From: an uncultured Candidatus Saccharibacteria bacterium | GTDB lineage: Bacteria > Patescibacteriota > Dojkabacteria > GCA-002793355 | Assembly (NCBI GenBank): GCA_964525295.1 | Contig: CAZGEO010000002.1 | Span: 65,230-129,229 of the forward strand | Direction: 5' to 3' | Length of the DNA stretch: 64,000 bases | In this document: positions 1-64,000 of the stretch, piece after piece | How the letters are laid out: each line of letters opens with the position of its first letter | Numbering within the stretch: position 1 is the first letter of the stretch | Made by a program: the position numbers and the translations under genes | The notes under the pieces: model-generated | Database searches by the model: none | What the model was told of the DNA's origin: nothing | The model's input: only the letters and a program-made list of their open reading frames with translations

Positions 1-185
1 AGGTGAAACTCAGTCGGTTGTTGTTGTACCAGATAATGTTAAACGATACTTACCAGAAGATCTGGGAGTACTAGGGTAGTTTTTCGTTGTGCTTAATAAT
101 CAATAGTTAATTGATAACAAAGACTTTGAATTAAGCAACGAAAATATTGACTATTAATTATTAAATATTAAGTATTAAAAAAATT

Positions 186-1844
186 ATGAATAATGAATCA
201 AATTCGACAAATGCCCCGTTAAAGGTTATTCCTTTGTCAGGTGCTGAAACTGTCGGCTTAAACTCGTATATCGTAGAGTATAAAAACGATATTTTTATTA
301 TCGATTATGGCGTAACATTCCCAGCGGGTGAAACGTACGGAGTAGATTATTTATTGCCACCACTCGAATATTTGAAAGCAAATAAAGACCGAATCAAGGC
401 AATAATCGTGACTCATGCTCATCTAGATCACATCGGAGGAATTCCATTTGTGATAGATATTCTTGGTTACCCTCCAGTATACGGATCACCTTTTGCGGTT
501 GAATTCTTGAAAGAAAAACTTGCAGAAGTGAAAAAAGATAAAGAGGCAACGTTGAAAATTGTAGGTAAAGATGATGTTGTCAAATTTGGCGAGGTCTCTG
601 TTTCTTTTGTGCATGTCACGCATAGTATCCCACAGGCATACGCGGTTTGTTTGCATACTCCAGAAGGACGCGTTTTTTATACTGGAGATTACAAACTTGA
701 TGAAACTCCAATTAATCAACAACCCACCGAGATGAATAAAATTCGAGAACTTGGTGATAAAGGTATTCTTGTTGCGTTGCTTGATTCAACAAATGCATAC
801 GAACCAGGAAAATCAAAATCAGAAAGTGAAATTCTTGAGAATTTGGTGACAACAATAAAAAATGCTAAAGGGCGAGTCATAATTGCTGCTTTCTCATCGT
901 TAGTCTCGCGAATCGCAGGGATTATCGAGGCTGCAAAAAAGCTCAATAAAAAGATTTATATTTCGGGGCGTAGCCTTGAAAGTAATATCAAAATTGCGAT
1001 GAGAATCGGGTATGTTCATCCTCAAGCGGGAGTCATAATTAGTCGAAAAGACATGGATAAGATTCCAGATAATCAACTAATTATTTTGACAACTGGAAGT
1101 CAAGGCGAAGCAAATGCTTCATTGACCAGAATTGCTACTAATAGGCACTCATTCTTGACAATTAAGAAAACTGATACTGTCATAATGTCGTCAAGTGTCA
1201 TTCCTAATAACGTAATGTACGTGCAAAAGCTTATGGATGCCATCGCCAAAAGAGGCGCTCGAATCATCAATAATAAATTGATGAACGTTCACGTTAGTGG
1301 GCACCCAAATCAGGAAGATATGATTACCATGGCAAAAGCCTTGAAAGCTAAGTATTACATTCCAGTACACGGCTACACATCGTTTAACGTGCAACATAGG
1401 ATAGTTCTGAGCGATGCGGGAATTCCCGAGTCGTCAATTTTTGTACCAGTCGAAGGCGGCGTTTTTACCTTTACTAATGGCGTATTGACCCAAGACAAGA
1501 AGATAGAAGTAGAGCAGGTTCAAGCGATTGAACGTGATTTATTGGCAGAAAAAGAGCCGTTGATTACAGATCGTAAAGCAATGGCTTCTGACGGAATTTG
1601 TAGCGTAACAATTTTCGATAAGAAAGGAGAAGGACTTGCTTTTGGTGTAACGTTGAGAGGTTTTGCAAAGGCGGATGTTGCGCAGGAGATAATAACCCAA
1701 ATTAAGGAACGCTTGCACAATACAATTAAGTCTGTAAAGGATGATAAAACGGTAAAAAAACAAATATATACCCAATTGGGAGTATTCTTTTACCGAAAAT
1801 ATCAGAAATATCCAATATTGGCAGTTGATATTATTCATCTTTAG
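186..1844 (+). CDS. rnj: Ribonuclease J (metallo-beta-lactamase fold RNase)
   Basis: HxHxDH motif THAHLDHIGG. Beta-CASP architecture and a length of 552 aa are typical of RNase J. ATG at 186. Confidence 0.85.
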   Translation: MNNESNSTNAPLKVIPLSGAETVGLNSYIVEYKNDIFIIDYGVTFPAGETYGVDYLLPPLEYLKANKDRIKAIIVTHAHLDHIGGIPFVIDILGYPPVYGSPFAVEFLKEKLAEVKKDKEATLKIVGKDDVVKFGEVSVSFVHVTHSIPQAYAVCLHTPEGRVFYTGDYKLDETPINQQPTEMNKIRELGDKGILVALLDSTNAYEPGKSKSESEILENLVTTIKNAKGRVIIAAFSSLVSRIAGIIEAAKKLNKKIYISGRSLESNIKIAMRIGYVHPQAGVIISRKDMDKIPDNQLIILTTGSQGEANASLTRIATNRHSFLTIKKTDTVIMSSSVIPNNVMYVQKLMDAIAKRGARIINNKLMNVHVSGHPNQEDMITMAKALKAKYYIPVHGYTSFNVQHRIVLSDAGIPESSIFVPVEGGVFTFTNGVLTQDKKIEVEQVQAIERDLLAEKEPLITDRKAMASDGICSVTIFDKKGEGLAFGVTLRGFAKADVAQEIITQIKERLHNTIKSVKDDKTVKKQIYTQLGVFFYRKYQKYPILAVDIIHL

Positions 1845-1926
1845 TATTTAATAGTTAATGCTAGATTTGAAATTAAATATTACCTATTAAACTCAACAAA
1901 TAGGAACTTTCCTTGGGATTAATTTG

Positions 1927-1935
1927 TGCTATACT
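1927..1935 (+). promoter_or_regulatory. Extended -10 element TGcTATACT ending 6 nt before the ATG at 1941, indicating a leaderless transcript
   Basis: Matches the TGnTATAAT-type extended -10. There is no room for a Shine-Dalgarno sequence. Confidence 0.4.
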
Positions 1936-1940
1936 GACAC

Positions 1941-3194
1941 ATGGCATTATTCTCACTTTTTGGTGGGCAAAAAAAAGAAGCTCCTAAGCAAAGCAAGTAC
2001 CTGATTTCCCTCGATATTGGTACCGAGGTAATGAAAGGTTTGCTGTTTTCGATGTCGAATCTTGGGGTTGATATTTGGTCAACATATCAGGTTACGCAAC
2101 AAACTCATGCGATGCGTAGTGGTATGATTTTAAATCCTGAAACTGTAATTGAAAACGCTAAGCTTTGTGTTCAAAAATTGATTGAACCGCTAAGTGAAGA
2201 GGAAATTCCTTCAAAAATGGTGCTTGGTATGGCAGGTGAGTTAGTCAATGGAATTTCAATTCGTGTGTCATATGATCGTGGTGCCGATATGAAACGAAAA
2301 GTCACAGATGTAGAAGCTAACACCGTTGTTGAAAATGTAATTGGTGACATTTTGACGAAAGGAAAGGGAGAATTGGCCCGTCGATTAGATACAACCGAAG
2401 ATAATGTCGAAGTATTGCAAATTCAAGTTACGGGTATGTTTGCCGATGGCGCAAAAGTCGATACAATTATTGGATTAAACCCAATGGAGATTGTATTGAA
2501 CTTGTATGCGTCTTTTGCGCCGAAAACGTATATTGAAACGTTAAGGAAGATTGCGCAGGCACTCAATCTTGAAATTGCATCAATTGTGACGCAACCCTTT
2601 GCTGTTTCACGTTCCCTTGCTGGTAGCTGGGATTCGCAATTTTCTGGAATTTTTGTCGACGTCGGTGGTGGCACAACTGACGTTGCATTGGTACTCAATG
2701 GCGACTCTATTCAAACTCAAATGTACGCCTTTGGTGGTCGTGCCTTTACGAAGAAAATTGCGCAATCAATGGATGTCAGCTACACCGTAGCTGAGGGTAG
2801 AAAAATTAAGTATTCAACTGGCGAACTTCCACTTGACCTTCGCGACGAAGTTCGCCGCCTTATCGCACCAGACGTTCAACTTTGGATGGACGCACTGGTG
2901 GTCGCAATGGAAGAATTTGAAAATGTAGAAGAATTTCCACCACAATTCTACCTGTGTGGTGGTGGTGCTATGTTGCCAGATCTCAAAGAAGCGATACTTC
3001 GGTATCCTTGGCATAAATATCTGCCCTTTAAACGCCTTCCAAAAGTAATGCTGGTTACTCCAGATAAATTGGATCGTGTATATGATAAGAGTGGGCTTTT
3101 GGTGCATCCATATGATGTAACCCCTTCGTCTTTGGCGAAATTCTACTGGGAAGTACTCAGACAGCCACAACTCAATTATTTAGGAACATATTAA
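1941..3194 (+). CDS. Actin-like ATPase of the FtsA/PilM family
   Basis: N-terminal ISLDIGTEVMKG and FVDVGGGTTDVAL phosphate-binding motifs of the ASKHA/actin fold. Length is 417 aa. FtsA and PilM cannot be separated by eye. Confidence 0.55.
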   Translation: MALFSLFGGQKKEAPKQSKYLISLDIGTEVMKGLLFSMSNLGVDIWSTYQVTQQTHAMRSGMILNPETVIENAKLCVQKLIEPLSEEEIPSKMVLGMAGELVNGISIRVSYDRGADMKRKVTDVEANTVVENVIGDILTKGKGELARRLDTTEDNVEVLQIQVTGMFADGAKVDTIIGLNPMEIVLNLYASFAPKTYIETLRKIAQALNLEIASIVTQPFAVSRSLAGSWDSQFSGIFVDVGGGTTDVALVLNGDSIQTQMYAFGGRAFTKKIAQSMDVSYTVAEGRKIKYSTGELPLDLRDEVRRLIAPDVQLWMDALVVAMEEFENVEEFPPQFYLCGGGAMLPDLKEAILRYPWHKYLPFKRLPKVMLVTPDKLDRVYDKSGLLVHPYDVTPSSLAKFYWEVLRQPQLNYLGTY

Positions 3195-3197
3195 ACC

Positions 3198-5396
3198 ATG
3201 ATTGATGCAGTACCAGAGAAAAAAGTTGTCAAACTAAATATCACGATTGATGATGATATTAACCTGATTTTAGATGCAATTTCAAAAGTTGAAGCTGCAT
3301 TCATCTTATTAATTCTTCCCGAAGGTAATGATCTAGCCAATAGCCCAATCGGTTTGAAAGCACTTCGTAAGAAAACTTACGAGAAAGGGAAGAGAATGAT
3401 TTTAGTTGTCCCTTCTGGTCCCTCGTATGAACTTGCAAAAAGAGCCGGATTTATTGCCACAACTCAACAAGATGCCGTTACGAGCGATGTTTGGCAAACA
3501 GCAATTCAACAGTATGAAGAGTACCATCACGCGAATGTCGGCAAGAATTCAATGAAAGAGGTCCCAAACAAAATTGATAAAGGCGTTGAATATTTGAATC
3601 CAGTGAGTAAAGAACTACCTGTTCCCGAAATTGTCAGTTCAGGTATGCTAGCTCAAGAAGAAGCTGAAAAGAAGGCAGAAATTGAAGAGAAGCGAAATGC
3701 AGATATTGTGCCAAACGCTATAGAGATGAATTATGGAGAAGAATCTAAAACAGAAGAAATTTCGCTAGATAATGCAAACAAAACTATCGGAAAAGTCGAC
3801 GCAACCAGTGACTCGTCAGAAACCGAGAACTCATCAATTGTTGCAGAAACTAAAAAAACATTTGGCAACTTCTTTAAAAAGCTTCCTTTTGTGAAAGCTG
3901 AGCCGACACCAGAAGAAAGAACCACGCCACTTGAAATTCCTAAAACAACTCCAGTTGTTGCATCAAATCAACCAAAAAATCCAAGAGATGTAGGTATGAA
4001 AATTACTGGCATGGATTTTTCCAAAATGATTCGCCCAGGAAGCACCGCACTATATGCGAGAAAACCTCAACAAAAATCTGTGCAGCCACAAACAATTCAA
4101 GCACCTCCTGAAGTGAATACGTTTCACCCTGATGTTACACCAAAAAAGATTGGTGGGGTTTCTTTGCCAAGTGTAGCCAAGAAGAAGGGGTTATCTCCAG
4201 TTGCTAAGTTCGCACTATTTGGTGTCTTAGGCTTTCTCTTAATTGCTTTGTCAGGCTTTTTCGCCTACTATATCTATTTCCCAACTATTCGTATTGAATT
4301 ACAGGTTCAGTCAACTCCTGAAACTGTCGTTGATAAAGTTCTTGCGACTTCAGCGGTATCATCATTTGATGCGAATAAAAAAGAAATTCCATTAATCAAA
4401 GAAACCGTCGAAAAGAATGCGTCTTGGTCATTTGAAGCAACCGAAAAAGGAGTCGATGGCACAAAAGCTACTGGTACAGTAAATCTCGATAACTCTGATA
4501 CGGCTGATAAAACGATTCCATCAGGAACACTGTTAGTATCAGGAAACCTTAAGTTCGCGACTCAAAATGCGATCGTCATTCCAGGGAAGAGTGGCGGTGC
4601 GCTTGGTCATGGCTCGGTAAATGTTATTGCAGCCGATCTAGGTGAAGAATACAATATACCAATTAGCTCATCGTTTACCGTTACAGGATTTCCAACCGTT
4701 ACAGGGGGGAATACCGCAGCCTTTAAAGGTGGCACTAAACGAACCTTCACCATAGTTGGTCAAACCGATGTTGATAAGGCGACTAAAGAATTGCAAGAAG
4801 AACTTGAAAAACAAGGTACAGCAGAGCTAATGTATATGAATCGTGATACTGGGTACGTTTATATGCCAGACTCGGTAAAAACAACGATTAAAGATAAGGC
4901 AACGGTTACTCCAGCAGTAGGTACAGAAGTTAAAAGTACCGATGAACAGCCAAATATTTCAATGAATACTAAAACTACCGCATTGTATTATCAAAAAACC
5001 GGTCTTGATAAACTTTCAGAAAAGATGCTTCTTGAAAAATATCGTGCAGAAAAGAACCTTTCTGCAACTGATGCGGCATTAACGACAATAGAACAACTTG
5101 TCGTCAAAGTTGACAAGATCACAATAGACAAAGATGAGAAAGTAACCATTGACTTCACGGCTACTGGTCTTGCTACGTCAAAATTAAGTACTGAAAAAAT
5201 TAAGAATGATGTAGTCGGCAAGAAATGGCCAGAAATGCTCTCGATTGTTTCGCAAATTTCTACCCTTTCTCAGCAACCGGTGGTGAAGTTTTTCCCTTCT
5301 TGGATGCCTGATTCTCTTCGTTATGTTCCGAAAGAGACTGCGAGGATTGAAGTGAGCGTAAAGGTAGTTGCGCCAGAAGCGCAAGCGATTCAATAA
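3198..5396 (+). CDS. Bitopic membrane protein of unknown function
   Basis: Long ORF translationally coupled to the upstream ATPase gene. One clear TM helix (FALFGVLGFLLIALSGFFAYYIYF) follows a roughly 330-aa cytoplasmic region rich in E/P/K low complexity. The roughly 370-aa extracytoplasmic region is rich in T/G/V. Confidence 0.6.
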   Translation: MIDAVPEKKVVKLNITIDDDINLILDAISKVEAAFILLILPEGNDLANSPIGLKALRKKTYEKGKRMILVVPSGPSYELAKRAGFIATTQQDAVTSDVWQTAIQQYEEYHHANVGKNSMKEVPNKIDKGVEYLNPVSKELPVPEIVSSGMLAQEEAEKKAEIEEKRNADIVPNAIEMNYGEESKTEEISLDNANKTIGKVDATSDSSETENSSIVAETKKTFGNFFKKLPFVKAEPTPEERTTPLEIPKTTPVVASNQPKNPRDVGMKITGMDFSKMIRPGSTALYARKPQQKSVQPQTIQAPPEVNTFHPDVTPKKIGGVSLPSVAKKKGLSPVAKFALFGVLGFLLIALSGFFAYYIYFPTIRIELQVQSTPETVVDKVLATSAVSSFDANKKEIPLIKETVEKNASWSFEATEKGVDGTKATGTVNLDNSDTADKTIPSGTLLVSGNLKFATQNAIVIPGKSGGALGHGSVNVIAADLGEEYNIPISSSFTVTGFPTVTGGNTAAFKGGTKRTFTIVGQTDVDKATKELQEELEKQGTAELMYMNRDTGYVYMPDSVKTTIKDKATVTPAVGTEVKSTDEQPNISMNTKTTALYYQKTGLDKLSEKMLLEKYRAEKNLSATDAALTTIEQLVVKVDKITIDKDEKVTIDFTATGLATSKLSTEKIKNDVVGKKWPEMLSIVSQISTLSQQPVVKFFPSWMPDSLRYVPKETARIEVSVKVVAPEAQAIQ

Positions 5397-5601
5397 CTTC
5401 GTACATTTTATCGATTGTGTGTTTATTACTGTCGTTTAACAGCGTATCAAACACGAAATTATCATTCCAAAGCATGTCACAAAGTGCCATGATCTTGAAA
5501 TACAGCTCTTTTCTGAGCGATATAGAATTGTGTGTCATGTAAAGATTCTAAATGAATTTCAGAATAGTTTTGCGAAAATCTTGCTAAAATTAAGAAATGT
5601 A

Positions 5602-5621
5602 ATTTCATGGATACATGAAAT
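5602..5621. promoter_or_regulatory. Perfect 8-bp inverted repeat ATTTCATG-GATA-CATGAAAT, a candidate operator
   Basis: Palindrome 22 bp upstream of the XRE-family regulator start at 5643. Autoregulated HTH repressors typically bind sites like this. Confidence 0.4.
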
Positions 5622-5642
5622 CATATTGCGTACGATTTCACC

Positions 5643-6209
5643 ATGACAGATCAGCAAGTAGGGGCGATAATTAGAGAGAATCGTAAAAAATTAGGGCTAA
5701 CACAAGGGCAACTAGCAGAAAAAATTGGAGTCACCTGGGAGATGATAAGTCGATATGAAAGAGGTCGTTCCTCGGCGCTTTTGAAAATTCTTGAGCTGTC
5801 AGTGGCCTTGAACATTTCTCCAAGTATTTTTCTTGGTGGTACAGGTGGGTTTAGTGAAAATTCATCGCTTTATGAAACTGCAAATTATGTTCCCGTTCTT
5901 ACGTTAGTACCACAATCTAGAGATGAATTGTTTCAAGCTATACAGGTTGAACAAGAAGGCACAAAACTCTTTACCGATTCTGCCGGCGGTATTAAATTCG
6001 CAATAAATCTTGAACAGGCAAAGAGAATTCGTATTTCGGTGAGTACGATACTCTCAAAAGGTCTTTTAGTTTGTACAACTTCGCTTGAAGGTATGAAATT
6101 AGGAGATATTGTCGTGGCAGTTAAGGGTGGTTTATTGGTTGTTGAAAATTATGAACCTGGCTTGCAGGTATTGGCGAAAGTTGTGCAGTGGGTGGTGAAA
6201 TTTGGGTAA
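5643..6209 (+). CDS. XRE-family helix-turn-helix transcriptional regulator with an uncharacterised C-terminal domain
   Basis: N-terminal LGLTQGQLAEKIGVTWEMISRYERG is a canonical Cro/C1-type HTH. Confidence 0.7.
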   Translation: MTDQQVGAIIRENRKKLGLTQGQLAEKIGVTWEMISRYERGRSSALLKILELSVALNISPSIFLGGTGGFSENSSLYETANYVPVLTLVPQSRDELFQAIQVEQEGTKLFTDSAGGIKFAINLEQAKRIRISVSTILSKGLLVCTTSLEGMKLGDIVVAVKGGLLVVENYEPGLQVLAKVVQWVVKFG

Positions 6210-6328
6210 CACTTGAGGTAATTTGCAATAGTGAAATGCTTGCATGTAGTGTTATATTTTAATCTAACCACGTTGCTTGGGCGAATCCTCGGTTATGTTC
6301 TGGCGTGACATGCCTGTATTAAAGCGAT

Positions 6329-6356
6329 TTGACACTTTCTAAAAGTTTAGTATAAT
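6329..6356 (+). promoter_or_regulatory. Consensus sigma70-type promoter TTGACA-16nt-TATAAT
   Basis: Exact -35 TTGACA at 6329-6334 and exact -10 TATAAT at 6351-6356. The predicted TSS is about 6362-6364. Confidence 0.55.
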
Positions 6357-6367
6357 TCTTTGCAATT

Positions 6368-6457
6368 ATGTACTCTCGAACAAGTGTAAACACAATTAGC
6401 TCCCTCGGACTCCTCCTTAGCATTATTATTCTTTCAACATTCACTTTCGGGAGCTAA
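6368..6457 (+). CDS. 29-codon sORF encoding the hydrophobic peptide MYSRTSVNTISSLGLLLSIIILSTFTFGS
   Basis: The ATG lies 12 nt downstream of the perfect -10. The ORF is followed by a strong intrinsic terminator. It is below the 60-aa cut-off of the ORF track. A 9-bp stem (6396-6404 / 6449-6457) pairs across the ORF. Confidence 0.3.
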   Translation: MYSRTSVNTISSLGLLLSIIILSTFTFGS

Positions 6458-6486
6458 ATAACCATAAATAAAAATAAAGAAAATGG

Positions 6487-6516
6487 AAGCCTCCCGAAAG
6501 GGAGGCTTTTTTTTTT
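6487..6516 (+). terminator. Rho-independent terminator
   Basis: 9-bp GC-rich stem AAGCCTCCC / GGGAGGCTT with a GAAA tetraloop, followed by a 10-T run. Confidence 0.75.
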
Positions 6517-6538
6517 ATATAAATCAATTTAATAAAAA

Positions 6539-7564
6539 ATGCCAGAAGCAAAAGAGAAAATTTTTCTTGGTGACCAATCTCCGGGAATGGGAGGCCTGTT
6601 ACGTGCAGCTGCAGCTGAGAAAATTCCCGGCGCTGAAGTGACTTATGTTATTCAAGATGCAGATGCACCTTGGAAAGCTACTGGGTCATCAGTTGCAATT
6701 GTTCGCAGTCCAAAGTGGCCCGATTATTGGGCAACTGCAACAAGGAATGCGTGGTCACCAAATACACCGAATCATCAATCAGAAGGTTTTCGTAGTAGTG
6801 TAGGTGCCCCGATGGGATTGGTGTATTTAGCAGGGCCATCAGGAGGCAGTACTTTTCATTCTGAGCGTGAAAATGCGAAAGTTCTCGAACTCTCGACTGA
6901 AATGTTAGTTGAAGAGGTTACATGGGCCAGAAAAGTCGCCGAATTGATGGGTAAAACAGAAGGCGTGAAAAAAGCTGATGCAATGCTAGATCAATTAGCT
7001 AAGGAAAAAATGAATGTATATCAGTCAACGAAGTTTATTGCGAATGAGCAGGGCCTTTCTGTACCAATTGATGCAATGGTTGATTTATTTACCCGCGAGC
7101 CAGTCAGGTTAAGTGAGCATATACCGCCAAATAATTATTGGTTAATTTCTGCCTTAGGACATCGCTCTGAATGGGATGGAAAAGCACCTCAACGTGGTTC
7201 GATACTACTTCCTAAAGGGCACGCATTACCCCTTGAATTGGCAGCAAAGGGATATCGAATTGGCTACACAGGTATGAGTTACAAAGCGGAAATGCTTGCG
7301 ATGAGAGATCAATTCGTTCCTGGATTAGAAGTAAAAATGATGAATATAACATTCAAATGGGATTTCGATGGAGATAATCCATTAAAAGCATTGGAAGCCT
7401 TTTACATTCGTAAAAACCTAGAGCGTCCTGTTCCTAAAACAGTTTCAGTCGACACAGAAATCTTCGAAGGCATTAACAAGTATTGGATGGGCCGCCCGAC
7501 TTCGATTTCTTGGCTGATTCTTGGTGGGAAAATCACACCTGAATTTGAGTACGAAAACTTATAA
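6539..7564 (+). CDS. Hypothetical protein, 341 aa
   Basis: Long ORF with no recognisable motif. It starts directly after the terminator T-run. Confidence 0.55.
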   Translation: MPEAKEKIFLGDQSPGMGGLLRAAAAEKIPGAEVTYVIQDADAPWKATGSSVAIVRSPKWPDYWATATRNAWSPNTPNHQSEGFRSSVGAPMGLVYLAGPSGGSTFHSERENAKVLELSTEMLVEEVTWARKVAELMGKTEGVKKADAMLDQLAKEKMNVYQSTKFIANEQGLSVPIDAMVDLFTREPVRLSEHIPPNNYWLISALGHRSEWDGKAPQRGSILLPKGHALPLELAAKGYRIGYTGMSYKAEMLAMRDQFVPGLEVKMMNITFKWDFDGDNPLKALEAFYIRKNLERPVPKTVSVDTEIFEGINKYWMGRPTSISWLILGGKITPEFEYENL

Positions 7565-7582
7565 TTTTATCGATAATTATTT

Positions 7583-8305
7583 ATGGAAAATGACTACAAA
7601 GTAAAAGTTTTAGCAATTGGAGCTCACCCAGACGATGTTGAATTTGGGTGTGGTGGATTAATGAAAAAGTTTGCCAAAAAAGGATATAAAACTGCCATCG
7701 TTGACATGAGCCAAGCCGAACTGTCAAGTAATGGGACGGTCGATGAGCGCATGAAGGAGGCAGGCGACTCGCGTGAAATTTTAGGAGCAGCATATCGTGA
7801 GAATTTGAAGATTCCTAATAATTTCTTTTTTAATACAAAGGAATACCAAGACAAACTTGTATATGCAGTCAGAAAGTACCAACCAGAGATGATTTTGGCA
7901 CCATACTTTTTTGATCGTCACCCTGATCATGAAAATGCGTCAAAGCTGATTCGCGACACCTTGTTCACTGCAGGATTGCGTATGTACAAATCAGAATTTG
8001 AGAAACACAGGCCAATTTATGTCCTTTTTTATATGATGTGGTACGAATTCCAACCTTCTTTGGTCGTTGATATTTCTGATGAACTTGATGACAAAATCAA
8101 TTCTCTTTTGGCATATAAGTCTCAATTTGATTTAGCTCCAGGAAGAGTAAAAACAATAGATAATGAAGATGCAACTCTTAAATATGTTGAGGCACGTGCA
8201 AGAACTTATGGCTTCCCAATTCAACGGAAATACGGAGAGCCATACTTAAGTATCAACAATCTTGGTGTTGATGACCCATTTTCGGTATTACCTAACTTTT
8301 TTTAA
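7583..8305 (+). CDS. PIG-L/LmbE-family N-acetylglucosaminyl deacetylase
   Basis: AHPDDVEFGCGG motif and HPDH motif of the LmbE-like zinc deacetylase superfamily (BshB/MshB/PIG-L). Confidence 0.8.
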   Translation: MENDYKVKVLAIGAHPDDVEFGCGGLMKKFAKKGYKTAIVDMSQAELSSNGTVDERMKEAGDSREILGAAYRENLKIPNNFFFNTKEYQDKLVYAVRKYQPEMILAPYFFDRHPDHENASKLIRDTLFTAGLRMYKSEFEKHRPIYVLFYMMWYEFQPSLVVDISDELDDKINSLLAYKSQFDLAPGRVKTIDNEDATLKYVEARARTYGFPIQRKYGEPYLSINNLGVDDPFSVLPNFF

Positions 8306-8306
8306 T

Positions 8307-9425
8307 ATGCAGAAAAATAGAGTATTGTTTGTAGCTTCTCCATGGTTGGGAGGAAGCGGTACTGTGGCGTATCGATTAGCTGAAGAAATTGAGAAAAAAG
8401 GCTGGGAGGTTCATTTTCTGTCATATGAAAAGCCTTTTAAATCGACGATGGAAAGCAAAATTGTTTATCATTTGGTGAAAGGGTACGAATATCCATTGTT
8501 CCCCTTTCCCATGTATGAACTCGCGCTAGCAGAAGAGATCGTGAAGACGGTTGTCGAGAATGACATTGCAGTTATTGCTGTGCATTATGGTATTTTGTTT
8601 GGCCATGCGGCAATGGTTGCGAAAAGTATACTCGCAACCTATGGGAGGAAAGTAAAGGTAGTTTTAACGATGCACGGGAGCGATGTTTTGGGATTTGATT
8701 TAGAAAAACCAGGAACAATTTTACCAAAGCACTTAAATAATTGGGTATTAGATTCTGCAGACCATATTACCGTAGCTTCAAAAGCTTTGCGTAAGTCGAT
8801 TCACGACATCAATGGGAAGTTCAGGGAGATTCAGCTCGTTCCGAATTTTATTGATGAATCGATCTATTATCCGAGCGATTTGAAAGTGAAAAAGAAGAAT
8901 ATTTGTATTCATATTTCGAACTATCGGAAAGTGAAGCAGCCACTTATTGTTGTGAAGGCATTCGAGCAGGTACAGAAGTCAATTCCCGATGCTGAGTTAT
9001 GGTTGGTTGGCGAAGGTCCACTATTAAGTGAAGCAATGAATTATGTCACGGCAAACGATATAAAGAATGTTACGCAATGTGGCAAAATTGATAGCGAATC
9101 CGAAATAGCTGCGATTTTGCGTAAATCAAAGGTGATGCTGTTACCTTCAATTTTTGAGAACTTTTCACTTGTAGCAATTGAAGCTCAGGCATGTGGGATT
9201 CCTGTAGTTGCTTCAAATACAGGAGGAATCCCTGAAGTCGTAATCGATACCAAAACAGGGTTCCTGAGCAATCCTCAAGATTTTGAATCGATGGCACAAA
9301 ATATTGTGAGCCTCTTAACAAACGAGGATGTGTACAGAAAGGTGAGTAGGGCTGCAGTTGCGAATGCACAACTGTACAAAATCGTTGAAGTCGCAGACCA
9401 GTACATAAGGCTTTTCAGACACTGA
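8307..9425 (+). CDS. GT4-family retaining glycosyltransferase of the BshA/MshA type
   Basis: N-terminal SPWLGGSGTVAYRLAEEIEKKGWEVHF resembles BshA/MshA. C-terminal LLPSIFENFSLVAIEAQACGIPVV carries the EX7E motif. The start was moved to the ATG at 8307 from the ORF-track start at 8262. Confidence 0.75.
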   Translation: MQKNRVLFVASPWLGGSGTVAYRLAEEIEKKGWEVHFLSYEKPFKSTMESKIVYHLVKGYEYPLFPFPMYELALAEEIVKTVVENDIAVIAVHYGILFGHAAMVAKSILATYGRKVKVVLTMHGSDVLGFDLEKPGTILPKHLNNWVLDSADHITVASKALRKSIHDINGKFREIQLVPNFIDESIYYPSDLKVKKKNICIHISNYRKVKQPLIVVKAFEQVQKSIPDAELWLVGEGPLLSEAMNYVTANDIKNVTQCGKIDSESEIAAILRKSKVMLLPSIFENFSLVAIEAQACGIPVVASNTGGIPEVVIDTKTGFLSNPQDFESMAQNIVSLLTNEDVYRKVSRAAVANAQLYKIVEVADQYIRLFRH

Positions 9426-9443
9426 ATCTCATAAGTATGATAT

Positions 9444-10904
9444 TTACCATAACTTCCTATCCACCAAATAGTGATACAGGTAGTAGCCCTTTTTGCTTAA
9501 ATAGCCAAGGTTGTACAGTTCGGTCGCTCGTTCTATGCCAATGTAGCGAATATGCCATGGCTCATACGTGTAGCCAGTGTATGGTTGGGAACCGTCAGGA
9601 TACGAAATGACAAAGCCAAATTCGTGAGCATGAGCTTTTAAGTATGCATACGCAGTATTATTTGCTGAACTATATAGATTGCATGGGGCGGGGCAGCCCA
9701 TTATATCGAGAGTCGTGCCTAATTGATGCTCAGATTGCCCGGGTCGTGCTGAATAGGTATTTGCTTTTTCGATTGCCCGGGCGTAGGAAAGTCCATTTTT
9801 GACCTCTGTATTTACATAAGAATTGAACAAGGATTCCTGTACCGCAAAAGAGCGGTATGATGAGGAAACTCTGATGTAGCCAACGCCTTTGGCGTTGGCA
9901 TCTGCAAACATTTTTTGTAGTGCATCTCGAGTTTCGGGAGTAACGAAACCTCCGCCAGTAACGCCAGTTGCTACTACTTGCGGTGCGTACCACGAGGGTA
10001 ATGCATAGTTCTTACTTACAGGTGCAAGCCAGCAATTTTTACAGTTTAGTGGAATAGCGTTGGTTCCTGCCGAGGCTGGCTGAGGTTTGGCGCATAACGA
10101 GTTAATTGTTGCAAAGACTTTGTCGAATACGTAGGTTTTAGATTCTTTGAGATAGAGTATTGGAATTACACCAGTAACATCGCAGTTACTCTGTTTGATG
10201 GTGATTGTGGCAATTGAAACGCTATCGGCATTTTCTTCAATAGTGTCGTTAATATGATAGAGAATTTTGGCATCAAGGCGATAAGAAAGATCTGAAATTT
10301 CAACCAATTTGTCGATATTTTTCATCTCTTCTGGTGAAAATAGTGGAAGTAGGGCAGTTTTGTCTTTTTTGGGTAACTTATCTTTGAAAACTGCCCATTT
10401 TTGATTGAATTCCTCTAATAAATGTTCTTCGTTTTTTGTACCTGCATAAACGATTTCATTTGTGGGCTCTTTTATGATGTTTCCTGGTACTGAATAGTCA
10501 CTTGCAATGATGCCATTGATAGTTAATCTGTGGTAATTGCGTTGATAAACGCCATCAACGCCCTGCGGAAAACGATAATTATGATCAACTAAAAAATTTT
10601 CGTCAATTTGCCGGCTTGTTGAAAACGGTACAGGTTGCTCTTGTGTGGTAATTATCTCATCGGTTGCTGAAATATCATATTTTCGCAGTTCAGTTGCCAC
10701 AAGAGGCAAATTTGAGGCATTAGTGTGCCCTACTAAGCGTAATGCTAGCGTGAGCGTTTCTTCTTGTGTTTGTGGTGTGTTGTTTTTTAATAATGCCCAC
10801 GCAAGTACCCTATTGAAAGGAGATAACTCCCAGGCAAGCATAACAGCCATAATAGAGGCTGCAAGAAACAGGCTTGCAATGAGAATTAGGCGTTTTACTG
10901 GCAT
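9444..10904 (-). CDS. Membrane-anchored peptidase M15 (VanY-type D-Ala-D-Ala carboxypeptidase)
   Basis: N-terminal TM helix. C-terminal SEHQLGTTLD and EPWHIRY motifs are the zinc-binding motifs of the M15B/VanY family. Confidence 0.8.
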   Translation of the reverse strand: MPVKRLILIASLFLAASIMAVMLAWELSPFNRVLAWALLKNNTPQTQEETLTLALRLVGHTNASNLPLVATELRKYDISATDEIITTQEQPVPFSTSRQIDENFLVDHNYRFPQGVDGVYQRNYHRLTINGIIASDYSVPGNIIKEPTNEIVYAGTKNEEHLLEEFNQKWAVFKDKLPKKDKTALLPLFSPEEMKNIDKLVEISDLSYRLDAKILYHINDTIEENADSVSIATITIKQSNCDVTGVIPILYLKESKTYVFDKVFATINSLCAKPQPASAGTNAIPLNCKNCWLAPVSKNYALPSWYAPQVVATGVTGGGFVTPETRDALQKMFADANAKGVGYIRVSSSYRSFAVQESLFNSYVNTEVKNGLSYARAIEKANTYSARPGQSEHQLGTTLDIMGCPAPCNLYSSANNTAYAYLKAHAHEFGFVISYPDGSQPYTGYTYEPWHIRYIGIERATELYNLGYLSKKGYYLYHYLVDRKLW

Positions 10905-10954
10905 GTAGCATTATAGAGTAAAGAGGGTAGTTATTCAAAATCTTTACTGGACAA

Positions 10955-12319
10955 TTAAGTTCTTTTTGACTTATGTCTGTGTCGTTTGTTTTTTTCTTGT
11001 GCTGGGGCGTCGGCATCTGTTGCGAGTCTGAATTCTTTAGGCATGAGTGAATAAACTATTTCTTGCGCAACTAGAAAAGCTAATCGACGTGTAGCAATCT
11101 CTGTCGCATATTTGGCATCTTCAGTTTGCTTATTTTTTGTTTCAATACCGCACATCGCAGATTCTGCAAGAACATATAATGCATTTTTGGCATCTTCATC
11201 CTCGACTTTATGGGTGAAATTTTGTAAGTTTACAGCATAATGGATATCATCTTTTCCTAAATATCCACGTACAAAATGATTCGCAGCAGAATTAATTTGT
11301 TGGTGGAGTTGATCAATAAGATTCCTAACATCGGTAGTATCAGCTGGAAATCGTGCACATTTGAACCGTTTAATGAATACCGAAAAATCTTTCTTTAGTG
11401 CATGTTGAAGTGTAAGAATTAATCCTTTTGCATAAGGGGAGGCCAGAACTGATGAATCGTTTTCAAAGTCTAATAAGTCAGCAGTACCAGTAAATTTTGA
11501 ACCTCTGGTAAATCTTGAAATATCAACAGTATCTTCGAAGTCAGTTAACGCAATCTTGAACGAAGTCATTCTATTTTGGGCAATTATATATCTATTACCA
11601 AAGTGAAGCTGAGGGTGGCATTCACCGATTGCTGCTAACTCACCAATAGCGCGATACGTTGTTGCTAGGCAGGAGTCCCATCCATATAATTCAATTCCTT
11701 CGTAATAATCAATAACTTTCCCCCCGTTTATTGTGTAAACACCAGTTGCAAATCTTGTAGGCCTATTGTCGATAGAATATTCAAATGCAGCGATGTATTC
11801 TGGAATTATAAGGTTAGTTGAGCCATTTCGACTTCTGTTAAGTTTTTTAACCTTATTATACGCACGTTGCGTATTCAAAACTTTTTCTCTCAGCGAGTCA
11901 GAATAGTAACCTCCACGTGGACTTTGATCGTTAACAAAAGTAACTTCACCGTTTGCTGAAATTACCGCTGATTGAATAACTAAATTACCTCCAGGTAGAT
12001 AAGGCATTTCAGATACTGGTAATGAGATTGGTAGCTCTGTGAAGGATTGCCCTTGTTTTCGAAATCTTCCCCCGTTTATTACAAAGAATCTTGGTAATCC
12101 AGGTGCATTAGATACTGCGATAAGATTTCGCGTTGTTTCGTTAGGAACGAATTCGCGTGTTTCATACACGTTTTTTGGGTAAGTTCCTTTTTCCAGCCAT
12201 TCATCAAGTAATGCTATCAATTCTTGCGATGGTTTTGGAATTGATTCAACTAAGGGGCTTGGTGAGGTAATAGTACAAACTCTTGTCGAATCTGTGAGTA
12301 TCTCAGTTTTCATCTTCAC
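10955..12319 (-). CDS. Hypothetical protein with an aminoglycoside-phosphotransferase-like kinase fold and a substituted catalytic Asp
   Basis: ECHPQLHFGN aligns to the APH-family catalytic loop CHGDLHPGN with GD replaced by PQ. Downstream LTDFED resembles the metal-binding IDFE. Calling this a pseudokinase is an inference. Confidence 0.4.
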   Translation of the reverse strand: MKMKTEILTDSTRVCTITSPSPLVESIPKPSQELIALLDEWLEKGTYPKNVYETREFVPNETTRNLIAVSNAPGLPRFFVINGGRFRKQGQSFTELPISLPVSEMPYLPGGNLVIQSAVISANGEVTFVNDQSPRGGYYSDSLREKVLNTQRAYNKVKKLNRSRNGSTNLIIPEYIAAFEYSIDNRPTRFATGVYTINGGKVIDYYEGIELYGWDSCLATTYRAIGELAAIGECHPQLHFGNRYIIAQNRMTSFKIALTDFEDTVDISRFTRGSKFTGTADLLDFENDSSVLASPYAKGLILTLQHALKKDFSVFIKRFKCARFPADTTDVRNLIDQLHQQINSAANHFVRGYLGKDDIHYAVNLQNFTHKVEDEDAKNALYVLAESAMCGIETKNKQTEDAKYATEIATRRLAFLVAQEIVYSLMPKEFRLATDADAPAQEKNKRHRHKSKRT

Positions 12320-13187
12320 ACCCGATTAATTTTGCCATTTTTTGCAAGATTGCAAAATATTCTTTATTGTATTTGTTTTCTGGTTCAACCGCACTAGGTA
12401 TTGGATTTCTTGCTGGTGATAAATATATAGCCGGGATGGTAATGACTTGACCTGGGTCAAATGCACCATGAAGTACATTTGCAAGAGCACCGCTTGGCGT
12501 TTGTGACGTACCATTGGTATCGTGAATAAGATAGTAAATGTTTGTACTCTGTTTAATAATTCTTGTGCATATTTCATCAATTGAACGTCCGAATGGGAAA
12601 TTCAGCAACATTGAGTGAAAGCCTTCTCTTTTGGACTCTATGAGTTCCTTAATTACGTTGAAATATTTTTCGAACCACTCAACCATTTTATTACTCTCTA
12701 CAGTCGGACGTTCTTTTAATACTGAATCTAGAGCTTTAGTTTCAAAATTATTTAGAAATATTCTTTGAAACATTGATGTTGCCGTAAATATTCCGCTGGT
12801 ATGATAGCCTCCGACGTATGCACTCTTCACGTCTTCTCGACCTAAGACATGTATCTTTAATATCGTATTGGCACTTCTTTCAGTAAAAACATGTTGGCGC
12901 ACTACGACAGGAAGGTCGCTTATGTCATTTTGGTCGCAATGAGTTGCAATAACTGGAACCATTCTTACCTCACTACCTTTGATGTTTTTTACTTCTACCG
13001 CAATGTAACCAATACCTGCGAATTGATCAGGATCGATGATTTCAAGCGTTCTCATCGGCAGAATTGCATTGTTATATCGGTCAATAATTCTATTTTCGAG
13101 CTTGGTAATATTTTCGCGCGTGGCTGGGATATTTTTGTGATTTGGTCCAGTTGGAGAAAATTTTGCATCGTAAAGAGGAGCCATCAA
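12303..13187 (-). CDS. Hypothetical protein, 294 aa
   Basis: Long ORF that overlaps the downstream gene by 17 nt. No recognisable motif. Confidence 0.55.
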   Translation of the reverse strand: MMAPLYDAKFSPTGPNHKNIPATRENITKLENRIIDRYNNAILPMRTLEIIDPDQFAGIGYIAVEVKNIKGSEVRMVPVIATHCDQNDISDLPVVVRQHVFTERSANTILKIHVLGREDVKSAYVGGYHTSGIFTATSMFQRIFLNNFETKALDSVLKERPTVESNKMVEWFEKYFNVIKELIESKREGFHSMLLNFPFGRSIDEICTRIIKQSTNIYYLIHDTNGTSQTPSGALANVLHGAFDPGQVITIPAIYLSPARNPIPSAVEPENKYNKEYFAILQKMAKLIGCEDEN

Positions 13188-13272
13188 TAATTTTATTATA
13201 TTATCCTGTAGTGTATTTTATTTCTTTTGGGATTTATTGTCAAAGTTACTCAGTTAAGATGATCGCTTGAGA

Positions 13273-15075
13273 CTAAAAACGTTCATTTAATGCTAAGTGC
13301 GCTACTGCAACAAGCCTTAATGCATCTAGTTCGTATTCATTTATTGGTACTTTGACGATTATTTGCTCAAGTTGTCTCCAATACGTTTCAAATAATTCTG
13401 GGCGCAACGCTTTATTACATAAACCTGCAGCAGTCTCTAAAATGCTTATTCGGTATGCTTTTTCGACATTAAGTACTTTTTCAAAAAAATTGTTTGCGTT
13501 AAACCACGTTGGGTGAATCTCGTTTTTTGCTGAAATTTTATAGGTAGCAAGGGCAACAGTATCGCTATTCCGCGATTCATTCCAAAGTTGTTCGGCAAGT
13601 TCGGCACGCTCCGCGTATTTTGGTGGCGCATATTGCATAAAGTGTTCCGTATTGCCCGTGCGTATCAATTGAATGAATTGTGCAATATGCGTGTGATTTT
13701 CATGTTTCATGGTATTGGTGTATTTCGCAATATCCTGGAAGTCAAGTGGTTCTGGTAATCGTTTGTACCGATTGTTTTGAAGTTGTAACTTCTTATCGTA
13801 TTTTTTGAAAAGTGAGTCTCGGCTTCTTGCAATATTTTTTCTAGTCTGAGCGTATGGTTCTTGCGTATATTTTTGTTGTAATTCATGCGCAATTGCGTAG
13901 TAAATTTTTTGGTCAAAATAGGGCACGAAACGCGACAGAATTACAGCTACTTCGTTTGGATTAGGGCAGATATCTTGTAAAAGTACAGCAAGATATTTTG
14001 CTCGATGTGAATCGAGCTCTTTTTTGGTAAATAATCTGAGAACTGGGGCGGGGGGTGGGGCAAGGCGTCGTAATGATTTTGCCGTAAGCATTATTTCGAT
14101 ATCTACAGGAGTGATCTCTTTGAATGGAGTTCTCTGCAGGCTGTATGGCGCAAAATCGCTGAAAAATACTAAATCGCCGGCATCTGCAAAGCCATATTCA
14201 GAGTCTTTGAAGAATTGTTGATTGTGTGAAGAGGCTTCATCGTATACTGCGCCGGCCTTTAGTAAATGAATCACCGTTTTTGCAACGTGTGCAAAACCAT
14301 TATCTCTAATTAATTCTTTTGCATGTGCAGGAATCATTTCACCTCTGACTCGTACCCGTGGTACTCGTTTTTCACCAGGTGATAGTGAGCCTAATGTGAC
14401 TACTTTCGGTAGTTCATCTTCGCGAAAAGCCTTCGGCTTTTCGCGTACTTTTCTGAAACGCTCATACAAATTGGCTAATCTTTCATTAAGTACGGGTAAT
14501 TCTGCTATGGCAAAGGGTATATGAAATTTTCTATTTGCAAGAAAATTTGTTGTGGTTTCGCTTTGCCAGGTATGAGTGTTCCCGATGATTGCTAGGGCAT
14601 TGATCATTTCGAACAAAGCTTCTTCTTCATACAATGCGCCGGCAACACGTGGATGGGCAGTAGATTCCATGAAAAGTTCCATAGGTTTTATTGGATATGC
14701 AAATCCAGCACTATCTAGCTCCTCTCGTTCAAGTGTAACGTCATTCCCGTCACCTTTAACTGTTACTGTGAGTTTTGTGTTCTTGTCGATGACAATTTTG
14801 TGTGAACTGGATCTACCTTCTCGGTGAACTTCCCCTTTTTTTCCTTTTCGTGTTGGGGCAAGAAATAGTATTGGCGTGAGTTTTGCCACAACTGTGGCTA
14901 ATCCATTAGCGATTTCTTTAGGAAATCCTGCTATTTTTAAATCTTCGCAATAATTCCTTTTGTAGGCTTCAATTGTTTTTTCGCTATCTTTAGGTTTAAT
15001 ACGACCTGTATATAAAGAATTGCGTTTTGATGATAACTCCGGGAGATTTTCAAAAATAGGCGCCGGTATTGGCAT
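13273..15075 (-). CDS. Hypothetical protein, 600 aa
   Basis: Long ORF. No recognisable motif. Confidence 0.55.
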   Translation of the reverse strand: MPIPAPIFENLPELSSKRNSLYTGRIKPKDSEKTIEAYKRNYCEDLKIAGFPKEIANGLATVVAKLTPILFLAPTRKGKKGEVHREGRSSSHKIVIDKNTKLTVTVKGDGNDVTLEREELDSAGFAYPIKPMELFMESTAHPRVAGALYEEEALFEMINALAIIGNTHTWQSETTTNFLANRKFHIPFAIAELPVLNERLANLYERFRKVREKPKAFREDELPKVVTLGSLSPGEKRVPRVRVRGEMIPAHAKELIRDNGFAHVAKTVIHLLKAGAVYDEASSHNQQFFKDSEYGFADAGDLVFFSDFAPYSLQRTPFKEITPVDIEIMLTAKSLRRLAPPPAPVLRLFTKKELDSHRAKYLAVLLQDICPNPNEVAVILSRFVPYFDQKIYYAIAHELQQKYTQEPYAQTRKNIARSRDSLFKKYDKKLQLQNNRYKRLPEPLDFQDIAKYTNTMKHENHTHIAQFIQLIRTGNTEHFMQYAPPKYAERAELAEQLWNESRNSDTVALATYKISAKNEIHPTWFNANNFFEKVLNVEKAYRISILETAAGLCNKALRPELFETYWRQLEQIIVKVPINEYELDALRLVAVAHLALNERF

Positions 15076-15187
15076 TATAAATGATGCTGTCTACTTATTG
15101 TGAATTGTAGCCGAAAATACCAGATAAAGTCAACGGTATGTTATCTCGTAAGTGGAGAACAGCATACTCAGGGTGATATTCCTTTAA

Positions 15188-16192
15188 CTACGACCTGCAC
15201 TGGTCTTGAATTTTCTGGAAAACTTGTCCGAGAGTATTTGCAAACCTTCCTCGATCGACACTCAGGTTATATGCTTCGTTATTGTTTAATGTTTCAGGAT
15301 GAGTGGTGTTGGTTTGAAACGGATCTGTACCGTATGCATCGACTTCGAAATCAATTGCTATGTTCGGCGAAATACTTCCACCCCCAAGTAAATCAGCTTT
15401 GTCGGTAAAACCTACTTGATCTTCTGGGGATAACTGAGTTTTGTAGTAAATAAGAGTTTTTTCGTTTTTTCTAAAGAATCTCTCAACGCGGGAAGGTTTT
15501 TTTACAACAACATTAGTTTTTTCGCCAGAAGTATAGATTTTGTATGGAAATCCAACGATAGTTAACCTGTTAAGGTCAGGATTTACTTTCCAGAAATTTT
15601 CTCTGTGCAACAGTTCATTCGGGAGTGTTTCGCCTCCACTTTGTCTTTCTATCCATGAAAGATCTTGAACTCCTGGTAGAGGTAAGTCGTCCATTTCTTC
15701 TAATTTTGTTCCATCTGGATAACTTTCATATTTTGGAACAGAAATTGCTTGTATAAGACTTGTTGGTCTATAAACACCACTTGCGCCATCGAACGTACAA
15801 ATAGCGGTCGCTGTTCTAACGGAGGCATTTTGAACTACGTACATTCTTGCTAATACGGCACCTTCAGGCAAATTCTCAAGGAGTTCCTTTGGTATAGATT
15901 TACTTTCATCTGGCTCTAATCTTCGTAAAATAAATGGAATTGGCTTTTCACCGACTTCTTGCTGAAGTCGCTCCCCCGAGGGGGAAACTTTTTCGATTGT
16001 ACCTGTTGCGAGTATTGGTGTTCGGCCTGTAGCTGCTTCGGGGGAGAATTTGTTGTATTCAGGGTTTCTGTCTTTGTAGATTCCGATAATTTCATTGATT
16101 AAATCAGTCGCTTGCTTGACTCTTTCATCTGCAGAATGAATGTCTTCCAGAGGTTTTCTTTCAGACTTTGTTGGTTCAAAAAGTGGTGCCAT
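15188..16192 (-). CDS. Hypothetical protein, 334 aa
   Basis: Long ORF. No recognisable motif. Confidence 0.55.
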   Translation of the reverse strand: MAPLFEPTKSERKPLEDIHSADERVKQATDLINEIIGIYKDRNPEYNKFSPEAATGRTPILATGTIEKVSPSGERLQQEVGEKPIPFILRRLEPDESKSIPKELLENLPEGAVLARMYVVQNASVRTATAICTFDGASGVYRPTSLIQAISVPKYESYPDGTKLEEMDDLPLPGVQDLSWIERQSGGETLPNELLHRENFWKVNPDLNRLTIVGFPYKIYTSGEKTNVVVKKPSRVERFFRKNEKTLIYYKTQLSPEDQVGFTDKADLLGGGSISPNIAIDFEVDAYGTDPFQTNTTHPETLNNNEAYNLSVDRGRFANTLGQVFQKIQDQCRS

Positions 16193-16253
16193 GTAGTATT
16201 ATACTAAATTTTGGGGAGGTTAGACAATATCCTTTGCTTCGAATTGAATAATA

Positions 16254-16262
16254 TGGGATAAT
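16254..16262 (+). promoter_or_regulatory. Extended -10 TGgGATAAT, 5 nt before the ATG at 16268
   Basis: Fits the leaderless promoter pattern recurring in this window. Confidence 0.35.
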
Positions 16263-17296
16263 TGCACATGGGAAGATCTACTCCTCGTTCGCGATCGCAC
16301 GAGAATGAAGTTGAAGCAATTCTAGGGCAAGGTATTTCAGGTGCTCCAGTTATGCAGGTAAAAATGTCTGAGGGGCGATTTGCTTTAAAATTTGTGAATG
16401 GTGAAAAGGATTCTATCGAAGCTAAGATTCATGAGAAATGTCGAAAAGCCCAATTAGATAAAAACGGTCCAATCTTTTATTCACCAAAAACTATAGAAGT
16501 ATCTGAAAAACTGCGTACTAGGTCTCTTGAGATGTTTATAAATTATGAAGCAGCGAATTTGAGGATTCAGCCAGAGCTTTTAAGAACACAACTTGAAGCG
16601 AAAATTGTAGATAGGGGGCTAATATTGCAGTCAATACACTACAATGCATTGAAAAATGCAAAAATTGCATTTCTTTTTCCTATTGTTCAAGAGGGCTCTT
16701 GCGAACAAACATTAGCACTTATTGCGGCAAGCCATGATACTAAATCTAATAGGGCGAGCATTTTAGATAAAGAGCTCTTGATAAGTACTGTGTATAGAGT
16801 AGCAACTGCCCTGGATTGGTTGAAATGCGAAGGGTATATTCATGATGATTTGTCACTCGCAAATATGTTTGGTGTAGGTGATAAAACTCAGCTAGCTGAT
16901 TTTTCAAATGCAAAGGCAATTAGTGGCAATAACGAAAAACGCCAGCGAGAGCAATTTGTTCGATTAATTAGAGCACTGGCCGTTTCCGAAGGGTATTTCA
17001 ATATATTAATTGCAATTTTCTTACTTCAAGGGAAAGAGTCTCCTGTTGCCAATATGTATCGAAAAGATATTGATATTCCAAAGCAATTGAATATGTTTTC
17101 CGTCTTAGTAAGACCTCAATTTCCTATGCCCGCACCTGACGGAAAAAATGTCGATTCGTGGTTAGTTGCACTCGAAGCAAAATTCCAGACAGAATTTATT
17201 AAGGAATTAGGGGATAAATGGATCGTATCGGGAGAGAGTTACGAAGCGTTTGCTCAACAATTGATACCAAGATTTCGAAAAGCACTTGTTGATTAG
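16262..17296 (+). CDS. Protein-kinase-like protein of the eukaryotic-type kinase fold
   Basis: Gly-rich loop LGQGISGAPV, Lys in FALKF, catalytic-loop YIHDDLSLAN (an HxDxxxxN pattern) and DFG-like LADFS. The ORF-track start is a TTG; the first ATG is at 16268. Confidence 0.55.
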   Translation: MHMGRSTPRSRSHENEVEAILGQGISGAPVMQVKMSEGRFALKFVNGEKDSIEAKIHEKCRKAQLDKNGPIFYSPKTIEVSEKLRTRSLEMFINYEAANLRIQPELLRTQLEAKIVDRGLILQSIHYNALKNAKIAFLFPIVQEGSCEQTLALIAASHDTKSNRASILDKELLISTVYRVATALDWLKCEGYIHDDLSLANMFGVGDKTQLADFSNAKAISGNNEKRQREQFVRLIRALAVSEGYFNILIAIFLLQGKESPVANMYRKDIDIPKQLNMFSVLVRPQFPMPAPDGKNVDSWLVALEAKFQTEFIKELGDKWIVSGESYEAFAQQLIPRFRKALVD

Positions 17297-17302
17297 AGGG
17301 TT

Positions 17303-17358
17303 TCAATAAATTTCTAGCCTTACCACCCATTCCCCGTTTTCAATTTTCTAGGTAAGTA
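17303..17358. repeat. Copy A of a 56-bp imperfect direct repeat; the partner copy is at 19660-19715
   Basis: 48 of 56 nt are identical to 19660-19715. Copy A is a decayed duplicate of the 3' end of the minus-strand gene 19660-20670, with a stop codon in frame. Confidence 0.7.
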
Positions 17359-17383
17359 GTCTCAAATTGTGGCATAATTACAT

Positions 17384-19435
17384 ATGCATGGTGAGAGCAA
17401 ACGCGTAGAAAATAGAGATCGTGAAGCTACTAAAGAAACAAAAAATATAGTTCGTGATAGCAGGGTTTCTGAAGCTTTGAGTATTTTTCATGACAAAAAA
17501 GCATCTGCAGAACAATTAGAAAAAGCTTGTAGACTACTAGCATCGCCGGATTTATCATTTTTGAGAGAAGATTCTCTTCTTCAACGCCGAGATTGTACAG
17601 ATGTGCATAAGAGAAATTTACAAGATAAAATTCGCCAAAAATTTGATACTGCACAAATTATATATAGCGGAGAATATTCACCGTTAGTTCCGATTTCCGA
17701 TGACCAAGTAATCTCACGGAATATCAAATTTTCGAGTAAAATTAGAAGTCTCGGTTCATATAACATTGAAAAAGATAGAATCACACTAAATAGTAGTTTA
17801 GCGATTGAACAACAAAACTTTCCAACACTCCATCAATTAAGACTCACAGCAACAATAATTCATGAAGAAGAGCATCGCAAAAACTTTAGTAGACGTGCTT
17901 TGGGGCGATTATGTATTATAGAATCTAATGATAAGCAAAAAGAACCACACGTATCGCAACGTGATTTGGTTGTGCCAGAAAAGTTTTATAAGGCCTCCCG
18001 ACAGGTACTTTCTTGGATAGATGAAATTGGTGCATACTTGAGTGAAGTCGATATGTCAGATTATGGAGACTTTGCAGAGTATCTCAAAATGCTTAAGGAG
18101 CACAAACGATATACTGACACCGATGCGCCAAAGGCTGGCACTCTTGAGGTTTTAGTTATAACAATTGCTGCTGGTAAAGAAATTGGTGTGCAACCAGTAG
18201 ATATTCTTGAGCAATTGGTAACTCGTTATCAAATATACGAGAGATTACACCTTTCACCGCAATTGACCAGTGCACTTTTGCTCAGGCAAGCAGAAAGTAT
18301 CGTAAGATCAGAAGCCAAAAAAATTGGGAGAACAGAAGAATTATCAGAATTAGGGAAACGATATATCCTTCGTGGGCAGGTCAAATATTTACTTGCAAAT
18401 GCCTTAACAGCAGAAGCATTGCAAGAGGTTGGAGAAATGTTGGAGAGCAAACAAAGTTATGAATTAATTGCCCCTGAGGGGAATCTCGCTGCAAAGGTCT
18501 ATTTTATTCCCGATATGTTTAAATCAAGGTCTAATATTCCATCACGATATCAGCCTGCATTTGTTTTAAAGAAAATGACTGATGATAAGGGCGAATCTTC
18601 GCAATTCGGAAATTATCGCTTGTCATTACGATACTTTGACCCAACAACAGGGGGAAGTTATGTTGTTCCATCTAGAAATATCGAGTCGTTACGAAGTGAC
18701 GAATTTCAGAATGCTTTTAAAGATTTTGTTAAAACTTTACCAAATGAGCTTGTGAGCGATCTCTTGCGTAGTGCAAATTCATCAAGTGTTTTGCAAACAC
18801 ATCTGCATAGTTTAAGTGAGACATTGAGCGATCAATTCATTATGGAATTGAATATACAGCACGGTCTTGCATTTGAACGGGCGAAAGAGATACTTGCGAC
18901 GCGACAGCAGAATCGAAAGAGAACAAATTTTAGTCAAGCTATGAAGTTGCTACAAGAAGAATTGCTCGAAAAAGAATATGTCGCAGCACAACGACCGACA
19001 TATTTACCCGTTAAAATTTCAAGAATGAGCGAAAATGAAATGGGAAGTGTCACTACGATTGCATTGAGAAATCATTCAATTCAAGGAGTACCGTATGATG
19101 CTGCTGCGGTTGTTACTATACCAAATAAAGAATATCTTGACGCTGGTAAGTTATCTATAACGCTTGCATCAGTCGAGAAAGTACCCAATGAGGAAAGATT
19201 AAGGCAGGTTGCAAAAGCAATTATTGATTCACTTCCACACGTGACCAGGCAAGCGATGTCGTTAAATTATAGAGCAGGGAATTTTGAATTACCTCGAGAT
19301 GTTCAAGACACTCATGGTAGGCTGGTTAGCGAGGTAAGAAAGTACTTAGAAGAGCTTGGTTATGCAGTAATTGCTGGGGCAAAACAGAAAAGAATAATTA
19401 CCATTGCTGATTGGTTTAGTAAGTATGTTAAGTAG
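17384..19435 (+). CDS. Hypothetical protein, 683 aa, containing an HEEEH (HExxH-type) motif
   Basis: Long ORF. TATIIHEEEHRKN is a possible zincin motif, but the evidence is weak. An extended -10 TGgCATAAT at 17370-17378 ends 5 nt before the ATG. Confidence 0.55.
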   Translation: MHGESKRVENRDREATKETKNIVRDSRVSEALSIFHDKKASAEQLEKACRLLASPDLSFLREDSLLQRRDCTDVHKRNLQDKIRQKFDTAQIIYSGEYSPLVPISDDQVISRNIKFSSKIRSLGSYNIEKDRITLNSSLAIEQQNFPTLHQLRLTATIIHEEEHRKNFSRRALGRLCIIESNDKQKEPHVSQRDLVVPEKFYKASRQVLSWIDEIGAYLSEVDMSDYGDFAEYLKMLKEHKRYTDTDAPKAGTLEVLVITIAAGKEIGVQPVDILEQLVTRYQIYERLHLSPQLTSALLLRQAESIVRSEAKKIGRTEELSELGKRYILRGQVKYLLANALTAEALQEVGEMLESKQSYELIAPEGNLAAKVYFIPDMFKSRSNIPSRYQPAFVLKKMTDDKGESSQFGNYRLSLRYFDPTTGGSYVVPSRNIESLRSDEFQNAFKDFVKTLPNELVSDLLRSANSSSVLQTHLHSLSETLSDQFIMELNIQHGLAFERAKEILATRQQNRKRTNFSQAMKLLQEELLEKEYVAAQRPTYLPVKISRMSENEMGSVTTIALRNHSIQGVPYDAAAVVTIPNKEYLDAGKLSITLASVEKVPNEERLRQVAKAIIDSLPHVTRQAMSLNYRAGNFELPRDVQDTHGRLVSEVRKYLEELGYAVIAGAKQKRIITIADWFSKYVK

Positions 19436-19659
19436 TAGTGCTAACGATGTTCGCTTTATCGAGGCTCTCAGGTGGAAGTTGATAACGTGACGTTGTTTGT
19501 ATAATTCCCCGAAGAAACTTGTAGAATATACTGCTAAATGTATTGTTAAATTACAATATTACGTTGTTGAAGTACTTCGACATTATTGAATCCTTGTACC
19601 CCTATAAAGAAAATAGTTCATATTCTTGACACATATGGCGAGAAAAATTCAACGACGTC

Positions 19660-19715
19660 TTAATAAATCTCCACCCTTACTACCCATTCCCCGTTTTCAA
19701 CTTTCCAGGTAAGTA
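19660..19715. repeat. Copy B of the 56-bp direct repeat, forming the authentic 3' end of the gene 19660-20670
   Basis: Encodes the C-terminus TWKVENGEWVVRVEIY of the minus-strand gene. Confidence 0.7.
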
Positions 19716-20670
19716 ACCCAAGGTTAGTCTTTTCAAGGTAGCGTGCGGCAAGCGAGAGCGAGCGAGGTTCACGACAGGTAGCACCGGGCAGAAGGGCATT
19801 GCGAAGGGTAATGACGTCGCGCTGGCACGAGATGCGAACAGGAGCAGTCACATCCCCATGTTGGGAGATGTTGGAGAGGAGGTCGAAGAGAATGAGGGGA
19901 AGTATTAGTAAATGTGATGAGTTAATGTTTTTCTTGTAAGAATCAAATGAAATTTTGATATCTAGGATATCGCCAAAATATTTAGTTAGGATTGCGAGGA
20001 TTTCTTTTATCGAAGTACCTCTTATGGTATTGTTTGAATCTACAGGCGAGTTTCCGAGTAATTTAATTAGTGCTTCTTTTTGTTTCGAATCCTTTTGCCA
20101 TATAAATGAATTCAGCAAATTTTTGTTTGTATGTGCGGAGAGAGAAGAATAGAGTCCTCTTATAACGAGCAATGAGATTTTATTGTCTGTATGAGTATCA
20201 AGAAAGGCAAGTTTTAATAAGTAATTTTGTGTCATAAAAATGCTAATAGATATAAGACCGATTAAAAGAATATTTTCTGCTCCTACAACCCAATAAGGAT
20301 CCTTTTGAAAAGGTAGAATTTCAATAAATTCGAGTCCAAGCAAAAATAATACTAAGAATTGGAAAAAATAGACGTATTTTTTTTCATATAGAATATAAAT
20401 AAAAGGAGATATTAGTATTGGTAAAAGACTTGAGAAGGGAACAATACTTCCCCAAGTAAGAATTGTTGCGATGTAGGTTATTACTAATAAGAATACTAGT
20501 GCGTGGATAATTAACTTGGGATATATGATAGAAACAAGTAACGCAATTGTAATAGCAGAGCATATTATCAGGTATTCAAATTTCAAAGTAGCTCCAGAAA
20601 TTTGGTAGTAAAATATGATTGAAAGCGGTACTACACAAAATAGTAAAAGTAATCTACTAATCTTTTTCAT
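19660..20670 (-). CDS. Polytopic membrane protein with a degenerate histidine-kinase-like ATPase C-terminus
   Basis: Six or more TM helices in the N-terminal half. The C-terminal LLSNISQHGD (N-box-like) and GLL region are weakly HATPase_c-like. Overlaps the mutS start by 4 nt. Confidence 0.4.
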   Translation of the reverse strand: MKKISRLLLLFCVVPLSIIFYYQISGATLKFEYLIICSAITIALLVSIIYPKLIIHALVFLLVITYIATILTWGSIVPFSSLLPILISPFIYILYEKKYVYFFQFLVLFLLGLEFIEILPFQKDPYWVVGAENILLIGLISISIFMTQNYLLKLAFLDTHTDNKISLLVIRGLYSSLSAHTNKNLLNSFIWQKDSKQKEALIKLLGNSPVDSNNTIRGTSIKEILAILTKYFGDILDIKISFDSYKKNINSSHLLILPLILFDLLSNISQHGDVTAPVRISCQRDVITLRNALLPGATCREPRSLSLAARYLEKTNLGLLTWKVENGEWVVRVEIY

Positions 20671-23345
20671 CCCTTTTTCAACTTCTCCACCAGTACCAAT
20701 GCTTCTACGGGGGTGAGGGTGTTTATGTCTGTGCCGTCGAGCAGCTCCATTAATCTTTCAAACTTCTGCAACTTTTCTTTCTGTTCTTCGGTTAGCTGAT
20801 TGCGCAGGGGGAGCTGGGGTTTGGTAGTGCCGATGAGTTCGCCCAATAGATTCAGTTGTCCCTGCCCACCATTGTGGGAAAGCGGTAAAGGATTAAAGCC
20901 TGAAAGTTCACTAACTTCTTTATTACTTTCTTGCTTTACTTTTTGTCCCTCTGCTTCAAAGTTCTCTAGTACTTGAAACGCTGTATTGATTATTTCTTCT
21001 GGCAAATTCACCAGTTTTGCTACCTGTATACCATAGCTCTTGTCGCTTTTGCCGCGGGTAACGGTGTGTAAGAAGTAAATCGTATTGTCTTGCTCGCGCA
21101 GATTCACTTTGTAGTTAATAAAGCGGTTCGAGATATTTTCAAGGTCGGTTAGTTCTCTAAAGTGGGTGGTGAAAATTGTTGTACACCCAATCTGATTGGC
21201 GATATATTGGGCAATTCCCCAGGCGAGCGAAATTCCTTCGTATGTGCTTGTTCCTCGGCCAACTTCGTCTAGAATAACCAAGCTTTTTGCGGTTGCTTGC
21301 GAAACTATGTAGGCCACTTCTGAAAGTTCAACCATAAACGTACTCTTGCCGGTGGTAATATCGTCTGACGCACCAATACGTGCGAATACTTGATCGGTAA
21401 TTGGCAAGGTCGCTTTTTCAGCTGGCACGAAAGAGCCAATCTGCGCCATAATTTGCAGTAGCGCAATCTGACGAACAAAAGTAGATTTACCACCCATGTT
21501 AGGGCCAGTAAGTATCAAAAAGTTCTGATCTTCAGTAACGGTGAGGTCGTTTGGCACAAATTCTTTCACGGTAGTTTCAACAACTGGGTGGCGCATGCCA
21601 ACAAGGTCGTAGGTTCTTTCAGTTTCGGTAAGTAGCGGGCGAACATAGCGTTTGGTAAGTGCGTTTGTAGCGAATGAATGGAGTACATCTAGTTTGGCAA
21701 GGTAGTTAGTGAGTATGTTGAGTGTTGCGGTGTAGTTGCGAAGGTTTTGCACTAGTTCGCCGTAAATCTTTGTTTCGAGAATTGTTAATTCACCTTTTGC
21801 CGAAAGTACTTGTGCCTCGAGAGTTTTCAATTCCTCAGTAATGTAACGCTCGGCATTCACCATCGTTTGCTTTTTGATGAAGTGCTCTGGTGCGTTTTTG
21901 CCTTGAATGCGCGAAAGCTCGAATGCGTAGCCGAAGACATTGTTGAAGGTGAGCTTGAGCGCCGGCAAATTATTGACAGTCTTTTCTTTGTTGAATAGGT
22001 CTTTAATGTACTGTTCGCCATTAGTGGCAAGACTGACCAATTTGTCTAATTCGCTATTTACACCGTCTTTGATAAATGTCCCCCGGTCTGAATTAATAGT
22101 TAATACAGTAATAATTAATGAAACAATTTCGCTCAATTTTTCAATTTCTTGCTTCGCTAGCTTTGCGAGTTTTTCTTCAGGAGGGAAACTCGTTGGATTA
22201 GTATCTAGGAATCGTTGAATTGCCTCGGCAATGGTGAGTAGGTGTCTATAATGAATTCTGCCAAGCCCAAGCGCGCTAGTTAAACGCTGCAAATCGGGGA
22301 ATTTGTGCAATAAGTTGGCTACTCCTTGGTAGGCTTCGCTATTTTGCATGAAAAAGTCGACAACGTCGTATCTTTCGTTAAGTTGCTTGACATCGGTAAG
22401 CGGAAAACTGAGCCATTCGTACAAAAGTCTGTGTCCCATGGCGGTCTGCGTAGAATCTACGGCCCCAAGAAGAGAACCTTCAGTTCGGTGTGTCTTCAAA
22501 TTGTAGAAAATTTCAAGATTTCGTTGAGAAATTGGATCAATATGCAGCGCCGACTTTGGGTTAAAGAATGAAAGCGACGTAATATGCTTAGGTTCCGATT
22601 TTTTCGTATCGTAAAGGTAATCTAACAGAACGCTAGCTGCGCTTGTCGCATACGGAAAATCACTTAATCCAAGAGGATCCAAATTTGGCACGCCAAAGTG
22701 CTTTTTTAACTGTTCCAGCTTTGTTGAAGAGGAAAATTCGCGGTCTTCAATCGGCTGCACAACGGTGGACAGGGTAGAGGTATCGGTGTGTGTATCTTTT
22801 GTAGACTTAAGCAGTTCTCGTGGTGAAAGGCGTTCCAAAAGCTCGGTTATGGTTTTGTCGTTGAATCTATCTTCGTAAACCTTGAATTCGCCGGTTGAGA
22901 TATCGGCAAAAGCTAAACCAAACATTTTACCGTCGGTACTTATGCAGGCCAGGTAGTTTTTGTCGTTCGAGAGCAATTCTTGCTGTGTTGCTATGGTCCC
23001 TTGGGTGATAACTTCGGTAACTGCGCGTTTTACAATGCCTTTGGCATTCTTTGGATTCTCTATTTGGCGTGCAACGGCCACTTTAAACCCTGCTGCAATC
23101 AACTTTGGGAGGTAATCGTCTAACGCTTTTTGTGGAAATCCTGCCATTGGTGGTGCATCTTCACTTTTTGATCGACTGGTAAGCACAATTCCCAAGGTTT
23201 CTGATATTTTCTCGGCATCATCGCCGAAGCATTCGAAAAAATCGCCCATTTGAAACAACAGTACTGCATCTTTATATTCATTCTTGATTGCCTGATACTG
23301 TGCCATTAATGGCTTTGTTTCGGTCATAACGAGATTGTAGCACAA
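20667..23345 (-). CDS. mutS: DNA mismatch repair protein MutS
   Basis: N-terminal MAQYQAIKNEYKDAVLLFQMGDFFE mismatch-binding domain. Walker A TGPNMGGKSTF and the DEVGRGTST motif. The likely true start is the MTETKPL Met at 23327. Confidence 0.9.
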   Translation of the reverse strand: MCYNLVMTETKPLMAQYQAIKNEYKDAVLLFQMGDFFECFGDDAEKISETLGIVLTSRSKSEDAPPMAGFPQKALDDYLPKLIAAGFKVAVARQIENPKNAKGIVKRAVTEVITQGTIATQQELLSNDKNYLACISTDGKMFGLAFADISTGEFKVYEDRFNDKTITELLERLSPRELLKSTKDTHTDTSTLSTVVQPIEDREFSSSTKLEQLKKHFGVPNLDPLGLSDFPYATSAASVLLDYLYDTKKSEPKHITSLSFFNPKSALHIDPISQRNLEIFYNLKTHRTEGSLLGAVDSTQTAMGHRLLYEWLSFPLTDVKQLNERYDVVDFFMQNSEAYQGVANLLHKFPDLQRLTSALGLGRIHYRHLLTIAEAIQRFLDTNPTSFPPEEKLAKLAKQEIEKLSEIVSLIITVLTINSDRGTFIKDGVNSELDKLVSLATNGEQYIKDLFNKEKTVNNLPALKLTFNNVFGYAFELSRIQGKNAPEHFIKKQTMVNAERYITEELKTLEAQVLSAKGELTILETKIYGELVQNLRNYTATLNILTNYLAKLDVLHSFATNALTKRYVRPLLTETERTYDLVGMRHPVVETTVKEFVPNDLTVTEDQNFLILTGPNMGGKSTFVRQIALLQIMAQIGSFVPAEKATLPITDQVFARIGASDDITTGKSTFMVELSEVAYIVSQATAKSLVILDEVGRGTSTYEGISLAWGIAQYIANQIGCTTIFTTHFRELTDLENISNRFINYKVNLREQDNTIYFLHTVTRGKSDKSYGIQVAKLVNLPEEIINTAFQVLENFEAEGQKVKQESNKEVSELSGFNPLPLSHNGGQGQLNLLGELIGTTKPQLPLRNQLTEEQKEKLQKFERLMELLDGTDINTLTPVEALVLVEKLKKG

Positions 23346-23385
23346 TTGTTAATACGTTAGCTCGTTAATAAATTGTGAAGATAGT

Positions 23386-25581
23386 TTACCCTAGCTGCAC
23401 TTTTTCCATCTCTTTGCCTAACTCGGCAACGTCTGCCTCTAAAACGTGAGGTACGTGTTCTGAAAAGACCAAAGAAGTGATACCTTTTTTAATGAGTGGA
23501 AGAACTTCTTTTCTTAAGGGAATAGTGAAGTATTCTTTGGGTAGAATCATGCCCAAGTACGAGAGCTTTGATGCTTGAACTAACTCCATATTTCCAGCAA
23601 CTAGTTCCCAAAGTTTTTCATCTATTGAGGTTGAACCTGGTAAATATGATTTTGCAAGTGATGAAAGATCATAAAGGAAGCCATCTACAGCAATCTCAGC
23701 AAGATTCTTGCTATTTAGCAAACCATAAATTGAACCAATGCTAATGATAAATTTGATACGCTTATTTCGTCGTATACTGTTTGATGCTAATGTTCGCTTT
23801 GTTTTTAAGAGTGCATCTAGTGAAGGAATATCAGAAATTACGATATATAGATCAGCTTTGGCATTTGCTTTGAGTTTTTTTAAGAAATTGATCTCGGTCT
23901 TATCGCCATTTGTTATTGGAATCATAATTGCCTGCGCATCATCGGGAATTCTTTCTTTTGGATTGTTAATAACAACACATTTGGCGGTAGGCGTATCAGT
24001 TAAAAAGATAGGGAAAACAAAATCGTCAGATGTGCTCACTGGAATTAATGGTTTTTCTTGTGTTTCGATAGTTGTTGGAAAAATCGACTTTTCTTGCCTT
24101 TCTAACAAAGGTGATTCTGTATTCTCTTGAGGTAATGCTTCAGGTAGATGTGATACTCGATAAATTGCTCCTGCATTGCCATCAACTTTAATTAATGCGC
24201 CATTTTGCAAGAAACTTGTTGCAATTCTACTTCCTACAACCGCTGGAATTTGTAATTCACGCGCTGTTAGGGCTGCGTCGCTGTTGACACCACCATAATT
24301 GGTAACAATACCGCCAGCTTGAATAAATAATGGCTCAAGAGTTCCGGTAAATTCATCGGTAATTATGATTGAGCGTTTGTTAACTGAGGGTTTTAGTTCG
24401 GCTATCATTTCTTCAGTCATTGCAGCAGCAGAGGGAATAACAACGGCTTCGCCGTATGCAATACCCGAAGAAGCAGCGCTACCTAGAAAGAGCAGGGTTT
24501 CTTCTGGAACAGCCTCAACAATTTTTTCTTCGCTGCCCTTTGCATCTGATACTTCGAAAGTTATTTTTTCAGCTTCTTTTACAAACTTATCCATGTCATT
24601 CATTGAGGTGATTTTGTGTTTAACCTCATTAATTGTTGCCGGATTTTCTTTATTATTCTTCATTGGTTTAGCTTGCAAGACATACAGACTTCCGCGCTCC
24701 ATTGCCCATTCGATTATTTGTGGACCACCAAGTGCTTGTTCGACTTTATCTGCAAGTTTTGTTAGTTCAATGATGAGAGAATCGTCTAATTTTTGAGCGT
24801 ATTGCCAAACTTTAGAAATTGAAATTTTCTGTAAATGTTCAAGTGATTCAGTATCACCAACTTTTCTAACTTTCATCCAATCTTGTGGAACGATTTTTTT
24901 CTCGATAATTTCGAGAGAGGTTTTCGATACTGTATAAACGTCAGGGTTGATACTACCATCAGACAACACATCACCTAGCCCAAATACAGCTTCAATAGAG
25001 ACGTGTTCCTTTTCAAGAGTAATTGGGTCTACTGTATACATAATGCCCGATACTTCGGCTTGAATCATTTTTTGAACAATTACTGCGGTACTGATATCGC
25101 TATATGAAATTTTGTTCTTTTTTAGGTAGTCGTAGGTGCGGTCTTGAAAGAGTGAGATATAAATCTCTTTTAAGCCATTTTCGATGTCATTTGCACCACG
25201 TACATTAAGCATAGTGTGTAAAAGACCGCTGAATGAAACGTCTGGATGTAGTGGCGCGACAACTGAGGAGCGAACGGCTGTCCAGGCTTTGCCAAACCCA
25301 GAAATCTTTTGATATTCATTTTCTAGCGAGGTTATTACCTGTGGTGATAGAGGGGTTTGTGATAATTTACTGCGAAACTCGTCGAGTGAAGCAACTGAAG
25401 TATCTTGAAAAATTGTTGAAATCATATTTTTGAAAACATCAGGACGGATAATAAAGAATCCTGGAACTGGTACGTGATTCGCAACAAGCAATGTCAGGCT
25501 GAGCCCTTTGCGACCAACATCCTGCTCATTATATTGATTGCTTCCTGACAGAAGATCTTTGTAGAAAATGGGCTGTGTCAT
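23386..25581 (-). CDS. PEP-utilising enzyme family protein (PEP synthase / rifampicin-phosphotransferase-like) with the catalytic His replaced by Asp
   Basis: N-terminal PPDK_N ATP-grasp-like region. The swivel domain reads GGVNSDAALTARELQIPAVVG against the consensus GGxTSHAAIxAREfGIPAVVG, so the phospho-His is Asp here. Confidence 0.75.
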   Translation of the reverse strand: MTQPIFYKDLLSGSNQYNEQDVGRKGLSLTLLVANHVPVPGFFIIRPDVFKNMISTIFQDTSVASLDEFRSKLSQTPLSPQVITSLENEYQKISGFGKAWTAVRSSVVAPLHPDVSFSGLLHTMLNVRGANDIENGLKEIYISLFQDRTYDYLKKNKISYSDISTAVIVQKMIQAEVSGIMYTVDPITLEKEHVSIEAVFGLGDVLSDGSINPDVYTVSKTSLEIIEKKIVPQDWMKVRKVGDTESLEHLQKISISKVWQYAQKLDDSLIIELTKLADKVEQALGGPQIIEWAMERGSLYVLQAKPMKNNKENPATINEVKHKITSMNDMDKFVKEAEKITFEVSDAKGSEEKIVEAVPEETLLFLGSAASSGIAYGEAVVIPSAAAMTEEMIAELKPSVNKRSIIITDEFTGTLEPLFIQAGGIVTNYGGVNSDAALTARELQIPAVVGSRIATSFLQNGALIKVDGNAGAIYRVSHLPEALPQENTESPLLERQEKSIFPTTIETQEKPLIPVSTSDDFVFPIFLTDTPTAKCVVINNPKERIPDDAQAIMIPITNGDKTEINFLKKLKANAKADLYIVISDIPSLDALLKTKRTLASNSIRRNKRIKFIISIGSIYGLLNSKNLAEIAVDGFLYDLSSLAKSYLPGSTSIDEKLWELVAGNMELVQASKLSYLGMILPKEYFTIPLRKEVLPLIKKGITSLVFSEHVPHVLEADVAELGKEMEKVQLG

Positions 25582-25611
25582 ACAGTAACAGGGTACGGTA
25601 TTTCGGTTTTC

Positions 25612-27195
25612 TTGTCAATGCGGTATAATACAGAAAACTTAGCAAAAAACCGTATGAAAAGGTCGTATGATTTAAACTCTTTCTCATTTAAGATTGTTCG
25701 TGTAATTCCTGGATTCGTCACGCTGTTTCTCTTAACTGCGCCAATCTGGGCAACTTTATTAGGGTATCCTGAGCTTGTTTTGTATTACGTCGCATTCTTA
25801 GCAGTATATTGGTTTTATAAAACAATTCTTACAAATATCGGTAATTTCGTTGCGCTCAGAAGATATCGCCGAGCTCTCGACCTAGATTGGGATAAAATGA
25901 TTGCATCGCTGAATTGGGACGATTTACCAGATCGTGAACAATTGCCGCGTTCTTTCGAAGATTTGAACGCGGTGGTTATGATTCCCTTCTTCAAAGAAGA
26001 ATATGCTGTACTCAAAGAGACAACGGAAGCTATCAAAAATTCAACCTTTGATACGAAAAAAATTACGATTGTGTGGTGTAGTGAAGAACGTGGAGGAGAG
26101 CAACCTCAAATTGATATTAAGCGAATAATCGATGAATACTCCCAGTATTTCAAATCAATGAAAGTTTATGTACATCCAGCGGGAATTCCTGGTGAACCTA
26201 TCGGTATTGCTGCGCCAAACCTTAACTGGGGGGCAAAGGCATATGTAAAAGAATTGCTTGAAGCTGGTGAAGATTTGAAAAATTATATCGTCATTAAATA
26301 TGACAGTGACTTATTGATTCATAAGAAATTCATTTCGAATTTCGTTCATACCTATCTGACCGTTAAAGATAGATATTTTGCGTTTTTCTCACCTGCAATT
26401 ATGTTGTATGCAAATAATTATTGGCAGGTTCCTGTTTTGATGCGCGTTTTTTCAGGTGCTTTGACTATCGCTCTTATGAGTGAATGGATTACTGCTAAGC
26501 GAGGGAAGCAATCTTTTTCTTGCTTTGGCTTTTCATTGCAATTGTTGCACGATATAGATTATTGGGATCCTTTGATTGGGGTTGATGATACAGGTTTTTA
26601 TTGGCGCGCGTATCTCGCACTTGATGGTAAATTCCGTGGAGAAGAATTTTATGCCCCAGCTTATAGTGACGCTGTGCAAGCAGAAGATTATTACAAAACT
26701 CACGTAGTGCAGTATAAACAGTTGCGTCGTTGGGGGTGGGGAGCAATTGTGTACCCAATGACCTTGCAAGGAATTATGGCAAATAGCAAAATTAAATTGC
26801 GTAGTAAAGTGTCGAGCATCGCGGAGCTTTTCAGGGCATACAATTTGTATACCACAATCGCATTTCTTTTAACATTCGCCATTCCAATTATTGCTTTGGT
26901 TAATCCAGATTTTGGACTTTCAAGCTCAGCTCATGTGTTACCAAAAATTATTAGTTCAATATTGACATTGTCACTCTTAGGTTTATTGCCATCACGTTGG
27001 GTACTTGAAGAATTATATGGCGCTCCACCAGCAAAATATGGAAAGCTCTTTCATCTTTGGCATTATTTTGAACAGGTTATGTTAATGATTTTCTCGCTGA
27101 CGTTAGGATTCTTTCCATATTTGCAAGCACAGATTGAAATGATGTTAGGTAAGTCTATGAATTTCATTGTCACCCCGAAAGTCAGAAAGGAGTGA
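25612..27195 (+). CDS. Membrane-bound processive family-2 glycosyltransferase (cellulose/chitin-synthase-like)
   Basis: TM helices flank a GT-A domain with a DSD (DxD) motif, a GVDDTG motif and the QxxRW motif QYKQLRRWGWG. Confidence 0.65.
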   Translation: MSMRYNTENLAKNRMKRSYDLNSFSFKIVRVIPGFVTLFLLTAPIWATLLGYPELVLYYVAFLAVYWFYKTILTNIGNFVALRRYRRALDLDWDKMIASLNWDDLPDREQLPRSFEDLNAVVMIPFFKEEYAVLKETTEAIKNSTFDTKKITIVWCSEERGGEQPQIDIKRIIDEYSQYFKSMKVYVHPAGIPGEPIGIAAPNLNWGAKAYVKELLEAGEDLKNYIVIKYDSDLLIHKKFISNFVHTYLTVKDRYFAFFSPAIMLYANNYWQVPVLMRVFSGALTIALMSEWITAKRGKQSFSCFGFSLQLLHDIDYWDPLIGVDDTGFYWRAYLALDGKFRGEEFYAPAYSDAVQAEDYYKTHVVQYKQLRRWGWGAIVYPMTLQGIMANSKIKLRSKVSSIAELFRAYNLYTTIAFLLTFAIPIIALVNPDFGLSSSAHVLPKIISSILTLSLLGLLPSRWVLEELYGAPPAKYGKLFHLWHYFEQVMLMIFSLTLGFFPYLQAQIEMMLGKSMNFIVTPKVRKE

Positions 27196-27897
27196 TTCAA
27201 GCATATAGCCATACCCATAAATGCTACGAATTGTATAAGGTAATTTTGCCTCGGCAATCTTTTTGCGAAGTCGCTTAATAGTGCAAACTACGGTATTGTT
27301 TTTAATCGAAAAAGTACGCCAACCAGCAAAGGCAAGTTCACTCAACGCAAGAATTCCTGAGTGTAACCCAAAATAGTCGAGAAGGCGCTTTTCAATTTGA
27401 TTTAAATGAATTGCGCGAGTACCTTTCATGAGAAAAGGATGCCCCGCATTATCGTATAAATAGTCAAATGTTTTGTTCGCGCAATAGACAGCACCTGGTT
27501 CACGTAATTGGTTTGCTAGTGCAGGAACTTTTTTAACAGAATTTTCAATTGTTTTAATGATTACTTCTGTTGCTGCGGGAAGTTCGATGCATTGCGAAAA
27601 GCCAATATCAAGAAGTTCGACCTTTAATTTGTAATCTTTAGAAATACAAAATGCTATGCCGATGCTACTTTCTTGCAGTAATTGTCTTATTTGCTCTTTT
27701 TGCGTGTACGATAAATTATTTTTGATTTCGTGAGCCTCAGCAAGAATAAAAGATGGCGGTTTTGTAGTCAATGAACTGAGTGAGTGACAGTTAGTAACCG
27801 GCATGCCCCGCAGCTTCAGCTGCGGGGCTACAATATCTGTTATGAAGGGCGTTGCCTTGTAGGCAACGCCCGAATACTGTACTGAATAGTTTTGCAT
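27145..27897 (-). CDS. OmpR/PhoB-type winged-helix DNA-binding protein with an atypical N-terminal domain
   Basis: C-terminal RAIHLNQIEKRLLDYF...TIKRLRKKI...IRSIYGYGYML matches trans_reg_C. No clear receiver Asp. An alternative start lies at the Met at 27804. Confidence 0.5.
   Translation of the reverse strand: MQNYSVQYSGVAYKATPFITDIVAPQLKLRGMPVTNCHSLSSLTTKPPSFILAEAHEIKNNLSYTQKEQIRQLLQESSIGIAFCISKDYKLKVELLDIGFSQCIELPAATEVIIKTIENSVKKVPALANQLREPGAVYCANKTFDYLYDNAGHPFLMKGTRAIHLNQIEKRLLDYFGLHSGILALSELAFAGWRTFSIKNNTVVCTIKRLRKKIAEAKLPYTIRSIYGYGYMLESLLSDFRGDNEIHRLT
27805..27871. repeat. Two tandem perfect GC-rich palindromes at 27805-27828 and 27847-27871, each with a 10-bp stem
   Basis: The sequences are GCCCCGCAGC-ttca-GCTGCGGGGC and GGGCGTTGCC-ttgta-GGCAACGCCC. 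Neither strand has a U-tract after them. Confidence 0.4.
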
Positions 27898-28032
27898 ACA
27901 ATAAGTGTAGCGATGAAATCTTTCAGAATTTTTGCAAAACTTAGAAGTGCCGAATAAAAGAATATTTACGAAATGTTCTTATCATTACTACGGAAATAAA
28001 GATCAAGAATAAATTCAATTTTGATCAACACC

Positions 28033-28869
28033 CTACGTCAAATTGAAGAATCTCATCGCATTGGCAGAGGTGATCTCTAAAACAGCTTCGAGTGTGCAAC
28101 CTTTTAGTGAAGCAACTCGTTTTGCAATGCTGGCAATGGCAATAGGTTCGTTTATCTTTTTATCTCGCAATGTTGAACGATCCATATTGCTAGGAATTAA
28201 AAAGGGAGAATCTGTTTCAAGAAGAATGTTGGTTAATGGCACATTTTTAACAACATCCGCTAAGATTTTTGCTCCAGAATAAGTGATAATTCCGTTAATA
28301 CCGATCATATTGCCTTTGGCAACTATTTTTTGTGCTAGCTCATTATCGCCGGCAAAACTGTGGTAGTAGGTTGGTTGTGTTGGTGCAAGTTCATCTAACA
28401 ATTCTATAATTTTGTCGTAGAGGGAATAATCTTCAACATTCTTTCCTCGGGCATGAATTACCAATGGAAGGTTGCGTTTTTTAGCTTCATTTACGTGGAG
28501 AATGAAAAGTGCTATTTGCGTGCTAATGATTTCGTTATTATCAGAAGAATCTTCAAGATATGAATAGTCAAGCCCAGTTTCGCCGATGCCAACAACATTG
28601 TTTGGCAGTTCTTCAGCAGAAAACAATTCTTTTACAGCATCTAACGGAGAGGTAAGTTGCTCGCTAGTGCATTCCTCTGGATGGATACCAATTGTGGTAT
28701 GCACAATATGTGGGTATTTCTCTGCTATTGTGCATGCTATCTCGAAATCTTTAAGAGTTGTTGTAACGTCAATAATTTTTCTGCCACCCGCATGCAGAAA
28801 TTTTTCTATTACAAATGAAACTGAATCAACAGTATAACTCGCATTCAAGTGACAATGTGAATCAATCAT
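28033..28869 (-). CDS. tatD: TatD-family metal-dependent hydrolase/DNase
   Basis: The N-terminal MIDSHCHLN motif and the conserved His/Glu/Asp pattern of the TIM-barrel TatD family. Confidence 0.85.
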   Translation of the reverse strand: MIDSHCHLNASYTVDSVSFVIEKFLHAGGRKIIDVTTTLKDFEIACTIAEKYPHIVHTTIGIHPEECTSEQLTSPLDAVKELFSAEELPNNVVGIGETGLDYSYLEDSSDNNEIISTQIALFILHVNEAKKRNLPLVIHARGKNVEDYSLYDKIIELLDELAPTQPTYYHSFAGDNELAQKIVAKGNMIGINGIITYSGAKILADVVKNVPLTNILLETDSPFLIPSNMDRSTLRDKKINEPIAIASIAKRVASLKGCTLEAVLEITSANAMRFFNLT

Positions 28870-28875
28870 GCGAGA

Positions 28876-30258
28876 TTATAATAGAAAGAATGCTAATAGA
28901 GTAGCGCCAATAAGCGAAATAGCTGCAAGGGCACCTGCTGTTAGGTAAGTGAATTTTCGGTCACCGTAAATTGCAACAACGCCAATTTTGAAAAGTAGAT
29001 TGGTAATTACCGCGCCAAAGAGTACCGCCGCACCGAATGATAATGGAATGGTGCTGGTAACAGCTTGACCGATAACGATGGTAATTGCATCAAGCCCAGA
29101 AGCGGAAGCGAGTAAAACTGTTGCAACAAATCCACTACTGCCGATGAGTGTTTGGGCAATCGAAGTTGCAAGAGAAACAAAGAAGAAGAGTAGTGCAAAA
29201 GCAAGTGCAGGTTTTAGCGCTAATGGAGAAGAAAATACGGTAGGATTATGTTCGTTGAATCGAGTATTTCGTTGCCAGAAAAAGGCTATTGCAAGGGTAA
29301 TAACGGTAAGTAGAAAGAGTGCACCAAACACCTCTAAGAATAATGCGGGATTTATGGCTAGCGCGATTAATGGTATACGAATAAAACTAGTCGAATTTGC
29401 AATGAGTGTCGCAGCAGCAAGAAGTTTCATTGTAGCTGAAGATTTTACTGCTTTACTGCGTTCTGCCATCAATTGTGTAACAGAAGTACTTGAAACGATT
29501 CCGCCAAGAAATGCCGTTAAAAGAACGCTTGAGGAAGACTGTAATAATTTTGCAAGAAAGTACCCAACAAAATTTAGGGCACTAATAAATACGACGACTA
29601 GCCATAGTTGAAATGGGTTGATAAAAGTTGTCGCAGAAATCGCACCAAAATCTATGTTCAGAAAGTTGCCTAACTGCGCAAAGGTGTATGCTTTATTTGG
29701 AAGCCATGGTAAGACGACAGCGGAAATAGCAAGAAATTCAATAGATTCTACAATTTCTTTTTTGGTAAAAGTACCAATGATTTTTTGAAATTCTACCTTT
29801 AGTGACGAAATCAAAGAAACAATAATTGAAATTCCAACTACGATGCGAGTATCTAAAATACCTGAGCCCAGCGCGAAGGTGAGAGAAAGTAGAATAAGCA
29901 TACCTAATTCTGAGGTCAACCCAAGGGTATGGCGATCAAAGTAGTTCAAAAAATAGGCGATACAAATATATGCAATGACTCCTACAATTCCGGCGATTAC
30001 GAGCCCAAGTGTACGTTGATCAAGCGCATACATCGTACCGAGGATAAATCCAAAAATTGATAGCATTGTGTAGGTGCGTACACCACCAAGCCCAATTGCA
30101 AATTTACCAGGTCGTAAAAAGGTAAAGCGAGATGCTCTTGCACTTGTTTCTTTTTGACGCCACCCATCATCTCGATCAATACCAATAACGAAACCTAAGA
30201 AAAGGGCGATTAAAAGGCGAAAAAGAATAGTCTGTGGTTCTAGTATATAATTACTCAT
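28876..30258 (-). CDS. MgtC/SapB-family membrane protein with a DUF4010-like C-terminal region
   Basis: N-terminal LLIALFLGFVIGIDRD...GLGGVRTYTMLSIFGF resembles the MgtC domain. The rest is polytopic. Confidence 0.55.
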   Translation of the reverse strand: MSNYILEPQTILFRLLIALFLGFVIGIDRDDGWRQKETSARASRFTFLRPGKFAIGLGGVRTYTMLSIFGFILGTMYALDQRTLGLVIAGIVGVIAYICIAYFLNYFDRHTLGLTSELGMLILLSLTFALGSGILDTRIVVGISIIVSLISSLKVEFQKIIGTFTKKEIVESIEFLAISAVVLPWLPNKAYTFAQLGNFLNIDFGAISATTFINPFQLWLVVVFISALNFVGYFLAKLLQSSSSVLLTAFLGGIVSSTSVTQLMAERSKAVKSSATMKLLAAATLIANSTSFIRIPLIALAINPALFLEVFGALFLLTVITLAIAFFWQRNTRFNEHNPTVFSSPLALKPALAFALLFFFVSLATSIAQTLIGSSGFVATVLLASASGLDAITIVIGQAVTSTIPLSFGAAVLFGAVITNLLFKIGVVAIYGDRKFTYLTAGALAAISLIGATLLAFFLL

Positions 30259-30278
30259 TCTATTAACAATATACTAAC

Positions 30279-32372
30279 ATGATACTTCGTTACTTTCTAG
30301 CAGCAGAAGCATTTGTCGTACTAGGATATATTATTGGGAATTCGCTCTTTCCAAAACGATTCTCTCTCGTATTTTACAAGTTTTTCGGTATTACCATGTT
30401 TGGTTTATTGCTGTGGTATCTATCATTGAGCACCGGTAGTGAATGGAAGTCTCTTTTCCCCGCAGCAATCGGAATTTCTGCTTTATTAGCAATTGCTTTA
30501 GCAGCAATTCGCCAAAAAAAGATAGCGCTACCAGATAAACAGGAGTTGAAGAATTTTATAGCACTAGAAGTGATTTCGTTGGGAATTTATCTTGCCCTTG
30601 TTTATCTCCGAACATTTAAGCCAGATATTTTGGGAACTGAGAAATTGATGGATGTAGCGTTAATAAATTCGATTTTACATGGCGGGAGAATTCCAATTGA
30701 AAATCCGTGGCTTTCTGGTTTCTTGATGAATTACTATTATTTTGGGCATTTTATTCTGGCTTTACTTCAATATATTGCAAATATCCCTTCTGCAATTGGC
30801 TATAACTTAGCGATTTCATTGTTTGGCGTGTGGATTGTGCAGGCAGCATATCTCGTTGCACGCGGATTAACGTTAAAACCTGCCCAATCGTTGGTTACGG
30901 CAATTCTTCTGGCATTTGGTGGAAACTTTTACATGTTAATAACTGGCCTTTTCAAAGAAGCTGGTTCACAATGGTTCGCAAGTGCAACCCGCGTTATTCC
31001 TTATACGATTAACGAATTTCCAGCGTATTCTATTGTTCTTGGTGATCTTCACGGCCATTATCTGTCGTTTCCATTCTTTTTGGTGGCGATTTTTCTCCTT
31101 GTTGACATCTTTTTTGGCGAAAAATCGCCAGAACCAACAGACACCGTCATTAAGTCATCATTTCTTGGAATTCTTTTAGGACATCTATATTTAACGAACT
31201 CTTGGGATGTTCTAACGTTAGCGTTGCTCGGTGGCATTTTTACCGGGTGGTTCGCCTATCGCGAATATAGAGAGAATTCTTTTAAAAACTGGCGCACTTT
31301 TGCCGAATTTATCTTCTATATCGGTGCTCCTGTTATTGTTTTTGCGGTCCCTCAGTTCATAATTTCTCGATATTATTATCTTCCTCCAGTTGGTGGCATA
31401 GGAATTAACACCTTGTTTAGCCCAATTCTGGATATTTTCAAGCTCTTTGGGCAATATCTACTCTTGGCCTTGATTTCGTTTGCTGGCCTTTTTACCGTGT
31501 ATAAAACAAAGGGAATGAATCAATTGAAAGATAGTAAACAGTCAATAATCCTCGCACTTTTGCTCGCTGGTACAGGTTTTCTTCTTATGATCTTGGTCGA
31601 ATTTTTCTATGCAAAAGATATTTTTACAGTACTTAATCCTCCATATGCGAGAACGAATACTGTATTTAAAATTTATTTCCATGTCTGGGCATTTTTCGCT
31701 TTTGGTACGATGCTCGGGTTTTATACTATGATGAAAGAAATTTCCTCGATTATTTCGAAGAAACCATGGCTGTACATGTTGCATTTTGCCTCAATTTCAA
31801 TTTTCGCAATTATGATTTCTTACACATATATTGCAGTAGAGCAGTATCTTGTACCGAAGGCAGGTAAAGAAACGATTCAACGGGTTTTTGATGAAAAATA
31901 TAGTAATGGTCTGGGCTATATCAGATTGCAGCATCCTGCGGATTATGAGTTAATTGAATATTTACAGACGATTCCGCATAGCACAATTCTAGAAATTGCT
32001 ACTTATGATTCATACTCCTATAATGCAAGACTTTCAGCATATACGGGGCATTCTGCGGTTTCTGGTTGGCCACTTCACAATGTTCAGTGGTATAACGGGT
32101 ATGACGGTAGTGGCGTGCAAATAAAAAATCGCAAAATAGCAAAGATTGAAATAGCTCAAAGAATCACTGATATCGAGGCACTTTATACTGAGAAATCGGT
32201 TGTAAAAGTTCAAACTCTTCTTGAAAAATATGCAATTGATTATGTCATTTTTGGAGCACAAGAAAAAACCTGGGCGACAACAAAGGGCGCAGAATTGAAT
32301 GAAAATATTTATGAACAGCTGTGCGATCGCCAGTGGGAGAAAAATGATGCAATCGTCTTCAAATGTAGATAA
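30279..32372 (+). CDS. Large polytopic membrane protein, possibly a GT-C-type (DUF2298 / oligosaccharyltransferase-like) glycosyltransferase
   Basis: More than ten TM helices are followed by a roughly 200-aa soluble C-terminal domain. The glycosyltransferase assignment is inference only. Confidence 0.45.
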   Translation: MILRYFLAAEAFVVLGYIIGNSLFPKRFSLVFYKFFGITMFGLLLWYLSLSTGSEWKSLFPAAIGISALLAIALAAIRQKKIALPDKQELKNFIALEVISLGIYLALVYLRTFKPDILGTEKLMDVALINSILHGGRIPIENPWLSGFLMNYYYFGHFILALLQYIANIPSAIGYNLAISLFGVWIVQAAYLVARGLTLKPAQSLVTAILLAFGGNFYMLITGLFKEAGSQWFASATRVIPYTINEFPAYSIVLGDLHGHYLSFPFFLVAIFLLVDIFFGEKSPEPTDTVIKSSFLGILLGHLYLTNSWDVLTLALLGGIFTGWFAYREYRENSFKNWRTFAEFIFYIGAPVIVFAVPQFIISRYYYLPPVGGIGINTLFSPILDIFKLFGQYLLLALISFAGLFTVYKTKGMNQLKDSKQSIILALLLAGTGFLLMILVEFFYAKDIFTVLNPPYARTNTVFKIYFHVWAFFAFGTMLGFYTMMKEISSIISKKPWLYMLHFASISIFAIMISYTYIAVEQYLVPKAGKETIQRVFDEKYSNGLGYIRLQHPADYELIEYLQTIPHSTILEIATYDSYSYNARLSAYTGHSAVSGWPLHNVQWYNGYDGSGVQIKNRKIAKIEIAQRITDIEALYTEKSVVKVQTLLEKYAIDYVIFGAQEKTWATTKGAELNENIYEQLCDRQWEKNDAIVFKCR

Positions 32373-32946
32373 ACCTTCTCTTCGATTTGCGCAGGGAATT
32401 ATGGTAGGTGTAAATCTTGTGATTCTTTTGCCACCAATTTTGATGCAGCAGGGTTTCGATAAAGTCGCTAATTTCCTGTATCAAATGCTAGCCTTATTAT
32501 GTCATCAACGGGCAGATCGCAGTTTTTATTTATTTGGGGAAGCATTACTGTATCCAAAAGAGAAAGTTTGGAATTTAGTATCCTTCGACAATATTTTTTC
32601 ACTAAAATCAGCAAATCGATTTACTTGTAGTGACTCATTGGGCTGTAAATTCGGCGTTTGCGCTCGTTGTACAGGAACGTATCTTGGATTATTGCTTGGT
32701 TTGATAGTTGCCGAATTTACGATGCAACTGAGAATTCCGAAAATCATTCCTTTATTAATGCTTTTGCCTATGGCGCTTGATGGCGGAATTCAAACTATTG
32801 CGTATATTATTGCCCCTGAGCAGGGTTTTTATGAAAGTACAAATCCTCGCAGATTCGTAACAGGCCTGCTTTTCGGTCTTGGTGCAGGGTACTTACTTGC
32901 AGAGGCAATTTTGTTTCCGAAACAAAATCAGCAATCAGCTACCTGA
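32344..32946 (+). CDS. DUF2085-like small membrane protein
   Basis: CHQRADRSF and CARCTGTY cysteine motifs plus TM helices. An alternative start at 32401 would avoid overlap with the upstream gene. Confidence 0.5.
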   Translation: MMQSSSNVDKPSLRFAQGIMVGVNLVILLPPILMQQGFDKVANFLYQMLALLCHQRADRSFYLFGEALLYPKEKVWNLVSFDNIFSLKSANRFTCSDSLGCKFGVCARCTGTYLGLLLGLIVAEFTMQLRIPKIIPLLMLLPMALDGGIQTIAYIIAPEQGFYESTNPRRFVTGLLFGLGAGYLLAEAILFPKQNQQSAT

Positions 32947-32961
32947 TTGCTAAATTAGCAA
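32947..32961. promoter_or_regulatory. Palindrome TTGCTAA-a-TTAGCAA upstream of hrcA, a CIRCE-like half-site arrangement
   Basis: Perfect 7-bp arms. TTAGCAACTC resembles the CIRCE left arm TTAGCACTC. It lies about 14 nt upstream of the hrcA ATG. Confidence 0.3.
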
Positions 32962-32974
32962 CTCCATAATACAA

Positions 32975-33730
32975 TTGCTTATGACAGAGCGACAACGACA
33001 AATACTTAAAGCCCTAGTCGAATTATTCATTGAAAGTGGTCAAGATATCAGTTCTTTTGAACTGTTAAGACAGCATGATTTACCGGTAAGTTCGGCTACG
33101 CTTCGAAATGAATTTTTGGAACTAAGTAATACTGGGTATTTAACGAAGAGCCATTTCGCTTCAGGAAGAATTCCAACAATAAAAGGGTTGTATTTTTATG
33201 TAAACAACCTAATGGAAGAGCAAAGCATCGATTTTGTTGATATTGTCAAAGAGGGGCAATCACTTTACAGCTCACGTTTTGAAGTGCAATCACTTTTACG
33301 CGATGCAATGAAAACTCTCCATAAATGGACAGGAGAGCCAGTTTTCATTTTGTACAACGATATTATTCAATTTTATAGAATTTCACGACTTTTGAAGGAA
33401 TACGAACACTTTCCAAAGAAAATTCAAGGTGATTATCTTTCTGGATTAATGAAGTTTTGGGATATTTTAGAAGATCCTGAGTTGATAGGATCATTTTTTA
33501 AGAAAAAAGTTGAGTATCATAAAGAAGGAATAGGCATTTTCTCAGGAGCTGAGCTAGGGTGGAAAGATTTAGAAAATTTTGTTGCAGTATTTACCCCATT
33601 TAAGCTTTTTGATGGTGAGCAAGTGGGGTACGTTGGCACTATTGGTTATGTAAACATGCACTATCGCACCATTGTTCCATCACTTAAAGCGATGTCAAAT
33701 ATTTTGAATAACATCCTAAGAGGCTGGTAA
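32975..33730 (+). CDS. hrcA: Heat-inducible transcription repressor HrcA, a short form
   Basis: N-terminal ERQRQILKALVELFIESGQDISSFEL...PVSSATLRNEF matches the HrcA winged-helix domain. At 251 aa it is shorter than typical HrcA proteins. Confidence 0.65.
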   Translation: MLMTERQRQILKALVELFIESGQDISSFELLRQHDLPVSSATLRNEFLELSNTGYLTKSHFASGRIPTIKGLYFYVNNLMEEQSIDFVDIVKEGQSLYSSRFEVQSLLRDAMKTLHKWTGEPVFILYNDIIQFYRISRLLKEYEHFPKKIQGDYLSGLMKFWDILEDPELIGSFFKKKVEYHKEGIGIFSGAELGWKDLENFVAVFTPFKLFDGEQVGYVGTIGYVNMHYRTIVPSLKAMSNILNNILRGW

Positions 33731-33731
33731 A

Positions 33732-34559
33732 ATGGCGCTTTCTGATTGGTTGCAACAGCAAACCCTCGTTCCTGGGCTAATTTCGGTATATAAACCTTAC
33801 GGCATTTCGAGTACAGTTTTAACTGAACTATATAAGCGTTCAACTCGTGAAAAAGTTGGGCATGGCGGAACACTTGATCCATTGGCCGAAGGTCAAATGC
33901 TTCTGGGTATAGGCAAAGGTACGAAACTGCTAGAAAATTACCTTTCTGCAACCAAAAGTTATACTGCAACAATTTTACTTGGCGCAACAACCCCGTCACT
34001 TGATCTTGAATTAGAGTTTTCTTCGATTGACGGCGCAAGTGTAAGTGAAAATAATCTTCTATCGGTTATCAATGAATTAGAAAGGCCTTTTGAACAAGTG
34101 GTTCCCTCATTTAGTGCAGTAAAAATCGGCGGGAAGACATCTTACGAGCTTGCTCGTAAAGGCCAAGAGGTGAGTGAGAAGCGAATTGTGACGCAATTAA
34201 TCGCACCTCAGCTTTTATCGGTGCAACAGGTTACGTCGTTACAATTCGCAGCTTATCTACTTTCCAGATTACAGAAAATGAATGATAATCTTACTGCGTT
34301 AAAAGAAATTGCAGCCGAGATTTCTTTCTATACTCACAAAAGTGAAGGATTAATTGAAAAATGGCAGGGTAATTTTCGTGCTAATAGTGAATCTCTGGCG
34401 AATTCTGAACAAACATTCACGTTGTTTGAAATCACTACGACTGTGCCAAAAGGCACGTATATTCGTTCGTTAGCCTCTGATATTGCGACTCGTCTTGGAA
34501 CAATTGCTGTTCTAACCAAATTGGTTAGAAATAATGCAGGAAGTAACGGAGCAAAATAA
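33732..34559 (+). CDS. truB: tRNA pseudouridine(55) synthase TruB
   Basis: GHGGTLDPLAEGQML catalytic motif with the catalytic Asp, and the TKL...KSY motifs. Confidence 0.85.
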   Translation: MALSDWLQQQTLVPGLISVYKPYGISSTVLTELYKRSTREKVGHGGTLDPLAEGQMLLGIGKGTKLLENYLSATKSYTATILLGATTPSLDLELEFSSIDGASVSENNLLSVINELERPFEQVVPSFSAVKIGGKTSYELARKGQEVSEKRIVTQLIAPQLLSVQQVTSLQFAAYLLSRLQKMNDNLTALKEIAAEISFYTHKSEGLIEKWQGNFRANSESLANSEQTFTLFEITTTVPKGTYIRSLASDIATRLGTIAVLTKLVRNNAGSNGAK

Positions 34560-34579
34560 GTAGTAAATTTATTTCTTAA

Positions 34580-34608
34580 TTGACAGTACCTCGCACATTT
34601 AGTAAAAT
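34580..34608 (+). promoter_or_regulatory. Promoter TTGACA-17nt-TAAAAT ending 6 nt before the rplU ATG, indicating a leaderless transcript
   Basis: Exact -35 at 34580-34585 and a near-consensus -10 at 34603-34608. Confidence 0.5.
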
Positions 34609-34614
34609 CCCACC

Positions 34615-34935
34615 ATGACTGACTTCGCAATTATTAAAAAAGGTTTACACCAATACGAACTTAAGAAGGGTGAATATTTAGATATGCCTCATATCGATGG
34701 CGCCGTTGATTCTAAGGTCGAATTTTCAGAAGTATTACTCGCAAAAGTAGGTGACAAGACTGAAATCGGACAGCCAGTTGTCGAAAAGGCAAAGGTCGTT
34801 GGAACAATCTTGAAGCAGTTCAAAGGCGAGAAATTCGAAGCTGGAAAATTCAAAGCAAAATCACGATACCGCAAACAATGGGGTTATCGAGAAGAATTGA
34901 CCCGCGTTCGTGTCGACGAAATCGTATTGAAATAG
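34615..34935 (+). CDS. rplU: 50S ribosomal protein L21 (bL21)
   Basis: FAIIKKGLHQYELKKGEYL and the C-terminal GYREELTRVRVDEI region are typical of bL21. Confidence 0.85.
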   Translation: MTDFAIIKKGLHQYELKKGEYLDMPHIDGAVDSKVEFSEVLLAKVGDKTEIGQPVVEKAKVVGTILKQFKGEKFEAGKFKAKSRYRKQWGYREELTRVRVDEIVLK

Positions 34936-35034
34936 GTTTTCAATTTTACAGGTTGGCTCGATAATAGTGTTTGTTTTTTTGCACAATTTCGGAGCGAGAA
35001 TAGCACGTCTGTGAGGCCGTAAGTCCAGGGATAT

Positions 35035-36045
35035 CTATCTCTTTCTGAGTTTGTAAACGCGAGCTTTTTTACCAGAAACGAGAATATCGAAAATCTGTTC
35101 AGATTCAAAAATTTGCTTGAAATCTTTAGTTAGAAATTCATTCATCAGGTCTTTCTGTGCAGTTAGCAATATCAGCACGCCATTAGTGGCCAATACGCGA
35201 GAAGCTTCTTGTAGAAAATCAAAATAAAGTCTGCCAATTCCTTCCATCTTTTCGTAAATTCCCCAGGGCGGATCAGTAACGATTTTTGTGATACTTTCGT
35301 TTCCTATTTGTTCTAGCTTTTTCGCGTTACCTTCTATTACATCAAAATCACGAGGCTTTTTGGAAGTAGAAATCTTATAAGTAATTTTTGAAATGTCGGT
35401 ATCAAGAGCAATGATTCTTTTGTAATCAAATGATCGCGCTCGCTTTAGGGGGATTGCACCAGTGCCGCAGAAAGGGTCCAAGAATACATCGCTTTTATTT
35501 GGTTCCGAGAGTGCGCATAACAGATAGCATAATTCTGGCGATAATTCACCTTTTTCTAATTCCTGTTTCTCTCCTGGTTTTGATAACTGAAGCCCGGCGT
35601 AGCAGGCACCATCATCTCGACGAAGTAGTTGTAGTTCTGTATCGGCCGCGTTTCTGTTGATCGTAACATTTCTCAGGCGTAGTAAGCGGGCTTCAATTTT
35701 TTCGACAATGAATCGATTAACGCTAACTGAAATATTCTTGTCTGAAATTCGCAACCGAAGGATCGTCCTTTTTCCTTTGAGGATCGCTTGCACTTTCGCG
35801 TCTAACGATGAATCTGCAGAAACTACTGTAAGAAATTCCTCTAATTTTTGATTCGGTCGATAGTGAAGTTGCACATAAGAATTATTCAAAAAGGGCAAGG
35901 TGGTGATTCGTTCGACCGGCAGTTTACTGTCATAAACGATAAATCCTTCTGCAAGCTTGAGAATAGTTACCTTAGGGTCCTCTTTTTTGATAAGTTCTGC
36001 TGCTAACTCTTGTAGCCCAGTAATAAGTGTTGAAAAATATACCAT
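35035..36045 (-). CDS. THUMP-domain RNA methyltransferase (an N2-guanine or N6-adenine class enzyme of the Trm14/RlmL type)
   Basis: DPFCGTGAI motif I and the DPPWG catalytic motif. The N-terminal region is THUMP-like. Confidence 0.7.
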   Translation of the reverse strand: MVYFSTLITGLQELAAELIKKEDPKVTILKLAEGFIVYDSKLPVERITTLPFLNNSYVQLHYRPNQKLEEFLTVVSADSSLDAKVQAILKGKRTILRLRISDKNISVSVNRFIVEKIEARLLRLRNVTINRNAADTELQLLRRDDGACYAGLQLSKPGEKQELEKGELSPELCYLLCALSEPNKSDVFLDPFCGTGAIPLKRARSFDYKRIIALDTDISKITYKISTSKKPRDFDVIEGNAKKLEQIGNESITKIVTDPPWGIYEKMEGIGRLYFDFLQEASRVLATNGVLILLTAQKDLMNEFLTKDFKQIFESEQIFDILVSGKKARVYKLRKR

Positions 36046-36140
36046 TGAGTAGAGTATAGCTGAAACTCAATGAAGATGCGATGTTAAAGTGATTTTTTTG
36101 TTGCTGAGATTAAATAACTAAAATCTAGTATAATACACTT

Positions 36141-37286
36141 ATGATTGCTTTTTTCCTTGGTGCTCACCCAGAGGTTTCAGTCGCAGAGTTGCGTCTTCTC
36201 ATCGGTGCAAAAGAACTTATGTGGAACCGCTCAGCGGCATTTTTTGATATCGATGCTGAAAGTGCACTCTCGATATTCAAAAAATTAGGTGGTTCGCCAA
36301 AAGTTGGTGAAGTAATCTCAACCTTCGAAAATACGGCAGATTTTAATCAAAGATTCCTTCCTGAAATGAAGAGTTTGATGGAATCTGTTGAAAGAAAAGA
36401 GTATGTACTATCGCTTTATGGCGTTAGGCTTGGGAAAAGGGATTTTCACCGAGAGTTGAAGGACCTTGTTACAGAAGGCGTTGTGAAGTACGATGGTCGC
36501 TTCGAAGAGATGATTCATCCTCCGGCTGCCTGTGAACATGTTATGAAGCGCGGCGGAATGGATCTTTCTTTGGTACCAGCCGGTTCAAAATCCTATTTGG
36601 TTAAAACTTTGCTTGTTCAAGACGCCAAGGAATGGTCCCGCTTAGATACTGAAAGGCCTGGGCGTAATATGGAAATCGGAATGCTTCCGATGAAATTGGC
36701 GAGAATCATGGTAAATCTCTCAAATATTCAGCCAGATGGTCGCTTATGGGACCCATTCGTTGGTCAGGGATCAATCGTTATTGAAACAGCAATGCGTGGC
36801 ATTCCAGCACTCGGAACCGACAAATCTCGACAAAGTATTGAGCAGGCAAAAGCAACAAATGCTTGGGCAATTAATAACAAAAAGATTAAGCATGGTTTGG
36901 TCGTACTTCGAGAGCAGCCTATTGAAAAGGCCGATCTTTCAGAACCAGCCTCGGCAATTGTGACAGAACCTTATTTGGGAAAACCACATTTCAAGCCGTT
37001 CTCAGGTGAATTCCTTGCAAAAAGAGAATGGACCGATATTTCTCGTTTATATGAATTGTTGTTGAAACTTGCTGCCCGTGTTCTTCGCCGTGGGCAGAGA
37101 ATCGTATTTGTAAAGCCAATTTTCGCCTATATTGCGGGGCGAGAACGCAAGTGGTATAATCCAAAGATTGAACTACCGAGAGATTCATGGAAAGTACCTG
37201 AAATCATCAGAGATTTGGGGCCTCTCGTTTGGGTTCAGAAAGATACCGTAGTCGGTAGAGAAATAGTCATCCTCGAGAGAAGATGA
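36141..37286 (+). CDS. Putative SAM-dependent methyltransferase, possibly Trm11/N2-G-like
   Basis: DPFVGQGSIVIE motif I-like and an EPYLG (DPPY-variant) motif. The assignment is tentative. Confidence 0.4.
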   Translation: MIAFFLGAHPEVSVAELRLLIGAKELMWNRSAAFFDIDAESALSIFKKLGGSPKVGEVISTFENTADFNQRFLPEMKSLMESVERKEYVLSLYGVRLGKRDFHRELKDLVTEGVVKYDGRFEEMIHPPAACEHVMKRGGMDLSLVPAGSKSYLVKTLLVQDAKEWSRLDTERPGRNMEIGMLPMKLARIMVNLSNIQPDGRLWDPFVGQGSIVIETAMRGIPALGTDKSRQSIEQAKATNAWAINNKKIKHGLVVLREQPIEKADLSEPASAIVTEPYLGKPHFKPFSGEFLAKREWTDISRLYELLLKLAARVLRRGQRIVFVKPIFAYIAGRERKWYNPKIELPRDSWKVPEIIRDLGPLVWVQKDTVVGREIVILERR

Positions 37287-37309
37287 TAGTTAAACTGTAA
37301 AAAAGAAGC

Positions 37310-37714
37310 ATGGCACACGTCAAAGCTGGGTCATCCTCAGCACATCAAAAAGCAAACGTTGCTGGAAAGCACCGTGGTCTTAAAGTTAACCAGGGGCAAT
37401 TTGTCCGTGGTGGTCAGATTTTGGTTCGTCAAACTGGTGTTGTTTACAAATCAGGAATGAATACAAAATTGAGCCGTGATAACTCAGTCGTTTCACGTGT
37501 TGCGGGCTTGGTACAGTTCAGCTATATGCGCCGACCAAATGGCGTTAGAACTGTCATCAACATCGTTCCTCAGGCTGCAAAAGTTGAAAAGAAGGTCGTT
37601 ACCAAAAAGGTTGTAAAAGCCGAAGCGAAGGTTGAAAAAGTTGTTGCCGAGAAAAAGGTTGCAACCAAGAAAGTTGTAGCAAAGAAGACTGTTGCTAAGA
37701 AAGCGGTTAAGTAG
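37310..37714 (+). CDS. rpmA: 50S ribosomal protein L27 (bL27) with a 45-aa Lys/Val-rich C-terminal extension
   Basis: MAHVKAGSS...GKHRGLKV...GGQILVRQTG matches bL27. The tail AAKVEKKVVTKKVVKAEAKVEKVVAEKKVATKKVVAKKTVAKKAVK is in frame. Confidence 0.85.
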   Translation: MAHVKAGSSSAHQKANVAGKHRGLKVNQGQFVRGGQILVRQTGVVYKSGMNTKLSRDNSVVSRVAGLVQFSYMRRPNGVRTVINIVPQAAKVEKKVVTKKVVKAEAKVEKVVAEKKVATKKVVAKKTVAKKAVK

Positions 37715-37778
37715 AAGCATTTTAAGGCGGAATCCTACTTTACGTAGGGTTTCGAAATTAAGATACTTGAAATCCCTT

Positions 37779-37861
37779 GCCGGGGTGGTGGAATGGCAGA
37801 CACGTCAGCCTTAGGAGCTGATATCCGCAAGGGTGTGGAGGTTCGACTCCTCTCCTCGGCA
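37779..37861 (+). tRNA. tRNA-Leu(TAG), a type II tRNA with a long variable arm
   Basis: Acceptor GCCGGGG / CCTCGGC with a G-T wobble. Anticodon loop CTTAGGA. T-arm GGAGGTTCGACTCCTCT. Discriminator A. No CCA is encoded. Confidence 0.85.
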
Positions 37862-38070
37862 TTTCCTTCTTCTCTTCACTTCTCTACATTTTTATTAAAG
37901 CCTTCCTTTTCGCTACCGAAAAAGAACTTCTTTTTCGGCTCACGCTCAACCAGGCTTTATTCTTGGCGTTTCGCGCAGACAATAAATGCCGAGAGAAGTG
38001 AAGAGAAGAAGGGGATAGGGGATGTGAGGAGTCGAAACCCAAACGAGACAACAACAATTTGTTGTCGAGA
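37862..38070 (+). ncRNA. Structured element trailing tRNA-Leu: a 21-bp perfect long stem (37865-37885 / 37992-38012), inner hairpin CCGAAAAAGAA/TTCTTTTTCGG and hairpin GACAACAACAATTTGTTGTC
   Basis: It shares the 24-nt exact motif AGACAACAACAATTTGTTGTCGAG and the 13-mer ACCGAAAAAGAAC with the element trailing tRNA-Ser. The long stem is kept by different sequences in the two copies. Confidence 0.5.
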
Positions 38071-38284
38071 GCAGGGCGAGGTTACGCCTAAAATCCTTTC
38101 AAAGTTCAATGTTCAATTTCAGTGACGAAGCATGAGTCCTGAAATTGTTGGGGAACCGACTCCTCTCTCATCACCTTACTAATGCTGTTCGTTCACTACC
38201 GAAAGAACTGCTTCTTTCGTTTTACCGCTCGATAGAGTAGATCTTGTGTGAAGTCTCGCAAAAAGAATACAGAAATATTGAATG

Positions 38285-39343
38285 TTAGTATGTTCTGTTA
38301 ATAACGTAATCGTTCAATGATTGTAGAAATTCACGATATTCTTCATTAACATTCTTTAATTCATTCAAATTCTTATTCGACTCATTAATCAATCGCTTTG
38401 CTTCGTTAAATGCATAATCTTTTGCACCAGTGTCGATGAGAGCTTGTTTTGCTTTGGCGATCTCTGTATCGGTTGCCTTAAGATTGCCAAGTGCATTGCG
38501 AAGATCGGCTTGCTGAGTTGAGGTACCGTTCTTTATTGCATAAGCAACCATGATAGTTCCCTTGCCTTCTTTGATATCTGACGAAGAGGATTTTCCGGTC
38601 TTTTCTTCATCTCCGAATGTTCCGATAATATCATCGATTATTTGGTATGCAATTCCTGCTGGAACGGCATATTTTTCAATTTGTTCAATTTCTAATGAAC
38701 TTGCGTTTGCAAGCATTGCTCCAGCTGTTGTCGGAAGTTCGAAAGTATATCTCCCAGTTTTCAATTCATAAACTTTTAGAACATTTTCGAGACTTGGCGT
38801 TGTATGCTCATTGAGCGCATCAAGTGTTTGTCCGTAACCAACATCAATAATCTTTTTGTTTGCAAAGGCTGCAATACGTGCGTTTATTTCAGAATTATCT
38901 GATAGGGTATTGAGCAAATACATTCCTTGGTGAGAGACAACGTCTCCCATGCATATGGCGATACCCTCACTCAGGTGTTGCACATCATTGAGGTCAGCAT
39001 ATTTATCCATAAAACCATAATGTATTGTAGGATTACTGTATCTAATTGGCGCTCTATCCATTATGTCATCATGAATAAGCAGGAAGGTATGCAATAACTG
39101 AATACCCATTGCTCCTCGGAATTCCGATCGTTCAGATGCATTTCCATTTAACATCCGATGTGTCGCGATGAAAAGTGCAGGACGAAGTCGTTTTCCTCCG
39201 AAATATAAGGGGTAGGTTAGATTATAGATATCTTGAAGTTCTGGAGTGTATGTCGCAATATCTGAGCGTGCTTCTTGTAAAAAATCTTTCAAGTATGATT
39301 CTAGTTTATCGGATAATTCCGACAACTTCTCTTTGAAATTCAT
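38285..39343 (-). CDS. Polyprenyl diphosphate synthase (GGPP/FPP synthase of the CrtE/IdsA type)
   Basis: First DDxxD LLIHDDIMD and second DDxxD QIIDDIIG aspartate-rich motifs. Confidence 0.85.
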   Translation of the reverse strand: MNFKEKLSELSDKLESYLKDFLQEARSDIATYTPELQDIYNLTYPLYFGGKRLRPALFIATHRMLNGNASERSEFRGAMGIQLLHTFLLIHDDIMDRAPIRYSNPTIHYGFMDKYADLNDVQHLSEGIAICMGDVVSHQGMYLLNTLSDNSEINARIAAFANKKIIDVGYGQTLDALNEHTTPSLENVLKVYELKTGRYTFELPTTAGAMLANASSLEIEQIEKYAVPAGIAYQIIDDIIGTFGDEEKTGKSSSSDIKEGKGTIMVAYAIKNGTSTQQADLRNALGNLKATDTEIAKAKQALIDTGAKDYAFNEAKRLINESNKNLNELKNVNEEYREFLQSLNDYVINRTY

Positions 39344-40188
39344 TATGCAGTAATCAAATTTAGTAAAGCTCTCGCTATTATAAACCCTTTCTTGGGTTTC
39401 ACTTTCTTTTCAAATACTATTAATGGATTCTTTTCAATTTGAGTAGCTGTCCAATTGTACATATCGGCAGCCGTTTTTATTGCAATGCGATATCTTCTAG
39501 GAATATATTTGTAACCAGCTTCGGCTTCTTTTTGCCAAGTTCTGTAGTAAGTAAGTTGCGCGCGAACGAAGTTCGCGAAACTTTCTTCGTTCGCGCGCAC
39601 AGCAACTTCAGTGAGCTCAGAGAGCCCATATTTTTGCATTTCTGTCGTCGGAAGATATTGGCGACCTAGTGAAATATCTTCATTAATATCACGAATAAAA
39701 TTGATGTATTGCATTGATTTTCCTAGTGCTTGCGCTGCGGGATATGCAATTTCGGGAATTCCTAATAATTTACACATGAATAGCCCTACAACTTCAGCAG
39801 AGCCGTACATATATACTTTTGTTTCCTCAATGGTTGAATAGGTCTTTTTCGTTAAATCAGCTTGCATGGCATCAAGAAAAGCGATGGTCCATTCGGGGGC
39901 AAAATTCAACTCGTTCGCCAGAGCGATATAGTCATCAACAACAAAGTCACCACTTTGCCAATCATTTTTTCCTTTGTTGAGCATATCTAATGCGGTTTCA
40001 TATCGTTTTCTGAGGATATAGAATTCGGTTTCTTGTTGGGGAATAGCATCGACATAATCATCAGCTTTTCTAACGAAAGCATATAATCTGGTTACATATT
40101 CGCGGATCTTCGGTGGGAAAAAAAGGCTCGCAGTAAAATAGGTGGTACTACCATTTTTGAATAGTGCTTGTTGTTCAGTGCTTGGCAT
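39343..40188 (-). CDS. Phytoene/dehydrosqualene synthase family protein (CrtB/CrtM)
   Basis: YAFVRKADDYVD and the QYINFIRDINEDISLGRQYLP motifs of squalene/phytoene synthases. Confidence 0.8.
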   Translation of the reverse strand: MPSTEQQALFKNGSTTYFTASLFFPPKIREYVTRLYAFVRKADDYVDAIPQQETEFYILRKRYETALDMLNKGKNDWQSGDFVVDDYIALANELNFAPEWTIAFLDAMQADLTKKTYSTIEETKVYMYGSAEVVGLFMCKLLGIPEIAYPAAQALGKSMQYINFIRDINEDISLGRQYLPTTEMQKYGLSELTEVAVRANEESFANFVRAQLTYYRTWQKEAEAGYKYIPRRYRIAIKTAADMYNWTATQIEKNPLIVFEKKVKPKKGFIIARALLNLITA

Positions 40189-41665
40189 ATTGTGAATGAA
40201 CTAGATCTGCGGTAACCTTTCCTGAGATAATGACCATAGGCAGGCCAATTCCTGGATGCGTATAGTGACCGACGTAAAATAGGTTGGGAATTTTGCGGCT
40301 TTGATTGTATGGGCGGAAAGCAGCTGTTTGAAATAAAGTCTGTGCAAGACCGAAATTATTTCCTTGGAATGAATTGTACAGTGAATCTTGATCTCTATGC
40401 GAAATGATTCTCTTATAGATGATATGTTTTCGGATCTCTGTGTTAGTGATACTTTCCAAGTGAGTAATGACTCTGGTAAAAAGCTCTTCTCTTCGTTCAT
40501 CCGTGTCAACCAGACCTGACGCAACGGGTACGAGAACAAAGAGGCTTTCTCCGTGTTCCGGAGCTAATGATGGATCAGTTTTTGCCGTTGCATGAAAGTA
40601 GTACGACGGAATGCCTGTTGGCCAATCTTTCTTTGTAAAAAGGGATTCAAAGTGAGAATCCCAACTCTCTAATGAAAAGTAATAGTTATGGTGCAATGAA
40701 TTTTGGAGCTTGCAATCTAATCCTAAATAGAAGAGTACCGTAGAAGGTGAGATAGTTTTGTTTTTCCATTTTTCTTCGGGGATTGATTGCCACTCGGGAG
40801 CCAGTAATTTGGTTTCAACATGATGGTAGTCTGCGTTGGCTATGACAATATCTGCACTAATTTCTTTCTCTGCGACACAGAAACTCTTGACTATCCCATT
40901 GTCAACATTCAACTTGGTGACTTCGCTATTGGTAATAATTGTAACTCCTAATTCGTTCGCTAATTTAGCGATTCCCTCAATTACTTTATACATTCCACCT
41001 TTAGGGAACCAAGTCCCTTGTTCGAAGTCAACGTTAAGTATAAATGAGTAGATTGAAGGAAGGTTCTTGGGACTTGCTCCGAGAAATAGCGAATGCCACG
41101 TTACTAGCTTCTGCATTCTTGGATCTTTGAAATTCTTCTTGATTACGTAATCAAGCGGCAGGTAAGCCTGCGTTCGGATGCCATCTATTATTAACTCTTT
41201 TACGAACATCGAAAAGAGTGAAGGGTAATTTTTGTAAAGAAATTTATCTTCGGCTGTCTTTAGCATATATCTGCCATTTTCAAGAAGTTTTGCAAGTTTG
41301 GTGCTACTACCGGGCTCGATTTCTTCAATTAATTTGTAAAAGTCTTCTAGATTTGCAGGAATATCATAAAATTCTGACTCTGAGAAAAAAACGCGATAAC
41401 TTGGATCTAGGCGTTTGAGCTCATAATAATCGCTTTGCTTTTTACCAAAATCAGCAAAGAATTTTTCGAAGAGATGTGGCATCCAATACCAGGAGGGCCC
41501 CATGTCAAAATGGAAACCGTCTTTTTCAAAGAACATTGCACGGCCACCTACGATTTCATTTTTTTCGTAAATTGTTACGTTATATCCTTCTTTTGCAAGA
41601 TAACAAGCGGTGGTTAAGCCACCTAGGCCTCCTCCAATTATTGCTACGGTTTTATTCTTTTTCAT
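40175..41665 (-). CDS. Phytoene desaturase family flavoprotein (CrtI/CrtN)
   Basis: N-terminal VAIIGGGLGGLTTACYLAKEGYNVTIYEKNEIVGGRA dinucleotide-binding motif. The length of 496 aa fits CrtI-family enzymes. Confidence 0.8.
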   Translation of the reverse strand: MKKNKTVAIIGGGLGGLTTACYLAKEGYNVTIYEKNEIVGGRAMFFEKDGFHFDMGPSWYWMPHLFEKFFADFGKKQSDYYELKRLDPSYRVFFSESEFYDIPANLEDFYKLIEEIEPGSSTKLAKLLENGRYMLKTAEDKFLYKNYPSLFSMFVKELIIDGIRTQAYLPLDYVIKKNFKDPRMQKLVTWHSLFLGASPKNLPSIYSFILNVDFEQGTWFPKGGMYKVIEGIAKLANELGVTIITNSEVTKLNVDNGIVKSFCVAEKEISADIVIANADYHHVETKLLAPEWQSIPEEKWKNKTISPSTVLFYLGLDCKLQNSLHHNYYFSLESWDSHFESLFTKKDWPTGIPSYYFHATAKTDPSLAPEHGESLFVLVPVASGLVDTDERREELFTRVITHLESITNTEIRKHIIYKRIISHRDQDSLYNSFQGNNFGLAQTLFQTAAFRPYNQSRKIPNLFYVGHYTHPGIGLPMVIISGKVTADLVHSQYAKH

Positions 41666-42347
41666 AGACTAATCCTTGATAATACATATATAGTGGTCCA
41701 ATCATTCCCCCCGCGAGAAAGTACCAAATTACATCGTCTAGTGGTAGTGACAAAACATTAATGTGTGGAGTATTCGCATATAACCAGAAGGATTCAACCC
41801 ATCCTGGGACGATCATATCAATTACCCAGTATACTATGATTGCAATTATTGAGAATGAAAAGGCTGTAAAAAGAGCATTCTTCCATAGGTCAGGTCTAGA
41901 AAATTGCGTCAAGACAATTACTGCGCTTGCACTTAGAATTGTCGCATGCAATGAATTCAGATGAAAGAAGAAGAATGTCATGAAGAATACTGCTAAACCC
42001 GTGATTGCTAATTTCGCTGCTCTTATAACAGCATCTCGTTGAGAAATATATAGTTCGGGAGATTGAGTTGTTTTAAGATTAAAGATTGCTGTATGAATAA
42101 CTGAAGCAATCCCTCCTGAAGAAAATCCGAAGATCCACGGTTCGATTGAAAAAGAACTTCCTGTTACTGTAATTGGGTGATACCAATCGATACTATAGAC
42201 GGGGTCACTTATTTGTCCAATAAAGGCAAATATGACAGACATAAATACTTGCTGCTGGCGTAGTCGAGGAAATTTGAAATAGATTACAAGCCAAAGTATT
42301 AGGTATATGCATCCTAGTAATAAATAAGCAATACCTAGCAAGTTCAT
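41652..42347 (-). CDS. Lycopene-cyclase-domain membrane protein (CrtYcd type)
   Basis: Polytopic 231-aa protein at the head of the crt operon. The LPLDDVIWYF motif resembles the PxEE motif of heterodimeric-type lycopene cyclases. Confidence 0.45.
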   Translation of the reverse strand: MNLLGIAYLLLGCIYLILWLVIYFKFPRLRQQQVFMSVIFAFIGQISDPVYSIDWYHPITVTGSSFSIEPWIFGFSSGGIASVIHTAIFNLKTTQSPELYISQRDAVIRAAKLAITGLAVFFMTFFFFHLNSLHATILSASAVIVLTQFSRPDLWKNALFTAFSFSIIAIIVYWVIDMIVPGWVESFWLYANTPHINVLSLPLDDVIWYFLAGGMIGPLYMYYQGLVYEKE

Positions 42348-42510
42348 CGAGCAAGTATACCAGAAAAAGAGGCTTTTCTGAATAGGTAAGGTGAATTGAA
42401 AGTGGCTAGCTATACCCGCACTTCAATGAGTGCACTGTGGTATTTTCTGTGTGATATTCCACAAGAATCAAAAGGAGCGGGGTTATTAGATATTGTGGGA
42501 TTTAAAAATA

Positions 42511-42582
42511 TGCCGCTACGGGGAGTCGAACCCCGCCCAGAGGATTGAAAATCCTCTGTCCTAACCGATAGACGATAGCGGC
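42511..42582 (-). tRNA. tRNA-Glu(TTC)
   Basis: The minus-strand cloverleaf has acceptor GCCGCTA / TAGCGGC, anticodon stem GAGGA/TCCTC with loop TTTTCAA, and T-arm CGGGGTTCGACTCCCCG. Confidence 0.85.
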
Positions 42583-42859
42583 AATGGTGAATTATACAAA
42601 ATTGTAAGCGCAGAATCAATATCGAGAGCAAAACAATTATCAATTTTCAATTCTTAATGTTTAATATAAATGAATAGAGGAAGTTAATTACGAAAGCGGG
42701 GGAATTTTGCTTTCGATTTTGGGTTTATTGTTCTATTCGAAAATTAAGAATAATCATTATTAATGGAGAAGAAACCAAAAATGTAATTTGTTTGAATTGC
42801 TTATGGATAATTATATTGTTTCACATGAAATCCTTCAAAAAATATGCTACCATGTCAGC

Positions 42860-43420
42860 ATGAACCTATTCAAAAAAATTCTTGATTCGCTGGAGTTTTA
42901 CATCTTTGCCGGCGTGTTTTTTATTATCATTTGGTACTTCGTTTTAAGCCCTCGTGCAATTGATGGCGTTTCGATGTTTCCGTACTTACATAACAACGAT
43001 TTTATATTAGTATACAAACTGGAATACCTTTCAAGCGACCCAAAACGGGGAGATGTTGCAGTCTTCAAACATTCTGAAACGCAAGATTACATTAAAAGAG
43101 TAATTGGCTTGCCTGGTGAAACAATAAAAATTCAAAATTGTAAAGTTTATATAAACGGGCAATTACTCGATGAACCATATCTCGATTCATCGGTTTGTAC
43201 TGAACCTCAGGCAACAATTCGTGAAGGTGTGCCATATAAAATTCCAGAGGGTGAATTCGTTTTAATTGGTGATAACCGTCCACAATCTACAGATTCCCGC
43301 GAGTTTGGTGCAGTTCCCAAAGATTATATTGAAGGTCGAGCACTCGCTGTATGGTTTCCTCCAGAGAATTCAAAGATTATTAATAGGTTAAATTATGATG
43401 GCGCAAAAATCGCCGAATAG
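42860..43420 (+). CDS. lepB: Signal peptidase I
   Basis: GVSMFPYL catalytic-Ser box and the GDNRPQSTDSREFG box. The start is placed at the Met before the TM helix. The ORF-track start at 42788 is probably too early. Confidence 0.85.
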   Translation: MNLFKKILDSLEFYIFAGVFFIIIWYFVLSPRAIDGVSMFPYLHNNDFILVYKLEYLSSDPKRGDVAVFKHSETQDYIKRVIGLPGETIKIQNCKVYINGQLLDEPYLDSSVCTEPQATIREGVPYKIPEGEFVLIGDNRPQSTDSREFGAVPKDYIEGRALAVWFPPENSKIINRLNYDGAKIAE

Positions 43421-43421
43421 T

Positions 43422-44237
43422 ATGAAAATATCATTAGTTCAAACGCTAGATAAAAACCTGGGGCAGACATTGCCTGTTGAATCGTTAAAAGTGTATCCGA
43501 AAGTCCCGGTTATGAATATGTCTGTCAGTAAAATGCTAGCATTCGCCGAAGAAGTACGTAAAGATGGCCAACGTTTGCCTCTGGTATGTTTTAAGACGCC
43601 AGGTGGGCCAGAAGTCGTTTTAGGCGAGCTTTACTTGCGCATTCTCAAGCTCGCCTCGATGGAGCAGGCTGTCATCGTTTACATCGATGACATACCGCTC
43701 GAAATTCTGCACCTTATCATTCTTGCATATCTTGAGGGGGAATTTATGTCTCTTGCTGAGCAAATTGTGTTGTTGCATTATTTGAGCAAGGCCAAGAAAG
43801 CTTCACACGCACAATTGGCACTTCGCTTTAAGTTGAGCAGAACTGTTGTTACTAATCGTATTCGATTATTTGCACTTCCGTACGAAGTTATGAGCGGATT
43901 AGTTAATGACGAAATATCTGAAGGGCATGCGCGAGCTTTGTTGTCGTTAAAGCGCGATGATTTGATTGTTAATGCATTTGAAATCATCAAAAAAGATTCC
44001 TTATCAGTTAGAGAAGCTGAAGAATTAGTTCGCCGTCTTTTAGGTAGAGGAAAGCGATTTAAGCAATCTTCAACAAAATTGAACGTGGAATACGACATGA
44101 TTGCTAAACAAGTCGGTGAAATGTTAGGTTCAAAGGCCTATATTCAACCACTTTTACGTGGTGGGCGATTGATTGTAAGCTTTAAGAGTAAGGAAGATCT
44201 CAAACAAATTCTCGAAAGAATTCACGTGGTGATCTAG
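43422..44237 (+). CDS. ParB/Spo0J-like HTH protein with a degenerate ParB box
   Basis: HTH LSRTVVTNRIRLFALPYEV...EGHARALL matches ParB. The arginine-rich GERRxRA motif reads GELYLRILKLA. No parA is nearby. Confidence 0.5.
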   Translation: MKISLVQTLDKNLGQTLPVESLKVYPKVPVMNMSVSKMLAFAEEVRKDGQRLPLVCFKTPGGPEVVLGELYLRILKLASMEQAVIVYIDDIPLEILHLIILAYLEGEFMSLAEQIVLLHYLSKAKKASHAQLALRFKLSRTVVTNRIRLFALPYEVMSGLVNDEISEGHARALLSLKRDDLIVNAFEIIKKDSLSVREAEELVRRLLGRGKRFKQSSTKLNVEYDMIAKQVGEMLGSKAYIQPLLRGGRLIVSFKSKEDLKQILERIHVVI

Positions 44238-44238
44238 T

Positions 44239-45420
44239 ATGTTTCCTTTTACTTTTTTGCTTTTGTTAGTGCAACTTTTTGAGAATTCGATGGCGTTTAT
44301 GTACGCATTGTTGGTTATTGATGCGGGATTCTCGAATATTGAACTTGGATTACTTTTAGCTATTCCTGCAGCAGCAGGTTTTATGTTTGATTTGCTTTTG
44401 AGTAGATTCGCTTTGAAATTTAATTGGAAAACATTGTTTCAAGGTGCAACTCTTTTGGCAGTAGTATTTGCAGCCTTATTGTATTTCGCGATTTTTACCA
44501 AATCTTTTATCGCGTTTCTTTTTGCAGGAATCGCATGGTATGTGTATTACGAACTATTTTGTTTGATGCAACAGCAATACGTTGTGCAGGAATACACTAA
44601 GGCACAATTTTCGAGAATTTGGGGAATACTGTATATAACGATGCAGGTTGGATGGGTAATTGGTCCAATATTGGGAGCGCTGGCGCTTAGTAAATTATCA
44701 GAAAATGCGATTGTATTGCATGGCGGTGTAGCGATTTTGGTAACTTTTGTTTTGGCTATTCTGCCAATCTCAAAACGAGCAGCGAAATTGCGAGAAGAAA
44801 ATGAACAAAAAGAACAATTGACAGAACCAAAAGTATCTACCTGGAAGTTGTTTATGCGAATTTTGCCAGTTGCAAGCGCCTATGTCTTAATGCTTTTGAT
44901 AACTGAGCTATTCCAAAATATTGGCGGAGTATATGGGGAAGAGTTGCAGTTAGGGCGGGAATGGGCTTGGCTCGTGATTTCGATCTTCGCCTTTGCATTA
45001 GCGATTGGGCCAATATTCTTGAGTAAGTTCGCAATTACCAGAGGAAAAAAGTATCTTTCATTACTTCTTCTTGCCTTTGGTGGAGCATTTTTGTTCTCAA
45101 CTTTTTTCATAAACAATATCATCTTGCTACTTTTCTCGATGTTTTGTTCTGGTTTAGCGGTGTCGGTAGCGCTACCGCTCGAAGAAGCTGTATTTAGTGA
45201 CTTTGAAAAAAGGAGTCCAAAAGAGCGAGCAAGTCTTATGATGCTGGTTCGATTGGTCGCTTCAATTGCGTATATAATTTCTCCACTTCTAGGAGGCTTT
45301 TTTGCTGAATTGTGGGGATATAAAGTTGCCTTCGCAGCACTTGGGGGTATCGTCTTTGTTGGTGCATTAACGTTAAGATTGTTTACCCCAGCAAAAATTA
45401 AGATTCCTCACGCGAACTAG
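44239..45420 (+). CDS. MFS-family transporter
   Basis: Twelve predicted TM helices in a two-half MFS topology. Confidence 0.65.
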   Translation: MFPFTFLLLLVQLFENSMAFMYALLVIDAGFSNIELGLLLAIPAAAGFMFDLLLSRFALKFNWKTLFQGATLLAVVFAALLYFAIFTKSFIAFLFAGIAWYVYYELFCLMQQQYVVQEYTKAQFSRIWGILYITMQVGWVIGPILGALALSKLSENAIVLHGGVAILVTFVLAILPISKRAAKLREENEQKEQLTEPKVSTWKLFMRILPVASAYVLMLLITELFQNIGGVYGEELQLGREWAWLVISIFAFALAIGPIFLSKFAITRGKKYLSLLLLAFGGAFLFSTFFINNIILLLFSMFCSGLAVSVALPLEEAVFSDFEKRSPKERASLMMLVRLVASIAYIISPLLGGFFAELWGYKVAFAALGGIVFVGALTLRLFTPAKIKIPHAN

Positions 45421-45863
45421 GCTTTCTTTTTGTTTCGCAGTATTTTTCGAATATCTTTTAGTACCGACAATTCAGAATCTTTTTTAATTGCAACTGCTTC
45501 TTCTTTTTTCTTGAAGGCATTTAGTGCCTTAACTAGGGCGAATACAACGAGAGAAATCAAGAGAAAATTAAAGACATTTTGTAAGAAGCTGCCATATGCA
45601 ATAGCTACTTCAGGAATCACTTTACCTGACGCGTCTGTTGTAGCTGACTGCAATATTATTCGCAAGTCGCTGAAGTTGACTCTTCCGAGAATCATGCCAA
45701 TCGGTGGCATAACGATATCTTTTACTAGCGAATTCACTATACTGGTAAAGGCTGCGCCGATGATGATACCGACGGCTAAATCAACCACATTCCCTCGTGA
45801 AATAAAGGTTTGAAATTCCTTAATTATGCTTGTTTTTTCTTTTTCCATAATTAATTTTATCAC
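45417..45863 (-). CDS. mscL: Large-conductance mechanosensitive channel MscL
   Basis: FISRGNVVDLAVGIIIGAAFTSIVNSLVKDIVMPPIG is a near-canonical MscL TM1 and periplasmic loop. Confidence 0.85.
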   Translation of the reverse strand: MIKLIMEKEKTSIIKEFQTFISRGNVVDLAVGIIIGAAFTSIVNSLVKDIVMPPIGMILGRVNFSDLRIILQSATTDASGKVIPEVAIAYGSFLQNVFNFLLISLVVFALVKALNAFKKKEEAVAIKKDSELSVLKDIRKILRNKKKA

Positions 45864-45959
45864 CTAAAATAAATAATTGAATTTTGCATTGATAATTGAG
45901 AATTAGAAATTAACTATGTTACCTGTACAACTTTCCCTCGTTATGTCACAATAAGTCTT

Positions 45960-47354
45960 ATGAAAATCTATACGAAGCCCAACAAAATAACGAATCCTAC
46001 GAGATTGTTACCGAGAAGTGAGCCTATCTATCCCAAAAATGTTACTAAGCACAAGTTCTCTTTTGTTACGGCTGCTGCGATTATTATCCCAATCATTGCA
46101 TTATTTGTCATCGTACCATCACTTTTAGGAACGCTAGCCACAGTTTTGCAGCCTTTCTTCAAAGCAGCAAATTTCACGGTTGCGGGTGCTGTTGGCTCGA
46201 ATTCTGTTAAACACGAGCCTGAATTACTCAAAGATGCCGAAGGGATGACCAATATACTTATTGTTGGTATAGATACCCGTGAAAAAGGAAGTAAATTAGC
46301 CAATACTGACACTATAATTCTCGCAACTTATAATTCGAAATCGCATGAGGTAAGCATGGTATCTTTTCCTCGTGATTTGCATGTAAATTATCCCAATTCT
46401 CCAAGCTTTGGCAAGATTAATGCAACGTATGCGCTTGGCGAAGCACGCAAGACTGGTTCAGGAATGGAGTATTTACGTACTTTAATAGAAAACATTTCTG
46501 GGCAGAAAATTCACTATCATGCAATGATCGATTTGAAAGGTTTTGCAACTATTATTGATCAACTCGGTGGTATTGATGTTACTGTAGATACAGCCTTTAG
46601 TGGACGGTATCCCACAGAAAATTATGGTTGGGTCAATGTCAATTTTGCGAAAGGTGATGTTCATTTGAATGGCGATATGGCATTGAAGTTTGCGCGAATT
46701 CGCTATGCTTCGCCTGGTTCAGAGGCAAGTGATTTTGCTCGAGCAAAACGCCAGCAAAAAATTATTAAAGCAGTAATTGAAAAAGCTACAAAAGTTGAAA
46801 CTTTACAGAATCCGAAGACGATCATTGAAATTTTAGGTTCTGTAGCAGCGAATATAAAAGTGAATCGTATTTCGATGGACGATATTGCAGCGGGTTTGAT
46901 AATTATGAAGGAACAGGGGATACCCCAAACTTTTTCGTTAGTGCTTGATCCAAGCGCAGGAGGCAGTTATGGACGTTTAATTACCACTAGTTCATTAGAA
47001 CCTGCTGCTGGTGCAAAAAATTGGTCGCAAGTAACGGCATTTATTAAAGAATATGTTCATGCCCCTGCTTTAGTATCGCAGAAACCAATTATTTGTTTGT
47101 ACAATGCAGGGAGAGCTGATTATGTAAAGCAGATTAGCGCGATCAAATCGCGTTTCTATTTTACATCAGTGAAAGATTGTGGCACGTTTACCGCAGATTC
47201 TTCTATAGTTTACAATGTTGGTGGGCAAAGTTTTGCAGGTTCAGCTCGCTATCTCGCTTCGCAGTATGCAGCCGGTAACTTTGTTGAAGCTAGTGATGCC
47301 TCTGTTGAAGCACCGAGAGGAAAAGATTCCCCAATTTCAGTAGTATTCAAGTAG
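45960..47354 (+). CDS. LytR-CpsA-Psr (LCP) family cell-envelope phosphotransferase
   Basis: N-terminal TM anchor. The LCP core reads ILIVGIDTRE...NTDTIILATYN...SFPRDL. Confidence 0.8.
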   Translation: MKIYTKPNKITNPTRLLPRSEPIYPKNVTKHKFSFVTAAAIIIPIIALFVIVPSLLGTLATVLQPFFKAANFTVAGAVGSNSVKHEPELLKDAEGMTNILIVGIDTREKGSKLANTDTIILATYNSKSHEVSMVSFPRDLHVNYPNSPSFGKINATYALGEARKTGSGMEYLRTLIENISGQKIHYHAMIDLKGFATIIDQLGGIDVTVDTAFSGRYPTENYGWVNVNFAKGDVHLNGDMALKFARIRYASPGSEASDFARAKRQQKIIKAVIEKATKVETLQNPKTIIEILGSVAANIKVNRISMDDIAAGLIIMKEQGIPQTFSLVLDPSAGGSYGRLITTSSLEPAAGAKNWSQVTAFIKEYVHAPALVSQKPIICLYNAGRADYVKQISAIKSRFYFTSVKDCGTFTADSSIVYNVGGQSFAGSARYLASQYAAGNFVEASDASVEAPRGKDSPISVVFK

Positions 47355-47382
47355 AATTTCTTAATAAGTGGAAAGGAACTTG

Positions 47383-47429
47383 GTGGCGCATTTGTTTGTT
47401 TTTTGGGTTTTTTCAAACAAATGCGCCAC
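47383..47429. terminator. Bidirectional intrinsic terminator between convergent genes
   Basis: 16-bp stem GTGGCGCATTTGTTTG / CAAACAAATGCGCCAC with a T-rich loop. U-tracts are present on both strands. Confidence 0.6.
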
Positions 47430-47436
47430 AGGTGGA

Positions 47437-47655
47437 TTAGGGGACCAATTCAGAATGAATCAATTGGTCTCCATTCCACCAGCCCATGAAAGATCGGCGA
47501 CACGTCTCTGAATCCTTGTAGAACAACTGGGTTCGAATCCCATTGTTGTCTTCAAAGAAGCAGAGTATTCCGCTCTGTCCGGGCTCAGGTTGGCTTTGGC
47601 AAGCAGCCAATATAAATATGGCGGCTGCCAAAAGCAAAAGAACCTTTTTTGGCAT
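47437..47655 (-). CDS. Small lipoprotein, 72 aa
   Basis: Signal peptide with the lipobox LAAC. Confidence 0.45.
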   Translation of the reverse strand: MPKKVLLLLAAAIFILAACQSQPEPGQSGILCFFEDNNGIRTQLFYKDSETCRRSFMGWWNGDQLIHSELVP

Positions 47656-47781
47656 CTTTTTCTCACCTCCTTTCCTTGAGAGAGATTAATGATTATATCC
47701 TATAGTTCAAATTAAATCAACTTGCGTTGATTGCAAGAACTTATTCAAATTCTGCGTATACTATTGTGTAATAAGCCACAA

Positions 47782-47790
47782 TGCTACAAT
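47782..47790 (+). promoter_or_regulatory. Extended -10 TGcTACAAT, 5 nt before the ECF sigma ATG
   Basis: Leaderless pattern. The upstream palindrome CTTGC-gttgatt-GCAAG at 47721-47737 and an AAC...CGTA ECF-like motif are also noted. Confidence 0.35.
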
Positions 47791-47795
47791 GATCA

Positions 47796-48383
47796 ATGCA
47801 GGAAGATCTGGTATTAGTTCAACGGGCAATTGCGTCACCAGACGATTTCGGGGCAATTGTTGAAAAGTATGAGCGCAAAATCGACTCATACATTCAATCG
47901 ATTTTGCGCCTGACCAAAGAAGATCGTGAAGATATTTTGCAAGAGATATTTATCGCGGTATACCGAAATTTGAATAGTTATAATTCTGAGTATTCCTTTT
48001 CAACTTGGTTGTATCGAATTGCTCATAATCAAACGATCACCTTTCTACGGAAAAATAATTCAAAATTCAAACACGAGAAATTGCAGGGTAATCAAGTTAC
48101 GCAAGAATCTGAATCAGAAGATGACGCAGCTCAGTTCGAAAACATTGCAAGTGATGAAGATATCGAGGCAAATGTTGAACAGCTGCTTCAGTTGAAACTA
48201 GTTAAAGAGCGAATGCGTCAGTTACCGTTGCAAGATAGAGAAATTCTTCAACTTCGTTACTGTGAACAGCAGGAGTATTCGCAAATAGAATCAATTTTAC
48301 GAATTCCAGAGGGTACAGTTGCATCTCTTATTCATAGAGCAAAAGCTAAATTAAAGAAAGTTCTTCATGAGCGACCTGAGTAA
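47796..48383 (+). CDS. ECF-type RNA polymerase sigma factor
   Basis: Sigma-70 region 2 (ILQEIFIAVYRNL...TWLYRIAHNQ) and region 4 (LPLQDREILQLRY...IPEGTVASLIHRAKAKL). Confidence 0.8.
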   Translation: MQEDLVLVQRAIASPDDFGAIVEKYERKIDSYIQSILRLTKEDREDILQEIFIAVYRNLNSYNSEYSFSTWLYRIAHNQTITFLRKNNSKFKHEKLQGNQVTQESESEDDAAQFENIASDEDIEANVEQLLQLKLVKERMRQLPLQDREILQLRYCEQQEYSQIESILRIPEGTVASLIHRAKAKLKKVLHERPE

Positions 48384-49113
48384 AAGCGTTTTAACAAAAA
48401 TCAAGCAAGAAAAGATTACTCCAATACCAAAATGGAAAATTTTATTGCAAAAGCAATTTATTTGGGCGCTTGTCATAATTGCTGTGCTTCTCGGATCTGT
48501 TGCAGTTGCAATTTCAGCACATCTATGGATTATGCCGATAGATGAAATGCCAGGAAATTCAGCACACTTTCAATTATGGAGCCAATTGATGAGAATTCCA
48601 TTTATCTGGATTATTTTATTACTATTTTTTCTGTACGTCGCTTATCACAATTTTTTACATACAGAAGATGGTTATAAATGGAAAACCTTACAAATATTGG
48701 GCGTTTCAGTCGCAATTTCTTTTCTTTTTGGTGGAATATTACTTATTTCAGGGTTTGCTCCATGGTTAAATTCGCAATTTGTACGGCATATTCCAGGTTA
48801 TGCAAAGTTTGGCGATATGCGTGGTGTAGTGTGGATGAATCCTGCTGCAGGCAGGCTTGCTGGACAGATTATTGCAATTGATAAAACTCGACCAATATTT
48901 ACCTTAAAAGATTTGAATGGTAAAGTTTGGTCGATTTCATACAGTAATTCAATGCTGTCATCTGTAGATTTACAGCAGGGAGAATTCATAAAGGTAATTG
49001 GTGAGCAACAAAATGATTCGAATTTCTCAGCAAAAGAACTCCGTCCTTGGGAAGGCAGAGGACAAATGAGAAGGTTGCAAGGAAATGGTTCTCACTTGCG
49101 TATAACTAAGTAG
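48367..49113 (+). CDS. Membrane protein co-transcribed with the ECF sigma factor, possibly an anti-sigma factor
   Basis: Overlaps the sigma gene by 17 nt. Several TM helices. No zinc-finger anti-sigma motif is present. Confidence 0.4.
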   Translation: MSDLSKSVLTKIKQEKITPIPKWKILLQKQFIWALVIIAVLLGSVAVAISAHLWIMPIDEMPGNSAHFQLWSQLMRIPFIWIILLLFFLYVAYHNFLHTEDGYKWKTLQILGVSVAISFLFGGILLISGFAPWLNSQFVRHIPGYAKFGDMRGVVWMNPAAGRLAGQIIAIDKTRPIFTLKDLNGKVWSISYSNSMLSSVDLQQGEFIKVIGEQQNDSNFSAKELRPWEGRGQMRRLQGNGSHLRITK

Positions 49114-49154
49114 CAGAGAAGAGCTCTCTCGTACATAAGATAGTTATACATTAC

Positions 49155-49586
49155 ATGAAGAAAACAACATTAGGTGCAATTGCACTCGTTGCAGTTGCAA
49201 GCGTCGGTATTGCATTAGTTGCAATGCCAAGTGTCGCTGCATACAAGGGCGATTACACAAAGACTGGTCCAAACCATACTGCAGAACGTGAATCTGCACT
49301 TGAGGAGATCATGAACAAGAAAGATTTTGCTGCGTGGCAGAAATTAATGACTGCCAATGGTGCGACACCCGGTATCATGCGAAAAATTGACACCCAAGAA
49401 GAATTTAACAAATTCGCAGAAGCTTGGATTTTAGGTAAACAAGGTAAAACGGCAGAAGCTGCAAAACTTCGTGCTGAACTTGGCCTAGGTCAAGGCGGTG
49501 GTGCTGGTCGTCAAGGGAATAGAGGGCAAAATAACGGAGGAAACTTCGTTGATGCCAACAAAGACGGCAAGTGTGACAATCTCTAG
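49155..49586 (+). CDS. Small secreted protein with a Gly/Asn-rich C-terminus
   Basis: Signal peptide MKKTTLGAIALVAVASVGIALVA. Confidence 0.45.
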   Translation: MKKTTLGAIALVAVASVGIALVAMPSVAAYKGDYTKTGPNHTAERESALEEIMNKKDFAAWQKLMTANGATPGIMRKIDTQEEFNKFAEAWILGKQGKTAEAAKLRAELGLGQGGGAGRQGNRGQNNGGNFVDANKDGKCDNL

Positions 49587-49609
49587 TTTGAAATAACTAG
49601 AAAAGTATA

Positions 49610-49636
49610 AGAGGGGCAATTGCCCCTCTTTTTTTG
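49610..49636 (+). terminator. Rho-independent terminator
   Basis: Stem AGAGGGGCAA / TTGCCCCTCT followed by a T7 run. Confidence 0.7.
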
Positions 49637-49726
49637 TCGAGTGGGATACCTCGCAGAAAGATGTGCTTTCTGTGAGGTAGTCACCGTGGCATAAACGCGA
49701 GGGAATTTGTGTTATAGTATTGTGCT

Positions 49727-50785
49727 ATGAATGTTGAGCGCATTCGTGAAATCGACCTCTTGCGTGGTCATTTTTTGATCGCTATGATAATTGATCACAT
49801 AATTGGCGTTTTAGGACCATCTATTCTCATTTTTTATAATGGAGAAGGCAAGTTGTGGCTATCTGCTGCAGATGGTTTCGTTTTTCTTGCAGGGCTTATG
49901 GTTGGGTATCTATATGTATTTAATTGCAGATATTCATGGTCACAATTGTTGATTAAGTTCCTACAGAAGGCTTTTTTATTATATCTTCTTTCTGCCGGAT
50001 TAACCGTGGTAGTCTCTCTTCTCTTTCCGTATCAGTCTCTTCTACAAACAGGCGTTTTAGTCGGGAAACAGGCAACAACTTATGAAATCCTAGTAAATTC
50101 ATTACTCTTTACTCATCACGTTGGTTGGACTAACATTTTGACGCTTTACGCTTGCTTATTTTTGGTTACCCCGATAATTGTGTTAATTGCACGAAAATCA
50201 TCATTTGTATTAATAATAATTTCATTAATACTTTGGTTATTAGTTGCAACATCGCAAGTATCATTCACTGCATTCGGCTTTTTCGATATTCTTGCCTGGC
50301 AATTGATATTTGTTCTGGGGATTGTTGCAGGAAAAAACATTATCGTTATACGAAGGGTATTCGATTTTATTGCGCAGAATCGTATTGCAATGCTTTTAAG
50401 CATACTGTTTTTTGCAGGTATAGTTGCTGGGAGCATTCTTTGGACACGTCCGATTTTTCTTGAATATGAGTTATTTAATAAAATTAATTTAGGAGTCGGG
50501 CGTATTATTTTGTTGCCTTTTTGGATCTTTGGTACTTATTCGGTTTTGCATATAATCACAAACAATTTTCTCCAAAACATAGGCAGAATTTATGAGAAGT
50601 TTGGGCAAAATTCACTCTTTGTATATACTGTACATGCGATGATTTTGCCACTTCTAGCAGTTTATGGAACTAAAGCGAATAGTTTATTAGCAACGATTGC
50701 AGTACTTTTGTTTACTACAGTTCTGATAAACTTCGGGCAAGTTACCTGCTACAATACCTCATGGCAACAATTACAAAAACAATAA
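49727..50785 (+). CDS. Acyltransferase-3 / DUF1624-like polytopic membrane protein
   Basis: N-terminal IDLLRGHFLIAMIIDH resembles the acyltransferase_3 motif. About ten TM helices. Confidence 0.45.
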   Translation: MNVERIREIDLLRGHFLIAMIIDHIIGVLGPSILIFYNGEGKLWLSAADGFVFLAGLMVGYLYVFNCRYSWSQLLIKFLQKAFLLYLLSAGLTVVVSLLFPYQSLLQTGVLVGKQATTYEILVNSLLFTHHVGWTNILTLYACLFLVTPIIVLIARKSSFVLIIISLILWLLVATSQVSFTAFGFFDILAWQLIFVLGIVAGKNIIVIRRVFDFIAQNRIAMLLSILFFAGIVAGSILWTRPIFLEYELFNKINLGVGRIILLPFWIFGTYSVLHIITNNFLQNIGRIYEKFGQNSLFVYTVHAMILPLLAVYGTKANSLLATIAVLLFTTVLINFGQVTCYNTSWQQLQKQ

Positions 50786-51084
50786 TAAAAGAAGGTATGG
50801 GTTCAGTAGCAAAAACTGGGCAAAGAGTTACCGTTCATTACACAGGTAAATTTACTGACGGTAAAGTATTCGATAGCTCTAAACTTCATGGGCAACCATT
50901 TTCGTTTAATCTTGGCGCAGGTGAAGTTATTCAAGGTTGGGATGAAGGAGTCGCAGGAATGAAAGTTGGTGAAATATGTGAACTAACTATTCCTCCGGAA
51001 CTCGGTTATGGCGACCGACAAATTGGTCCGATTCCACCAAAATCAACGTTAGTCTTTGAAGTAGAATTGATTGCGGTTTCTTAA
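50761..51084 (+). CDS. FKBP-type peptidyl-prolyl cis-trans isomerase
   Basis: VHYTGKFTDGKVFDSS...GEVIQGWDEGVAGMKVGE...LVFEVELI matches the FKBP domain. Confidence 0.85.
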   Translation: MATITKTIIKEGMGSVAKTGQRVTVHYTGKFTDGKVFDSSKLHGQPFSFNLGAGEVIQGWDEGVAGMKVGEICELTIPPELGYGDRQIGPIPPKSTLVFEVELIAVS

Positions 51085-51106
51085 AAATTAATTAATAAGT
51101 TTTACT

Positions 51107-52096
51107 GTGAAAATTTCTTTACAAGAACTTTCAGACTTAGTCATAAAAGCGCTAAGCAAGTATGGTTATTCCGATGAAGAAGTAAGTATTATTAAAGAAG
51201 TGTTGTTGTATGCGCAATTGCGTGGGAATAATCAAGGCATCGTGAAGTTGATTGGTAAAGGTATTCCGAGAAGCGCTGAAGCGGGTGAAATTAGTGTCAT
51301 TTCAGAAAGAAAAGCTGCAATCTTGCTCGATGGGGCAAAGAACTTTGGCATGATACCAATGAAAAAAGCGACAGAGCTTGCAATTGAACGCGCTAAAGAA
51401 TTCGGAGTAGCGGTTGTAGGGCTAACCAATACGTTTAGTTCTACTGGTGCAATTGGTTATTTCGCTCGAGAAATTGCTAAAGCTGACCTGGTAGGAATGA
51501 TTTATGCGGGTTCACCTGAAGCAGTTGCCCCTCATGGCTCATTTGAACCAAAATTTGGAACTAACCCCATGGCGTATGGTTTCCCAACAAGTAACGCGCC
51601 TATTGTTTTTGATATGGCAACAAGTGCCATGGCATGGTTTGGATTAGTGCAGGCAAAAACGGCAGGAAAGAGTATTCCAAACAATGTCGCTTACGATGGC
51701 GAAGGTAATTTAACCACAGATCCAGCAAAAGCAATGGAAGGTGCGATACTTCCTTTTGACAGAAATTACAAAGGATATGGGTTAAATCTCGTGGTTGAGA
51801 TTCTTACTGGGCCTTTGGTACGTTCTGCGATTGCAGGATTACATGCAGAAGATGGCTGGGGCAATCTCGTTGTTGCAATTGATCCATCGGCATTTGTTTC
51901 GATTGAAAAATTTAAGGCTGATATGTCAGCAGCAGTTGAAATTATTCACAATTCAAAGAGATTGCCTGACGTAGAGAAGATATATTTACCAGGAGAAAAA
52001 GGTGATGAATTGGCAAACACAATAACCAAATCTGGTGAGATTGAGGTAGAAGACAATTTATTGAATGAGTTAAGGGCCTTTGTGCAAACGATATGA
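51107..52096 (+). CDS. Ldh_2-family malate / L-lactate / sulfolactate dehydrogenase
   Basis: Overall match to the Ldh_2 family. Length 329 aa. GIGYFAREIAKA-like motifs. Confidence 0.65.
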   Translation: MKISLQELSDLVIKALSKYGYSDEEVSIIKEVLLYAQLRGNNQGIVKLIGKGIPRSAEAGEISVISERKAAILLDGAKNFGMIPMKKATELAIERAKEFGVAVVGLTNTFSSTGAIGYFAREIAKADLVGMIYAGSPEAVAPHGSFEPKFGTNPMAYGFPTSNAPIVFDMATSAMAWFGLVQAKTAGKSIPNNVAYDGEGNLTTDPAKAMEGAILPFDRNYKGYGLNLVVEILTGPLVRSAIAGLHAEDGWGNLVVAIDPSAFVSIEKFKADMSAAVEIIHNSKRLPDVEKIYLPGEKGDELANTITKSGEIEVEDNLLNELRAFVQTI

Positions 52097-52605
52097 AACC
52101 AATGGTTATAACTTTTGCTGGGCCAATTGGTTCCTCGAAAACTCCAATAGCACATCATTTAGGGTGGAATTTAGGTATTCCATTGTTTAATACAGATATT
52201 GTGAGAACAGAATTTACTGAGGATCGCAGATCCTCAGATAGAGCGGAATTTTTACAAGTAGTTGGCGAACGAATTCGCTCTGCATTAAAATTTAGACGAA
52301 ATATAATCATTGATGCAAGTATTGATCGTCTTTGGGAGGAATATAAGAAAGAATTTTTAGCATTTGATTTCCGATTAGTTGTTATTTCAATGGATATAAG
52401 TTTGCCTTTTTTGCGCGAACTTTATCAATTAAAGAAATACTATTTTGATTCAGATGAAATAATACTTAATAATTATAATGAACATCAGGAATTTTTGAGA
52501 AACTTTGCTGACGATGTATCATTATCAATTACAGATGAAAATTTTGATAAAAGATTGAACTTGAGTTTAGAATATGTGCAAAGAGTATTAACGTCTGAAA
52601 ACTAG
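52093..52605 (+). CDS. Small P-loop NTPase/kinase-like protein
   Basis: Walker A FAGPIGSSKT and Walker B-like IIIDAS. Confidence 0.45.
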   Translation: MKPMVITFAGPIGSSKTPIAHHLGWNLGIPLFNTDIVRTEFTEDRRSSDRAEFLQVVGERIRSALKFRRNIIIDASIDRLWEEYKKEFLAFDFRLVVISMDISLPFLRELYQLKKYYFDSDEIILNNYNEHQEFLRNFADDVSLSITDENFDKRLNLSLEYVQRVLTSEN

Positions 52606-52618
52606 TAGCAATAAAGAG

Positions 52619-53629
52619 ATGAGTAAAAATCGATCAGGCACAGAGCCAGCCACAAAACACATCTCTCAACGAGATTTTCTCAAATTAGCAGTGGGAGCTG
52701 CAGGTGCTGTAGTTTTATCAGGCATTGATTTGCGGTATTTGTTTGCGGGTGATGATTTTTCAGAGCGAGAATATATTGAATTGCATGAAAAATTAGGCTT
52801 AGAACCACCGCAAATGGTATTTGGCACGAAAAAGTTAAAAAGCGGTAACTTAGTTTCCGAAATGAATCGAGGGAAGATTAGTGTTGTACGAGAAACGAAA
52901 TCCATAAAACATGACTACGTCAATATTGCATCTAGAGCAGGTGGAATTGAAACAGAAAAATATTCAAGAAAGTATTGGTCTGATGGCATGATATTTACGA
53001 GTTCTCCTGATTTTGAAGGGAAACCGTATATGTCGATGCTTATACCATTGAAAATTTATGAGAGCCCTGATTCTACCGGAGGTATCATGCTTATGGCGTT
53101 CGTGCGGTCATCTCGAGAGAAGCAGTCGTTACAAGCATTGAATGAACCAACTGTTGATTTGCAGTTACCTAGAAAAATTGTTGAAGAAGAACGTGGCGAT
53201 GCAATGTTATTAGCTGTAACTTTCGGAGAATTTGCAACAACGCATAATCTACTGGGCGTGAACATGCCCGTGAAATCGCTTGTTTTAGCACCACATCAAC
53301 ATGAATCTCATATACGTATGTCTCTGTTACGATATCCAAAACAGGCATTGGTTGAAACGTACCGTAGTGCAGGGAGTTTTATCGACCCAATTAAGAGATA
53401 TTTAACTAATAGCGGGGTGAAGAATTTGGGAGGAGAAATGGAATGCTTGTATTTACCAGATATGGGGTCGACATTTTCTCCAAATTTGCATGGTTTTCGA
53501 ACTGTGTGGCACGATGAAAATGGTTTGCCAGATGCAGAGCAAATTCACAAGAATTTTACGCACCCAGCGATGCTTGCTCATTTTCAAGGCTTAACGGAGG
53601 GAGTGAGTTTTGTCGTGGAAAGGGTTTAG
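52619..53629 (+). CDS. Hypothetical exported protein
   Basis: N-terminal QRDFLKLAVGAAGAVVLSG resembles a degenerate Tat / signal sequence. Confidence 0.45.
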   Translation: MSKNRSGTEPATKHISQRDFLKLAVGAAGAVVLSGIDLRYLFAGDDFSEREYIELHEKLGLEPPQMVFGTKKLKSGNLVSEMNRGKISVVRETKSIKHDYVNIASRAGGIETEKYSRKYWSDGMIFTSSPDFEGKPYMSMLIPLKIYESPDSTGGIMLMAFVRSSREKQSLQALNEPTVDLQLPRKIVEEERGDAMLLAVTFGEFATTHNLLGVNMPVKSLVLAPHQHESHIRMSLLRYPKQALVETYRSAGSFIDPIKRYLTNSGVKNLGGEMECLYLPDMGSTFSPNLHGFRTVWHDENGLPDAEQIHKNFTHPAMLAHFQGLTEGVSFVVERV

Positions 53630-53646
53630 GGAGGATGTGTACACCT

Positions 53647-56600
53647 TTATTTCATCGGCCATTCCTTAATTAAACCATCAATCTCTTTCATAACCCTATC
53701 CGTATTTACTAACGCAACAATGATTTTCTGATAATGTAAAACTTCATCAAAACTCAATTTGCGACCTTTTCTATCTTTTAGCCATTTTTGAGCAGGTTGG
53801 TATCCACCAATATAAAATTCCCATGCAATTTTAGGAACACTATCAAAGTATTGGGTATCATTTATCCAAACCTTGTTTTCTGAATATTTTGGATTTATTA
53901 CTTCGTTTTCACCTGCAACTGGATATTGTGTTACCAATGAACTGCTGTTTGCATGTTCCATTAAATGATATTGCCTAATTTCTCGACCTTTTTCGACGAG
54001 TGACCAGAATAGCTTTTGATTTGATGTAAATGGAATTCGTGGGAAATCTATTTTCAGGAATTCTTTATATCGTTCTCGATATGTTGGAGAGTGAAGTATT
54101 GCGTAAATATAATCAAGAACATCTAGAGGATTGAATGTTCCTTCTTTGCCAGAGTCTGCGTGTTCGTGGTCAGGGATAAAATTGAGTTTTAGTTTACTTG
54201 CAATATGGTCAATAAATCTTTGATTTAAGTTCGGATGACGTCTTGTAGTGTCAAGTTGCGAATCAGTGTAAATGTATAGTGGAAAATTCATGGCGTTACT
54301 ACCAGTATTTCCAGATAAGTAAATCGCTTCAGAAATACTAGTTGTAATGAATGCATGGGCAAAGGAACTATCCTTCAGTGCTTTAGTCGTAAGTAATCCA
54401 ATATTGTTGCCTTTTACATAGTTTTGCATTATTTCAGTTCGCCATCTCCATAATACTTTGTTATCAAAGTATGTATATTTCTTCTCAAATGGTCTGTAAG
54501 CAATCGCCATTGTTTTTTCTGCATCAATTGCGATAGTGTTCTTATTTTGGATAATCCATTTTGCATAGTTCTTTCCCAAAGTATATTTGGTTCTAAAGGT
54601 TGTTTCGTCGTAATCAGTATTTTGTAAATCCTTTAATCGTGAAATGATTGATTCTTGATTATCAGAAATTGCAAATGAGTCACCCATTGTTACAATCCCT
54701 GAGACATTCCTATTAAAGATTGAGTCAATACGTATATAATTTTTATACTCGCCTTTTAGCTGATTGTCCTTGTACACGAAAAAGTATTCAGGCGATTGAT
54801 AGTCGAGTCTGGTCCATTGAATGCTTCCAATATTGGATTTATTTAGAACCGAATATTTTGAATCTCTTTTTCCAAATAAGTCTGCATGATTAACTTCAGC
54901 TAGTGTTTTTTTTGTTTTTTTACTTTTTATAAAAAAGTTTATACTGACCCCTTGCATTATATCGAATACGTTTTCGTCTTTTGTTCCATCAGGGGAGGTT
55001 TCTTTCTTCTTAGTATTTCCGTGAAGGTCCAAGATATAAATTTTATCGAATGTTTTAAGTAGGTGATTACGCATACCTCTAAACGTTGGATTGTCCAAAA
55101 AACCGTGATTGTTAATATACGCGATAATACCTTCCCCATTTTTCTCAATAAACCATTCTGCAAAGCGAATAAACTTTACATAGTCATCTTGAAGCCAATG
55201 CTTCTTTTCGCCAAAATGCACACCATCAACATATTTATAATTCTCGATCAGTTTTGTTATCCATTCTCCGTTATTTGAAGAAACACCGCTGTATGGAGGA
55301 TTACCCATGACAACCATGATTGGTTTTTCCTTCTTAACTTCGTTTGCTTCCATACTTTCAGTCGTTAACCACTGCGAAAGCATATCTTGTTGGTGAGCTC
55401 CGGGTTCTTCTAGCGAATTTGTAAGATAAACGCCGAGTCGTTTACCTTTTCCTTTGGTTGCTTCATAGCCAGTTTCGGCCAAGGTAATATCCAATTTTAG
55501 ATGAGCCATTGAGTAGCTTGCCATCAAAATCTCAAACCCGTGAAGTCTTGGGAGTAAATGTTCGTCAACGTAAGATTGCCAGGCGCCCGCTTGCCCAGTA
55601 AACCGAGTTTTGTAAATATGTTTAATAATGTGGTCCAAAAAGGTTCCGGTTCCAGTTGCTGGGTCAAGAACCTGAACTCGATGTTCAGATACTTTTTGTT
55701 TCTTCTTTGAGCCTTGTAATTCTTTTTCGACCTCGATCTTGCTTGTATCTGCGAGTCCATCGGCAATACCGAACTCAGTTTTCAATATGTCATCGACAGC
55801 ACGTACGATGAAGTCAACCACAGGCTCTGGGGTGTAATAGACGCCTCGAGCCTTTCGCATTTTCTGATCGTATTCTGCAAGGAATGTTTCGTAGAAGTGT
55901 ACGATTGCATCGGTTCGTTTTGTTTCTTTTCCGAAATTCTCGAGTAATTCACGTACATTTACATGATTAAATAGTTCCGCAATATCGTCGACAATCCAAA
56001 TAATTCGTTCATCAATATTGTAACCTGCAATTGTTTGGAAGAAATTCCTCAAAAATGGATTTGACTTAGGCAAGAGATTATTGGCTTCGTCACGAGTAAA
56101 AGTATCTAAGGAAGAATCATGGTAACGGGCTGCAAACATGCCGTAGGCGACTGTTTGAGCATAAATATCCGAGTATTGCTCAAGAGAAAGGTCACGAATT
56201 AATAATTGTTTGAAGACATCGAACTGTTGTTCGAGTGGCCCTTTCTCTGCAGTTACCTCGCTTAATGAGAGATATATTACATTCTTAAGCATTTTTGCCT
56301 TCTCAGCCATTAACGACGCTAACTCCTTTGGACTACGAATTGTAATAGATTTCTTCTGTGTGAAGTTGGTTAATACAGAGTCGAGTAGGGGAATATTCTC
56401 AGGAATAATCTCGATATTTCCGTTTGTTAGACGGGCAATTTCAATTCTTTGAACTTCAACCCCATTCAGAAAGAATCTATAATCAAGGTAGTTAGTGAAG
56501 CAAAGGTTGTTTAGAGAAGCTTTGTATCTATTAAATTGATTTTTCGTTTTGAATTCTTTGTCTAGATCGACGTCAATGTCTTTCGCTTCGATATACCCAA

Positions 56601-56796
56601 TTGGTGTCTTACCTTTTAATATTACAAAATCAGGTGCTCCAACTTTCTGTTGCTTCGGGTCGTTTACTGCATTAATGCCAGGGTTTAGTGTTTCTACAAG
56701 CGTTTCTAATGCTGGGCGGTAGGCGTGTTCACGTGCGTGACCGGTTTTGAATGTTTTAATGACTTCGTCTAAATATGATTGAACTGTGTTAGACAT
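53647..56796 (-). CDS. Type IIG restriction-modification enzyme of the MmeI family
   Basis: N-terminal PD-(D/E)xK region GHAREHAYRPALETL...PDFVI...GYIEAKD. SAM-binding VLDPATGTGTFL. N6-adenine MTase motif IV VMGNPPYSG. A C-terminal target-recognition region. Length 1049 aa. Confidence 0.8.
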   Translation of the reverse strand: MSNTVQSYLDEVIKTFKTGHAREHAYRPALETLVETLNPGINAVNDPKQQKVGAPDFVILKGKTPIGYIEAKDIDVDLDKEFKTKNQFNRYKASLNNLCFTNYLDYRFFLNGVEVQRIEIARLTNGNIEIIPENIPLLDSVLTNFTQKKSITIRSPKELASLMAEKAKMLKNVIYLSLSEVTAEKGPLEQQFDVFKQLLIRDLSLEQYSDIYAQTVAYGMFAARYHDSSLDTFTRDEANNLLPKSNPFLRNFFQTIAGYNIDERIIWIVDDIAELFNHVNVRELLENFGKETKRTDAIVHFYETFLAEYDQKMRKARGVYYTPEPVVDFIVRAVDDILKTEFGIADGLADTSKIEVEKELQGSKKKQKVSEHRVQVLDPATGTGTFLDHIIKHIYKTRFTGQAGAWQSYVDEHLLPRLHGFEILMASYSMAHLKLDITLAETGYEATKGKGKRLGVYLTNSLEEPGAHQQDMLSQWLTTESMEANEVKKEKPIMVVMGNPPYSGVSSNNGEWITKLIENYKYVDGVHFGEKKHWLQDDYVKFIRFAEWFIEKNGEGIIAYINNHGFLDNPTFRGMRNHLLKTFDKIYILDLHGNTKKKETSPDGTKDENVFDIMQGVSINFFIKSKKTKKTLAEVNHADLFGKRDSKYSVLNKSNIGSIQWTRLDYQSPEYFFVYKDNQLKGEYKNYIRIDSIFNRNVSGIVTMGDSFAISDNQESIISRLKDLQNTDYDETTFRTKYTLGKNYAKWIIQNKNTIAIDAEKTMAIAYRPFEKKYTYFDNKVLWRWRTEIMQNYVKGNNIGLLTTKALKDSSFAHAFITTSISEAIYLSGNTGSNAMNFPLYIYTDSQLDTTRRHPNLNQRFIDHIASKLKLNFIPDHEHADSGKEGTFNPLDVLDYIYAILHSPTYRERYKEFLKIDFPRIPFTSNQKLFWSLVEKGREIRQYHLMEHANSSSLVTQYPVAGENEVINPKYSENKVWINDTQYFDSVPKIAWEFYIGGYQPAQKWLKDRKGRKLSFDEVLHYQKIIVALVNTDRVMKEIDGLIKEWPMK

Positions 56797-56933
56797 AGGG
56801 GAATTATATGCCGAAAGCTTGGAAATGGCTAGGATTTTGTAAAAAGACGTGGGAGGATTTCACTACTCACTTTGCCCCCACCAAGAATTCGCCCTCCATT
56901 TGTTTCGCTCGTTGGGGCTCACTGTTTCATTTT

Positions 56934-59231
56934 CTAAATAGTGTTGGTTATGGAGGGGCCAGCTGACATATTCCATATGTCTTTAACGAAATTGTCAATA
57001 TCGGATGGTAAAACCACTTTCTTCAGCATTGGCAAGATGTTGTCGTTATAATGAGGTGATGAGGTCGATAGTTCATCTCTCCAATTCCATACTTTGGAAA
57101 CAATTTCTAAACCATCTAAATATTTCTTATCAATAAAATCTTTATACTTAATTTTGTATTCGCTATCATGTTTTTGGAGGAAACTTTTAATAAATTCGAA
57201 AACTGAATTATATTTATTATGTGTGAGAACCCCAATGTAACTAAGATATATTGCTGATTTGGGCTCGTCTGTATGCAAATCTGCGGCATGAAGGTGCTTT
57301 TCAATCATGTAAGTTAGAGTCTTTACGCTTTTCATAATAGTATCCTCACTATGATTATCAATGATTAATTTTATTGCAATGAATGTAGTTAACTGGAAAT
57401 ATGCTTCAATATTACTGAATTTCTCTTTTGGAATAATAAACCACGAGGAAAGGCTTGAATAGTCATTAATCAAGCGGTCAATATTTGAGATGTAATCAGG
57501 TTTTTTAATATTCGATCTAACTAAAAATAAAAGTTGTATCAGCTGTATTAAGTATTTACCTACGAGACTAAGAATATCAGAGTAAATATCAGTGGTCTCA
57601 CGGACATAGGACCTAAGGGAGAATGCCAATTCTTCATAAAAAGTTAATGCATTTTCTAGTACCTGTTCACTTTTAAGCGCATTTTTCGCAATTGATGTAT
57701 AAACGGAATTAATTAGCCACATATTGAAAATGTAAATGAACATACTATGATATGCACTTCCTCTTTTTACTTGCTGAATAAAGTCAGTGTATTTAAAGAA
57801 TAGTTTCAGAAAATCCGCTATGTTCGATTTCGCTGTAGAAATTGGTACAAAGAGAGATGCATTTAATGTAAATACAATAGTTTTAAAAACAGTTTGAACT
57901 ATTATTTGCTGTTCGTGTGTAATACCCCATTGAATTATTTCTTCTAATGATTCAATGACATTCGGAGCCAACAACTGATCTCTGTAACCAACAGTTTGAA
58001 TGGAGATGTTGTTTAATGAAACTTCTGCTTGATAAATGGATTCAAGGTTATTTGAAACAAGAATTTCTGATATTAGTGTCTTAAAGTAATGAAAGATTTG
58101 AAATGAAATGGGATTATCACCTAGCAGATCGTTTTTTCCATAACTTAATTTCAGTGATTCTAAAACTAGGCTTTCGTAGGTTTTAATCACACATCTCATA
58201 CTAGTTTCCTTTTGAGCAATCAGAAGCCTTTTTGCGAATCTGTTGAAATCTTCAAAGAAGTTCATGAACAATTCTTGGCTATCGCTATTAAATGTCAGCA
58301 GCCCATCCTTTGCTAACTCTTTTGATGAATTCCCTTTTCTTAACTGCAGGTACTGGTATAAAATTCTTGCTACTGAATCAATAGCTTGATTCGTTTGGAA
58401 ATCCTTCTGTTTTTCTGACAATTGTGTCGCAATCTCTATCATGCCTTGAAGGTTATCAAAAAGATATTTGAAATTTGTTTTTTCAGCAGAACCATAAACG
58501 AACTTGGTGATTTCTTCATTAGAGTAGTTGCTGTTTGCACTAATTACTTTTATGAAATGCTCAGCATCAATTTTGATTGTTTTTAATAGATTGCTACACT
58601 CATTTTCTAAATACTTGATTGCATTAGTTGGATTAACTTTCTGTGAGGTAGATTGGTGTAAGAAATCTATCAATATAAGAGCAAGAGTAATTAAAGAGAT
58701 TGCTGTAGCAGTAAAGAGTTTTATCCATGCTAAGTAAGTAGTGGTACCAGAAGTGAGAAAACCAATAAATAGAAAAAGTATAGTTATCGTTGCAAGATAC
58801 CTATAAATCTGTTGGTCACGTTTATCATGAATATACTTTTCGTAAAAAGAGCTAGACTGCAACTCATTTACACTTTGCTGAAGAAAATTGGTAAGAGAAT
58901 ATACTATTGCGATGATACCACCCATCATGCTACCTATTGCGAAATATCCGTTTGATAATGCCGAATAGTTTTCAAAGACAGGAAAATAAAAATATGTAAG
59001 AAACGAAAGTGTTAAACCAATAATAATTATTGTAATTCTAATAATATTCCGTGAATTCAGATCCCAAATTGAAATTGTTAGCAACCATCGCGATCTGGTT
59101 TTGTATAAGAATACCAAAAACTTAGCTCTTATTGATTTAACAAATATCTGTGCCGCGGATATTAGTGTTTTAATCCTAGCTATGATTTGGTTTTTTGATT
59201 TTTCGCGAATTGTTTTAATTGTGTTGGACAT
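56934..59231 (-). CDS. Hypothetical membrane-anchored protein, 765 aa
   Basis: Four or five N-terminal TM helices are followed by a roughly 560-aa predicted alpha-rich soluble domain. No recognisable motif. Very AT-rich. Confidence 0.55.
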   Translation of the reverse strand: MSNTIKTIREKSKNQIIARIKTLISAAQIFVKSIRAKFLVFLYKTRSRWLLTISIWDLNSRNIIRITIIIIGLTLSFLTYFYFPVFENYSALSNGYFAIGSMMGGIIAIVYSLTNFLQQSVNELQSSSFYEKYIHDKRDQQIYRYLATITILFLFIGFLTSGTTTYLAWIKLFTATAISLITLALILIDFLHQSTSQKVNPTNAIKYLENECSNLLKTIKIDAEHFIKVISANSNYSNEEITKFVYGSAEKTNFKYLFDNLQGMIEIATQLSEKQKDFQTNQAIDSVARILYQYLQLRKGNSSKELAKDGLLTFNSDSQELFMNFFEDFNRFAKRLLIAQKETSMRCVIKTYESLVLESLKLSYGKNDLLGDNPISFQIFHYFKTLISEILVSNNLESIYQAEVSLNNISIQTVGYRDQLLAPNVIESLEEIIQWGITHEQQIIVQTVFKTIVFTLNASLFVPISTAKSNIADFLKLFFKYTDFIQQVKRGSAYHSMFIYIFNMWLINSVYTSIAKNALKSEQVLENALTFYEELAFSLRSYVRETTDIYSDILSLVGKYLIQLIQLLFLVRSNIKKPDYISNIDRLINDYSSLSSWFIIPKEKFSNIEAYFQLTTFIAIKLIIDNHSEDTIMKSVKTLTYMIEKHLHAADLHTDEPKSAIYLSYIGVLTHNKYNSVFEFIKSFLQKHDSEYKIKYKDFIDKKYLDGLEIVSKVWNWRDELSTSSPHYNDNILPMLKKVVLPSDIDNFVKDIWNMSAGPSITNTI

Positions 59232-59372
59232 ACATATAATTATAACCTAAATGTCCCACCATTATCATTATTTGAATATTTTTTTAATTCATTCAAAATG
59301 AACTGCACGTTTTTATTAATCAACTCAGAATCACTGTTACAACAAATGAGATTATCAAATTAGTAATAGGCT

Positions 59373-59416
59373 GGGGTTTCGGTCACCTTGCGGAAGTTTT
59401 GTTCACTTCGTTTCAC
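59373..59416. repeat. Copy 1 of a 44-bp direct repeat; the partner copy is at 62756-62799
   Basis: About 40 of 44 nt are identical, with the core CGGTCACCT(T/C)GCGGAAGTTTTGTTCACTTCG. It overlaps the stop codon of the Abi_C gene. Confidence 0.7.
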
Positions 59417-60195
59417 ACGGTATTGATCGTGCCTTTAATTGAGAGTGGATTGAAGTGATGAAAGTCTAAGATGAAGATCCCAAGAGATCCGCAAAGGTTA
59501 ACTGCAAGCTCTGCATATTTTGGATCGGTTATTTCTACACCAGCAATTTGTCCGTGTCTATTTCCATCACTGTTTGAAAGTGTAGACAGAGCGTTTACTA
59601 TTGATGCAATTCCCTTTATGAACTGGTGCTCGTTTTGATAGTCAGCGATATTTAATCCCACCGCTTGTTCGGTATCCTTGAGTAATTCTGATAATTCACC
59701 CGTATATTTATTGGACATACCTCTTTCGTTCAATATTGTTCTACATAATGTTTCCAACATTGTTCTAGCACTGGTAATAGCTTCAGCAGGATTTGAAATA
59801 ATCTTATTGCTTGCGGTTATCCAGTCTTCTCTATAAGTATTTTCCATTAGATGAGAAAACTTCAATCCAATTGGATTGGAGCCGAAAGGAGCATAAAGGA
59901 CTTCGGTTAAGTAATGAATTTCTTGAGGTGTGGGATAGGAATACTTCATATCTAAAGGGGTTTTTATAAGTGTGTCTAGAGCATAAAACTGTTCCTTTGC
60001 TGGAAGACTAAGTATTACCTCAGTAAAAAGTTCTTCCCTTTTGGGAGTTATTGAATACGCTGTTAAAGGTTTAATACTTTTTGAGTAGTTAGTTGAGAAT
60101 GAAAGGATTTCCTTAAGAGAAAATCCTTTGCCCGCACCTGCAAAATACGATGCAAAAATTTCGATTCTTGCCCGTTCAAGTTTTTCTATAGCCAT
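59413..60195 (-). CDS. Abi_C-like abortive-infection C-terminal-domain protein
   Basis: TMLETLCRTILNERG and NALSTLSNSDGNRHG resemble the conserved Abi_C motifs. Confidence 0.5.
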   Translation of the reverse strand: MAIEKLERARIEIFASYFAGAGKGFSLKEILSFSTNYSKSIKPLTAYSITPKREELFTEVILSLPAKEQFYALDTLIKTPLDMKYSYPTPQEIHYLTEVLYAPFGSNPIGLKFSHLMENTYREDWITASNKIISNPAEAITSARTMLETLCRTILNERGMSNKYTGELSELLKDTEQAVGLNIADYQNEHQFIKGIASIVNALSTLSNSDGNRHGQIAGVEITDPKYAELAVNLCGSLGIFILDFHHFNPLSIKGTINTV

Positions 60196-60199
60196 AGTG

Positions 60200-61003
60200 T
60201 TATTTGATTAGATCCCATTTATTTAGATAATAGCTCATATCGTTCTCCTTTTTCCCGATATATGGCTTTTCTTCATTGAATTTTATGGCGACTGCATATC
60301 TAGATTTATCTTTCATTGTAAATATGTACTTTTCAGTCACTAATTTCTCTACGACATGAGCAGGAAGAATCATATAATTGTCCGAACTATCACCATGAAG
60401 TACAAAGACATAGAAGATGTTGCTTTCGTTATAGCGGTCAAAAGAAGCCTTTCTAATCGTTAAGGGGTAGGTGTTAACCTTATTAAGGTTAGAAGTCTTT
60501 ACCTGTATTCCATAAAATTTTGCCTTTTTCGTTGCGACTATATCAAGTCCGACATCGACAGACATGATACTTGCATTGAATCCTAGAAATAAAAGTTTGG
60601 AGCAGACCAAGTGTTCTCCACCCTTGCCTGTGTAGCCACTCTCAAGCTTCTCTTTCGCTTCAAGTTTCTGGAGTTGCTTTGCCGCTTTGTCTGTTTTGGA
60701 AATCTTTACATCGTCATTAAGAATGTAAAGTCCCTTATCATTTCGTTTGAAAGTTGCGTTATCTCCATTTAATTTGATATCGACAGTAATTACTGCACTC
60801 ATTGTGTTTTCGGGGCGTTTTGATCCAGTTACAAGTAAACCTTTTTCAAGTGCCAGTTTTGTGATCTGCAAAACAGACAAGCCATCTTCATTTTGGCGCA
60901 ATATTTTAGTTGCGGCCTCTTTGTAAGCATTCATATTGGAATTATATTCTTTTCCTGTTTCGGTTGCTATGATTACTGGAACCTGAGAGAATATCTGCGG
61001 CAA
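60200..61003 (-). CDS. Mrr-like restriction endonuclease (HARE-HTH N-domain plus Mrr_cat PD-(D/E)xK domain), a putative Type IV enzyme
   Basis: N-terminal AATKILRQNEDGLSVLQITKLALEKGLL...FKRNDKGLYIL matches the HARE-HTH/Mrr_N domain. C-terminal GGEHLVCSKLLFLGF...SVDVGLDIVA...GIQVKT follows the Mrr catalytic pattern. Confidence 0.6.
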   Translation of the reverse strand: MPQIFSQVPVIIATETGKEYNSNMNAYKEAATKILRQNEDGLSVLQITKLALEKGLLVTGSKRPENTMSAVITVDIKLNGDNATFKRNDKGLYILNDDVKISKTDKAAKQLQKLEAKEKLESGYTGKGGEHLVCSKLLFLGFNASIMSVDVGLDIVATKKAKFYGIQVKTSNLNKVNTYPLTIRKASFDRYNESNIFYVFVLHGDSSDNYMILPAHVVEKLVTEKYIFTMKDKSRYAVAIKFNEEKPYIGKKENDMSYYLNKWDLIK

Positions 61004-61104
61004 TTCTTGAATTAGAGCATCTGCAAGCTCTCGAACTCCCTAAAGTTGCCAATCACCCCCCAAAAGTTTATACTCAACGGCAAATATATAAAAAATTACA
61101 AAAA

Positions 61105-61977
61105 ATGAAGCCTAATCCTTTCTTTTTAAAGTTAATTATTATAATTACACTGACGATAGTTGTTTATACCATTGTTGCAGTTGTTAATTTATTTCTCCCC
61201 CCTAAACGCCCGGGTGAATTACTCTCTTTAGAAAAGGCCTGTTCGTTAGAGTCAAAGGGGAAACGGGTAACAGTAGATGGTTTTCTTAGACTAAATAGTA
61301 AAGTTGTGACTTGTAGATCAACCTCGTGTAATATGATTTTTTCGGAATATCCATCAATCTTTGAGCTCGATGGAAGTGAAGTTGTTGTGTGGGTTACCGT
61401 GGGAGACGATAATAATGAGGCTGTTGACTACCCGAAAGGTATATACGTTACCAGTACTTTCAAAGTAAAAACTAATACAGGTGAAATACTAACGAACGAG
61501 CGTGTGAGAATAACAGGAAGAGCGAGGACGGGCAAGGATTTCTGTGAATTGGATATTGATTTAATTGAAAGGGCTCCCGAACCAGTTGCAAAAGAAGTTG
61601 CCCTTGAAAACCTGTGTAACGATGACCTCGACCGAGAAAAGATTTCTTTTTCAGGTTTCTTACGTCCATCGAAAGACGGGTTGAGCGCTATTGGTTATAC
61701 TGATCTTTCTGTGAGTGCCAAAGCAAGCGGTGGAACAGAGTATATGATTAATTTGCCAATTAAGGCTACGAACCGAGAACAAATAAAGCCCAAGTATCCA
61801 ATGCTTTATCCTGAAGGGACTATGTTTTCGGGTGAAGTCATTTCGCTCAATATTGGCGAAGACAAGGTAGTTGAGATAAAGAATAAAGAATTCAAGTTCG
61901 AGGCCTACCAGTACAAAATTCAAAAAGATCAGGAAAAGAAGTGTTATGTGTTGGTTGAGAGGATTGAGGAGATGTGA
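61105..61977 (+). CDS. Hypothetical membrane-anchored protein with two internal repeats of about 100 aa
   Basis: N-terminal TM helix. Repeats begin RVTVDGFLRLNSK... and KISFSGFLRPSKDG.... Confidence 0.5.
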   Translation: MKPNPFFLKLIIIITLTIVVYTIVAVVNLFLPPKRPGELLSLEKACSLESKGKRVTVDGFLRLNSKVVTCRSTSCNMIFSEYPSIFELDGSEVVVWVTVGDDNNEAVDYPKGIYVTSTFKVKTNTGEILTNERVRITGRARTGKDFCELDIDLIERAPEPVAKEVALENLCNDDLDREKISFSGFLRPSKDGLSAIGYTDLSVSAKASGGTEYMINLPIKATNREQIKPKYPMLYPEGTMFSGEVISLNIGEDKVVEIKNKEFKFEAYQYKIQKDQEKKCYVLVERIEEM

Positions 61978-62096
61978 GGGGAAAATCTGGATCGACGGCT
62001 TTATTCGAAAAGCTTTGTGATTGAAATGGTGCAATGGATTATAAAGAATTTTAAACTTTGGTAGAATAAGTACTAATTGGAACTTTATATAAATAA

Positions 62097-62720
62097 TTGC
62101 GTATGTCGTTAAATTTGCTGGTGTTAGGCGTATTTGATTTACTTATTGTTTGCTATGTAATCTTTCTGATTCAGCAAGCGATTGCATTCAAAGCAAAATA
62201 TGGATATTTATGTGAGGCAAGTGGCCTAGGTGAAGTCAAAAATGCTCAATATAAAACTTACAATCTAGGTTATTTCCTGTTTGGCTTTATAAGCCTGGCT
62301 TTTACATATAATTTGCATCAGATACTTATTCCAGGCGTAATTACAAATATTGCGATCGCGTTAGTGTATATTGCAGGTGTGGCACTTTGTTTGATTGCAG
62401 TATTCCCTCGCGATACCTTCCATACTGAGCATACGTTAGCGAGTACTGTAATGTTTTTTTGTGCTGTTATATCTATGCCTCTACTGGTAATTCCGTTTTT
62501 ACAAACGCCTGCAATCTCAAGAGCAATTGTTCCATTTAACATCATTATCCCCGCATTGTTGCTGTACTATCTTTTCTTGAAATTCAAAAATTTTAAAAAA
62601 TATGGAGAAATTGATAATGAAATGGAGCGGTATGTGAGTATCTGGGAATGGATACCCTTTATATCTGCGTATTGTTGGTTCTTTGCATTAAATACAGTAA
62701 TTATATTGAGGCTTTTGTAA
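62097..62720 (+). CDS. Hypothetical polytopic membrane protein, 207 aa
   Basis: Five or six predicted TM helices. No recognisable motif. Confidence 0.5.
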   Translation: MRMSLNLLVLGVFDLLIVCYVIFLIQQAIAFKAKYGYLCEASGLGEVKNAQYKTYNLGYFLFGFISLAFTYNLHQILIPGVITNIAIALVYIAGVALCLIAVFPRDTFHTEHTLASTVMFFCAVISMPLLVIPFLQTPAISRAIVPFNIIIPALLLYYLFLKFKNFKKYGEIDNEMERYVSIWEWIPFISAYCWFFALNTVIILRLL

Positions 62721-62755
62721 GGAAAGTTATTATTTGTTTGTTCCTAGCATTAAAG

Positions 62756-62799
62756 GGGGATTCGGTCACCTCGCGGAAGTTTTGTTCACTTCGCTTCAA
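62756..62799. repeat. Copy 2 of the 44-bp direct repeat
   Basis: Matches copy 1 at 59373-59416. Confidence 0.7.
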
Positions 62800-62825
62800 A
62801 ACATCACGCTCCTCGACCCCCGGTT

Positions 62826-62989
62826 CGCTCGACAACAAATTGTTGTTGTCTTACTCCCGCTTCGAATCCCACAACATTTTTTATCTTTTCCTCTCCTAAT
62901 TACTCCGTTTTTGTTCTTTTTCGGTTCCTGACCGTAACGAAAAATAGCGGTGCTGTTTTGCGTAGGGAAGGAGAGAAAAAGATAAAAAC
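62826..62989 (-). ncRNA. Structured element trailing tRNA-Ser: long stem (62877-62896 / 62970-62989) and hairpin GACAACAACAATTTGTTGTC at 62829-62849
   Basis: Same architecture as the element trailing tRNA-Leu, with the same 24-nt motif and ACCGAAAAAGAAC 13-mer. The T-loop-like fragment TTCGAATCCC matches tRNA-Ser's own T-loop. Confidence 0.5.
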
Positions 62990-63076
62990 GGAGAAGGCGG
63001 GATTCGAACCCGCGATACCCGTAATGGGTATACTCCCTTTCCAGGGGAGCCCTTTCAACCACTCAGGCACCTCTCC
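62989..63076 (-). tRNA. tRNA-Ser(GGA), a type II tRNA
   Basis: Minus-strand cloverleaf with acceptor GGAGAGG / CTTCTCC. Anticodon stem CTCCC/GGGAG with loop CTGGAAA. Long variable arm TACCCATTACGGGTA. T-arm GCGGGTTCGAATCCCGC. Confidence 0.85.
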
Positions 63077-63098
63077 AAAGTTTTCTTAGTGTTGTGAA

Positions 63099-63848
63099 TT
63101 ATACCTTATGCTTAAGAAAATCGGTAACCTGCGAAATTACCTCATCTTTCTTGCTGAACATAAGATCGTGCCCGTCGTTTTCAAACGTTATTACGCGCTT
63201 ATTAGGCACTCTTTGTAAAAGTTTCAGCTGTTGTTTATATGGAAGTAGTACATCTTTTTTTCCAAGGAAGACAAGTTTTTCAGTTGCATCAGTCTTTTCT
63301 AGGGGAATTGTGAAATCTTTTGTAAGCATGTGCCCTTGTTGTTGAATTTGTGACATGGCTGGTAGTGAATCCTTAAGCTTTTCTAAAAAAGGTTGCAGGT
63401 CTTTATTGGGGCGAACTTTCCCTTTCACATAATTTATGGTCACTTTTGCAGCAAGTTCGGCTTGGGTGCAAGGAAAGGTAGTAAGCACAGGTGCGAATAG
63501 AACACTCTTCTTAATAAGTTTTGGGGTAGTGGCTGAAAGTGCCAGTGCAATTCCTCCGCCCATTGAATGCCCAATTACAGAGTTTTCTTCGAAATCAAAA
63601 TGTTTTACAACCGTTTGCATATATTCAACGTAATAGGGGATTGAGATTGGTACTGTAGGTGACGTTTTACTCGAAAAACCGGGCGAGTTTATTGCAATGA
63701 CGAGAAAATGTTGTGCTAGTGCGCGAAAAAACGAGCCATAGTGAGAAATTTCTGCTCCTCCACCGGGAAAAAAGAAGACAGGATCTCCGCTCCCGTAGGT
63801 TTCATAATTAACTTCAAGTTTTTCGGGTGTGGTAATTGTAAGAAACAT
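63099..63848 (-). CDS. Alpha/beta-hydrolase fold protein
   Basis: Nucleophile elbow GHSMGG (GxSxG) and an N-terminal HGxGG-like oxyanion region PGGGAE. Confidence 0.75.
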   Translation of the reverse strand: MFLTITTPEKLEVNYETYGSGDPVFFFPGGGAEISHYGSFFRALAQHFLVIAINSPGFSSKTSPTVPISIPYYVEYMQTVVKHFDFEENSVIGHSMGGGIALALSATTPKLIKKSVLFAPVLTTFPCTQAELAAKVTINYVKGKVRPNKDLQPFLEKLKDSLPAMSQIQQQGHMLTKDFTIPLEKTDATEKLVFLGKKDVLLPYKQQLKLLQRVPNKRVITFENDGHDLMFSKKDEVISQVTDFLKHKV

Positions 63849-64000
63849 TCTGCTGAATTATACCTCACATAGAGAAAATTGCCAGAAGAGAGTCAATTTT
63901 CAACTTATATTGTAAAAGGAATTTCACTCCACTATATTGATAATTGAAAATTGAGAATTGGTAATTGTTTAGCACTTGACAGCCCAGACTGCTAACCTTA

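Follow-up and report, generated by a model that had tools for sequence, protein, structure and literature searches.

A family of four-helix membrane proteins with an alpha-solenoid domain associated with restriction-modification genes and mobile elements

Described systems and how the family compares with them

Restriction-modification (RM) systems are the commonest form of prokaryotic defence, and to our knowledge few accessory factors have been described that accompany them, PrrC and RloC being the classic cases. Both act in abortive infection and are encoded within Type I RM loci. Membrane proteins also occur in several defence systems: RexB and the Kiwa protein KwaA have four transmembrane (TM) helices each, the Zorya protein ZorA has a TM part and a long helical cytoplasmic tail, and CBASS, Pycsar and retrons have TM effectors.

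The gene studied here lies in a 64,000-nucleotide stretch of DNA (the window). Like PrrC and RloC, its family represents an accessory gene joined to RM operons and a plausible second line when restriction fails. In contrast to them, the target lacks the ABC-type ATPase and the anticodon nuclease and has no enzymatic fold, and its family is membrane-anchored, also accompanies Type III and Type IIG/MmeI-type systems, and often occurs without an RM gene. The target shares four TM helices with RexB and KwaA, and with these, ZorA and the TM effectors of CBASS, Pycsar and retrons it shares a location in defence islands and a small polytopic membrane module that would be coupled to cytoplasmic sensing or transmission. 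However, models of all these systems are included in PADLOC and the target matches none of them. RexA, KwaB and ZorB-D are conserved partners in the known systems, whereas no conserved partner accompanies the target family, and the coiled-coil tail of ZorA differs from the HEAT-like solenoid of about 570 aa that the target carries in the same polypeptide. Current catalogues of defence systems contain no such combination of a 4-TM module with a HEAT-like solenoid.

The target gene, its neighbours and its family

The target gene (56934..59231, minus strand) starts with ATG and encodes a 765-aa protein of an undescribed family, with coordinates and length exactly as called in the sequence-only reading. 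As that reading had remarked, its GC content is very low for the genome (0.319 versus 0.386 for the window), the second lowest in the window with z = -3.0 relative to the 47 other ORFs. The GC3 value is ordinary (0.302 versus 0.327, z = -0.64), and the AT bias therefore stems from the amino-acid composition (Ile 12%, Leu 11%, Ser 10%, Lys 8%) and not from foreign codon usage. A foreign origin read from the low GC content, and with it AT-richness as a foreign signature, was rejected on these grounds.

All genes in this block lie on the minus strand. Downstream of the target, a single-chain Type IIG/ISP-type RM enzyme of 1049 aa (53647..56796) was identified by PADLOC (REase_MTase_IIG, 1093 bits) and Pfam (Type_ISP_C 3e-81, N6_Mtase and Eco57I), and the predicted 137-nt gap to it was borne out. 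The spacer itself (56797..56933, minus strand) contains no convincing terminator (RNA fold z = +1.67 versus shuffles); a promoter-like TAGCCA-17-TATAAT ends 6-7 nt before the ATG of the RM gene, and such sites are no commoner than in shuffled sequences. The upstream neighbour (59413..60195) encodes a 260-aa AbiJ-like protein with an Abi_C (HEPN-type) C-terminus (Pfam Abi_C 3e-9; PADLOC AbiJ 1.3e-12; phrog_23253 2e-20), in which the canonical Rx4-6H motif was looked for and found to be absent. This gene had been described as Abi_C at 182 nt, which stands except that the AT-rich spacer (59232..59412, minus strand) measures 181 nt; it holds a promoter-like ATGATA-18-TATAAT at 59268..59239 (RNA fold z = +0.37). 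Folding against shuffles detected no terminator or structured RNA in either spacer. A further 4-nt gap separates the Abi_C gene from a gene for a 267-aa HARE-HTH protein (60200..61003; HARE-HTH 3e-10; phrog_5018 1e-9) whose C-terminus weakly resembles PD-(D/E)XK proteins (PDDEXK_5 E = 0.017). Pfam gave no match to Mrr_cat, and of the proposed Abi_C-Mrr pair the Abi_C part holds while the Mrr label has only loose support. PDB sequence searches with these two neighbours gave no matches. When an island-free relative was sought for mapping the boundaries, the sole close strain proved to carry the same block.

An exhaustive HMMER search recovered 147 clusters (50% identity) at E<=1e-3, of which 17 reached E<=1e-30; most have 750-850 aa and align end to end. 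Most relatives come from CPR/Patescibacteria, with others in Nitrospirota, Acidobacteriota and on an Ensifer megaplasmid, and the distribution is patchy over unrelated phyla without conserved synteny. By sequence comparison, the target belongs, as a divergent protein, to a family that is uncharacterised and lacks a Pfam model. It had been called an unknown protein, and indeed no known family was matched; with at least 147 clusters, however, it is not an orphan. Word-indexed homology searches with the single protein or a 40-sequence profile returned the query alone because the sequence is low-complexity and AT-biased.

With regard to known families, the target matched none of the 5027 HMMs of PADLOC-DB v2.0.0 (candidate systems included) at E<=0.1, in the same scan that recognised both the IIG RM enzyme and the AbiJ-like protein. 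The sole Pfam match, HU-CCDC81_euk_2, scored 14.8 bits against a cutoff of 26.1, and no Abi or HEPN domain was found in Pfam. A match to TIGR04402 (mobilome CxxCx(11)CxxC; aa 123-244) scored 17.7 bits (E 0.003) against a curated cutoff of 70 bits; the target contains 0.3% Cys, or about two residues. DUF2254 (PF10011) was not matched by the target at E<=0.1 in Pfam. Weak DUF2254 matches were obtained for 4 of 40 family members (best E 4.4e-5), and a distant relation of the TM module to this family is possible on these sequence matches. DUF2254 is a predicted membrane protein with a membrane module plus a soluble part, an organisation that may resemble that of the target family. In the parts of the literature consulted, it was mentioned only on other topics (protein knots, Salmonella severity prediction and orphan enzymes), with no function given. 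Literature searches on RM and defence islands, HEAT/transmembrane proteins, hsdR/hsdS membrane proteins and Patescibacteria defence did not yield a description of the family.

Membrane module and cytoplasmic solenoid

Hydropathy analysis (Kyte-Doolittle) of the target gave four strong TM segments at approximately aa 63-81, 95-117, 142-167 and 170-188. Across the family, four is likewise the most frequent number (68 of 109 full-length members), and of the "four or five" N-terminal TM helices proposed earlier the fifth is without support. The segments form a four-helix module (aa 63-190; 58662..59045, minus strand) with external loops of 13 and 9 aa and a model pLDDT of about 76-92. It is preceded by a basic helix (aa 1-62; 59046..59231, minus strand), predicted to be cytoplasmic, which in the AlphaFold2 (AF2) model spans residues 4-82 and runs on into TM1. 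Since the N-terminus contains 13 K+R and loops 1 and 3 contain none, the N-terminus is predicted to be inside and the C-terminal domain cytoplasmic. The best-conserved 8-column window of the whole protein falls in TM2, where a motif (aa 98-119; 58875..58940, minus strand) reads A-x-G-x-M-x-G-G-x-x-A-I-V-F/Y-S-L...F..Q. It has small-xxx-small spacing at G100, G104, A108 and S112, and conservation in the family reaches 95% for G104, 90% for G105, 92% for A108, 90% for I109 and 90% for Q119. The conserved residues Q119 and D189 are situated at the ends of TM helices.

The rest of the protein (aa 191-765; 56937..58661, minus strand) forms a HEAT/ARM-like alpha-solenoid on the cytoplasmic side, built from some 11 helical hairpins. 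AF2 with a 40-sequence family alignment produced a model with pLDDT 84.6 and pTM 0.77, whereas the single target sequence gave an uninformative one (pLDDT 42). The sequence-only reading had proposed an alpha-rich soluble domain without a detectable motif, and this agrees with the model, in which the soluble part of about 570 aa is all-alpha, and with the absence of significant matches in Pfam, PADLOC, NCBIfam, PHROG and PDB sequences. The modelled antiparallel hairpins stack into a superhelix. No Pfam repeat family (HEAT, Arm, TPR) matched the target or its 40 relatives. Compared with HEAT/ARM scaffolds (Sec7 DCB-HUS, condensin Ycg1, PP2A-A, importins) and designed helical repeats, query-normalised TM-scores ranged from 0.09 to 0.26 at 3-13% identity; judged from the model, the match is a generic repeat resemblance and not homology, and unlike the target these scaffolds have no 4-TM membrane anchor. 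Conserved polar positions occur along the solenoid (R298, S302, S316-D317-S318, N373-P374, E397, R540, E656-P657-(R/K)658 and D744-x-D746...W753), and the target departs from the family consensus at P595S, K649A, K672N and F688H. The solenoid is mildly acidic, with a median pI of 6.05 and a net charge of -7. The protein had earlier been likened to a typical abortive-infection effector; this is not supported, as no enzyme or effector fold was found in the target model and none of the known Abi or defence models matched it.

These results also bear on the suggestion that the target is a spurious ORF, or one in decay, situated in an AT-rich spacer within a defence island, as its low GC content, the absence of database annotation and the word-indexed searches that returned only the query might have indicated. 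This is already refuted: full-length homologues in more than 100 clusters have motifs conserved along the entire length, the alignment-based model is confident, GC3 is normal, and the C-terminus of the target is identical in a second strain. The target ORF is a genuine gene.

Genomic contexts and their explanations

The TM2 motif served as a search pattern for retrieving loci, and the gene contexts of 41 unique family loci (designated by L numbers) were compared. An RM gene lies within three genes of the family gene in 12 of the 41 loci and some recognised defence-type neighbour is present in about 18; in about 11 loci the neighbours are all unannotated. The RM gene is directly upstream and co-directional in eight loci (L029, L032, L049, L025, L024, L039, L002 and L041), and the systems that directly precede the family gene are unrelated ones of Type I, Type III and Eco57I/MmeI type. 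The spacing is often tight, hsdR being separated by 2 nt in L029 and overlapping by 4 nt in L032, hsdS overlapping by 4 nt in L049, and the upstream RM gene of L025 lying at 26 nt. An RM gene directly upstream in 8 of 39 loci corresponds to P = 5e-9 to 6e-4 when the background frequency of RM genes is assumed to be 1-5%; the asymmetry between positions -1 and +1 (8:2) is by itself not significant (p = 0.11). Family members terminate operons of the order hsdM-hsdS-hsdR or hsdR-hsdM-hsdS, with 2-nt gaps or 4-nt overlaps. In L007 the Type I system is one small gene distant, in L014 a C5 methyltransferase occupies position +1, and a module of PLD-SNF2 helicase and MmeI-type methyltransferase is found near the gene in L018 and L052. 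A PrrC-like position within or fused to the RM operon is seen in L029, L032, L049, L007, L025, L002 and L041. The window gene is adjacent to its RM gene, with the Type IIG enzyme at +1, 137 nt away and without overlap, an order (target before RM) opposite to the usual one of the family.

The juxtaposition with RM has been repeated, since the targets of L007, L029 and L032 are 71-77% identical and their HsdR and HsdM genes only 22-29%. The L002 gene, a sister copy, follows a Type III Res gene, and P0010, about 40% identical to the same clade, likewise terminates a Type I operon. Other defence-type neighbours are ApeA and an E1/E2 pair (L004), OLD/AAA_15-21 ATPases (L018, L032), HEPN_Cthe2314 (L020, L025), HEPN_AbiV (L047), and SLFN_AlbA_2, DUF4238 and AbiEii (L044, L016). 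Genes upstream of the family gene are heterogeneous (TrmD, RpoD, ThiF, DUF4238 and unknowns), and many copies, L010, L011, L012 and L044 among them, have no RM gene within 10 kb. All-versus-all comparison of the 41 loci revealed no conserved partner gene, so that the family gene appears as a single-gene unit; a partnership of the target with the Abi_C/"Mrr" genes was not upheld. A conserved HEPN partner, to which the Abi_C gene of the window and the HEPN_Cthe2314 gene of L020 had pointed, was rejected as a general feature, HEPN-type neighbours being present in only five loci and belonging to four HEPN families. Homologues could have turned out to sit mainly among housekeeping genes; only two of the 41 loci have such immediate neighbours (TrmD in L010, RpoD/DnaG in L011). 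The anti-phage function predicted from placement is supported by association, and the link to RM operons is more specific than had been claimed.

Recombinase, phage or IS hallmarks were present at 16 of the 41 loci. Ten loci contain a large serine recombinase cluster and a terminase plus ParB-methyltransferase module adjoins the gene in three (L016, L023, L033); L052 is an integrase-bounded element, L013 carries RepB and T2SSE genes, and the copy of Ensifer adhaerens M8 (pB; L043 8572..10974) resides on a conjugative megaplasmid with an adjacent resolvase. Copies disrupted by IS200/rve (L041, L015) and truncated copies also exist, in keeping with a dispensable gene. The family is almost missing from phage collections: IMG/VR, with 2.9 M contigs, gave a single locus, and 50,697 GenBank phages gave none. 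The family gene is an accessory that is self-contained and moves horizontally; prophages and elements with a recombinase carry it.

We favour the explanation that the target is an autonomous, mobile, membrane-anchored phage-defence accessory that backs up restriction, with a probability of roughly 45% and with the defence role suggested by association. We further infer a division into sensor and effector and the formation of a pore. The solenoid would act as a protein sensor that binds a phage product or a consequence of failed restriction and would pass the signal to the conserved 4-TM module. This module would then oligomerise or gate through the small-xxx-small zipper of TM2 and the conserved Gln/Asp at the cytoplasmic helix ends and dissipate the membrane potential, so that abortive infection or blocked DNA entry may result. 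The TM2 motif behind the pore and zipper could, as a sequence feature, equally reflect plain helix packing, and the RM association could mirror joint mobility or insertion at the same hot spot and not a shared function. Also weighing against this explanation are the missing PADLOC match, the scarcity of the family in phage collections, the loci whose neighbours are unannotated or housekeeping genes, the differing gene order in the window and the departures of the target from the family consensus.

Other explanations can be weighed against the same observations. The protein might be a membrane platform for RM that anchors or arranges restriction on the inner membrane without killing the cell, its solenoid binding the co-encoded RM complex or incoming DNA so that restriction acts where phage DNA enters, much as in the membrane-anchored recruitment of Zorya and Kiwa. 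Type I enzymes are reported to be membrane-associated, which speaks for this, as do the association with three RM types and the placement at operon 3' ends with 2-nt gaps and 4-nt overlaps, which suggests co-translation. However, specific protein-protein recognition is hard to reconcile with such similar targets beside so divergent HsdR/HsdM and a Type III Res, the many copies without an RM gene within 10 kb fit poorly, and the acidic solenoid argues against general DNA binding; we regard this explanation as rather unlikely. Shared accessory hot spots would account for the RM adjacency if the gene were mobile-element cargo, for example for superinfection or entry exclusion or for some other membrane function of advantage to the prophage or integrative element, and the serine recombinase cluster, the terminase module, the L052 and L013 elements and the Ensifer megaplasmid all point in this direction. 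Yet external loops of about 9-13 aa offer scant surface to block a phage or pilus from outside, overlapping stop and start codons with RM genes exceed loose co-location, and IMG/VR yielded a single match, so that such a cargo role appears less probable still.

Lower again we place a non-defence membrane protein, such as a DUF2254-like membrane protein or an envelope or signalling scaffold, that tolerates variable genome regions. The weak DUF2254 matches, the housekeeping flanks of L010 and L011, and genes such as NUDIX, dUTPase and glyoxalase beside P0002 and P0004 are consistent with it. Against it stand the patchy distribution over phyla and lack of conserved synteny, the IS-disrupted and truncated copies, the strong overrepresentation of RM, defence and mobile-element genes next to the family gene, and the fact that the target itself has no DUF2254 match.

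Returning to the defence accessory, a more speculative and rather doubtful extension is a portable membrane module for restriction, in which one 4-TM/solenoid protein is added to the ends of Type I, Type III and IIG/MmeI-type operons and either guards RM, by membrane collapse when restriction is inhibited, or concentrates restriction at the site of DNA entry. If true, RM systems would have a new kind of accessory factor, one that is widespread in CPR bacteria, which largely lack CRISPR. If the association reflects co-mobility only, the family remains a marker of a hot spot at the ends of RM operons where insertion recurs. The copy on the Ensifer adhaerens megaplasmid provides a cultivable entry point for experiments. 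CPR/Patescibacteria have tiny genomes and often lack CRISPR. If the family is functional in defence, restriction would gain through it a new layer coupled to the membrane, and the family would help to explain the phage resistance of these bacteria.

The target gene and its surroundings in the window

The 765-aa ORF claimed in the sequence-only reading is present exactly as described at 56934..59231 (-), with an ATG start. Kyte-Doolittle analysis of the target gave four strong hydrophobic segments (aa ~63-81, 95-117, 142-167 and 170-188), and four is also the modal TM count among full-length relatives (68/109), which bears out the lower of the "four or five" helices first suggested. Since residues 1-62 hold 13 Lys+Arg and loops 1 and 3 none, the positive-inside rule puts the N-terminus on the cytoplasmic side together with the large C-terminal domain; the predicted topology is thus N-in with four TM helices and short external loops of about 13 and 9 residues. 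In the AlphaFold2 model (40-sequence alignment; pLDDT 84.6, pTM 0.77), a long N-terminal helix runs into TM1, followed by three more TM helices and about 22 helices as stacked hairpins, so that the cytoplasmic part is modelled as a HEAT-like solenoid without an enzyme fold. Family-wide, this domain has a mildly acidic character (median pI 6.05, net charge -7), as would suit a protein-binding role better than general DNA binding.

The target gene was also said to be extremely AT-rich. Its GC content is indeed low (0.319 versus 0.386 for the window, 3 SD under the other 47 long ORFs), but GC3 is ordinary (0.302 versus 0.327, z = -0.64), indicating that the AT-richness stems from a protein rich in Ile, Leu, Ser, Lys, Asn and Phe and not from foreign codon usage. 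A 170-aa AAA_33/kinase-like ORF at 52093-52605 (+) has a still lower GC, 0.312, the minimum for the window; its strikingly low GC3 (0.216) makes it, unlike the target, odd at synonymous sites.

Four minus-strand genes stand in the order HARE-HTH/PD-(D/E)XK (60200..61003), AbiJ-like Abi_C (59413..60195), target and Type IIG/ISP-type RM enzyme (53647..56796). The RM gene at a 137-nt gap was correctly recognised earlier (PADLOC 1093 bits; Pfam Type_ISP_C 3e-81), as was Abi_C, at a gap of 181 and not 182 nt; "Mrr" was overstated for its neighbour, in which the PD-(D/E)XK signal is weak. The Abi_C protein matches HEPN-type Abi_C without the canonical Rx4-6H (the stretch reads LSNSDGNRHG) and may represent a degenerate HEPN or one with altered catalysis. 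Neither the 181- nor the 137-nt gap folds better than its shuffles, and no terminator was seen in them. A perfect TATAAT (59239-59244 and 56803-56808, both (-)) ends about 6-8 nt before the ATGs of the target and the RM gene, a placement suggestive of leaderless transcripts or ones with a very short leader. Promoter-like hexamers stand just upstream of both start codons, but such sites were no commoner than in shuffled sequence. The block recurs in a second strain, SRR32934939, where the last 105 target residues are 100% identical, and no relative without the island was found. About 2 kb past the defence block lies tRNA-Ser(GGA) (62988-63077 (-)). Gene content in the second strain (locus L022, 3160-4374) departs right after the DUF998 gene, where a 183-aa ORF and NUDIX replace the tRNA-Ser and hydrolase of the window, suggesting that this junction is strain-variable.

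An undescribed protein family

Word-indexed homology searches returned the query alone, and the target had no significant match in Pfam, PADLOC, NCBIfam, PHROGs or PDB sequences. It is nevertheless not an orphan, as "unknown" might have implied: when 1.84 billion representatives were scanned exhaustively with HMMER, 147 proteins matched at E<=1e-3, of which 83 reached E<=1e-10 and 17 E<=1e-30. Most of the 147 have 750-850 aa and align over nearly their full length. The closest is 33% identical, making the window protein a divergent member. NCBI names these relatives, if at all, "hypothetical protein", without a precomputed Pfam domain; DUF2254 matched weakly in 4/40 members and not in the window protein. 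Hosts are mainly CPR/Patescibacteria lineages, together with Nitrospirota, Acidobacteriota/Vicinamibacterales and one Alphaproteobacterium. No prior description was found in the literature searched, and the proteins constitute a sizeable, previously undescribed family.

Conserved blocks are spread along the whole protein. The strongest lies in TM2 (aa 99-119, G-A-M-x-G-G-I-x-A-I-V-F-S-L...F-x-Q), with small residues spaced i, i+4, i+8 and i+12, and L-I-D-W-Q-Y-K-N-V-x-x-K-x-N-P is conserved at the end of TM4. The soluble part retains R298, S302, E-S-D-S-Q (315-319), N-P-I (373-375), R540, Y-D-E-P-R (654-658), G667 and D-I-D-R-F-x-x-E-V-W (744-753).

Genomic neighbourhoods of the family

We compared 41 unique loci (L-numbers, with locus-internal coordinates), including the window, 15 loci from GTDB genomes, one viral and 19 metagenomic loci, the contexts of family proteins P0002-P0006, P0008, P0010, P0011 and P0160, and an Ensifer adhaerens megaplasmid copy (profile E = 3e-55). 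All-versus-all neighbour comparison revealed no conserved partner gene, so the family gene is a self-contained unit. Its neighbourhood is far from random. A co-directional RM gene lies directly upstream in eight loci: hsdR in L029 (2-nt gap) and L032 (4-nt overlap), hsdS in L049 (4-nt overlap), an Eco57I/MmeI-type methyltransferase in L025, L024 and L039 (26, 52 and 2 nt) and Type III Res in L002 and L041 (34 and 33 nt). One small gene separates hsdR-hsdMS from the family gene in L007, and the gene immediately downstream encodes the Type IIG enzyme in the window and a C5 methyltransferase in L014. An RM gene occurs within three genes in 12/41 loci and within 10 kb in 15/41. If RM genes are taken to make up 1-5% of genes, a rate assumed and not measured, finding them at 8 of 39 upstream positions has P = 5e-9 to 6e-4, or P = 4e-5 to 0.04 when collapsed to five lineages.

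In the neighbour-joining tree, L002, L029, L007, L011 and L032 form one tight clade. The targets of L007, L029 and L032 share 71-77% identity, whereas the adjacent HsdR and HsdM share only 22-29%; the family protein is thus better conserved than the RM genes preceding it. Within this clade the L002 copy follows Type III Res instead, and L011 lacks a nearby RM gene. P0010, ~40% identical to the clade, ends another Type I operon, ordered R-M-S-target versus M-S-R-target. At least three clades (L024/L025, L018, L052) show the Eco57I/MmeI-type association. Mismatched conservation and the multiple clades and RM types indicate that the juxtaposition arose repeatedly. This pattern points either to a general functional affinity of the target for RM systems or to the ends of RM operons as favoured insertion sites, and speaks against specific recognition of a single RM enzyme. 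A pair of PLD-SNF2 helicase and MmeI-type methyltransferase genes lies close by in L018 and L052. This PLDc_2 nuclease-SNF2 helicase fusion (~1100 aa) with an Eco57I/MmeI-type methyltransferase (~1020-1160 aa) recurs as a two-gene module beside the family gene in three different clades (L018 1-4911; L025 20-4474; L052 3251-9794) and has the appearance of a separate RM-like or DISARM-like system.

Other defence neighbours are ApeA and an E1/E2 pair (L004), OLD/AAA_15-21 ATPases (L018, L032), HEPN_AbiV (L047/L048), and SLFN_AlbA_2, DUF4238 and AbiEii (L044, L016). HEPN_Cthe2314-like genes with an RNxxxH motif (L020 147-971; L025 6887-7651; phmmer 1e-13 to each other) overlap the family gene, one upstream and one downstream. 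HEPN families beside family members further include ApeA, AbiV and, in the window, Abi_C. DUF4238 recurs in two unrelated loci (L016 8731-9645; L044 6008-6787; positions -1 and -3).

Mobile-element hallmarks occur in 16 loci, a single large serine-recombinase cluster being present in 10. L013 has RepB and T2SSE, and L052 is bounded by an integrase and a recombinase. A terminase and ParB-methyltransferase module is found in L016, L023 (the sole match among 2.9 M IMG/VR contigs) and L033; the phage module (L016, L023/L047, L033) comprises a large terminase, a small terminase-like HTH protein and a ParB_N-N6_N4 methyltransferase; it adjoins the family gene, which suggests that CPR prophages carry this gene at their end. 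In L041/L042 (9848-11150) an IS200-type Y1 transposase sits between 162-aa N-terminal and 87-aa fragments of the family gene, and in L015 (9740-12721) a 215-aa stub adjoins IS200-like and rve integrase genes. The gene is thus horizontally mobile and dispensable. About 11 loci have unannotated neighbours only.

In one clade a small protein (149-182 aa, 2-5 hydrophobic segments) is encoded directly downstream (L007 12316-12864; L032 10123-10620; L029 12363-12812; L023 12189-12713), at a 3-nt (L032) or 19-nt (L029) gap or overlapping (L007, L023). Its copies in L007 and L032 are homologous to each other, the window lacks the gene, and a clade-specific membrane partner is possible. A very large protein, recognisable only by an N-terminal HigA-like HTH, lies a few kb downstream of the family gene in two unrelated hosts (1411 aa in Ensifer adhaerens pB, L043 14589-18824; L029 16397-20209; phmmer E = 6.6e-125).

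A putative second line behind restriction

RM operons, further defence genes and mobile elements accompany the family gene repeatedly, and this association is strong. An anti-phage role had been proposed from placement between defence genes, and that proposal is borne out in part; the association holds well and is more specific than proposed, centring on RM operons, and the function and mechanism discussed here are what we infer from it. Housekeeping genes, whose predominance would have spoken against the proposal, are immediate neighbours in only 2/41 loci (TrmD in L010; RpoD/DnaG in L011).

A non-lethal membrane platform for RM enzymes ranks second and seems unlikely, considering how divergent HsdR and HsdM are beside close targets (22-29% identity) and that loci without an RM gene exist. 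Somewhat less likely still is exclusion serving the mobile element, ranked third, for which the external loops are tiny. A membrane role outside defence comes fourth and is improbable in view of the patchy distribution, IS decay and genomic context.

PrrC/RloC are RM-embedded second-line genes, which the family resembles in gene position at RM operons; in architecture it resembles the membrane sensors/effectors RexB, KwaA and ZorA. However, every sequence membership test placed the target outside these systems and all PADLOC families, and their partner genes and enzymatic domains are missing from the target family. We favour, at a probability of roughly 45%, an autonomous sensor-effector acting as a backup to restriction. 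The solenoid would act as sensor and the unusually conserved TM module as executor, for example by forming an oligomeric pore or by gating, in either case by way of its small-xxx-small TM2 motif. The family is best described as a putative defence-island membrane sensor/effector without prior description.

Follow-up and report, generated by a model that had tools for sequence, protein, structure and literature searches.

A putative integrase-less islet at the tRNA-Ser flank of a Dojkabacteria genome and the conserved folded element that carries its repeat

Introduction

To our knowledge, the ways in which the tiny genomes of the candidate phyla radiation (CPR) acquire and lose genes have hardly been described, and we know of no related ICE or IME for the lineage considered here. 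The literature searched contained no description of the integration sites of CPR bacteria. Islands that tyrosine integrases integrate into the 3' part of tRNA or tmRNA genes are reportedly the subject of a 2002 study by Williams. A tRNA-fragment signature marks the ends of islands (the Islander principle, PMC4383910), and tandem arrays at tDNA sites are common (PMC5704250; PMC4383910). For the islands of Dehalococcoides at the tmRNA gene ssrA, mobilisation is described as site-specific in the passages of PMC3146451 considered here.

Here we describe a 3.3-kb segment with four genes (59416-62755) that lies between two copies of a 43-nt repeat at a tRNA-Ser gene. Coordinates refer to the window, namely the complete 64-kb stretch of Dojkabacteria DNA that was analysed. 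As a small islet without integrase in a tRNA flank rich in defence genes, the segment itself is nothing unusual. What sets it apart is a putative attachment sequence within a conserved folded element that is absent from Rfam, is found behind at least two tRNAs and copies the T-arm of each.

Results

The direct repeat consists of a left copy (59373..59415, minus strand) and a right copy (62756..62798, minus strand) that are identical at 40 of 43 positions. A sequence-only reading of the window had proposed direct repeats of about 44 bp flanking the segment; the repeat is real, with its length corrected to 43 nt. Its edges are sharp, with identity ending abruptly at both sides of both copies. 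A 31-nt core, with up to 3 mismatches allowed, is found at 2 sites in the window and at none in 100 shuffles.

The right copy corresponds to the 3' half of P3 and the 3' strand of P1 of a three-way-junction (3WJ) element (62756..62870, minus strand), which is supported by its fold, by a covariance model (R1) and by covariation. A long hairpin domain with a 20-bp stem (62876..62988, minus strand; homologous to positions 15736-15856 of the related contig L015) lies between the 3WJ and tRNA-Ser (GGA) (62988..63077, minus strand). Hairpin and 3WJ therefore directly follow tRNA-Ser on the minus strand and together make up a trailing element of about 230 nt. The sequence-only reading had placed the right repeat 27 nt away from this trailing element; it is actually its 3' terminal part and constitutes the exact 3' end of the conserved structure. 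In the 3WJ, P1 is formed by GGGAUUCG and CGAAUCCC, P2 contains the hairpin GACAACAA-CAAU-UUGUUGUC, and P3 follows. The 3WJ has a folding energy of -43.6 kcal/mol (z -3.0) and is scored at 112 bits by model R1. A paralogous hairpin and 3WJ unit (37863..38168, plus strand) is found directly after tRNA-Leu(TAG) (37778-37862), and an exact 23-mer, GACAACAACAATTTGTTGTCGAG, is common to both units.

Homologues of the element with compensatory base-pair changes occur in two related Dojkabacteria contigs (L006 and L015). The family consists of four sequences only, namely the tRNA-Ser and tRNA-Leu units of the window and the units of L006 and L015. Across these four members, 88.5% of the cells are paired and 14 pairs are changed on both sides, a level of covariation that is reached by none of 500 shuffles; slid controls give 34-51%. 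The L015 orthologue shares 81% with the tRNA-Ser unit over hairpin and 3WJ. The homology begins right after the position of the tRNA 3' end and ends at CCGAATCCCC, the outer edge of the repeat.

Every 3WJ carries an exact direct or inverted copy (10-11 nt) of the T-arm of its own tRNA at both ends of P1. The right repeat copy, for example, terminates in CCGAATCCCC, a mimic of the T-loop and T-stem of tRNA-Ser; the T-arm mimic in the element at 62756-62870 measures 9-10 nt. The tRNA-Leu paralogue terminates in a copy of the tRNA-Leu T-arm, and its 3' end differs from that of the tRNA-Ser unit; the L006 unit terminates in an exact 18-nt copy of the 3' end of tRNA-Leu. The T-arm copies at the 3WJ ends, together with the 18-nt copy in L006, constitute an Islander-type tRNA-fragment signature of island ends.

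An Rfam search of 59200-63100 at a permissive threshold returned tRNA-derived matches only and no family for the 3WJ, and neither ARAGORN nor Rfam reports a tRNA or tmRNA at 62756-62870. The 3WJ has neither a T-arm nor a D-arm and is negative in ARAGORN, which led us to reject a tRNA-like reading of it. The 23-mer common to both units has no match in GTDB representatives. A degenerate version returned five chance matches in coding regions of unrelated high-GC contigs, none of them viral. Two further conserved pieces of the unit have no match on viral contigs, and the 43-mer and conserved unit pieces are likewise found on no viral contig. With model R1, no 3WJ is found at the tRNA-Ser loci of L016, L017, L025 and L026-31.

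It is highly improbable that the 43-mer is one of many dispersed repeats of a REP- or MITE-like family in this genome, unrelated to boundaries. The 64 kb read here are a small fraction of a genome that measures some 0.9 Mb or more, and paralogues of the parent unit stand behind at least two tRNAs (tRNA-Ser and tRNA-Leu), as might be expected of a dispersed family. However, the window holds only the two copies, no third, even degenerate, is detected in it or in the related loci compared, and the exact 21-mer core has no match in GTDB representatives, JGI metagenomes or IMG/VR. Within these collections and loci, the repeat is not the common dispersed one that would have spoken against the sequence-only reading. 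The 3' end of the tRNA-Leu paralogue, too, differs and matches its own tRNA.

The left copy is an orphan duplicate of the final 43 nt of the element that trails tRNA-Ser. Read on the minus strand, it begins with the stop codon (3 nt) of the adjoining gene for an AbiJ-like protein, and the fold around it is not significant (z -0.47). At all three positions at which the copies differ, the right copy has the state of the L015 orthologue and the left copy deviates, as expected of a displaced, unconstrained fragment. The left copy is a fragment in the same orientation as the right copy, which resides inside an intact folded element. This geometry is that of an attL/attR pair, and the two copies may represent att sites. 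An anticodon-arm-like hairpin (GAAGU-N7-ACUUC) was considered as a crossover site and rejected, since L015 does not conserve it and a conserved GUUUUG/CAAAAC stem is in competition with it.

A functional explanation would instead treat the 43-mer as a module (a terminator, or a signal for RNA stability or processing) that is selected at the end of both the trailing RNA and the AbiJ mRNA. Each copy does lie where a transcription unit of the minus strand has its 3' end, and the 21-nt identical core can form the small GAAGU-N7-ACUUC hairpin. We consider the explanation very unlikely: this hairpin is not retained in L015, no U-tract follows the 43-mer, and the left copy has lost its pairing partner together with any significant fold. 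The terminator scan does not call the 43-mer, and neither promoter nor terminator scans exceed the shuffled background (terminators: 4 found versus 3.0 expected). The identity of 93% over 43 nt, unstructured parts included, indicates common descent.

The segment between the repeats contains four genes in two divergent pairs, with intergenic gaps of 170 nt or less. Look-ups of exact proteins for genes of the window returned no record. The first gene (59413..60195, minus strand) encodes an AbiJ-like protein of 260 aa with a C-terminal Abi_C/HEPN domain (Pfam Abi_C 3e-9, PADLOC AbiJ 1e-12, phrog_23253 2e-20), in agreement with the Abi_C-like protein proposed from the sequence alone. The protein has the Abi_C domain and lacks the catalytic R-x4-6-H motif of HEPN proteins. 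Where homologues have R-N-x5-H, it has S-N-x5-H, the arginine being replaced by serine and the histidine kept (LSNSDGNRHG, versus LRNKHGDAHG and IRNRIGDSHG in two plasmid homologues).

The second gene, 4 nt upstream of the AbiJ gene, encodes a predicted nuclease of 244 aa that combines a HARE-HTH domain (Pfam 3e-10) with a PD-(D/E)xK domain of the PDDEXK_5 type (60200..60934, minus strand). The mechanical open reading frame extends to 61003; the true start is probably M24 (60934), since all homologues and the public gene call start there. The catalytic domain had been read as Mrr_cat, which has no match in this protein even at E-values up to 10; PDDEXK_5 matches at E 0.017. Among 37 members of the family, PDDEXK_5 is found in 27 and Mrr_cat or Mrr_cat_2, weakly, in 5-6. 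The PD-(D/E)xK catalytic residues E107, D127/D131 and Q144-V-K146 are invariant in the 37 homologues. The methylation dependence named in the sequence-only reading finds no support. Sequence and profile searches against the PDB as well as tblastn against plasmids returned nothing for the nuclease. Both the AbiJ-like protein and the nuclease have PHROG relatives. The nuclease family is found on 8 viral contigs alone, without AbiJ, and a conserved pair of AbiJ and nuclease is therefore not supported.

The second pair of genes encodes membrane proteins. The first (61105..61977, plus strand) is a protein of 290 aa with an N-terminal membrane anchor, without a Pfam match and without known family. 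An AlphaFold2 model of the single sequence (pLDDT 40.8) is unusable, a helix at residues 5-30 being the only confidently modelled part; the two internal repeats of about 100 aa reported earlier are marginal (BLASTP E 0.05, 20% identity). The second (62103..62720, plus strand; 205 aa from ATG, or 207 aa from a TTG at 62097) is a polytopic DUF998 protein (Pfam 5e-11). Of the two membrane proteins without known family in the sequence-only reading, only the former keeps that description, and both are without link to defence.

Neither the segment nor the roughly 50 open reading frames of the window that were scanned yielded an integrase or any other recombinase. The lack of an integrase had been noted before and holds, as the four reading frames are accounted for by AbiJ-like protein, nuclease, 290-aa protein and DUF998 protein; the segment has no room for a decayed integrase. 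Any further movement of the islet would hence depend on homologous recombination or, as for cis-mobilizable elements, on a recombinase provided in trans.

The flanks of tRNA-Ser(GGA) differ in their conservation. The 5' flank (hydrolase/NDK, then groES) is conserved across the Dojkabacteria relatives examined; in the window it consists of an alpha/beta hydrolase (63099..63848, minus strand; compared with L016 and L017), followed by a CIRCE-like operator (63968-63994). The 3' flank harbors different genes in the window, L016, L017, L025 and L026-30, and five Logan contigs from five samples terminate exactly at the tRNA-Ser 3' end. In the window, a membrane protein of 765 aa without family match (56934..59231, minus strand) lies just outside the left repeat and has the most atypical composition in the region. 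It is followed by a Type ISP/IIG restriction-modification enzyme of 1049 aa (53647..56796, minus strand), which belongs to the same variable stretch rich in defence genes and forms its outer part; the neighbouring defence-type genes are the Type ISP enzyme, the AbiJ-like protein and the HARE-HTH nuclease. The relatives examined have tRNA-Ser with other neighbours and without the unit, and L015 has the unit with unrelated flanks; neither an empty site nor an alternative occupant in a close relative was found among them. The flanks beyond the L015 unit have no similarity to the flank of either repeat. A def insertion at the tRNA-Leu of relatives was considered as a site-specific event and proved to be a plain indel with 2-nt microhomology.

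The position of the unit in L015 bears on a different history, in which the left repeat is the rest of a second, older hairpin and 3WJ unit that closed an earlier four-gene island. The complete unit beside tRNA-Ser would then be a later arrival, either brought in by a newer element that is now empty or itself that element. The chemistry of recombination would not differ, but the 43 nt would be what is left of a truncated unit and not the identity block produced by one event. The L015 unit adjoins no tRNA and closes a block of unknown genes (292, 281 and 546 aa) at its far side; in L017, a truncated homologue of the 546-aa gene follows closely downstream of tRNA-Ser. The distal ends of islands may therefore be what such units mark. 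The frequency of tandem arrays at tDNA sites (PMC5704250; PMC4383910) is a further point in favor. Nevertheless, we regard this history as unlikely. The left copy ends as sharply on its inner as on its outer side, neither the 3' end of the AbiJ gene nor the sequence beyond it holds a detectable trace of upstream unit sequence, and truncation exactly at the stop codon would be a coincidence.

A nearly identical sister strain (97-99.5% protein identity) keeps three of the four genes, namely those of the nuclease, the 290-aa protein and the DUF998 protein, with 92-99.5% protein identity. The 290-aa protein shares 92.1% with its counterpart, and its neighbouring genes about 99%. Counterparts of AbiJ, the 765-aa protein and the hydrolase at an identity of at least 90% are not on record in this strain, which cannot be collinear around the three-gene block. 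As three of four genes are kept, the segment is old relative to the split of the two strains, and variation of the segment as a whole is not observed; it is not simply present or absent, the pattern for which a strain comparison had been suggested with the sequence-only reading.

These gene sets also bear on whether a site-specific event took place at all. Illegitimate or homologous recombination, for example a local duplication within a defence island, might have left a passive scar rather than one cassette. The gene set of the sister strain suggests variation with limits other than the repeat boundaries, the tRNA-Leu locus of relatives changes by plain deletion (2-nt microhomology), and the composition is nearly native: segment GC equals genome GC, and the tetranucleotide distance of 0.204 is within the control range (maximum 0.209), hence atypical only marginally. 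Such an origin leaves unexplained why the duplicated piece stops at the natural 3' boundary of a conserved element, as well as its direct orientation, as with tDNA fragments, and we judge it quite improbable.

Discussion

The reading we put forward, to which we give about an even chance, is that the segment is an integrase-less, CIME-like islet that was accreted at a tRNA-Ser hotspot by site-specific insertion. An intact target with a displaced 3' fragment in direct orientation is the classical signature of an integrase-made island. Site-specific recombination would have put the islet into the 3' end of the structured, tRNA-like element trailing tRNA-Ser(GGA), the partners being the last 43 nt of the element and the corresponding site of an incoming DNA circle. 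The event would have left the element intact, including the right repeat (attL-like), and placed a second, displaced copy at the opposite end of the inserted DNA, the left repeat (attR-like), which would since have drifted. The repeat would accordingly be the product of a recombinase, and the segment may still be able to move. The resulting accessory stack at the tRNA-Ser 3' flank would read unit, four genes, 765-aa protein and Type ISP enzyme. Of the mobilisable or site-specifically inserted defence cassette proposed in the sequence-only reading, the att-like geometry and the variable tRNA-Ser flank remain; variation as a whole unit and a defence role of the membrane proteins find no support.

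With little confidence, we further suggest that the hairpin and 3WJ unit of Dojkabacteria may represent a class of structured element that has not been described before, probably an RNA produced together with the tRNA, whose T-arm-mimic end acts as a surrogate attachment site. Mobile DNA would then enter the unit instead of the tRNA, and islets would accrete behind the unit without the essential single-copy tRNA ever being at risk. Should the element prove to be a dedicated landing pad or a new tRNA-linked RNA, it would provide a handle on CPR islands that tDNA-fragment methods would miss, as well as a concrete candidate RNA for testing.

Comparison with known systems

The locus shares features with several described systems. 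Like integron cassettes (attC), it is a small, promoter-poor gene unit with recombination-site-like repeats and a folded element at one end. Unlike these, it has no IntI, no attI and no attC-type imperfect palindrome per cassette end; its four genes are arranged in two divergent pairs, and its repeats are direct copies of one sequence. As in defence islands or hotspots beside tRNA genes, a Type ISP restriction-modification enzyme, an AbiJ-like protein and a HARE-HTH nuclease cluster at a variable tRNA flank, but the HEPN arginine is absent from the AbiJ-like protein, the two membrane proteins among the four gene products have no link to defence, and a defence role is putative.

The Dehalococcoides islands, too, belong to an uncultivated lineage with small genomes and are integrated at the 3' end of a gene for a small structured RNA; their target, according to the passages of PMC3146451 considered here, is a known RNA (tmRNA). 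With CIMEs (PMC5704250), the segment shares attL-/attR-like repeats (43 nt, at both ends), the absence of integration and transfer genes and the stacking of accessory segments at one target, whereas its descent from a larger element and its cis-mobilisation are putative. From tDNA islands it differs in that the target is a trailing element of about 230 nt with a terminal T-arm mimic rather than the tRNA, and in that the islet is very small (3.3 kb) and without integrase gene. As in tDNA islands (PMC4383910), an intact target and a displaced direct 3' fragment mark the two ends, the identity block reaches the 3' end of a structured gene, and the tRNA flank varies between relatives.

A direct repeat bounding four genes

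The stretch contains two direct repeats of 43 nt (59373-59415 and 62756-62798; identity 40/43) that bound a 3.3-kb segment. A sequence-only reading had described the pair as 44 bp long; the pair is real, with 40 identical positions, while its length is 43 nt and its copies end at 59415 and 62798, respectively. With up to 3 mismatches allowed, the 31-nt core of the repeat occurs twice in 64 kb, compared to none in 100 dinucleotide-preserving shuffles, and both copies lose identity abruptly at either edge. BLASTN-short and ungapped scans reveal no third copy, even degenerate. Given these counts in the 64 kb read, a dispersed intergenic repeat is very improbable.

Four genes lie between the repeats: an AbiJ/Abi_C protein (59413-60195, minus strand), a HARE-HTH protein (ORF 60200-61003, minus strand), a 290-aa protein without family match (61105-61977, plus strand), and a DUF998 protein (62097-62720, plus strand). 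On the left side, a 765-aa membrane protein without matches is found just outside the repeat, as well as a 1049-aa Type ISP/IIG restriction-modification enzyme. tRNA-Ser(GGA) (62988-63077, minus strand) and an alpha/beta hydrolase flank the segment to the right. The window ORFs that were scanned include no recombinase, in agreement with the earlier remark that an integrase is absent. A second direct repeat (17300-17358 and 19657-19715; 59 nt, identity 86%) flanks a single 683-aa ORF (17384-19435) without Pfam or NCBIfam match, its right copy overlapping the 3' end of an ORF at 19660-20670 (minus strand). This arrangement may be another repeat-bracketed insertion.

A folded unit behind tRNA-Ser

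Directly 3' of tRNA-Ser, on the minus strand, is a unit consisting of a hairpin with a 20-bp stem (62988 to 62876) and a three-way junction of 115 nt (62870 to 62756), whose closing stem P1 is GGGAUUCG/CGAAUCCC. The final 43 nt of this junction are exactly the right repeat; the right repeat had been placed 27 nt from the trailing element but is the element's own end. A paralogous two-part unit is located at 37863-38168 behind tRNA-Leu(TAG) (37778-37862, plus strand), with a hairpin of 21-32-bp arms (37865-38012) and a three-way junction (38024-38170). Both units of the window have the exact 23-mer GACAACAACAATTTGTTGTCGAG in common, and neither matches an Rfam family.

The source organism is close to Candidatus Dojkabacteria, as judged from L27 and GroES relatives and extended synteny, and homologous elements are present in two Dojkabacteria relatives. 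In the first (loci L006, L007 and L009), a three-way junction of the same architecture and different sequence stands behind tRNA-Leu, and its last 18 nt repeat the tRNA 3' end exactly. With a covariance model of these three junctions, a fourth was recovered in the second relative, L015 (49 bits, E 2e-10). The entire Ser unit of the window aligns with this L015 region at 81%, and the homology starts directly past the position of the tRNA 3' end and ends at CCGAATCCCC, the outer edge of the right repeat. Given the coincidence of the repeat with the end of a conserved unit, we consider it quite unlikely that the repeat is the scar of a rearrangement without site specificity. In the alignment, which comprises only the four members and is fitted to the model, 88.5% of cells are paired and both sides are changed in 14 of 31 pairs; none of 500 shuffles attains this, and slid controls reach 34-51%. 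The tRNA-sense strand outfolds the antisense strand in all four junctions, which weakly favours a unit made as RNA together with the tRNA.

Two further arrangements were observed behind tRNA genes of the relatives. Some CP129470.1-like strains harbor a peptide deformylase gene (def) behind the tRNA-Leu junction (4208-4960 in L006/L007/L009), whereas in L008 a plain deletion with TG microhomology has removed def along with the junction's 3' half. In L026 and L027, the sequence behind tRNA-Ser is CGGAGAGGGG, which repeats the acceptor 3' strand of this tRNA in inverted form and could pair with the tRNA end as a hairpin. This trailing structure is of a different kind from the unit of hairpin and three-way junction.

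In both units of the window, the P1 3' strand is a 10-11-nt direct copy of the T-loop and T-stem of the cognate tRNA (CGAATCCC in the Ser unit, CGACTCCTCTC in the Leu unit), and the P1 5' strand is the inverted copy. The apparent covariation of P1 therefore reflects matching to the tRNA. Integrase-mediated insertion into tDNA is recognised by a tRNA 3'-end fragment downstream of the intact tRNA (PMC4383910). Accordingly, the unit itself is a miniature island in form, and the 3.3-kb segment repeats the island form one level out, the duplicated target being the 3' end of the unit.

The two repeat copies are not equivalent. At all three differing positions the right copy has the base of the L015 orthologue and the left copy differs from it. 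One of the left-copy changes, U to A in GAAUCCC, would break P1, and the fold around the left copy is not significant (z -0.47). The left copy thus has the properties of a displaced fragment free of constraint, unless it is a divergent site that the incoming DNA carried. Given the altered P1 and the lack of a significant fold on the left, it is scarcely credible that the repeat is a functional 3'-end module common to both sites. The left copy might also be a truncated second unit surviving from an earlier accretion, a reading that we consider unlikely though still plausible.

Genes of the segment

The HARE-HTH protein had been described as a methylation-dependent nuclease with an Mrr_cat domain. 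Its HARE-HTH domain and its assignment as a nuclease hold; Mrr_cat is not among its Pfam matches, for which E values up to 10 were admitted, and PDDEXK_5, below threshold, is the one nuclease domain matched. Methylation dependence finds no support. A full HMMER search yields 675 representative homologues (E <=1e-3). Nearly all of these begin at residue 24 of the window ORF, as does the public gene call, hence the gene probably starts at 60934. Among 37 aligned homologues, E107, D127/D131 and Q144-V-K146 are invariant, 33 match HARE-HTH and 27 match PDDEXK_5 in Pfam, and Mrr_cat or Mrr_cat_2 match weakly in only 5-6. These matches and residues point to a predicted PD-(D/E)xK nuclease that shares a clan with Mrr but lies outside Mrr_cat.

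The AbiJ/Abi_C identity of the neighbouring protein is retained. Its alignment to plasmid "abortive infection family" proteins is limited to the C-terminal half, and it reads LSNSDGNRHG in place of LRNKHGDAHG or IRNRIGDSHG of the plasmid homologues, so that the HEPN arginine is missing. Both AbiJ and the nuclease have PHROG relatives. Eight nuclease homologues on viral contigs are solitary, without an AbiJ, 290-aa or DUF998 neighbour, and AbiJ plus nuclease as a conserved pair is therefore not supported.

For the 290-aa protein, the two internal repeats of about 100 aa noted earlier are marginal (E 0.05), and a single-sequence AlphaFold model is unusable except for the N-terminal helix. All 23 substitutions relative to its counterpart in a near-identical sister strain (identity 92.1%) fall past residue 79, whereas its neighbours carry 1-2 substitutions and the flanking proteins are 97.6-99.5% identical. 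The protein is thus locally accelerated, which suggests from the sequence comparison that an exposed domain evolves fast and is possibly diversifying.

Sister strain and composition

Exact look-ups in Logan reveal this second strain. Its nuclease (99.2%), 290-aa protein and DUF998 (99.5%) variants each lie on a contig of 5,588 bp, and a 14,866-bp contig carries those of the genes from MFS to Type ISP (98.9%), Ldh_2 (97.6%) among them. For AbiJ, the 765-aa protein and the hydrolase, these look-ups give no sister-strain counterpart of at least 90% identity, and the exact sequences occur in the two source contigs only. The missing 765-aa counterpart is uninformative, since that gene starts beyond the reach of the 14,866-bp contig. 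A collinear 5,588-bp contig, however, would need to hold AbiJ or the hydrolase whole: to miss both, it could extend by under 787 bp to the left and under 1,128 bp to the right, yet 3,068 bp have to be accommodated. Provided that the three variants share one contig, as inferred from the identical 5,588-bp size, the two strains must therefore differ immediately next to the block of three genes, either structurally or through a disrupted gene.

The neighbourhood of the segment is plastic. Because three of the four genes are common to the sister strain, the repeat-bounded segment is not seen varying as a unit. The GC content of the four genes (0.35-0.39) is in line with the genome (0.388 ± 0.027), and their tetranucleotide distance of 0.204 is high yet within the control range (0.154 ± 0.019, maximum 0.209). 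The composition of the 765-aa gene is clearly atypical (distance 0.282).

The variable flank of tRNA-Ser

GroES-anchored loci show a conserved arrangement 5' of tRNA-Ser(GGA), namely a hydrolase and/or NDK followed by CIRCE and groES. Between the window and CP129470.1, the hydrolases share 36% identity. A CIRCE-like operator, TTAGCACTTGACAGCCCAGACTGCTAA, is located at the far end of the window (63968-63994) and matches the region upstream of groES in L016, and an HrcA-like gene is found at 32975-33730. The 3' side varies by lineage: a histidine kinase 20 nt off the tRNA (L016), an ImmA/M78-like gene and a truncated homologue of a 546-aa gene of L015 (L017), OmdA (L025), a 436-aa protein (L026-30), and the unit with accessory genes in the window. 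Five Logan contigs from five samples (L018-L022) end within 3 nt of the tRNA-Ser(GGA) 3' end (L017 5488-5490), which suggests an assembly-graph branch caused by strain variation or by a repeat just downstream.

The 546-aa protein of L015 (region 15936-19265) is cysteine-rich with several CxxC motifs and is encoded upstream of an orphan unit; the truncated copy in CP129470.1 (L017 4373-4756), just 3' of tRNA-Ser, is near-identical. The protein may be part of a mobile element using the tRNA-Ser site. At another tRNA, the carotenoid genes crtB, crtI and lycopene cyclase (39343-42583) are found between polyprenyl synthase and tRNA-Glu. In L011, L015 and L025, tRNA-Glu adjoins polyprenyl synthase directly and is on the opposite strand, indicating a gene block gained or rearranged at this tRNA. 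An AT-rich motif, ATTGAKAATTGAGAATTRG, that may be a promoter or UP-like element occurs at 42634-42658 (minus strand), 45888-45911 and 63943-63966, upstream of tRNA-Glu, an LCP gene and the groES operator, respectively.

Interpretation and comparison with known systems

We give an even chance to an integrase-less islet inserted site-specifically into the 3' end of the unit trailing tRNA-Ser. Site-specific recombination would have placed the islet there, as one of the accessory pieces of DNA stacked up by accretion at a tRNA-Ser hotspot. The proposal of a mobilisable or site-specifically inserted defence cassette is supported in part, by the target geometry and the variable flank; the lack of variation as a unit speaks against it. 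The novelty is the target rather than the cassette, namely a conserved folded element behind tRNA genes that copies the tRNA T-arm and may be an RNA, a recombination site or both. Among described categories, the islet is closest to a CIME in a tandem array (PMC5704250).

Follow-up and report, generated by a model that had tools for sequence, protein, structure and literature searches.

Insertion into a tRNA gene with rebuilding of its 3′ end is textbook behavior for kilobase-sized islands that carry their own integrase. Integron attC and CTX phage attP(+) are folded single-stranded recombination sites, and IS200/IS605 derivatives recognize where to cleave and insert through base pairs with a guide carried inside the element. 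A regenerated gene accompanied by a displaced fragment is a known signature of integration into tRNA genes (PMC4383910), the attB site of phage Ms6 lies in the T-loop (PMC1762012), and the tRNA fragments left by integration have been reviewed (PMC9897764).

We analyzed a 64,000-nucleotide stretch of DNA (hereafter the window, meaning that whole stretch). It is a piece of chromosome with ~39% G+C, and its genes include RNase J, MutS, L27, TruB, and carotenoid genes. The L27 protein and the local gene order match Candidatus Dojkabacteria genomes, for example CP129470.1. Behind its tRNA-Ser gene, we identified the footprint familiar from islands, here left by a geneless element of ~200 nt with a conserved fold and a segment complementary to its target. 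Judged from the sequences, what is new is this island-like footprint without an integrase, in an element that is not a MITE, not attC by sequence, and not in Rfam. We found no description of such elements in Patescibacteria in the literature. Our main reading, to which we assign a probability of about 0.7, is that these sequences form a family of small non-autonomous insertion elements that, in Dojkabacteria and related Patescibacteria, reside 3′ of tRNA genes.

Islands and prophages that integrate at tRNA or tmRNA genes (tyrosine-integrase, Islander-type, and Ms6 systems) leave the tRNA intact and have their far end marked by a displaced copy of its 3′ end, as does the element described here. 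A block of identity running from the T-loop to or past the discriminator and the stacking of insertions at one tRNA are likewise shared (PMC4383910; PMC1762012). tRNA islands carry an integrase, whereas the element is 130–310 nt long, geneless, and has no integrase in its neighborhood. Where islands have arm-type binding sites, the element has a folded core with covarying stems and an internal target-complementary segment. Unlike tRNA islands, related copies of the element are found behind five different tRNA species.

An element copy on the 3′ side of tRNA-Ser

The tRNA-Ser(GGA) gene has no encoded CCA. Its acceptor strand reads CTTCTCC and is followed by the discriminator G at 62989, which places the start of the trailer at 62988. 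The original prediction of a structured element that begins at the base beside the discriminator on the minus strand is thus borne out by the sequence reading. That the trailer is structured is confirmed by comparison of the element alone with shuffled sequence (z = –3.9 folded as RNA, –4.1 as DNA). It also holds that the trailer is a second copy of an element behind tRNA-Leu. The 23-mer GACAACAACAATTTGTTGTCGAG is present in both copies and in the window occurs only at 38047–38069 (+) and 62828–62850 (–), with 0 occurrences expected by chance, and covariance models match both copies.

The 3′ border had been placed at 62826, which proved wrong; the true end is at 62756. Past 62826, similarity continues to the two copies in Patescibacteria bacterium BroJett019 (L001), both of which span the 27-nt ‘gap’ and the whole of the repeat beyond it. 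Model matches continue as well: covariance model R1, built from three copies, matches window positions 62750–62873 over its full length with 149 bits, and the model matches together cover 62750–62877 end to end. The direct repeat described as lying 27 nt beyond 62826 does exist (59373–59415 versus 62756–62798, 43 nt, 93% identical), but the 27 nt and repeat copy 2 are the conserved 3′ part of the element. The element does not abut a cassette repeat, as had been proposed, because repeat copy 2 is its own tail. End-to-end model matches and similarity to the L001 copies together indicate that the element spans 62756–62988 on the minus strand, which we read as one complete copy of a non-coding insertion element of ~230 bases (Table 1). 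The copy encodes no ORF of note.

Table 1. Coordinates of the element copies, their parts, and neighboring genes in the window.
Feature	Position	Strand	Evidence or description
tRNA-Ser (anticodon GGA)	62989–63076	-	Rfam tRNA 57.9 bits; ARAGORN 62988–63077
Hydrolase beside tRNA-Ser	63099–63848		
Ser copy, 5′ module: long hairpin from first base after tRNA	62878–62988	-	Several folds; pyrimidine arm 62969–62988, purine arm 62878–62897
Ser copy, A′ segment AAAAACGGAG	62903–62912	-	Read from sequence
Ser copy, anti-T segment GGGATTCGAA	62861–62870	-	Complementary to T-loop and 3′ T-stem of tRNA-Ser and to T-copy 62756–62764
Ser copy, hairpin 1 with adjoining CGAG	62828–62850 (hairpin 62831–62850)	-	Stem GACAACAA/TTGTTGTC, loop CAAT
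Ser copy, GGGGGTCGAGG motif, then stem P4 (GCG.GA/TC.CGC) around hairpin 2 (GTTTTG...CAAAAC)	62773–62821	-	Sequence, folds
Ser copy, right end CGCGAGGTGAC, last bases of element proper	62765–62775	-	Motif CGNGAGGTGRS before tRNA 3′-end copy
Ser copy, T-copy CGAATCCCC	62756–62764	-	Displaced direct copy of tRNA-Ser 3′ end, from T-loop CGA
‘Repeat copy 2’	62756–62798	-	Hairpin 2 loop and 3′ half, right end, and T-copy; inside element
Sibling copy behind tRNA-Leu(TAG)	37863–38167	+	Model match, folds, sequence
Leu copy, long-hairpin arms	37865–37884 and 37994–38012	+	
Leu copy, A′ segment AAATGCCGAG	37984–37993	+	
Leu copy, anti-T segment	38026–38036	+	
Leu copy, hairpin 1	38047–38066	+	
Leu copy, T-copy CGACTCCTCTC	about 38157–38167	+	
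‘Repeat copy 1’, lone 3′ tail	59373–59415	-	Right end CGCAAGGTGAC 59382–59392; T-copy CGAAACCCC 59373–59381
Cassette between the two tails	59416–62755		3.3 kb, four genes
AbiJ-like protein	59413–60195	-	PADLOC 1.3e-12; Pfam Abi_C 3e-9 (C-terminus)
HARE-HTH protein	60200–61003	-	Cassette gene
290-aa protein	61105–61977	+	Cassette gene
DUF998 membrane protein	62097–62720	+	Cassette gene

The 5′ module of the Ser copy is a 19–20-bp stem between a pyrimidine arm and a purine arm, with the conserved interior ACGGTCAGGAACCGAAAAAG. Homologous hairpins are present in the L001 Ser(CGA) copy and in L022, where the arm sequences differ but compensate. The module also contains the A′ segment, which is complementary to the last 5 nt of tRNA-Ser plus the first 5 nt of the element. 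A′-type segments are a feature of long-hairpin copies, and they recur in the window Leu, L001 Ser, L001 Arg, and L022 copies. We considered whether A′ and the long hairpin could form one extended hairpin or a pseudoknot, but the order A-B...A′-B′ with no linker between A and B makes this sterically impossible. The A′ pairing and the long hairpin can thus only be alternatives. Further along the element, hairpin 1 and its CGAG are identical in the Leu copy, which has otherwise diverged from the Ser copy. The T-copy of the Ser element has decayed after 8 nt.

The hydrolase on the far side of tRNA-Ser had no relatives other than itself in the protein database.

Related copies behind other tRNA genes

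Related copies lie behind tRNA-Ser, tRNA-Leu, tRNA-Arg, and tRNA-Glu genes in about eight Patescibacteria/Dojkabacteria genomes, and behind five different tRNA species in all. A hairpin-1 scan of species-representative genomes, one per species, returned a single true locus (L001) and three chance matches without tRNAs. The L001 genome carries two copies, one behind tRNA-Ser(CGA) and the other behind tRNA-Arg(CCG). The same scan of JGI metagenomes gave two matches, both by chance and in coding-like DNA, and viral contigs scanned with three patterns gave no match. More distant members were found behind tRNA-Leu and tRNA-Glu in several Dojkabacteria by searching the 3′ side of each tRNA in related loci for a duplicate of its own 3′ end.

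Model R1 matches four copies (149, 144, 136, and 34 bits). A second covariance model, R2, was built from seven copies and gave 17 matches above 30 bits in 387 kb of sequence; each of the 17 immediately follows, on the 3′ side, a tRNA gene or what remains of a tRNA end. Two further copies are present in L028, behind tRNA-Leu and tRNA-Glu.

Family members are ~130–310 nt long, non-coding, and all in the orientation of their tRNA. The right-end motif CGNGAGGTGRS directly precedes the tRNA 3′-end copy in 10 of the 11 tabulated copies; the right end of the window tRNA-Leu copy differs from it and reads TTGTTGGGGAAC. Left ends and 5′ hairpins are unrelated between subgroups and may be long pyrimidine/purine hairpins, short, terminator-like with a U-run, or absent. 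On visual inspection, a terminator-like hairpin and a U-run stand at the start of the Glu copies of L014 and L024 and of the two copies in L028. Around the window Ser copy, no terminator-like site was found within 62600–63200.

Occupancy of tRNA-Leu, tRNA-Glu, and tRNA-Ser is patchy across genomes, and the window’s own tRNA-Glu is empty. Assemblies break at these elements, and the displaced tRNA fragments can be mis-annotated. GC skew is positive over the whole window, in which the Leu and Ser copies lie on opposite strands. We considered an orientation bias relative to replication and found no consistent lagging-strand placement (n = 2 copies, opposite strands, one sign of GC skew).

At permissive thresholds, Rfam 15 returned only the tRNA, and the best other matches fell far below threshold. 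Known RNA families and ribozymes (hammerhead, group I and II introns, tmRNA, and tRNA-like RNAs) were rejected on this basis, and the hammerhead core motifs are absent by eye.

Duplicated tRNA 3′ ends

Each element copy is flanked on one side by an intact tRNA and on the other by a direct copy of the 3′ end of this tRNA, which we call the T-copy. In ten copies, the T-copy starts exactly at the T-loop CGA, with a run of exact identity of 8–21 nt; in the eleventh (L028 Glu), it is degenerate. The run is long (16–21 nt) in six copies, among them L001 tRNA-Arg (21 nt), L028 tRNA-Leu (19 nt), and L014 tRNA-Glu (18 nt), and short in copies, including those of the window, whose far part has decayed. 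The duplicated lengths are 18, 18, 19, 20, and 21 nt, plus about 33 nt with one mismatch, and the duplicated stretch extends from 0 to about 15 nt beyond the tRNA end (~15 nt in L011). An intact tRNA with a displaced 3′ copy that starts in the T-loop is classically left by insertion into a tRNA gene, and we interpret the arrangement here as such a footprint.

Comparison of L014 and L015 provides an occupied and an empty site. Their L27 proteins are the same, and their neighboring DNA matches at 96% identity over 2.1 kb. At tRNA-Glu, L014 has 183 extra nt, consisting of the element and an 18-nt duplicate of CGACTCCCCGTAGCGGCA, whereas the L015 site is clean and empty. The pair is compatible with attL × attR excision/integration. 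It gives no direction, however, which counts against the main reading to that extent: the difference could equally stem from recent insertion in L014 or from precise loss across the 18-nt repeats in L015. tRNA-Glu copies occur in most lineages sampled and have diverged about as much as the genomes themselves, so long residence with losses is possible. A second difference between related loci, at tRNA-Leu in L010 and L011, was rejected as an excision, since its end points fall inside the element and the def gene and share only TG microhomology.

The same footprint could be left by inert scars, that is, by leftovers of internally deleted, integrase-carrying islands or prophages whose remaining core has no function. 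An intact tRNA with a displaced 3′ fragment is their standard signature (PMC4383910; PMC9897764), the mobility gene is absent, and T-copies have decayed in older copies. Leftovers of this kind would not be expected to have the same multi-stem architecture behind five tRNA species in about eight genomes, with stems kept through compensatory changes. Nor would they be expected to share 31 nt of identical tail across species or a 23-nt identical hairpin in diverged copies. We regard this origin as highly improbable.

A fold maintained by compensatory changes

Folds and sequence indicate that anti-T and the T-copy are the 5′ and 3′ strands, respectively, of a helix, P1, that closes the core. Across seven aligned sequences, P1 together with hairpin 1 is 93.8% paired. 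Their covariation score is 0.56 versus 0.21 in column shuffles (0 of 500 reach 0.56) and falls to 0.07–0.17 when the helix partners are slid; with seven sequences and two helices taken from the family’s own consensus, these numbers are supportive and not final. Six of the eight pairs of hairpin 1 have changed on both sides, and at least seven different stems occur in the family, all of them pairing. P4 occurs in pairing versions GCG.GA/TC.CGC, ATAAC/GTTAT, GTAAC/GTTAC, CGAAAC/GTTTCG, and CAATA/TATTG. Its covariation is described from the sequences and left uncounted; the MAFFT alignment shifts two subgroups against each other. These observations support a multi-stem core that has been kept by compensatory changes and a structure that is likely under selection.

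For five short copies, the tRNA-sense strand folds 8–18 kcal/mol better than the antisense strand and contains 4–6 G-U pairs versus 0–1. The better fold and the G-U pairs suggest that the single-stranded sense form matters, be it RNA or single-stranded DNA. Hairpin 1 is identical over 23 nt in the two window copies, which show only loose resemblance elsewhere, and this points to a trans-acting factor with sequence specificity that may recognize this hairpin.

A structured trailer could also serve the host, in tRNA 3′ processing, termination, or stability or as a released small RNA, which is the ‘tRNA-trailing structured element’ of the original description taken literally. The element starts at the base after the discriminator, it folds on the sense strand, its structure is conserved, and a terminator-like hairpin opens some copies. 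A host function fits poorly with presence and absence at the same tRNA in close strains and with patchy distribution over tRNAs and genomes. Moreover, the element is always accompanied by a duplicated tRNA 3′ end, for which a trailer has no need. No terminator-like site occurs in the window copy, and there is no Rfam match. Of the readings weighed here, we consider a host RNA the least probable.

Target-complementary segments and routes of insertion

Anti-T follows the T-stem of the copy’s own tRNA: GGGAT for Ser, GAGGAG for Leu, GGGAA or GGGAG for the two Glu types, and CGGGAG for L028 Glu. For 6 of 10 copies, the best-scoring partner of anti-T is the copy’s own tRNA. In several copies, the part opposite the T-loop is GAGAA or TAGAA and not TCGAA, which gives tandem G.A/A.G opposite CGA. 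The L001 Arg copy is mixed. It carries the anti-T of its Ser(CGA) counterpart within L001, which leaves one G-U pair, whereas its T-copy matches tRNA-Arg perfectly over 21 nt.

Under the main reading, the element would be moved in trans by an enzyme encoded elsewhere in the genome. Pfam searches of 54 of the 57 long window ORFs (the other three overlap annotated genes) revealed no integrase, transposase, HUH enzyme, or reverse transcriptase, and none was found among the called genes of ~400 kb of related loci. The absence of a mobility enzyme from both the window and the related loci suggests that the mover acts in trans. A CRISPR-associated transposon homing at tRNA genes was rejected, as no tnsB-, tnsC-, tniQ-, or cas12k-like genes occur among the window ORFs scanned.

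The mechanism that we tentatively prefer, at somewhat less than even odds, is site-specific recombination within the T-loop, using a folded site that mimics the target. As in genomic islands, the gene would be rebuilt with a tRNA 3′ end brought by the element. Folding of the sense strand would let helix P1 present a duplex copy of the target, similar to integron attC or the folded CTX phage attachment site, and hairpin 1 would serve as the handle for a trans-acting factor. The footprint, a strong prior, and a covarying fold in which P1 recreates the target duplex all favor this mechanism. An excised circle, if formed, would join GAGGTGAC to CGA, the tRNA 3′ end, and the 5′ hairpin. Other observations fit less well. 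A conservative recombinase needs the right tRNA 3′ end in advance, and the Ser-type anti-T of the Arg copy agrees poorly with this. A duplication that reaches 0 to ~15 nt past the tRNA end is likewise a poor fit, and a double-stranded circle of 130–300 bp is a poor substrate for a classical integrase.

The likeness to attC and CTX attP(+) extends to several properties. In both cases, inverted segments ~100 nt apart form an imperfect hairpin that recreates a target-like duplex, structure is conserved above sequence, and elements and cassettes accumulate in arrays at one site. The integron attC core RYYYAAC/GTTRRRY is absent from the element, whose paired ends read GGGATTCG ... CGAATCCC. The junction repeat is ~7 nt in attC/CTX but at least 18 nt here, and the folded form of the element could be RNA or DNA alike. 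No intI integrase was found among the 54 window ORFs scanned, and we saw no dif-like site.

A different route is insertion by copying, in which a single-stranded intermediate would be copied in with duplication of the target, one position being fixed in the T-loop and the second variable. Possibly, this would be target-primed reverse transcription of trailer RNA in a SINE-like manner, with the T-copy/anti-T pairing engaging the target. The Arg copy agrees with copying, as its T-copy derives from the target (tRNA-Arg) and its anti-T from a donor (Ser). Of the two ends, only the right is conserved, with its junction fixed at TT|CGA, and the duplicated length varies (18–21 nt, and ~33 nt with one mismatch). 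Lone 3′ tails (window 59373–59415 and L014) resemble 5′-truncated copies, although the two are nearly equal in length, which random truncation would not lead one to expect. The fold is sense-strand-specific and contains many G-U pairs, and several copies begin right after the discriminator, where tRNA 3′ processing would release trailer RNA. For an RNA intermediate, the terminator-like starts of the L014 and L024 Glu copies and of both L028 copies are a difficulty, as they would curb read-through from the tRNA promoter. Moreover, no reverse transcriptase or transposase was found among the window ORFs scanned or the genes called in related loci. We know of no bacterial precedent for copy-in of such elements and consider this route unlikely; the weight left over from recombination and copying goes to other mechanisms.

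In their conserved 3′ end, variable 5′ end, variable duplication, truncated copies, and link to tRNA, the elements are similar to SINEs and LINEs. To our knowledge, SINE-like elements have not been described in bacterial hosts, and unlike SINEs and LINEs, some of the copies open with a terminator-like hairpin. Targeting of tRNA 3′ ends, with a duplication of 14–15 bp, is likewise known from casposons. The reverse transcriptase, Cas1, or terminal inverted repeats that characterize these systems were not found here.

MITEs and IS200/IS605 derivatives are, like the element, small, structured, multi-copy, and dependent on an enzyme made elsewhere. In IS200/IS605, an internal segment pairs with the element end and with the target, as anti-T does here. 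IS200/IS605 does not duplicate its target, however, and the element duplicates a long stretch of it. A MITE has terminal inverted repeats and a short fixed duplication; the element has neither, with unrelated left ends and duplications of 18–33 nt. The only inverted pair in the element is anti-T/T-copy, which on the left side is internal.

A more specific but doubtful idea is that of a nucleic-acid-guided, tRNA-targeting mobile element that would move through a folded single-stranded intermediate, with anti-T and A′ as guides that choose the tRNA. In one version, pre-tRNA 3′ processing would free the RNA, and target-primed synthesis would install it behind another tRNA, making it a bacterial SINE-like element. 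In the other, folded single-stranded DNA would mimic the T-arm duplex of the tRNA.

Under the main reading, if the element is mobile as such, Patescibacteria would contain a trans-acting machinery that recognizes a folded nucleic acid and tRNA T-arms. Such a machinery, if real, would explain part of the gene-content turnover beside tRNA genes in these small genomes.

The cassette between two element tails

The repeat had originally been described as 44 bp long and as delimiting a defense cassette. A 3.3-kb segment is indeed bracketed by 43-nt repeats, but the repeats are element tails. Repeat copy 1 comprises the last 34 nt of the element and a decayed T-copy, and upstream of it nothing core-like and no R1 or R2 model match was found. 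Its first three bases double as the AbiJ-like gene’s stop codon. We read repeat copy 1 as what is left of an older sibling copy, a lone tail displaced from the tRNA. The 43-nt ‘cassette repeat’ should thus not be taken as the attachment site of a defense cassette.

The only defense match inside the cassette is at the C-terminus of the AbiJ-like protein. The other three cassette proteins have no defense match, and a Type IIG restriction-modification enzyme lies outside the repeat. No recombinase is encoded by the cassette genes, and the AbiJ-like protein had no relatives but itself in the protein database.

The arrangement of tail, cassette, and element was also identified in a second assembly, L021. 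L014 contains a diverged full copy, a 36-nt spacer, and a lone tail, with no cargo in between. The last 31 nt of the L014 lone tail are identical to window positions 62760–62790, and this identity holds between species whose flanking genes are ~70% identical. The simplest reading of these arrangements is that successive insertions occurred at one tRNA, that the older copy was displaced and mostly lost, and that the cassette came to lie between the two. The cassette could be either cargo of the older copy or a later arrival.

The element had been proposed as a hotspot where accessory DNA lands. This stands in part: with the full element’s tail on one side of the cassette and a lone tail on the other, its position is tied to the element family, and variable genes lie beyond copies in relatives, but other copies have no island. 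Relatives that carry the element without adjacent variable DNA, which speak against a hotspot, were found in part, with both L001 copies adjoining ordinary genes. Successive insertions with a cassette between them appear to fit at least as well as an element that attracts accessory DNA.

A mechanistic form of the hotspot idea, compatible with the main reading, is that the tail and T-copy act as a secondary attachment site for accessory DNA such as the AbiJ cassette. A 43-nt repeat of 93% identity does flank the cassette on both sides, and variable genes (peptide deformylase def and a cupin) lie just beyond the copies in L009 and L010. We nevertheless consider a landing-pad role rather unlikely. 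The L001 copies sit beside the ordinary genes HD_4, NUDIX, and HD, the window Leu copy lies directly before a polyprenyl synthetase, and the L014 lone tail and the cassette are without cargo and without recombinase, respectively. tRNA flanks also change gene content without any element (L014 versus L015, and L020), and at tRNA-Leu, the switch in gene content falls exactly at the discriminator in genomes that have no element there.

Variable DNA at tRNA-Ser

Just outside repeat copy 1, the lone element 3′ tail at the far end of the 3.3-kb cassette from tRNA-Ser, are the genes for a Type IIG restriction-modification enzyme of 1049 amino acids and for a 765-amino-acid multi-pass membrane protein that matches no family. 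Both lie in the part of the window with the lowest G+C content (0.34-0.37), and the variable DNA next to tRNA-Ser may reach as far as about 53.6 kb. In a search of 5.8 billion proteins, the AbiJ-like protein of the cassette had no relative but itself at E ≤ 1e-5, and the alpha/beta hydrolase adjoining tRNA-Ser matched only itself at E ≤ 1e-20.

Coordinates of features in the window and in related loci
Sequence	Feature	Position	Strand
Window	59-nt direct repeat	17300-17358, 19657-19715	
Window	ORF between the 59-nt repeats	17384-19435	
Window	UPF0020 methyltransferase gene	35035-36045	minus
Window	Partial copy of 5′-hairpin interior	38180-38240	
Window	Type IIG restriction-modification enzyme and multi-pass membrane protein	53647-59231	
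Window	AbiJ-like protein	59413-60195	
Window	Alpha/beta hydrolase	63099-63848	
L009, L010, L013	Region with peptide deformylase gene, compared with L011	11208-11950	
L014	Segment past tRNA-Leu (45 nt)	11187-11231	
L015	Segment past tRNA-Leu (780 nt)	11187-11966	
L014	tRNA-like gene	19126-19215	minus
L028	tRNA-Ser(CGA)	13752-13843	

Relatives at the tRNA-Ser end

The L014 strain carries a tRNA-like gene that scores only 32.7 bits and has a defective acceptor stem and the anticodon loop UUACCAA. It is followed by GGTGCC|AGACCCACATGCTCCG and then by an element copy. This junction resembles the decayed end of an element joined to a tRNA-Ser end, and it recurs at another related locus (L022) without the tRNA-like gene. 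In a more distant relative (L028), tRNA-Ser(CGA) has an encoded CCA end and no element; in contrast, the element-carrying tRNAs are CCA-less.

The tRNA-Leu site

Past the T-copy (the displaced direct copy of the tRNA 3′ end) of the tRNA-Leu element, the window holds a second, partial copy of the 5′-hairpin interior, CACTACCGAAAGAACTGCTTCTTTCGTTTT. This segment is terminator-like in appearance and may be the original trailer of tRNA-Leu or a remnant of an older element. Two independent short-read assemblies of the window's species (L007 and L008) have contig ends inside tRNA-Leu, just short of the element. The tRNA-end duplication, or else the element itself, is the probable cause of such assembly breaks.

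Three related loci (L009, L010 and L013) have a peptide deformylase gene directly after the tRNA-Leu element. In L011 this gene is missing because of a deletion of 622 nt that shows TG microhomology and also takes out the element's 3′ half. L014 and L015, strains of the same species, differ at a site without the element: the L015 segment contains one gene, and the difference begins exactly past the tRNA-Leu discriminator.

Other loci in the window

The two copies of a 59-nt direct repeat (86% identical) flank an ORF of 683 amino acids that has no Pfam match and may represent another bounded cassette. The UPF0020 methyltransferase gene is absent from L008, where gene order is otherwise as in the window.
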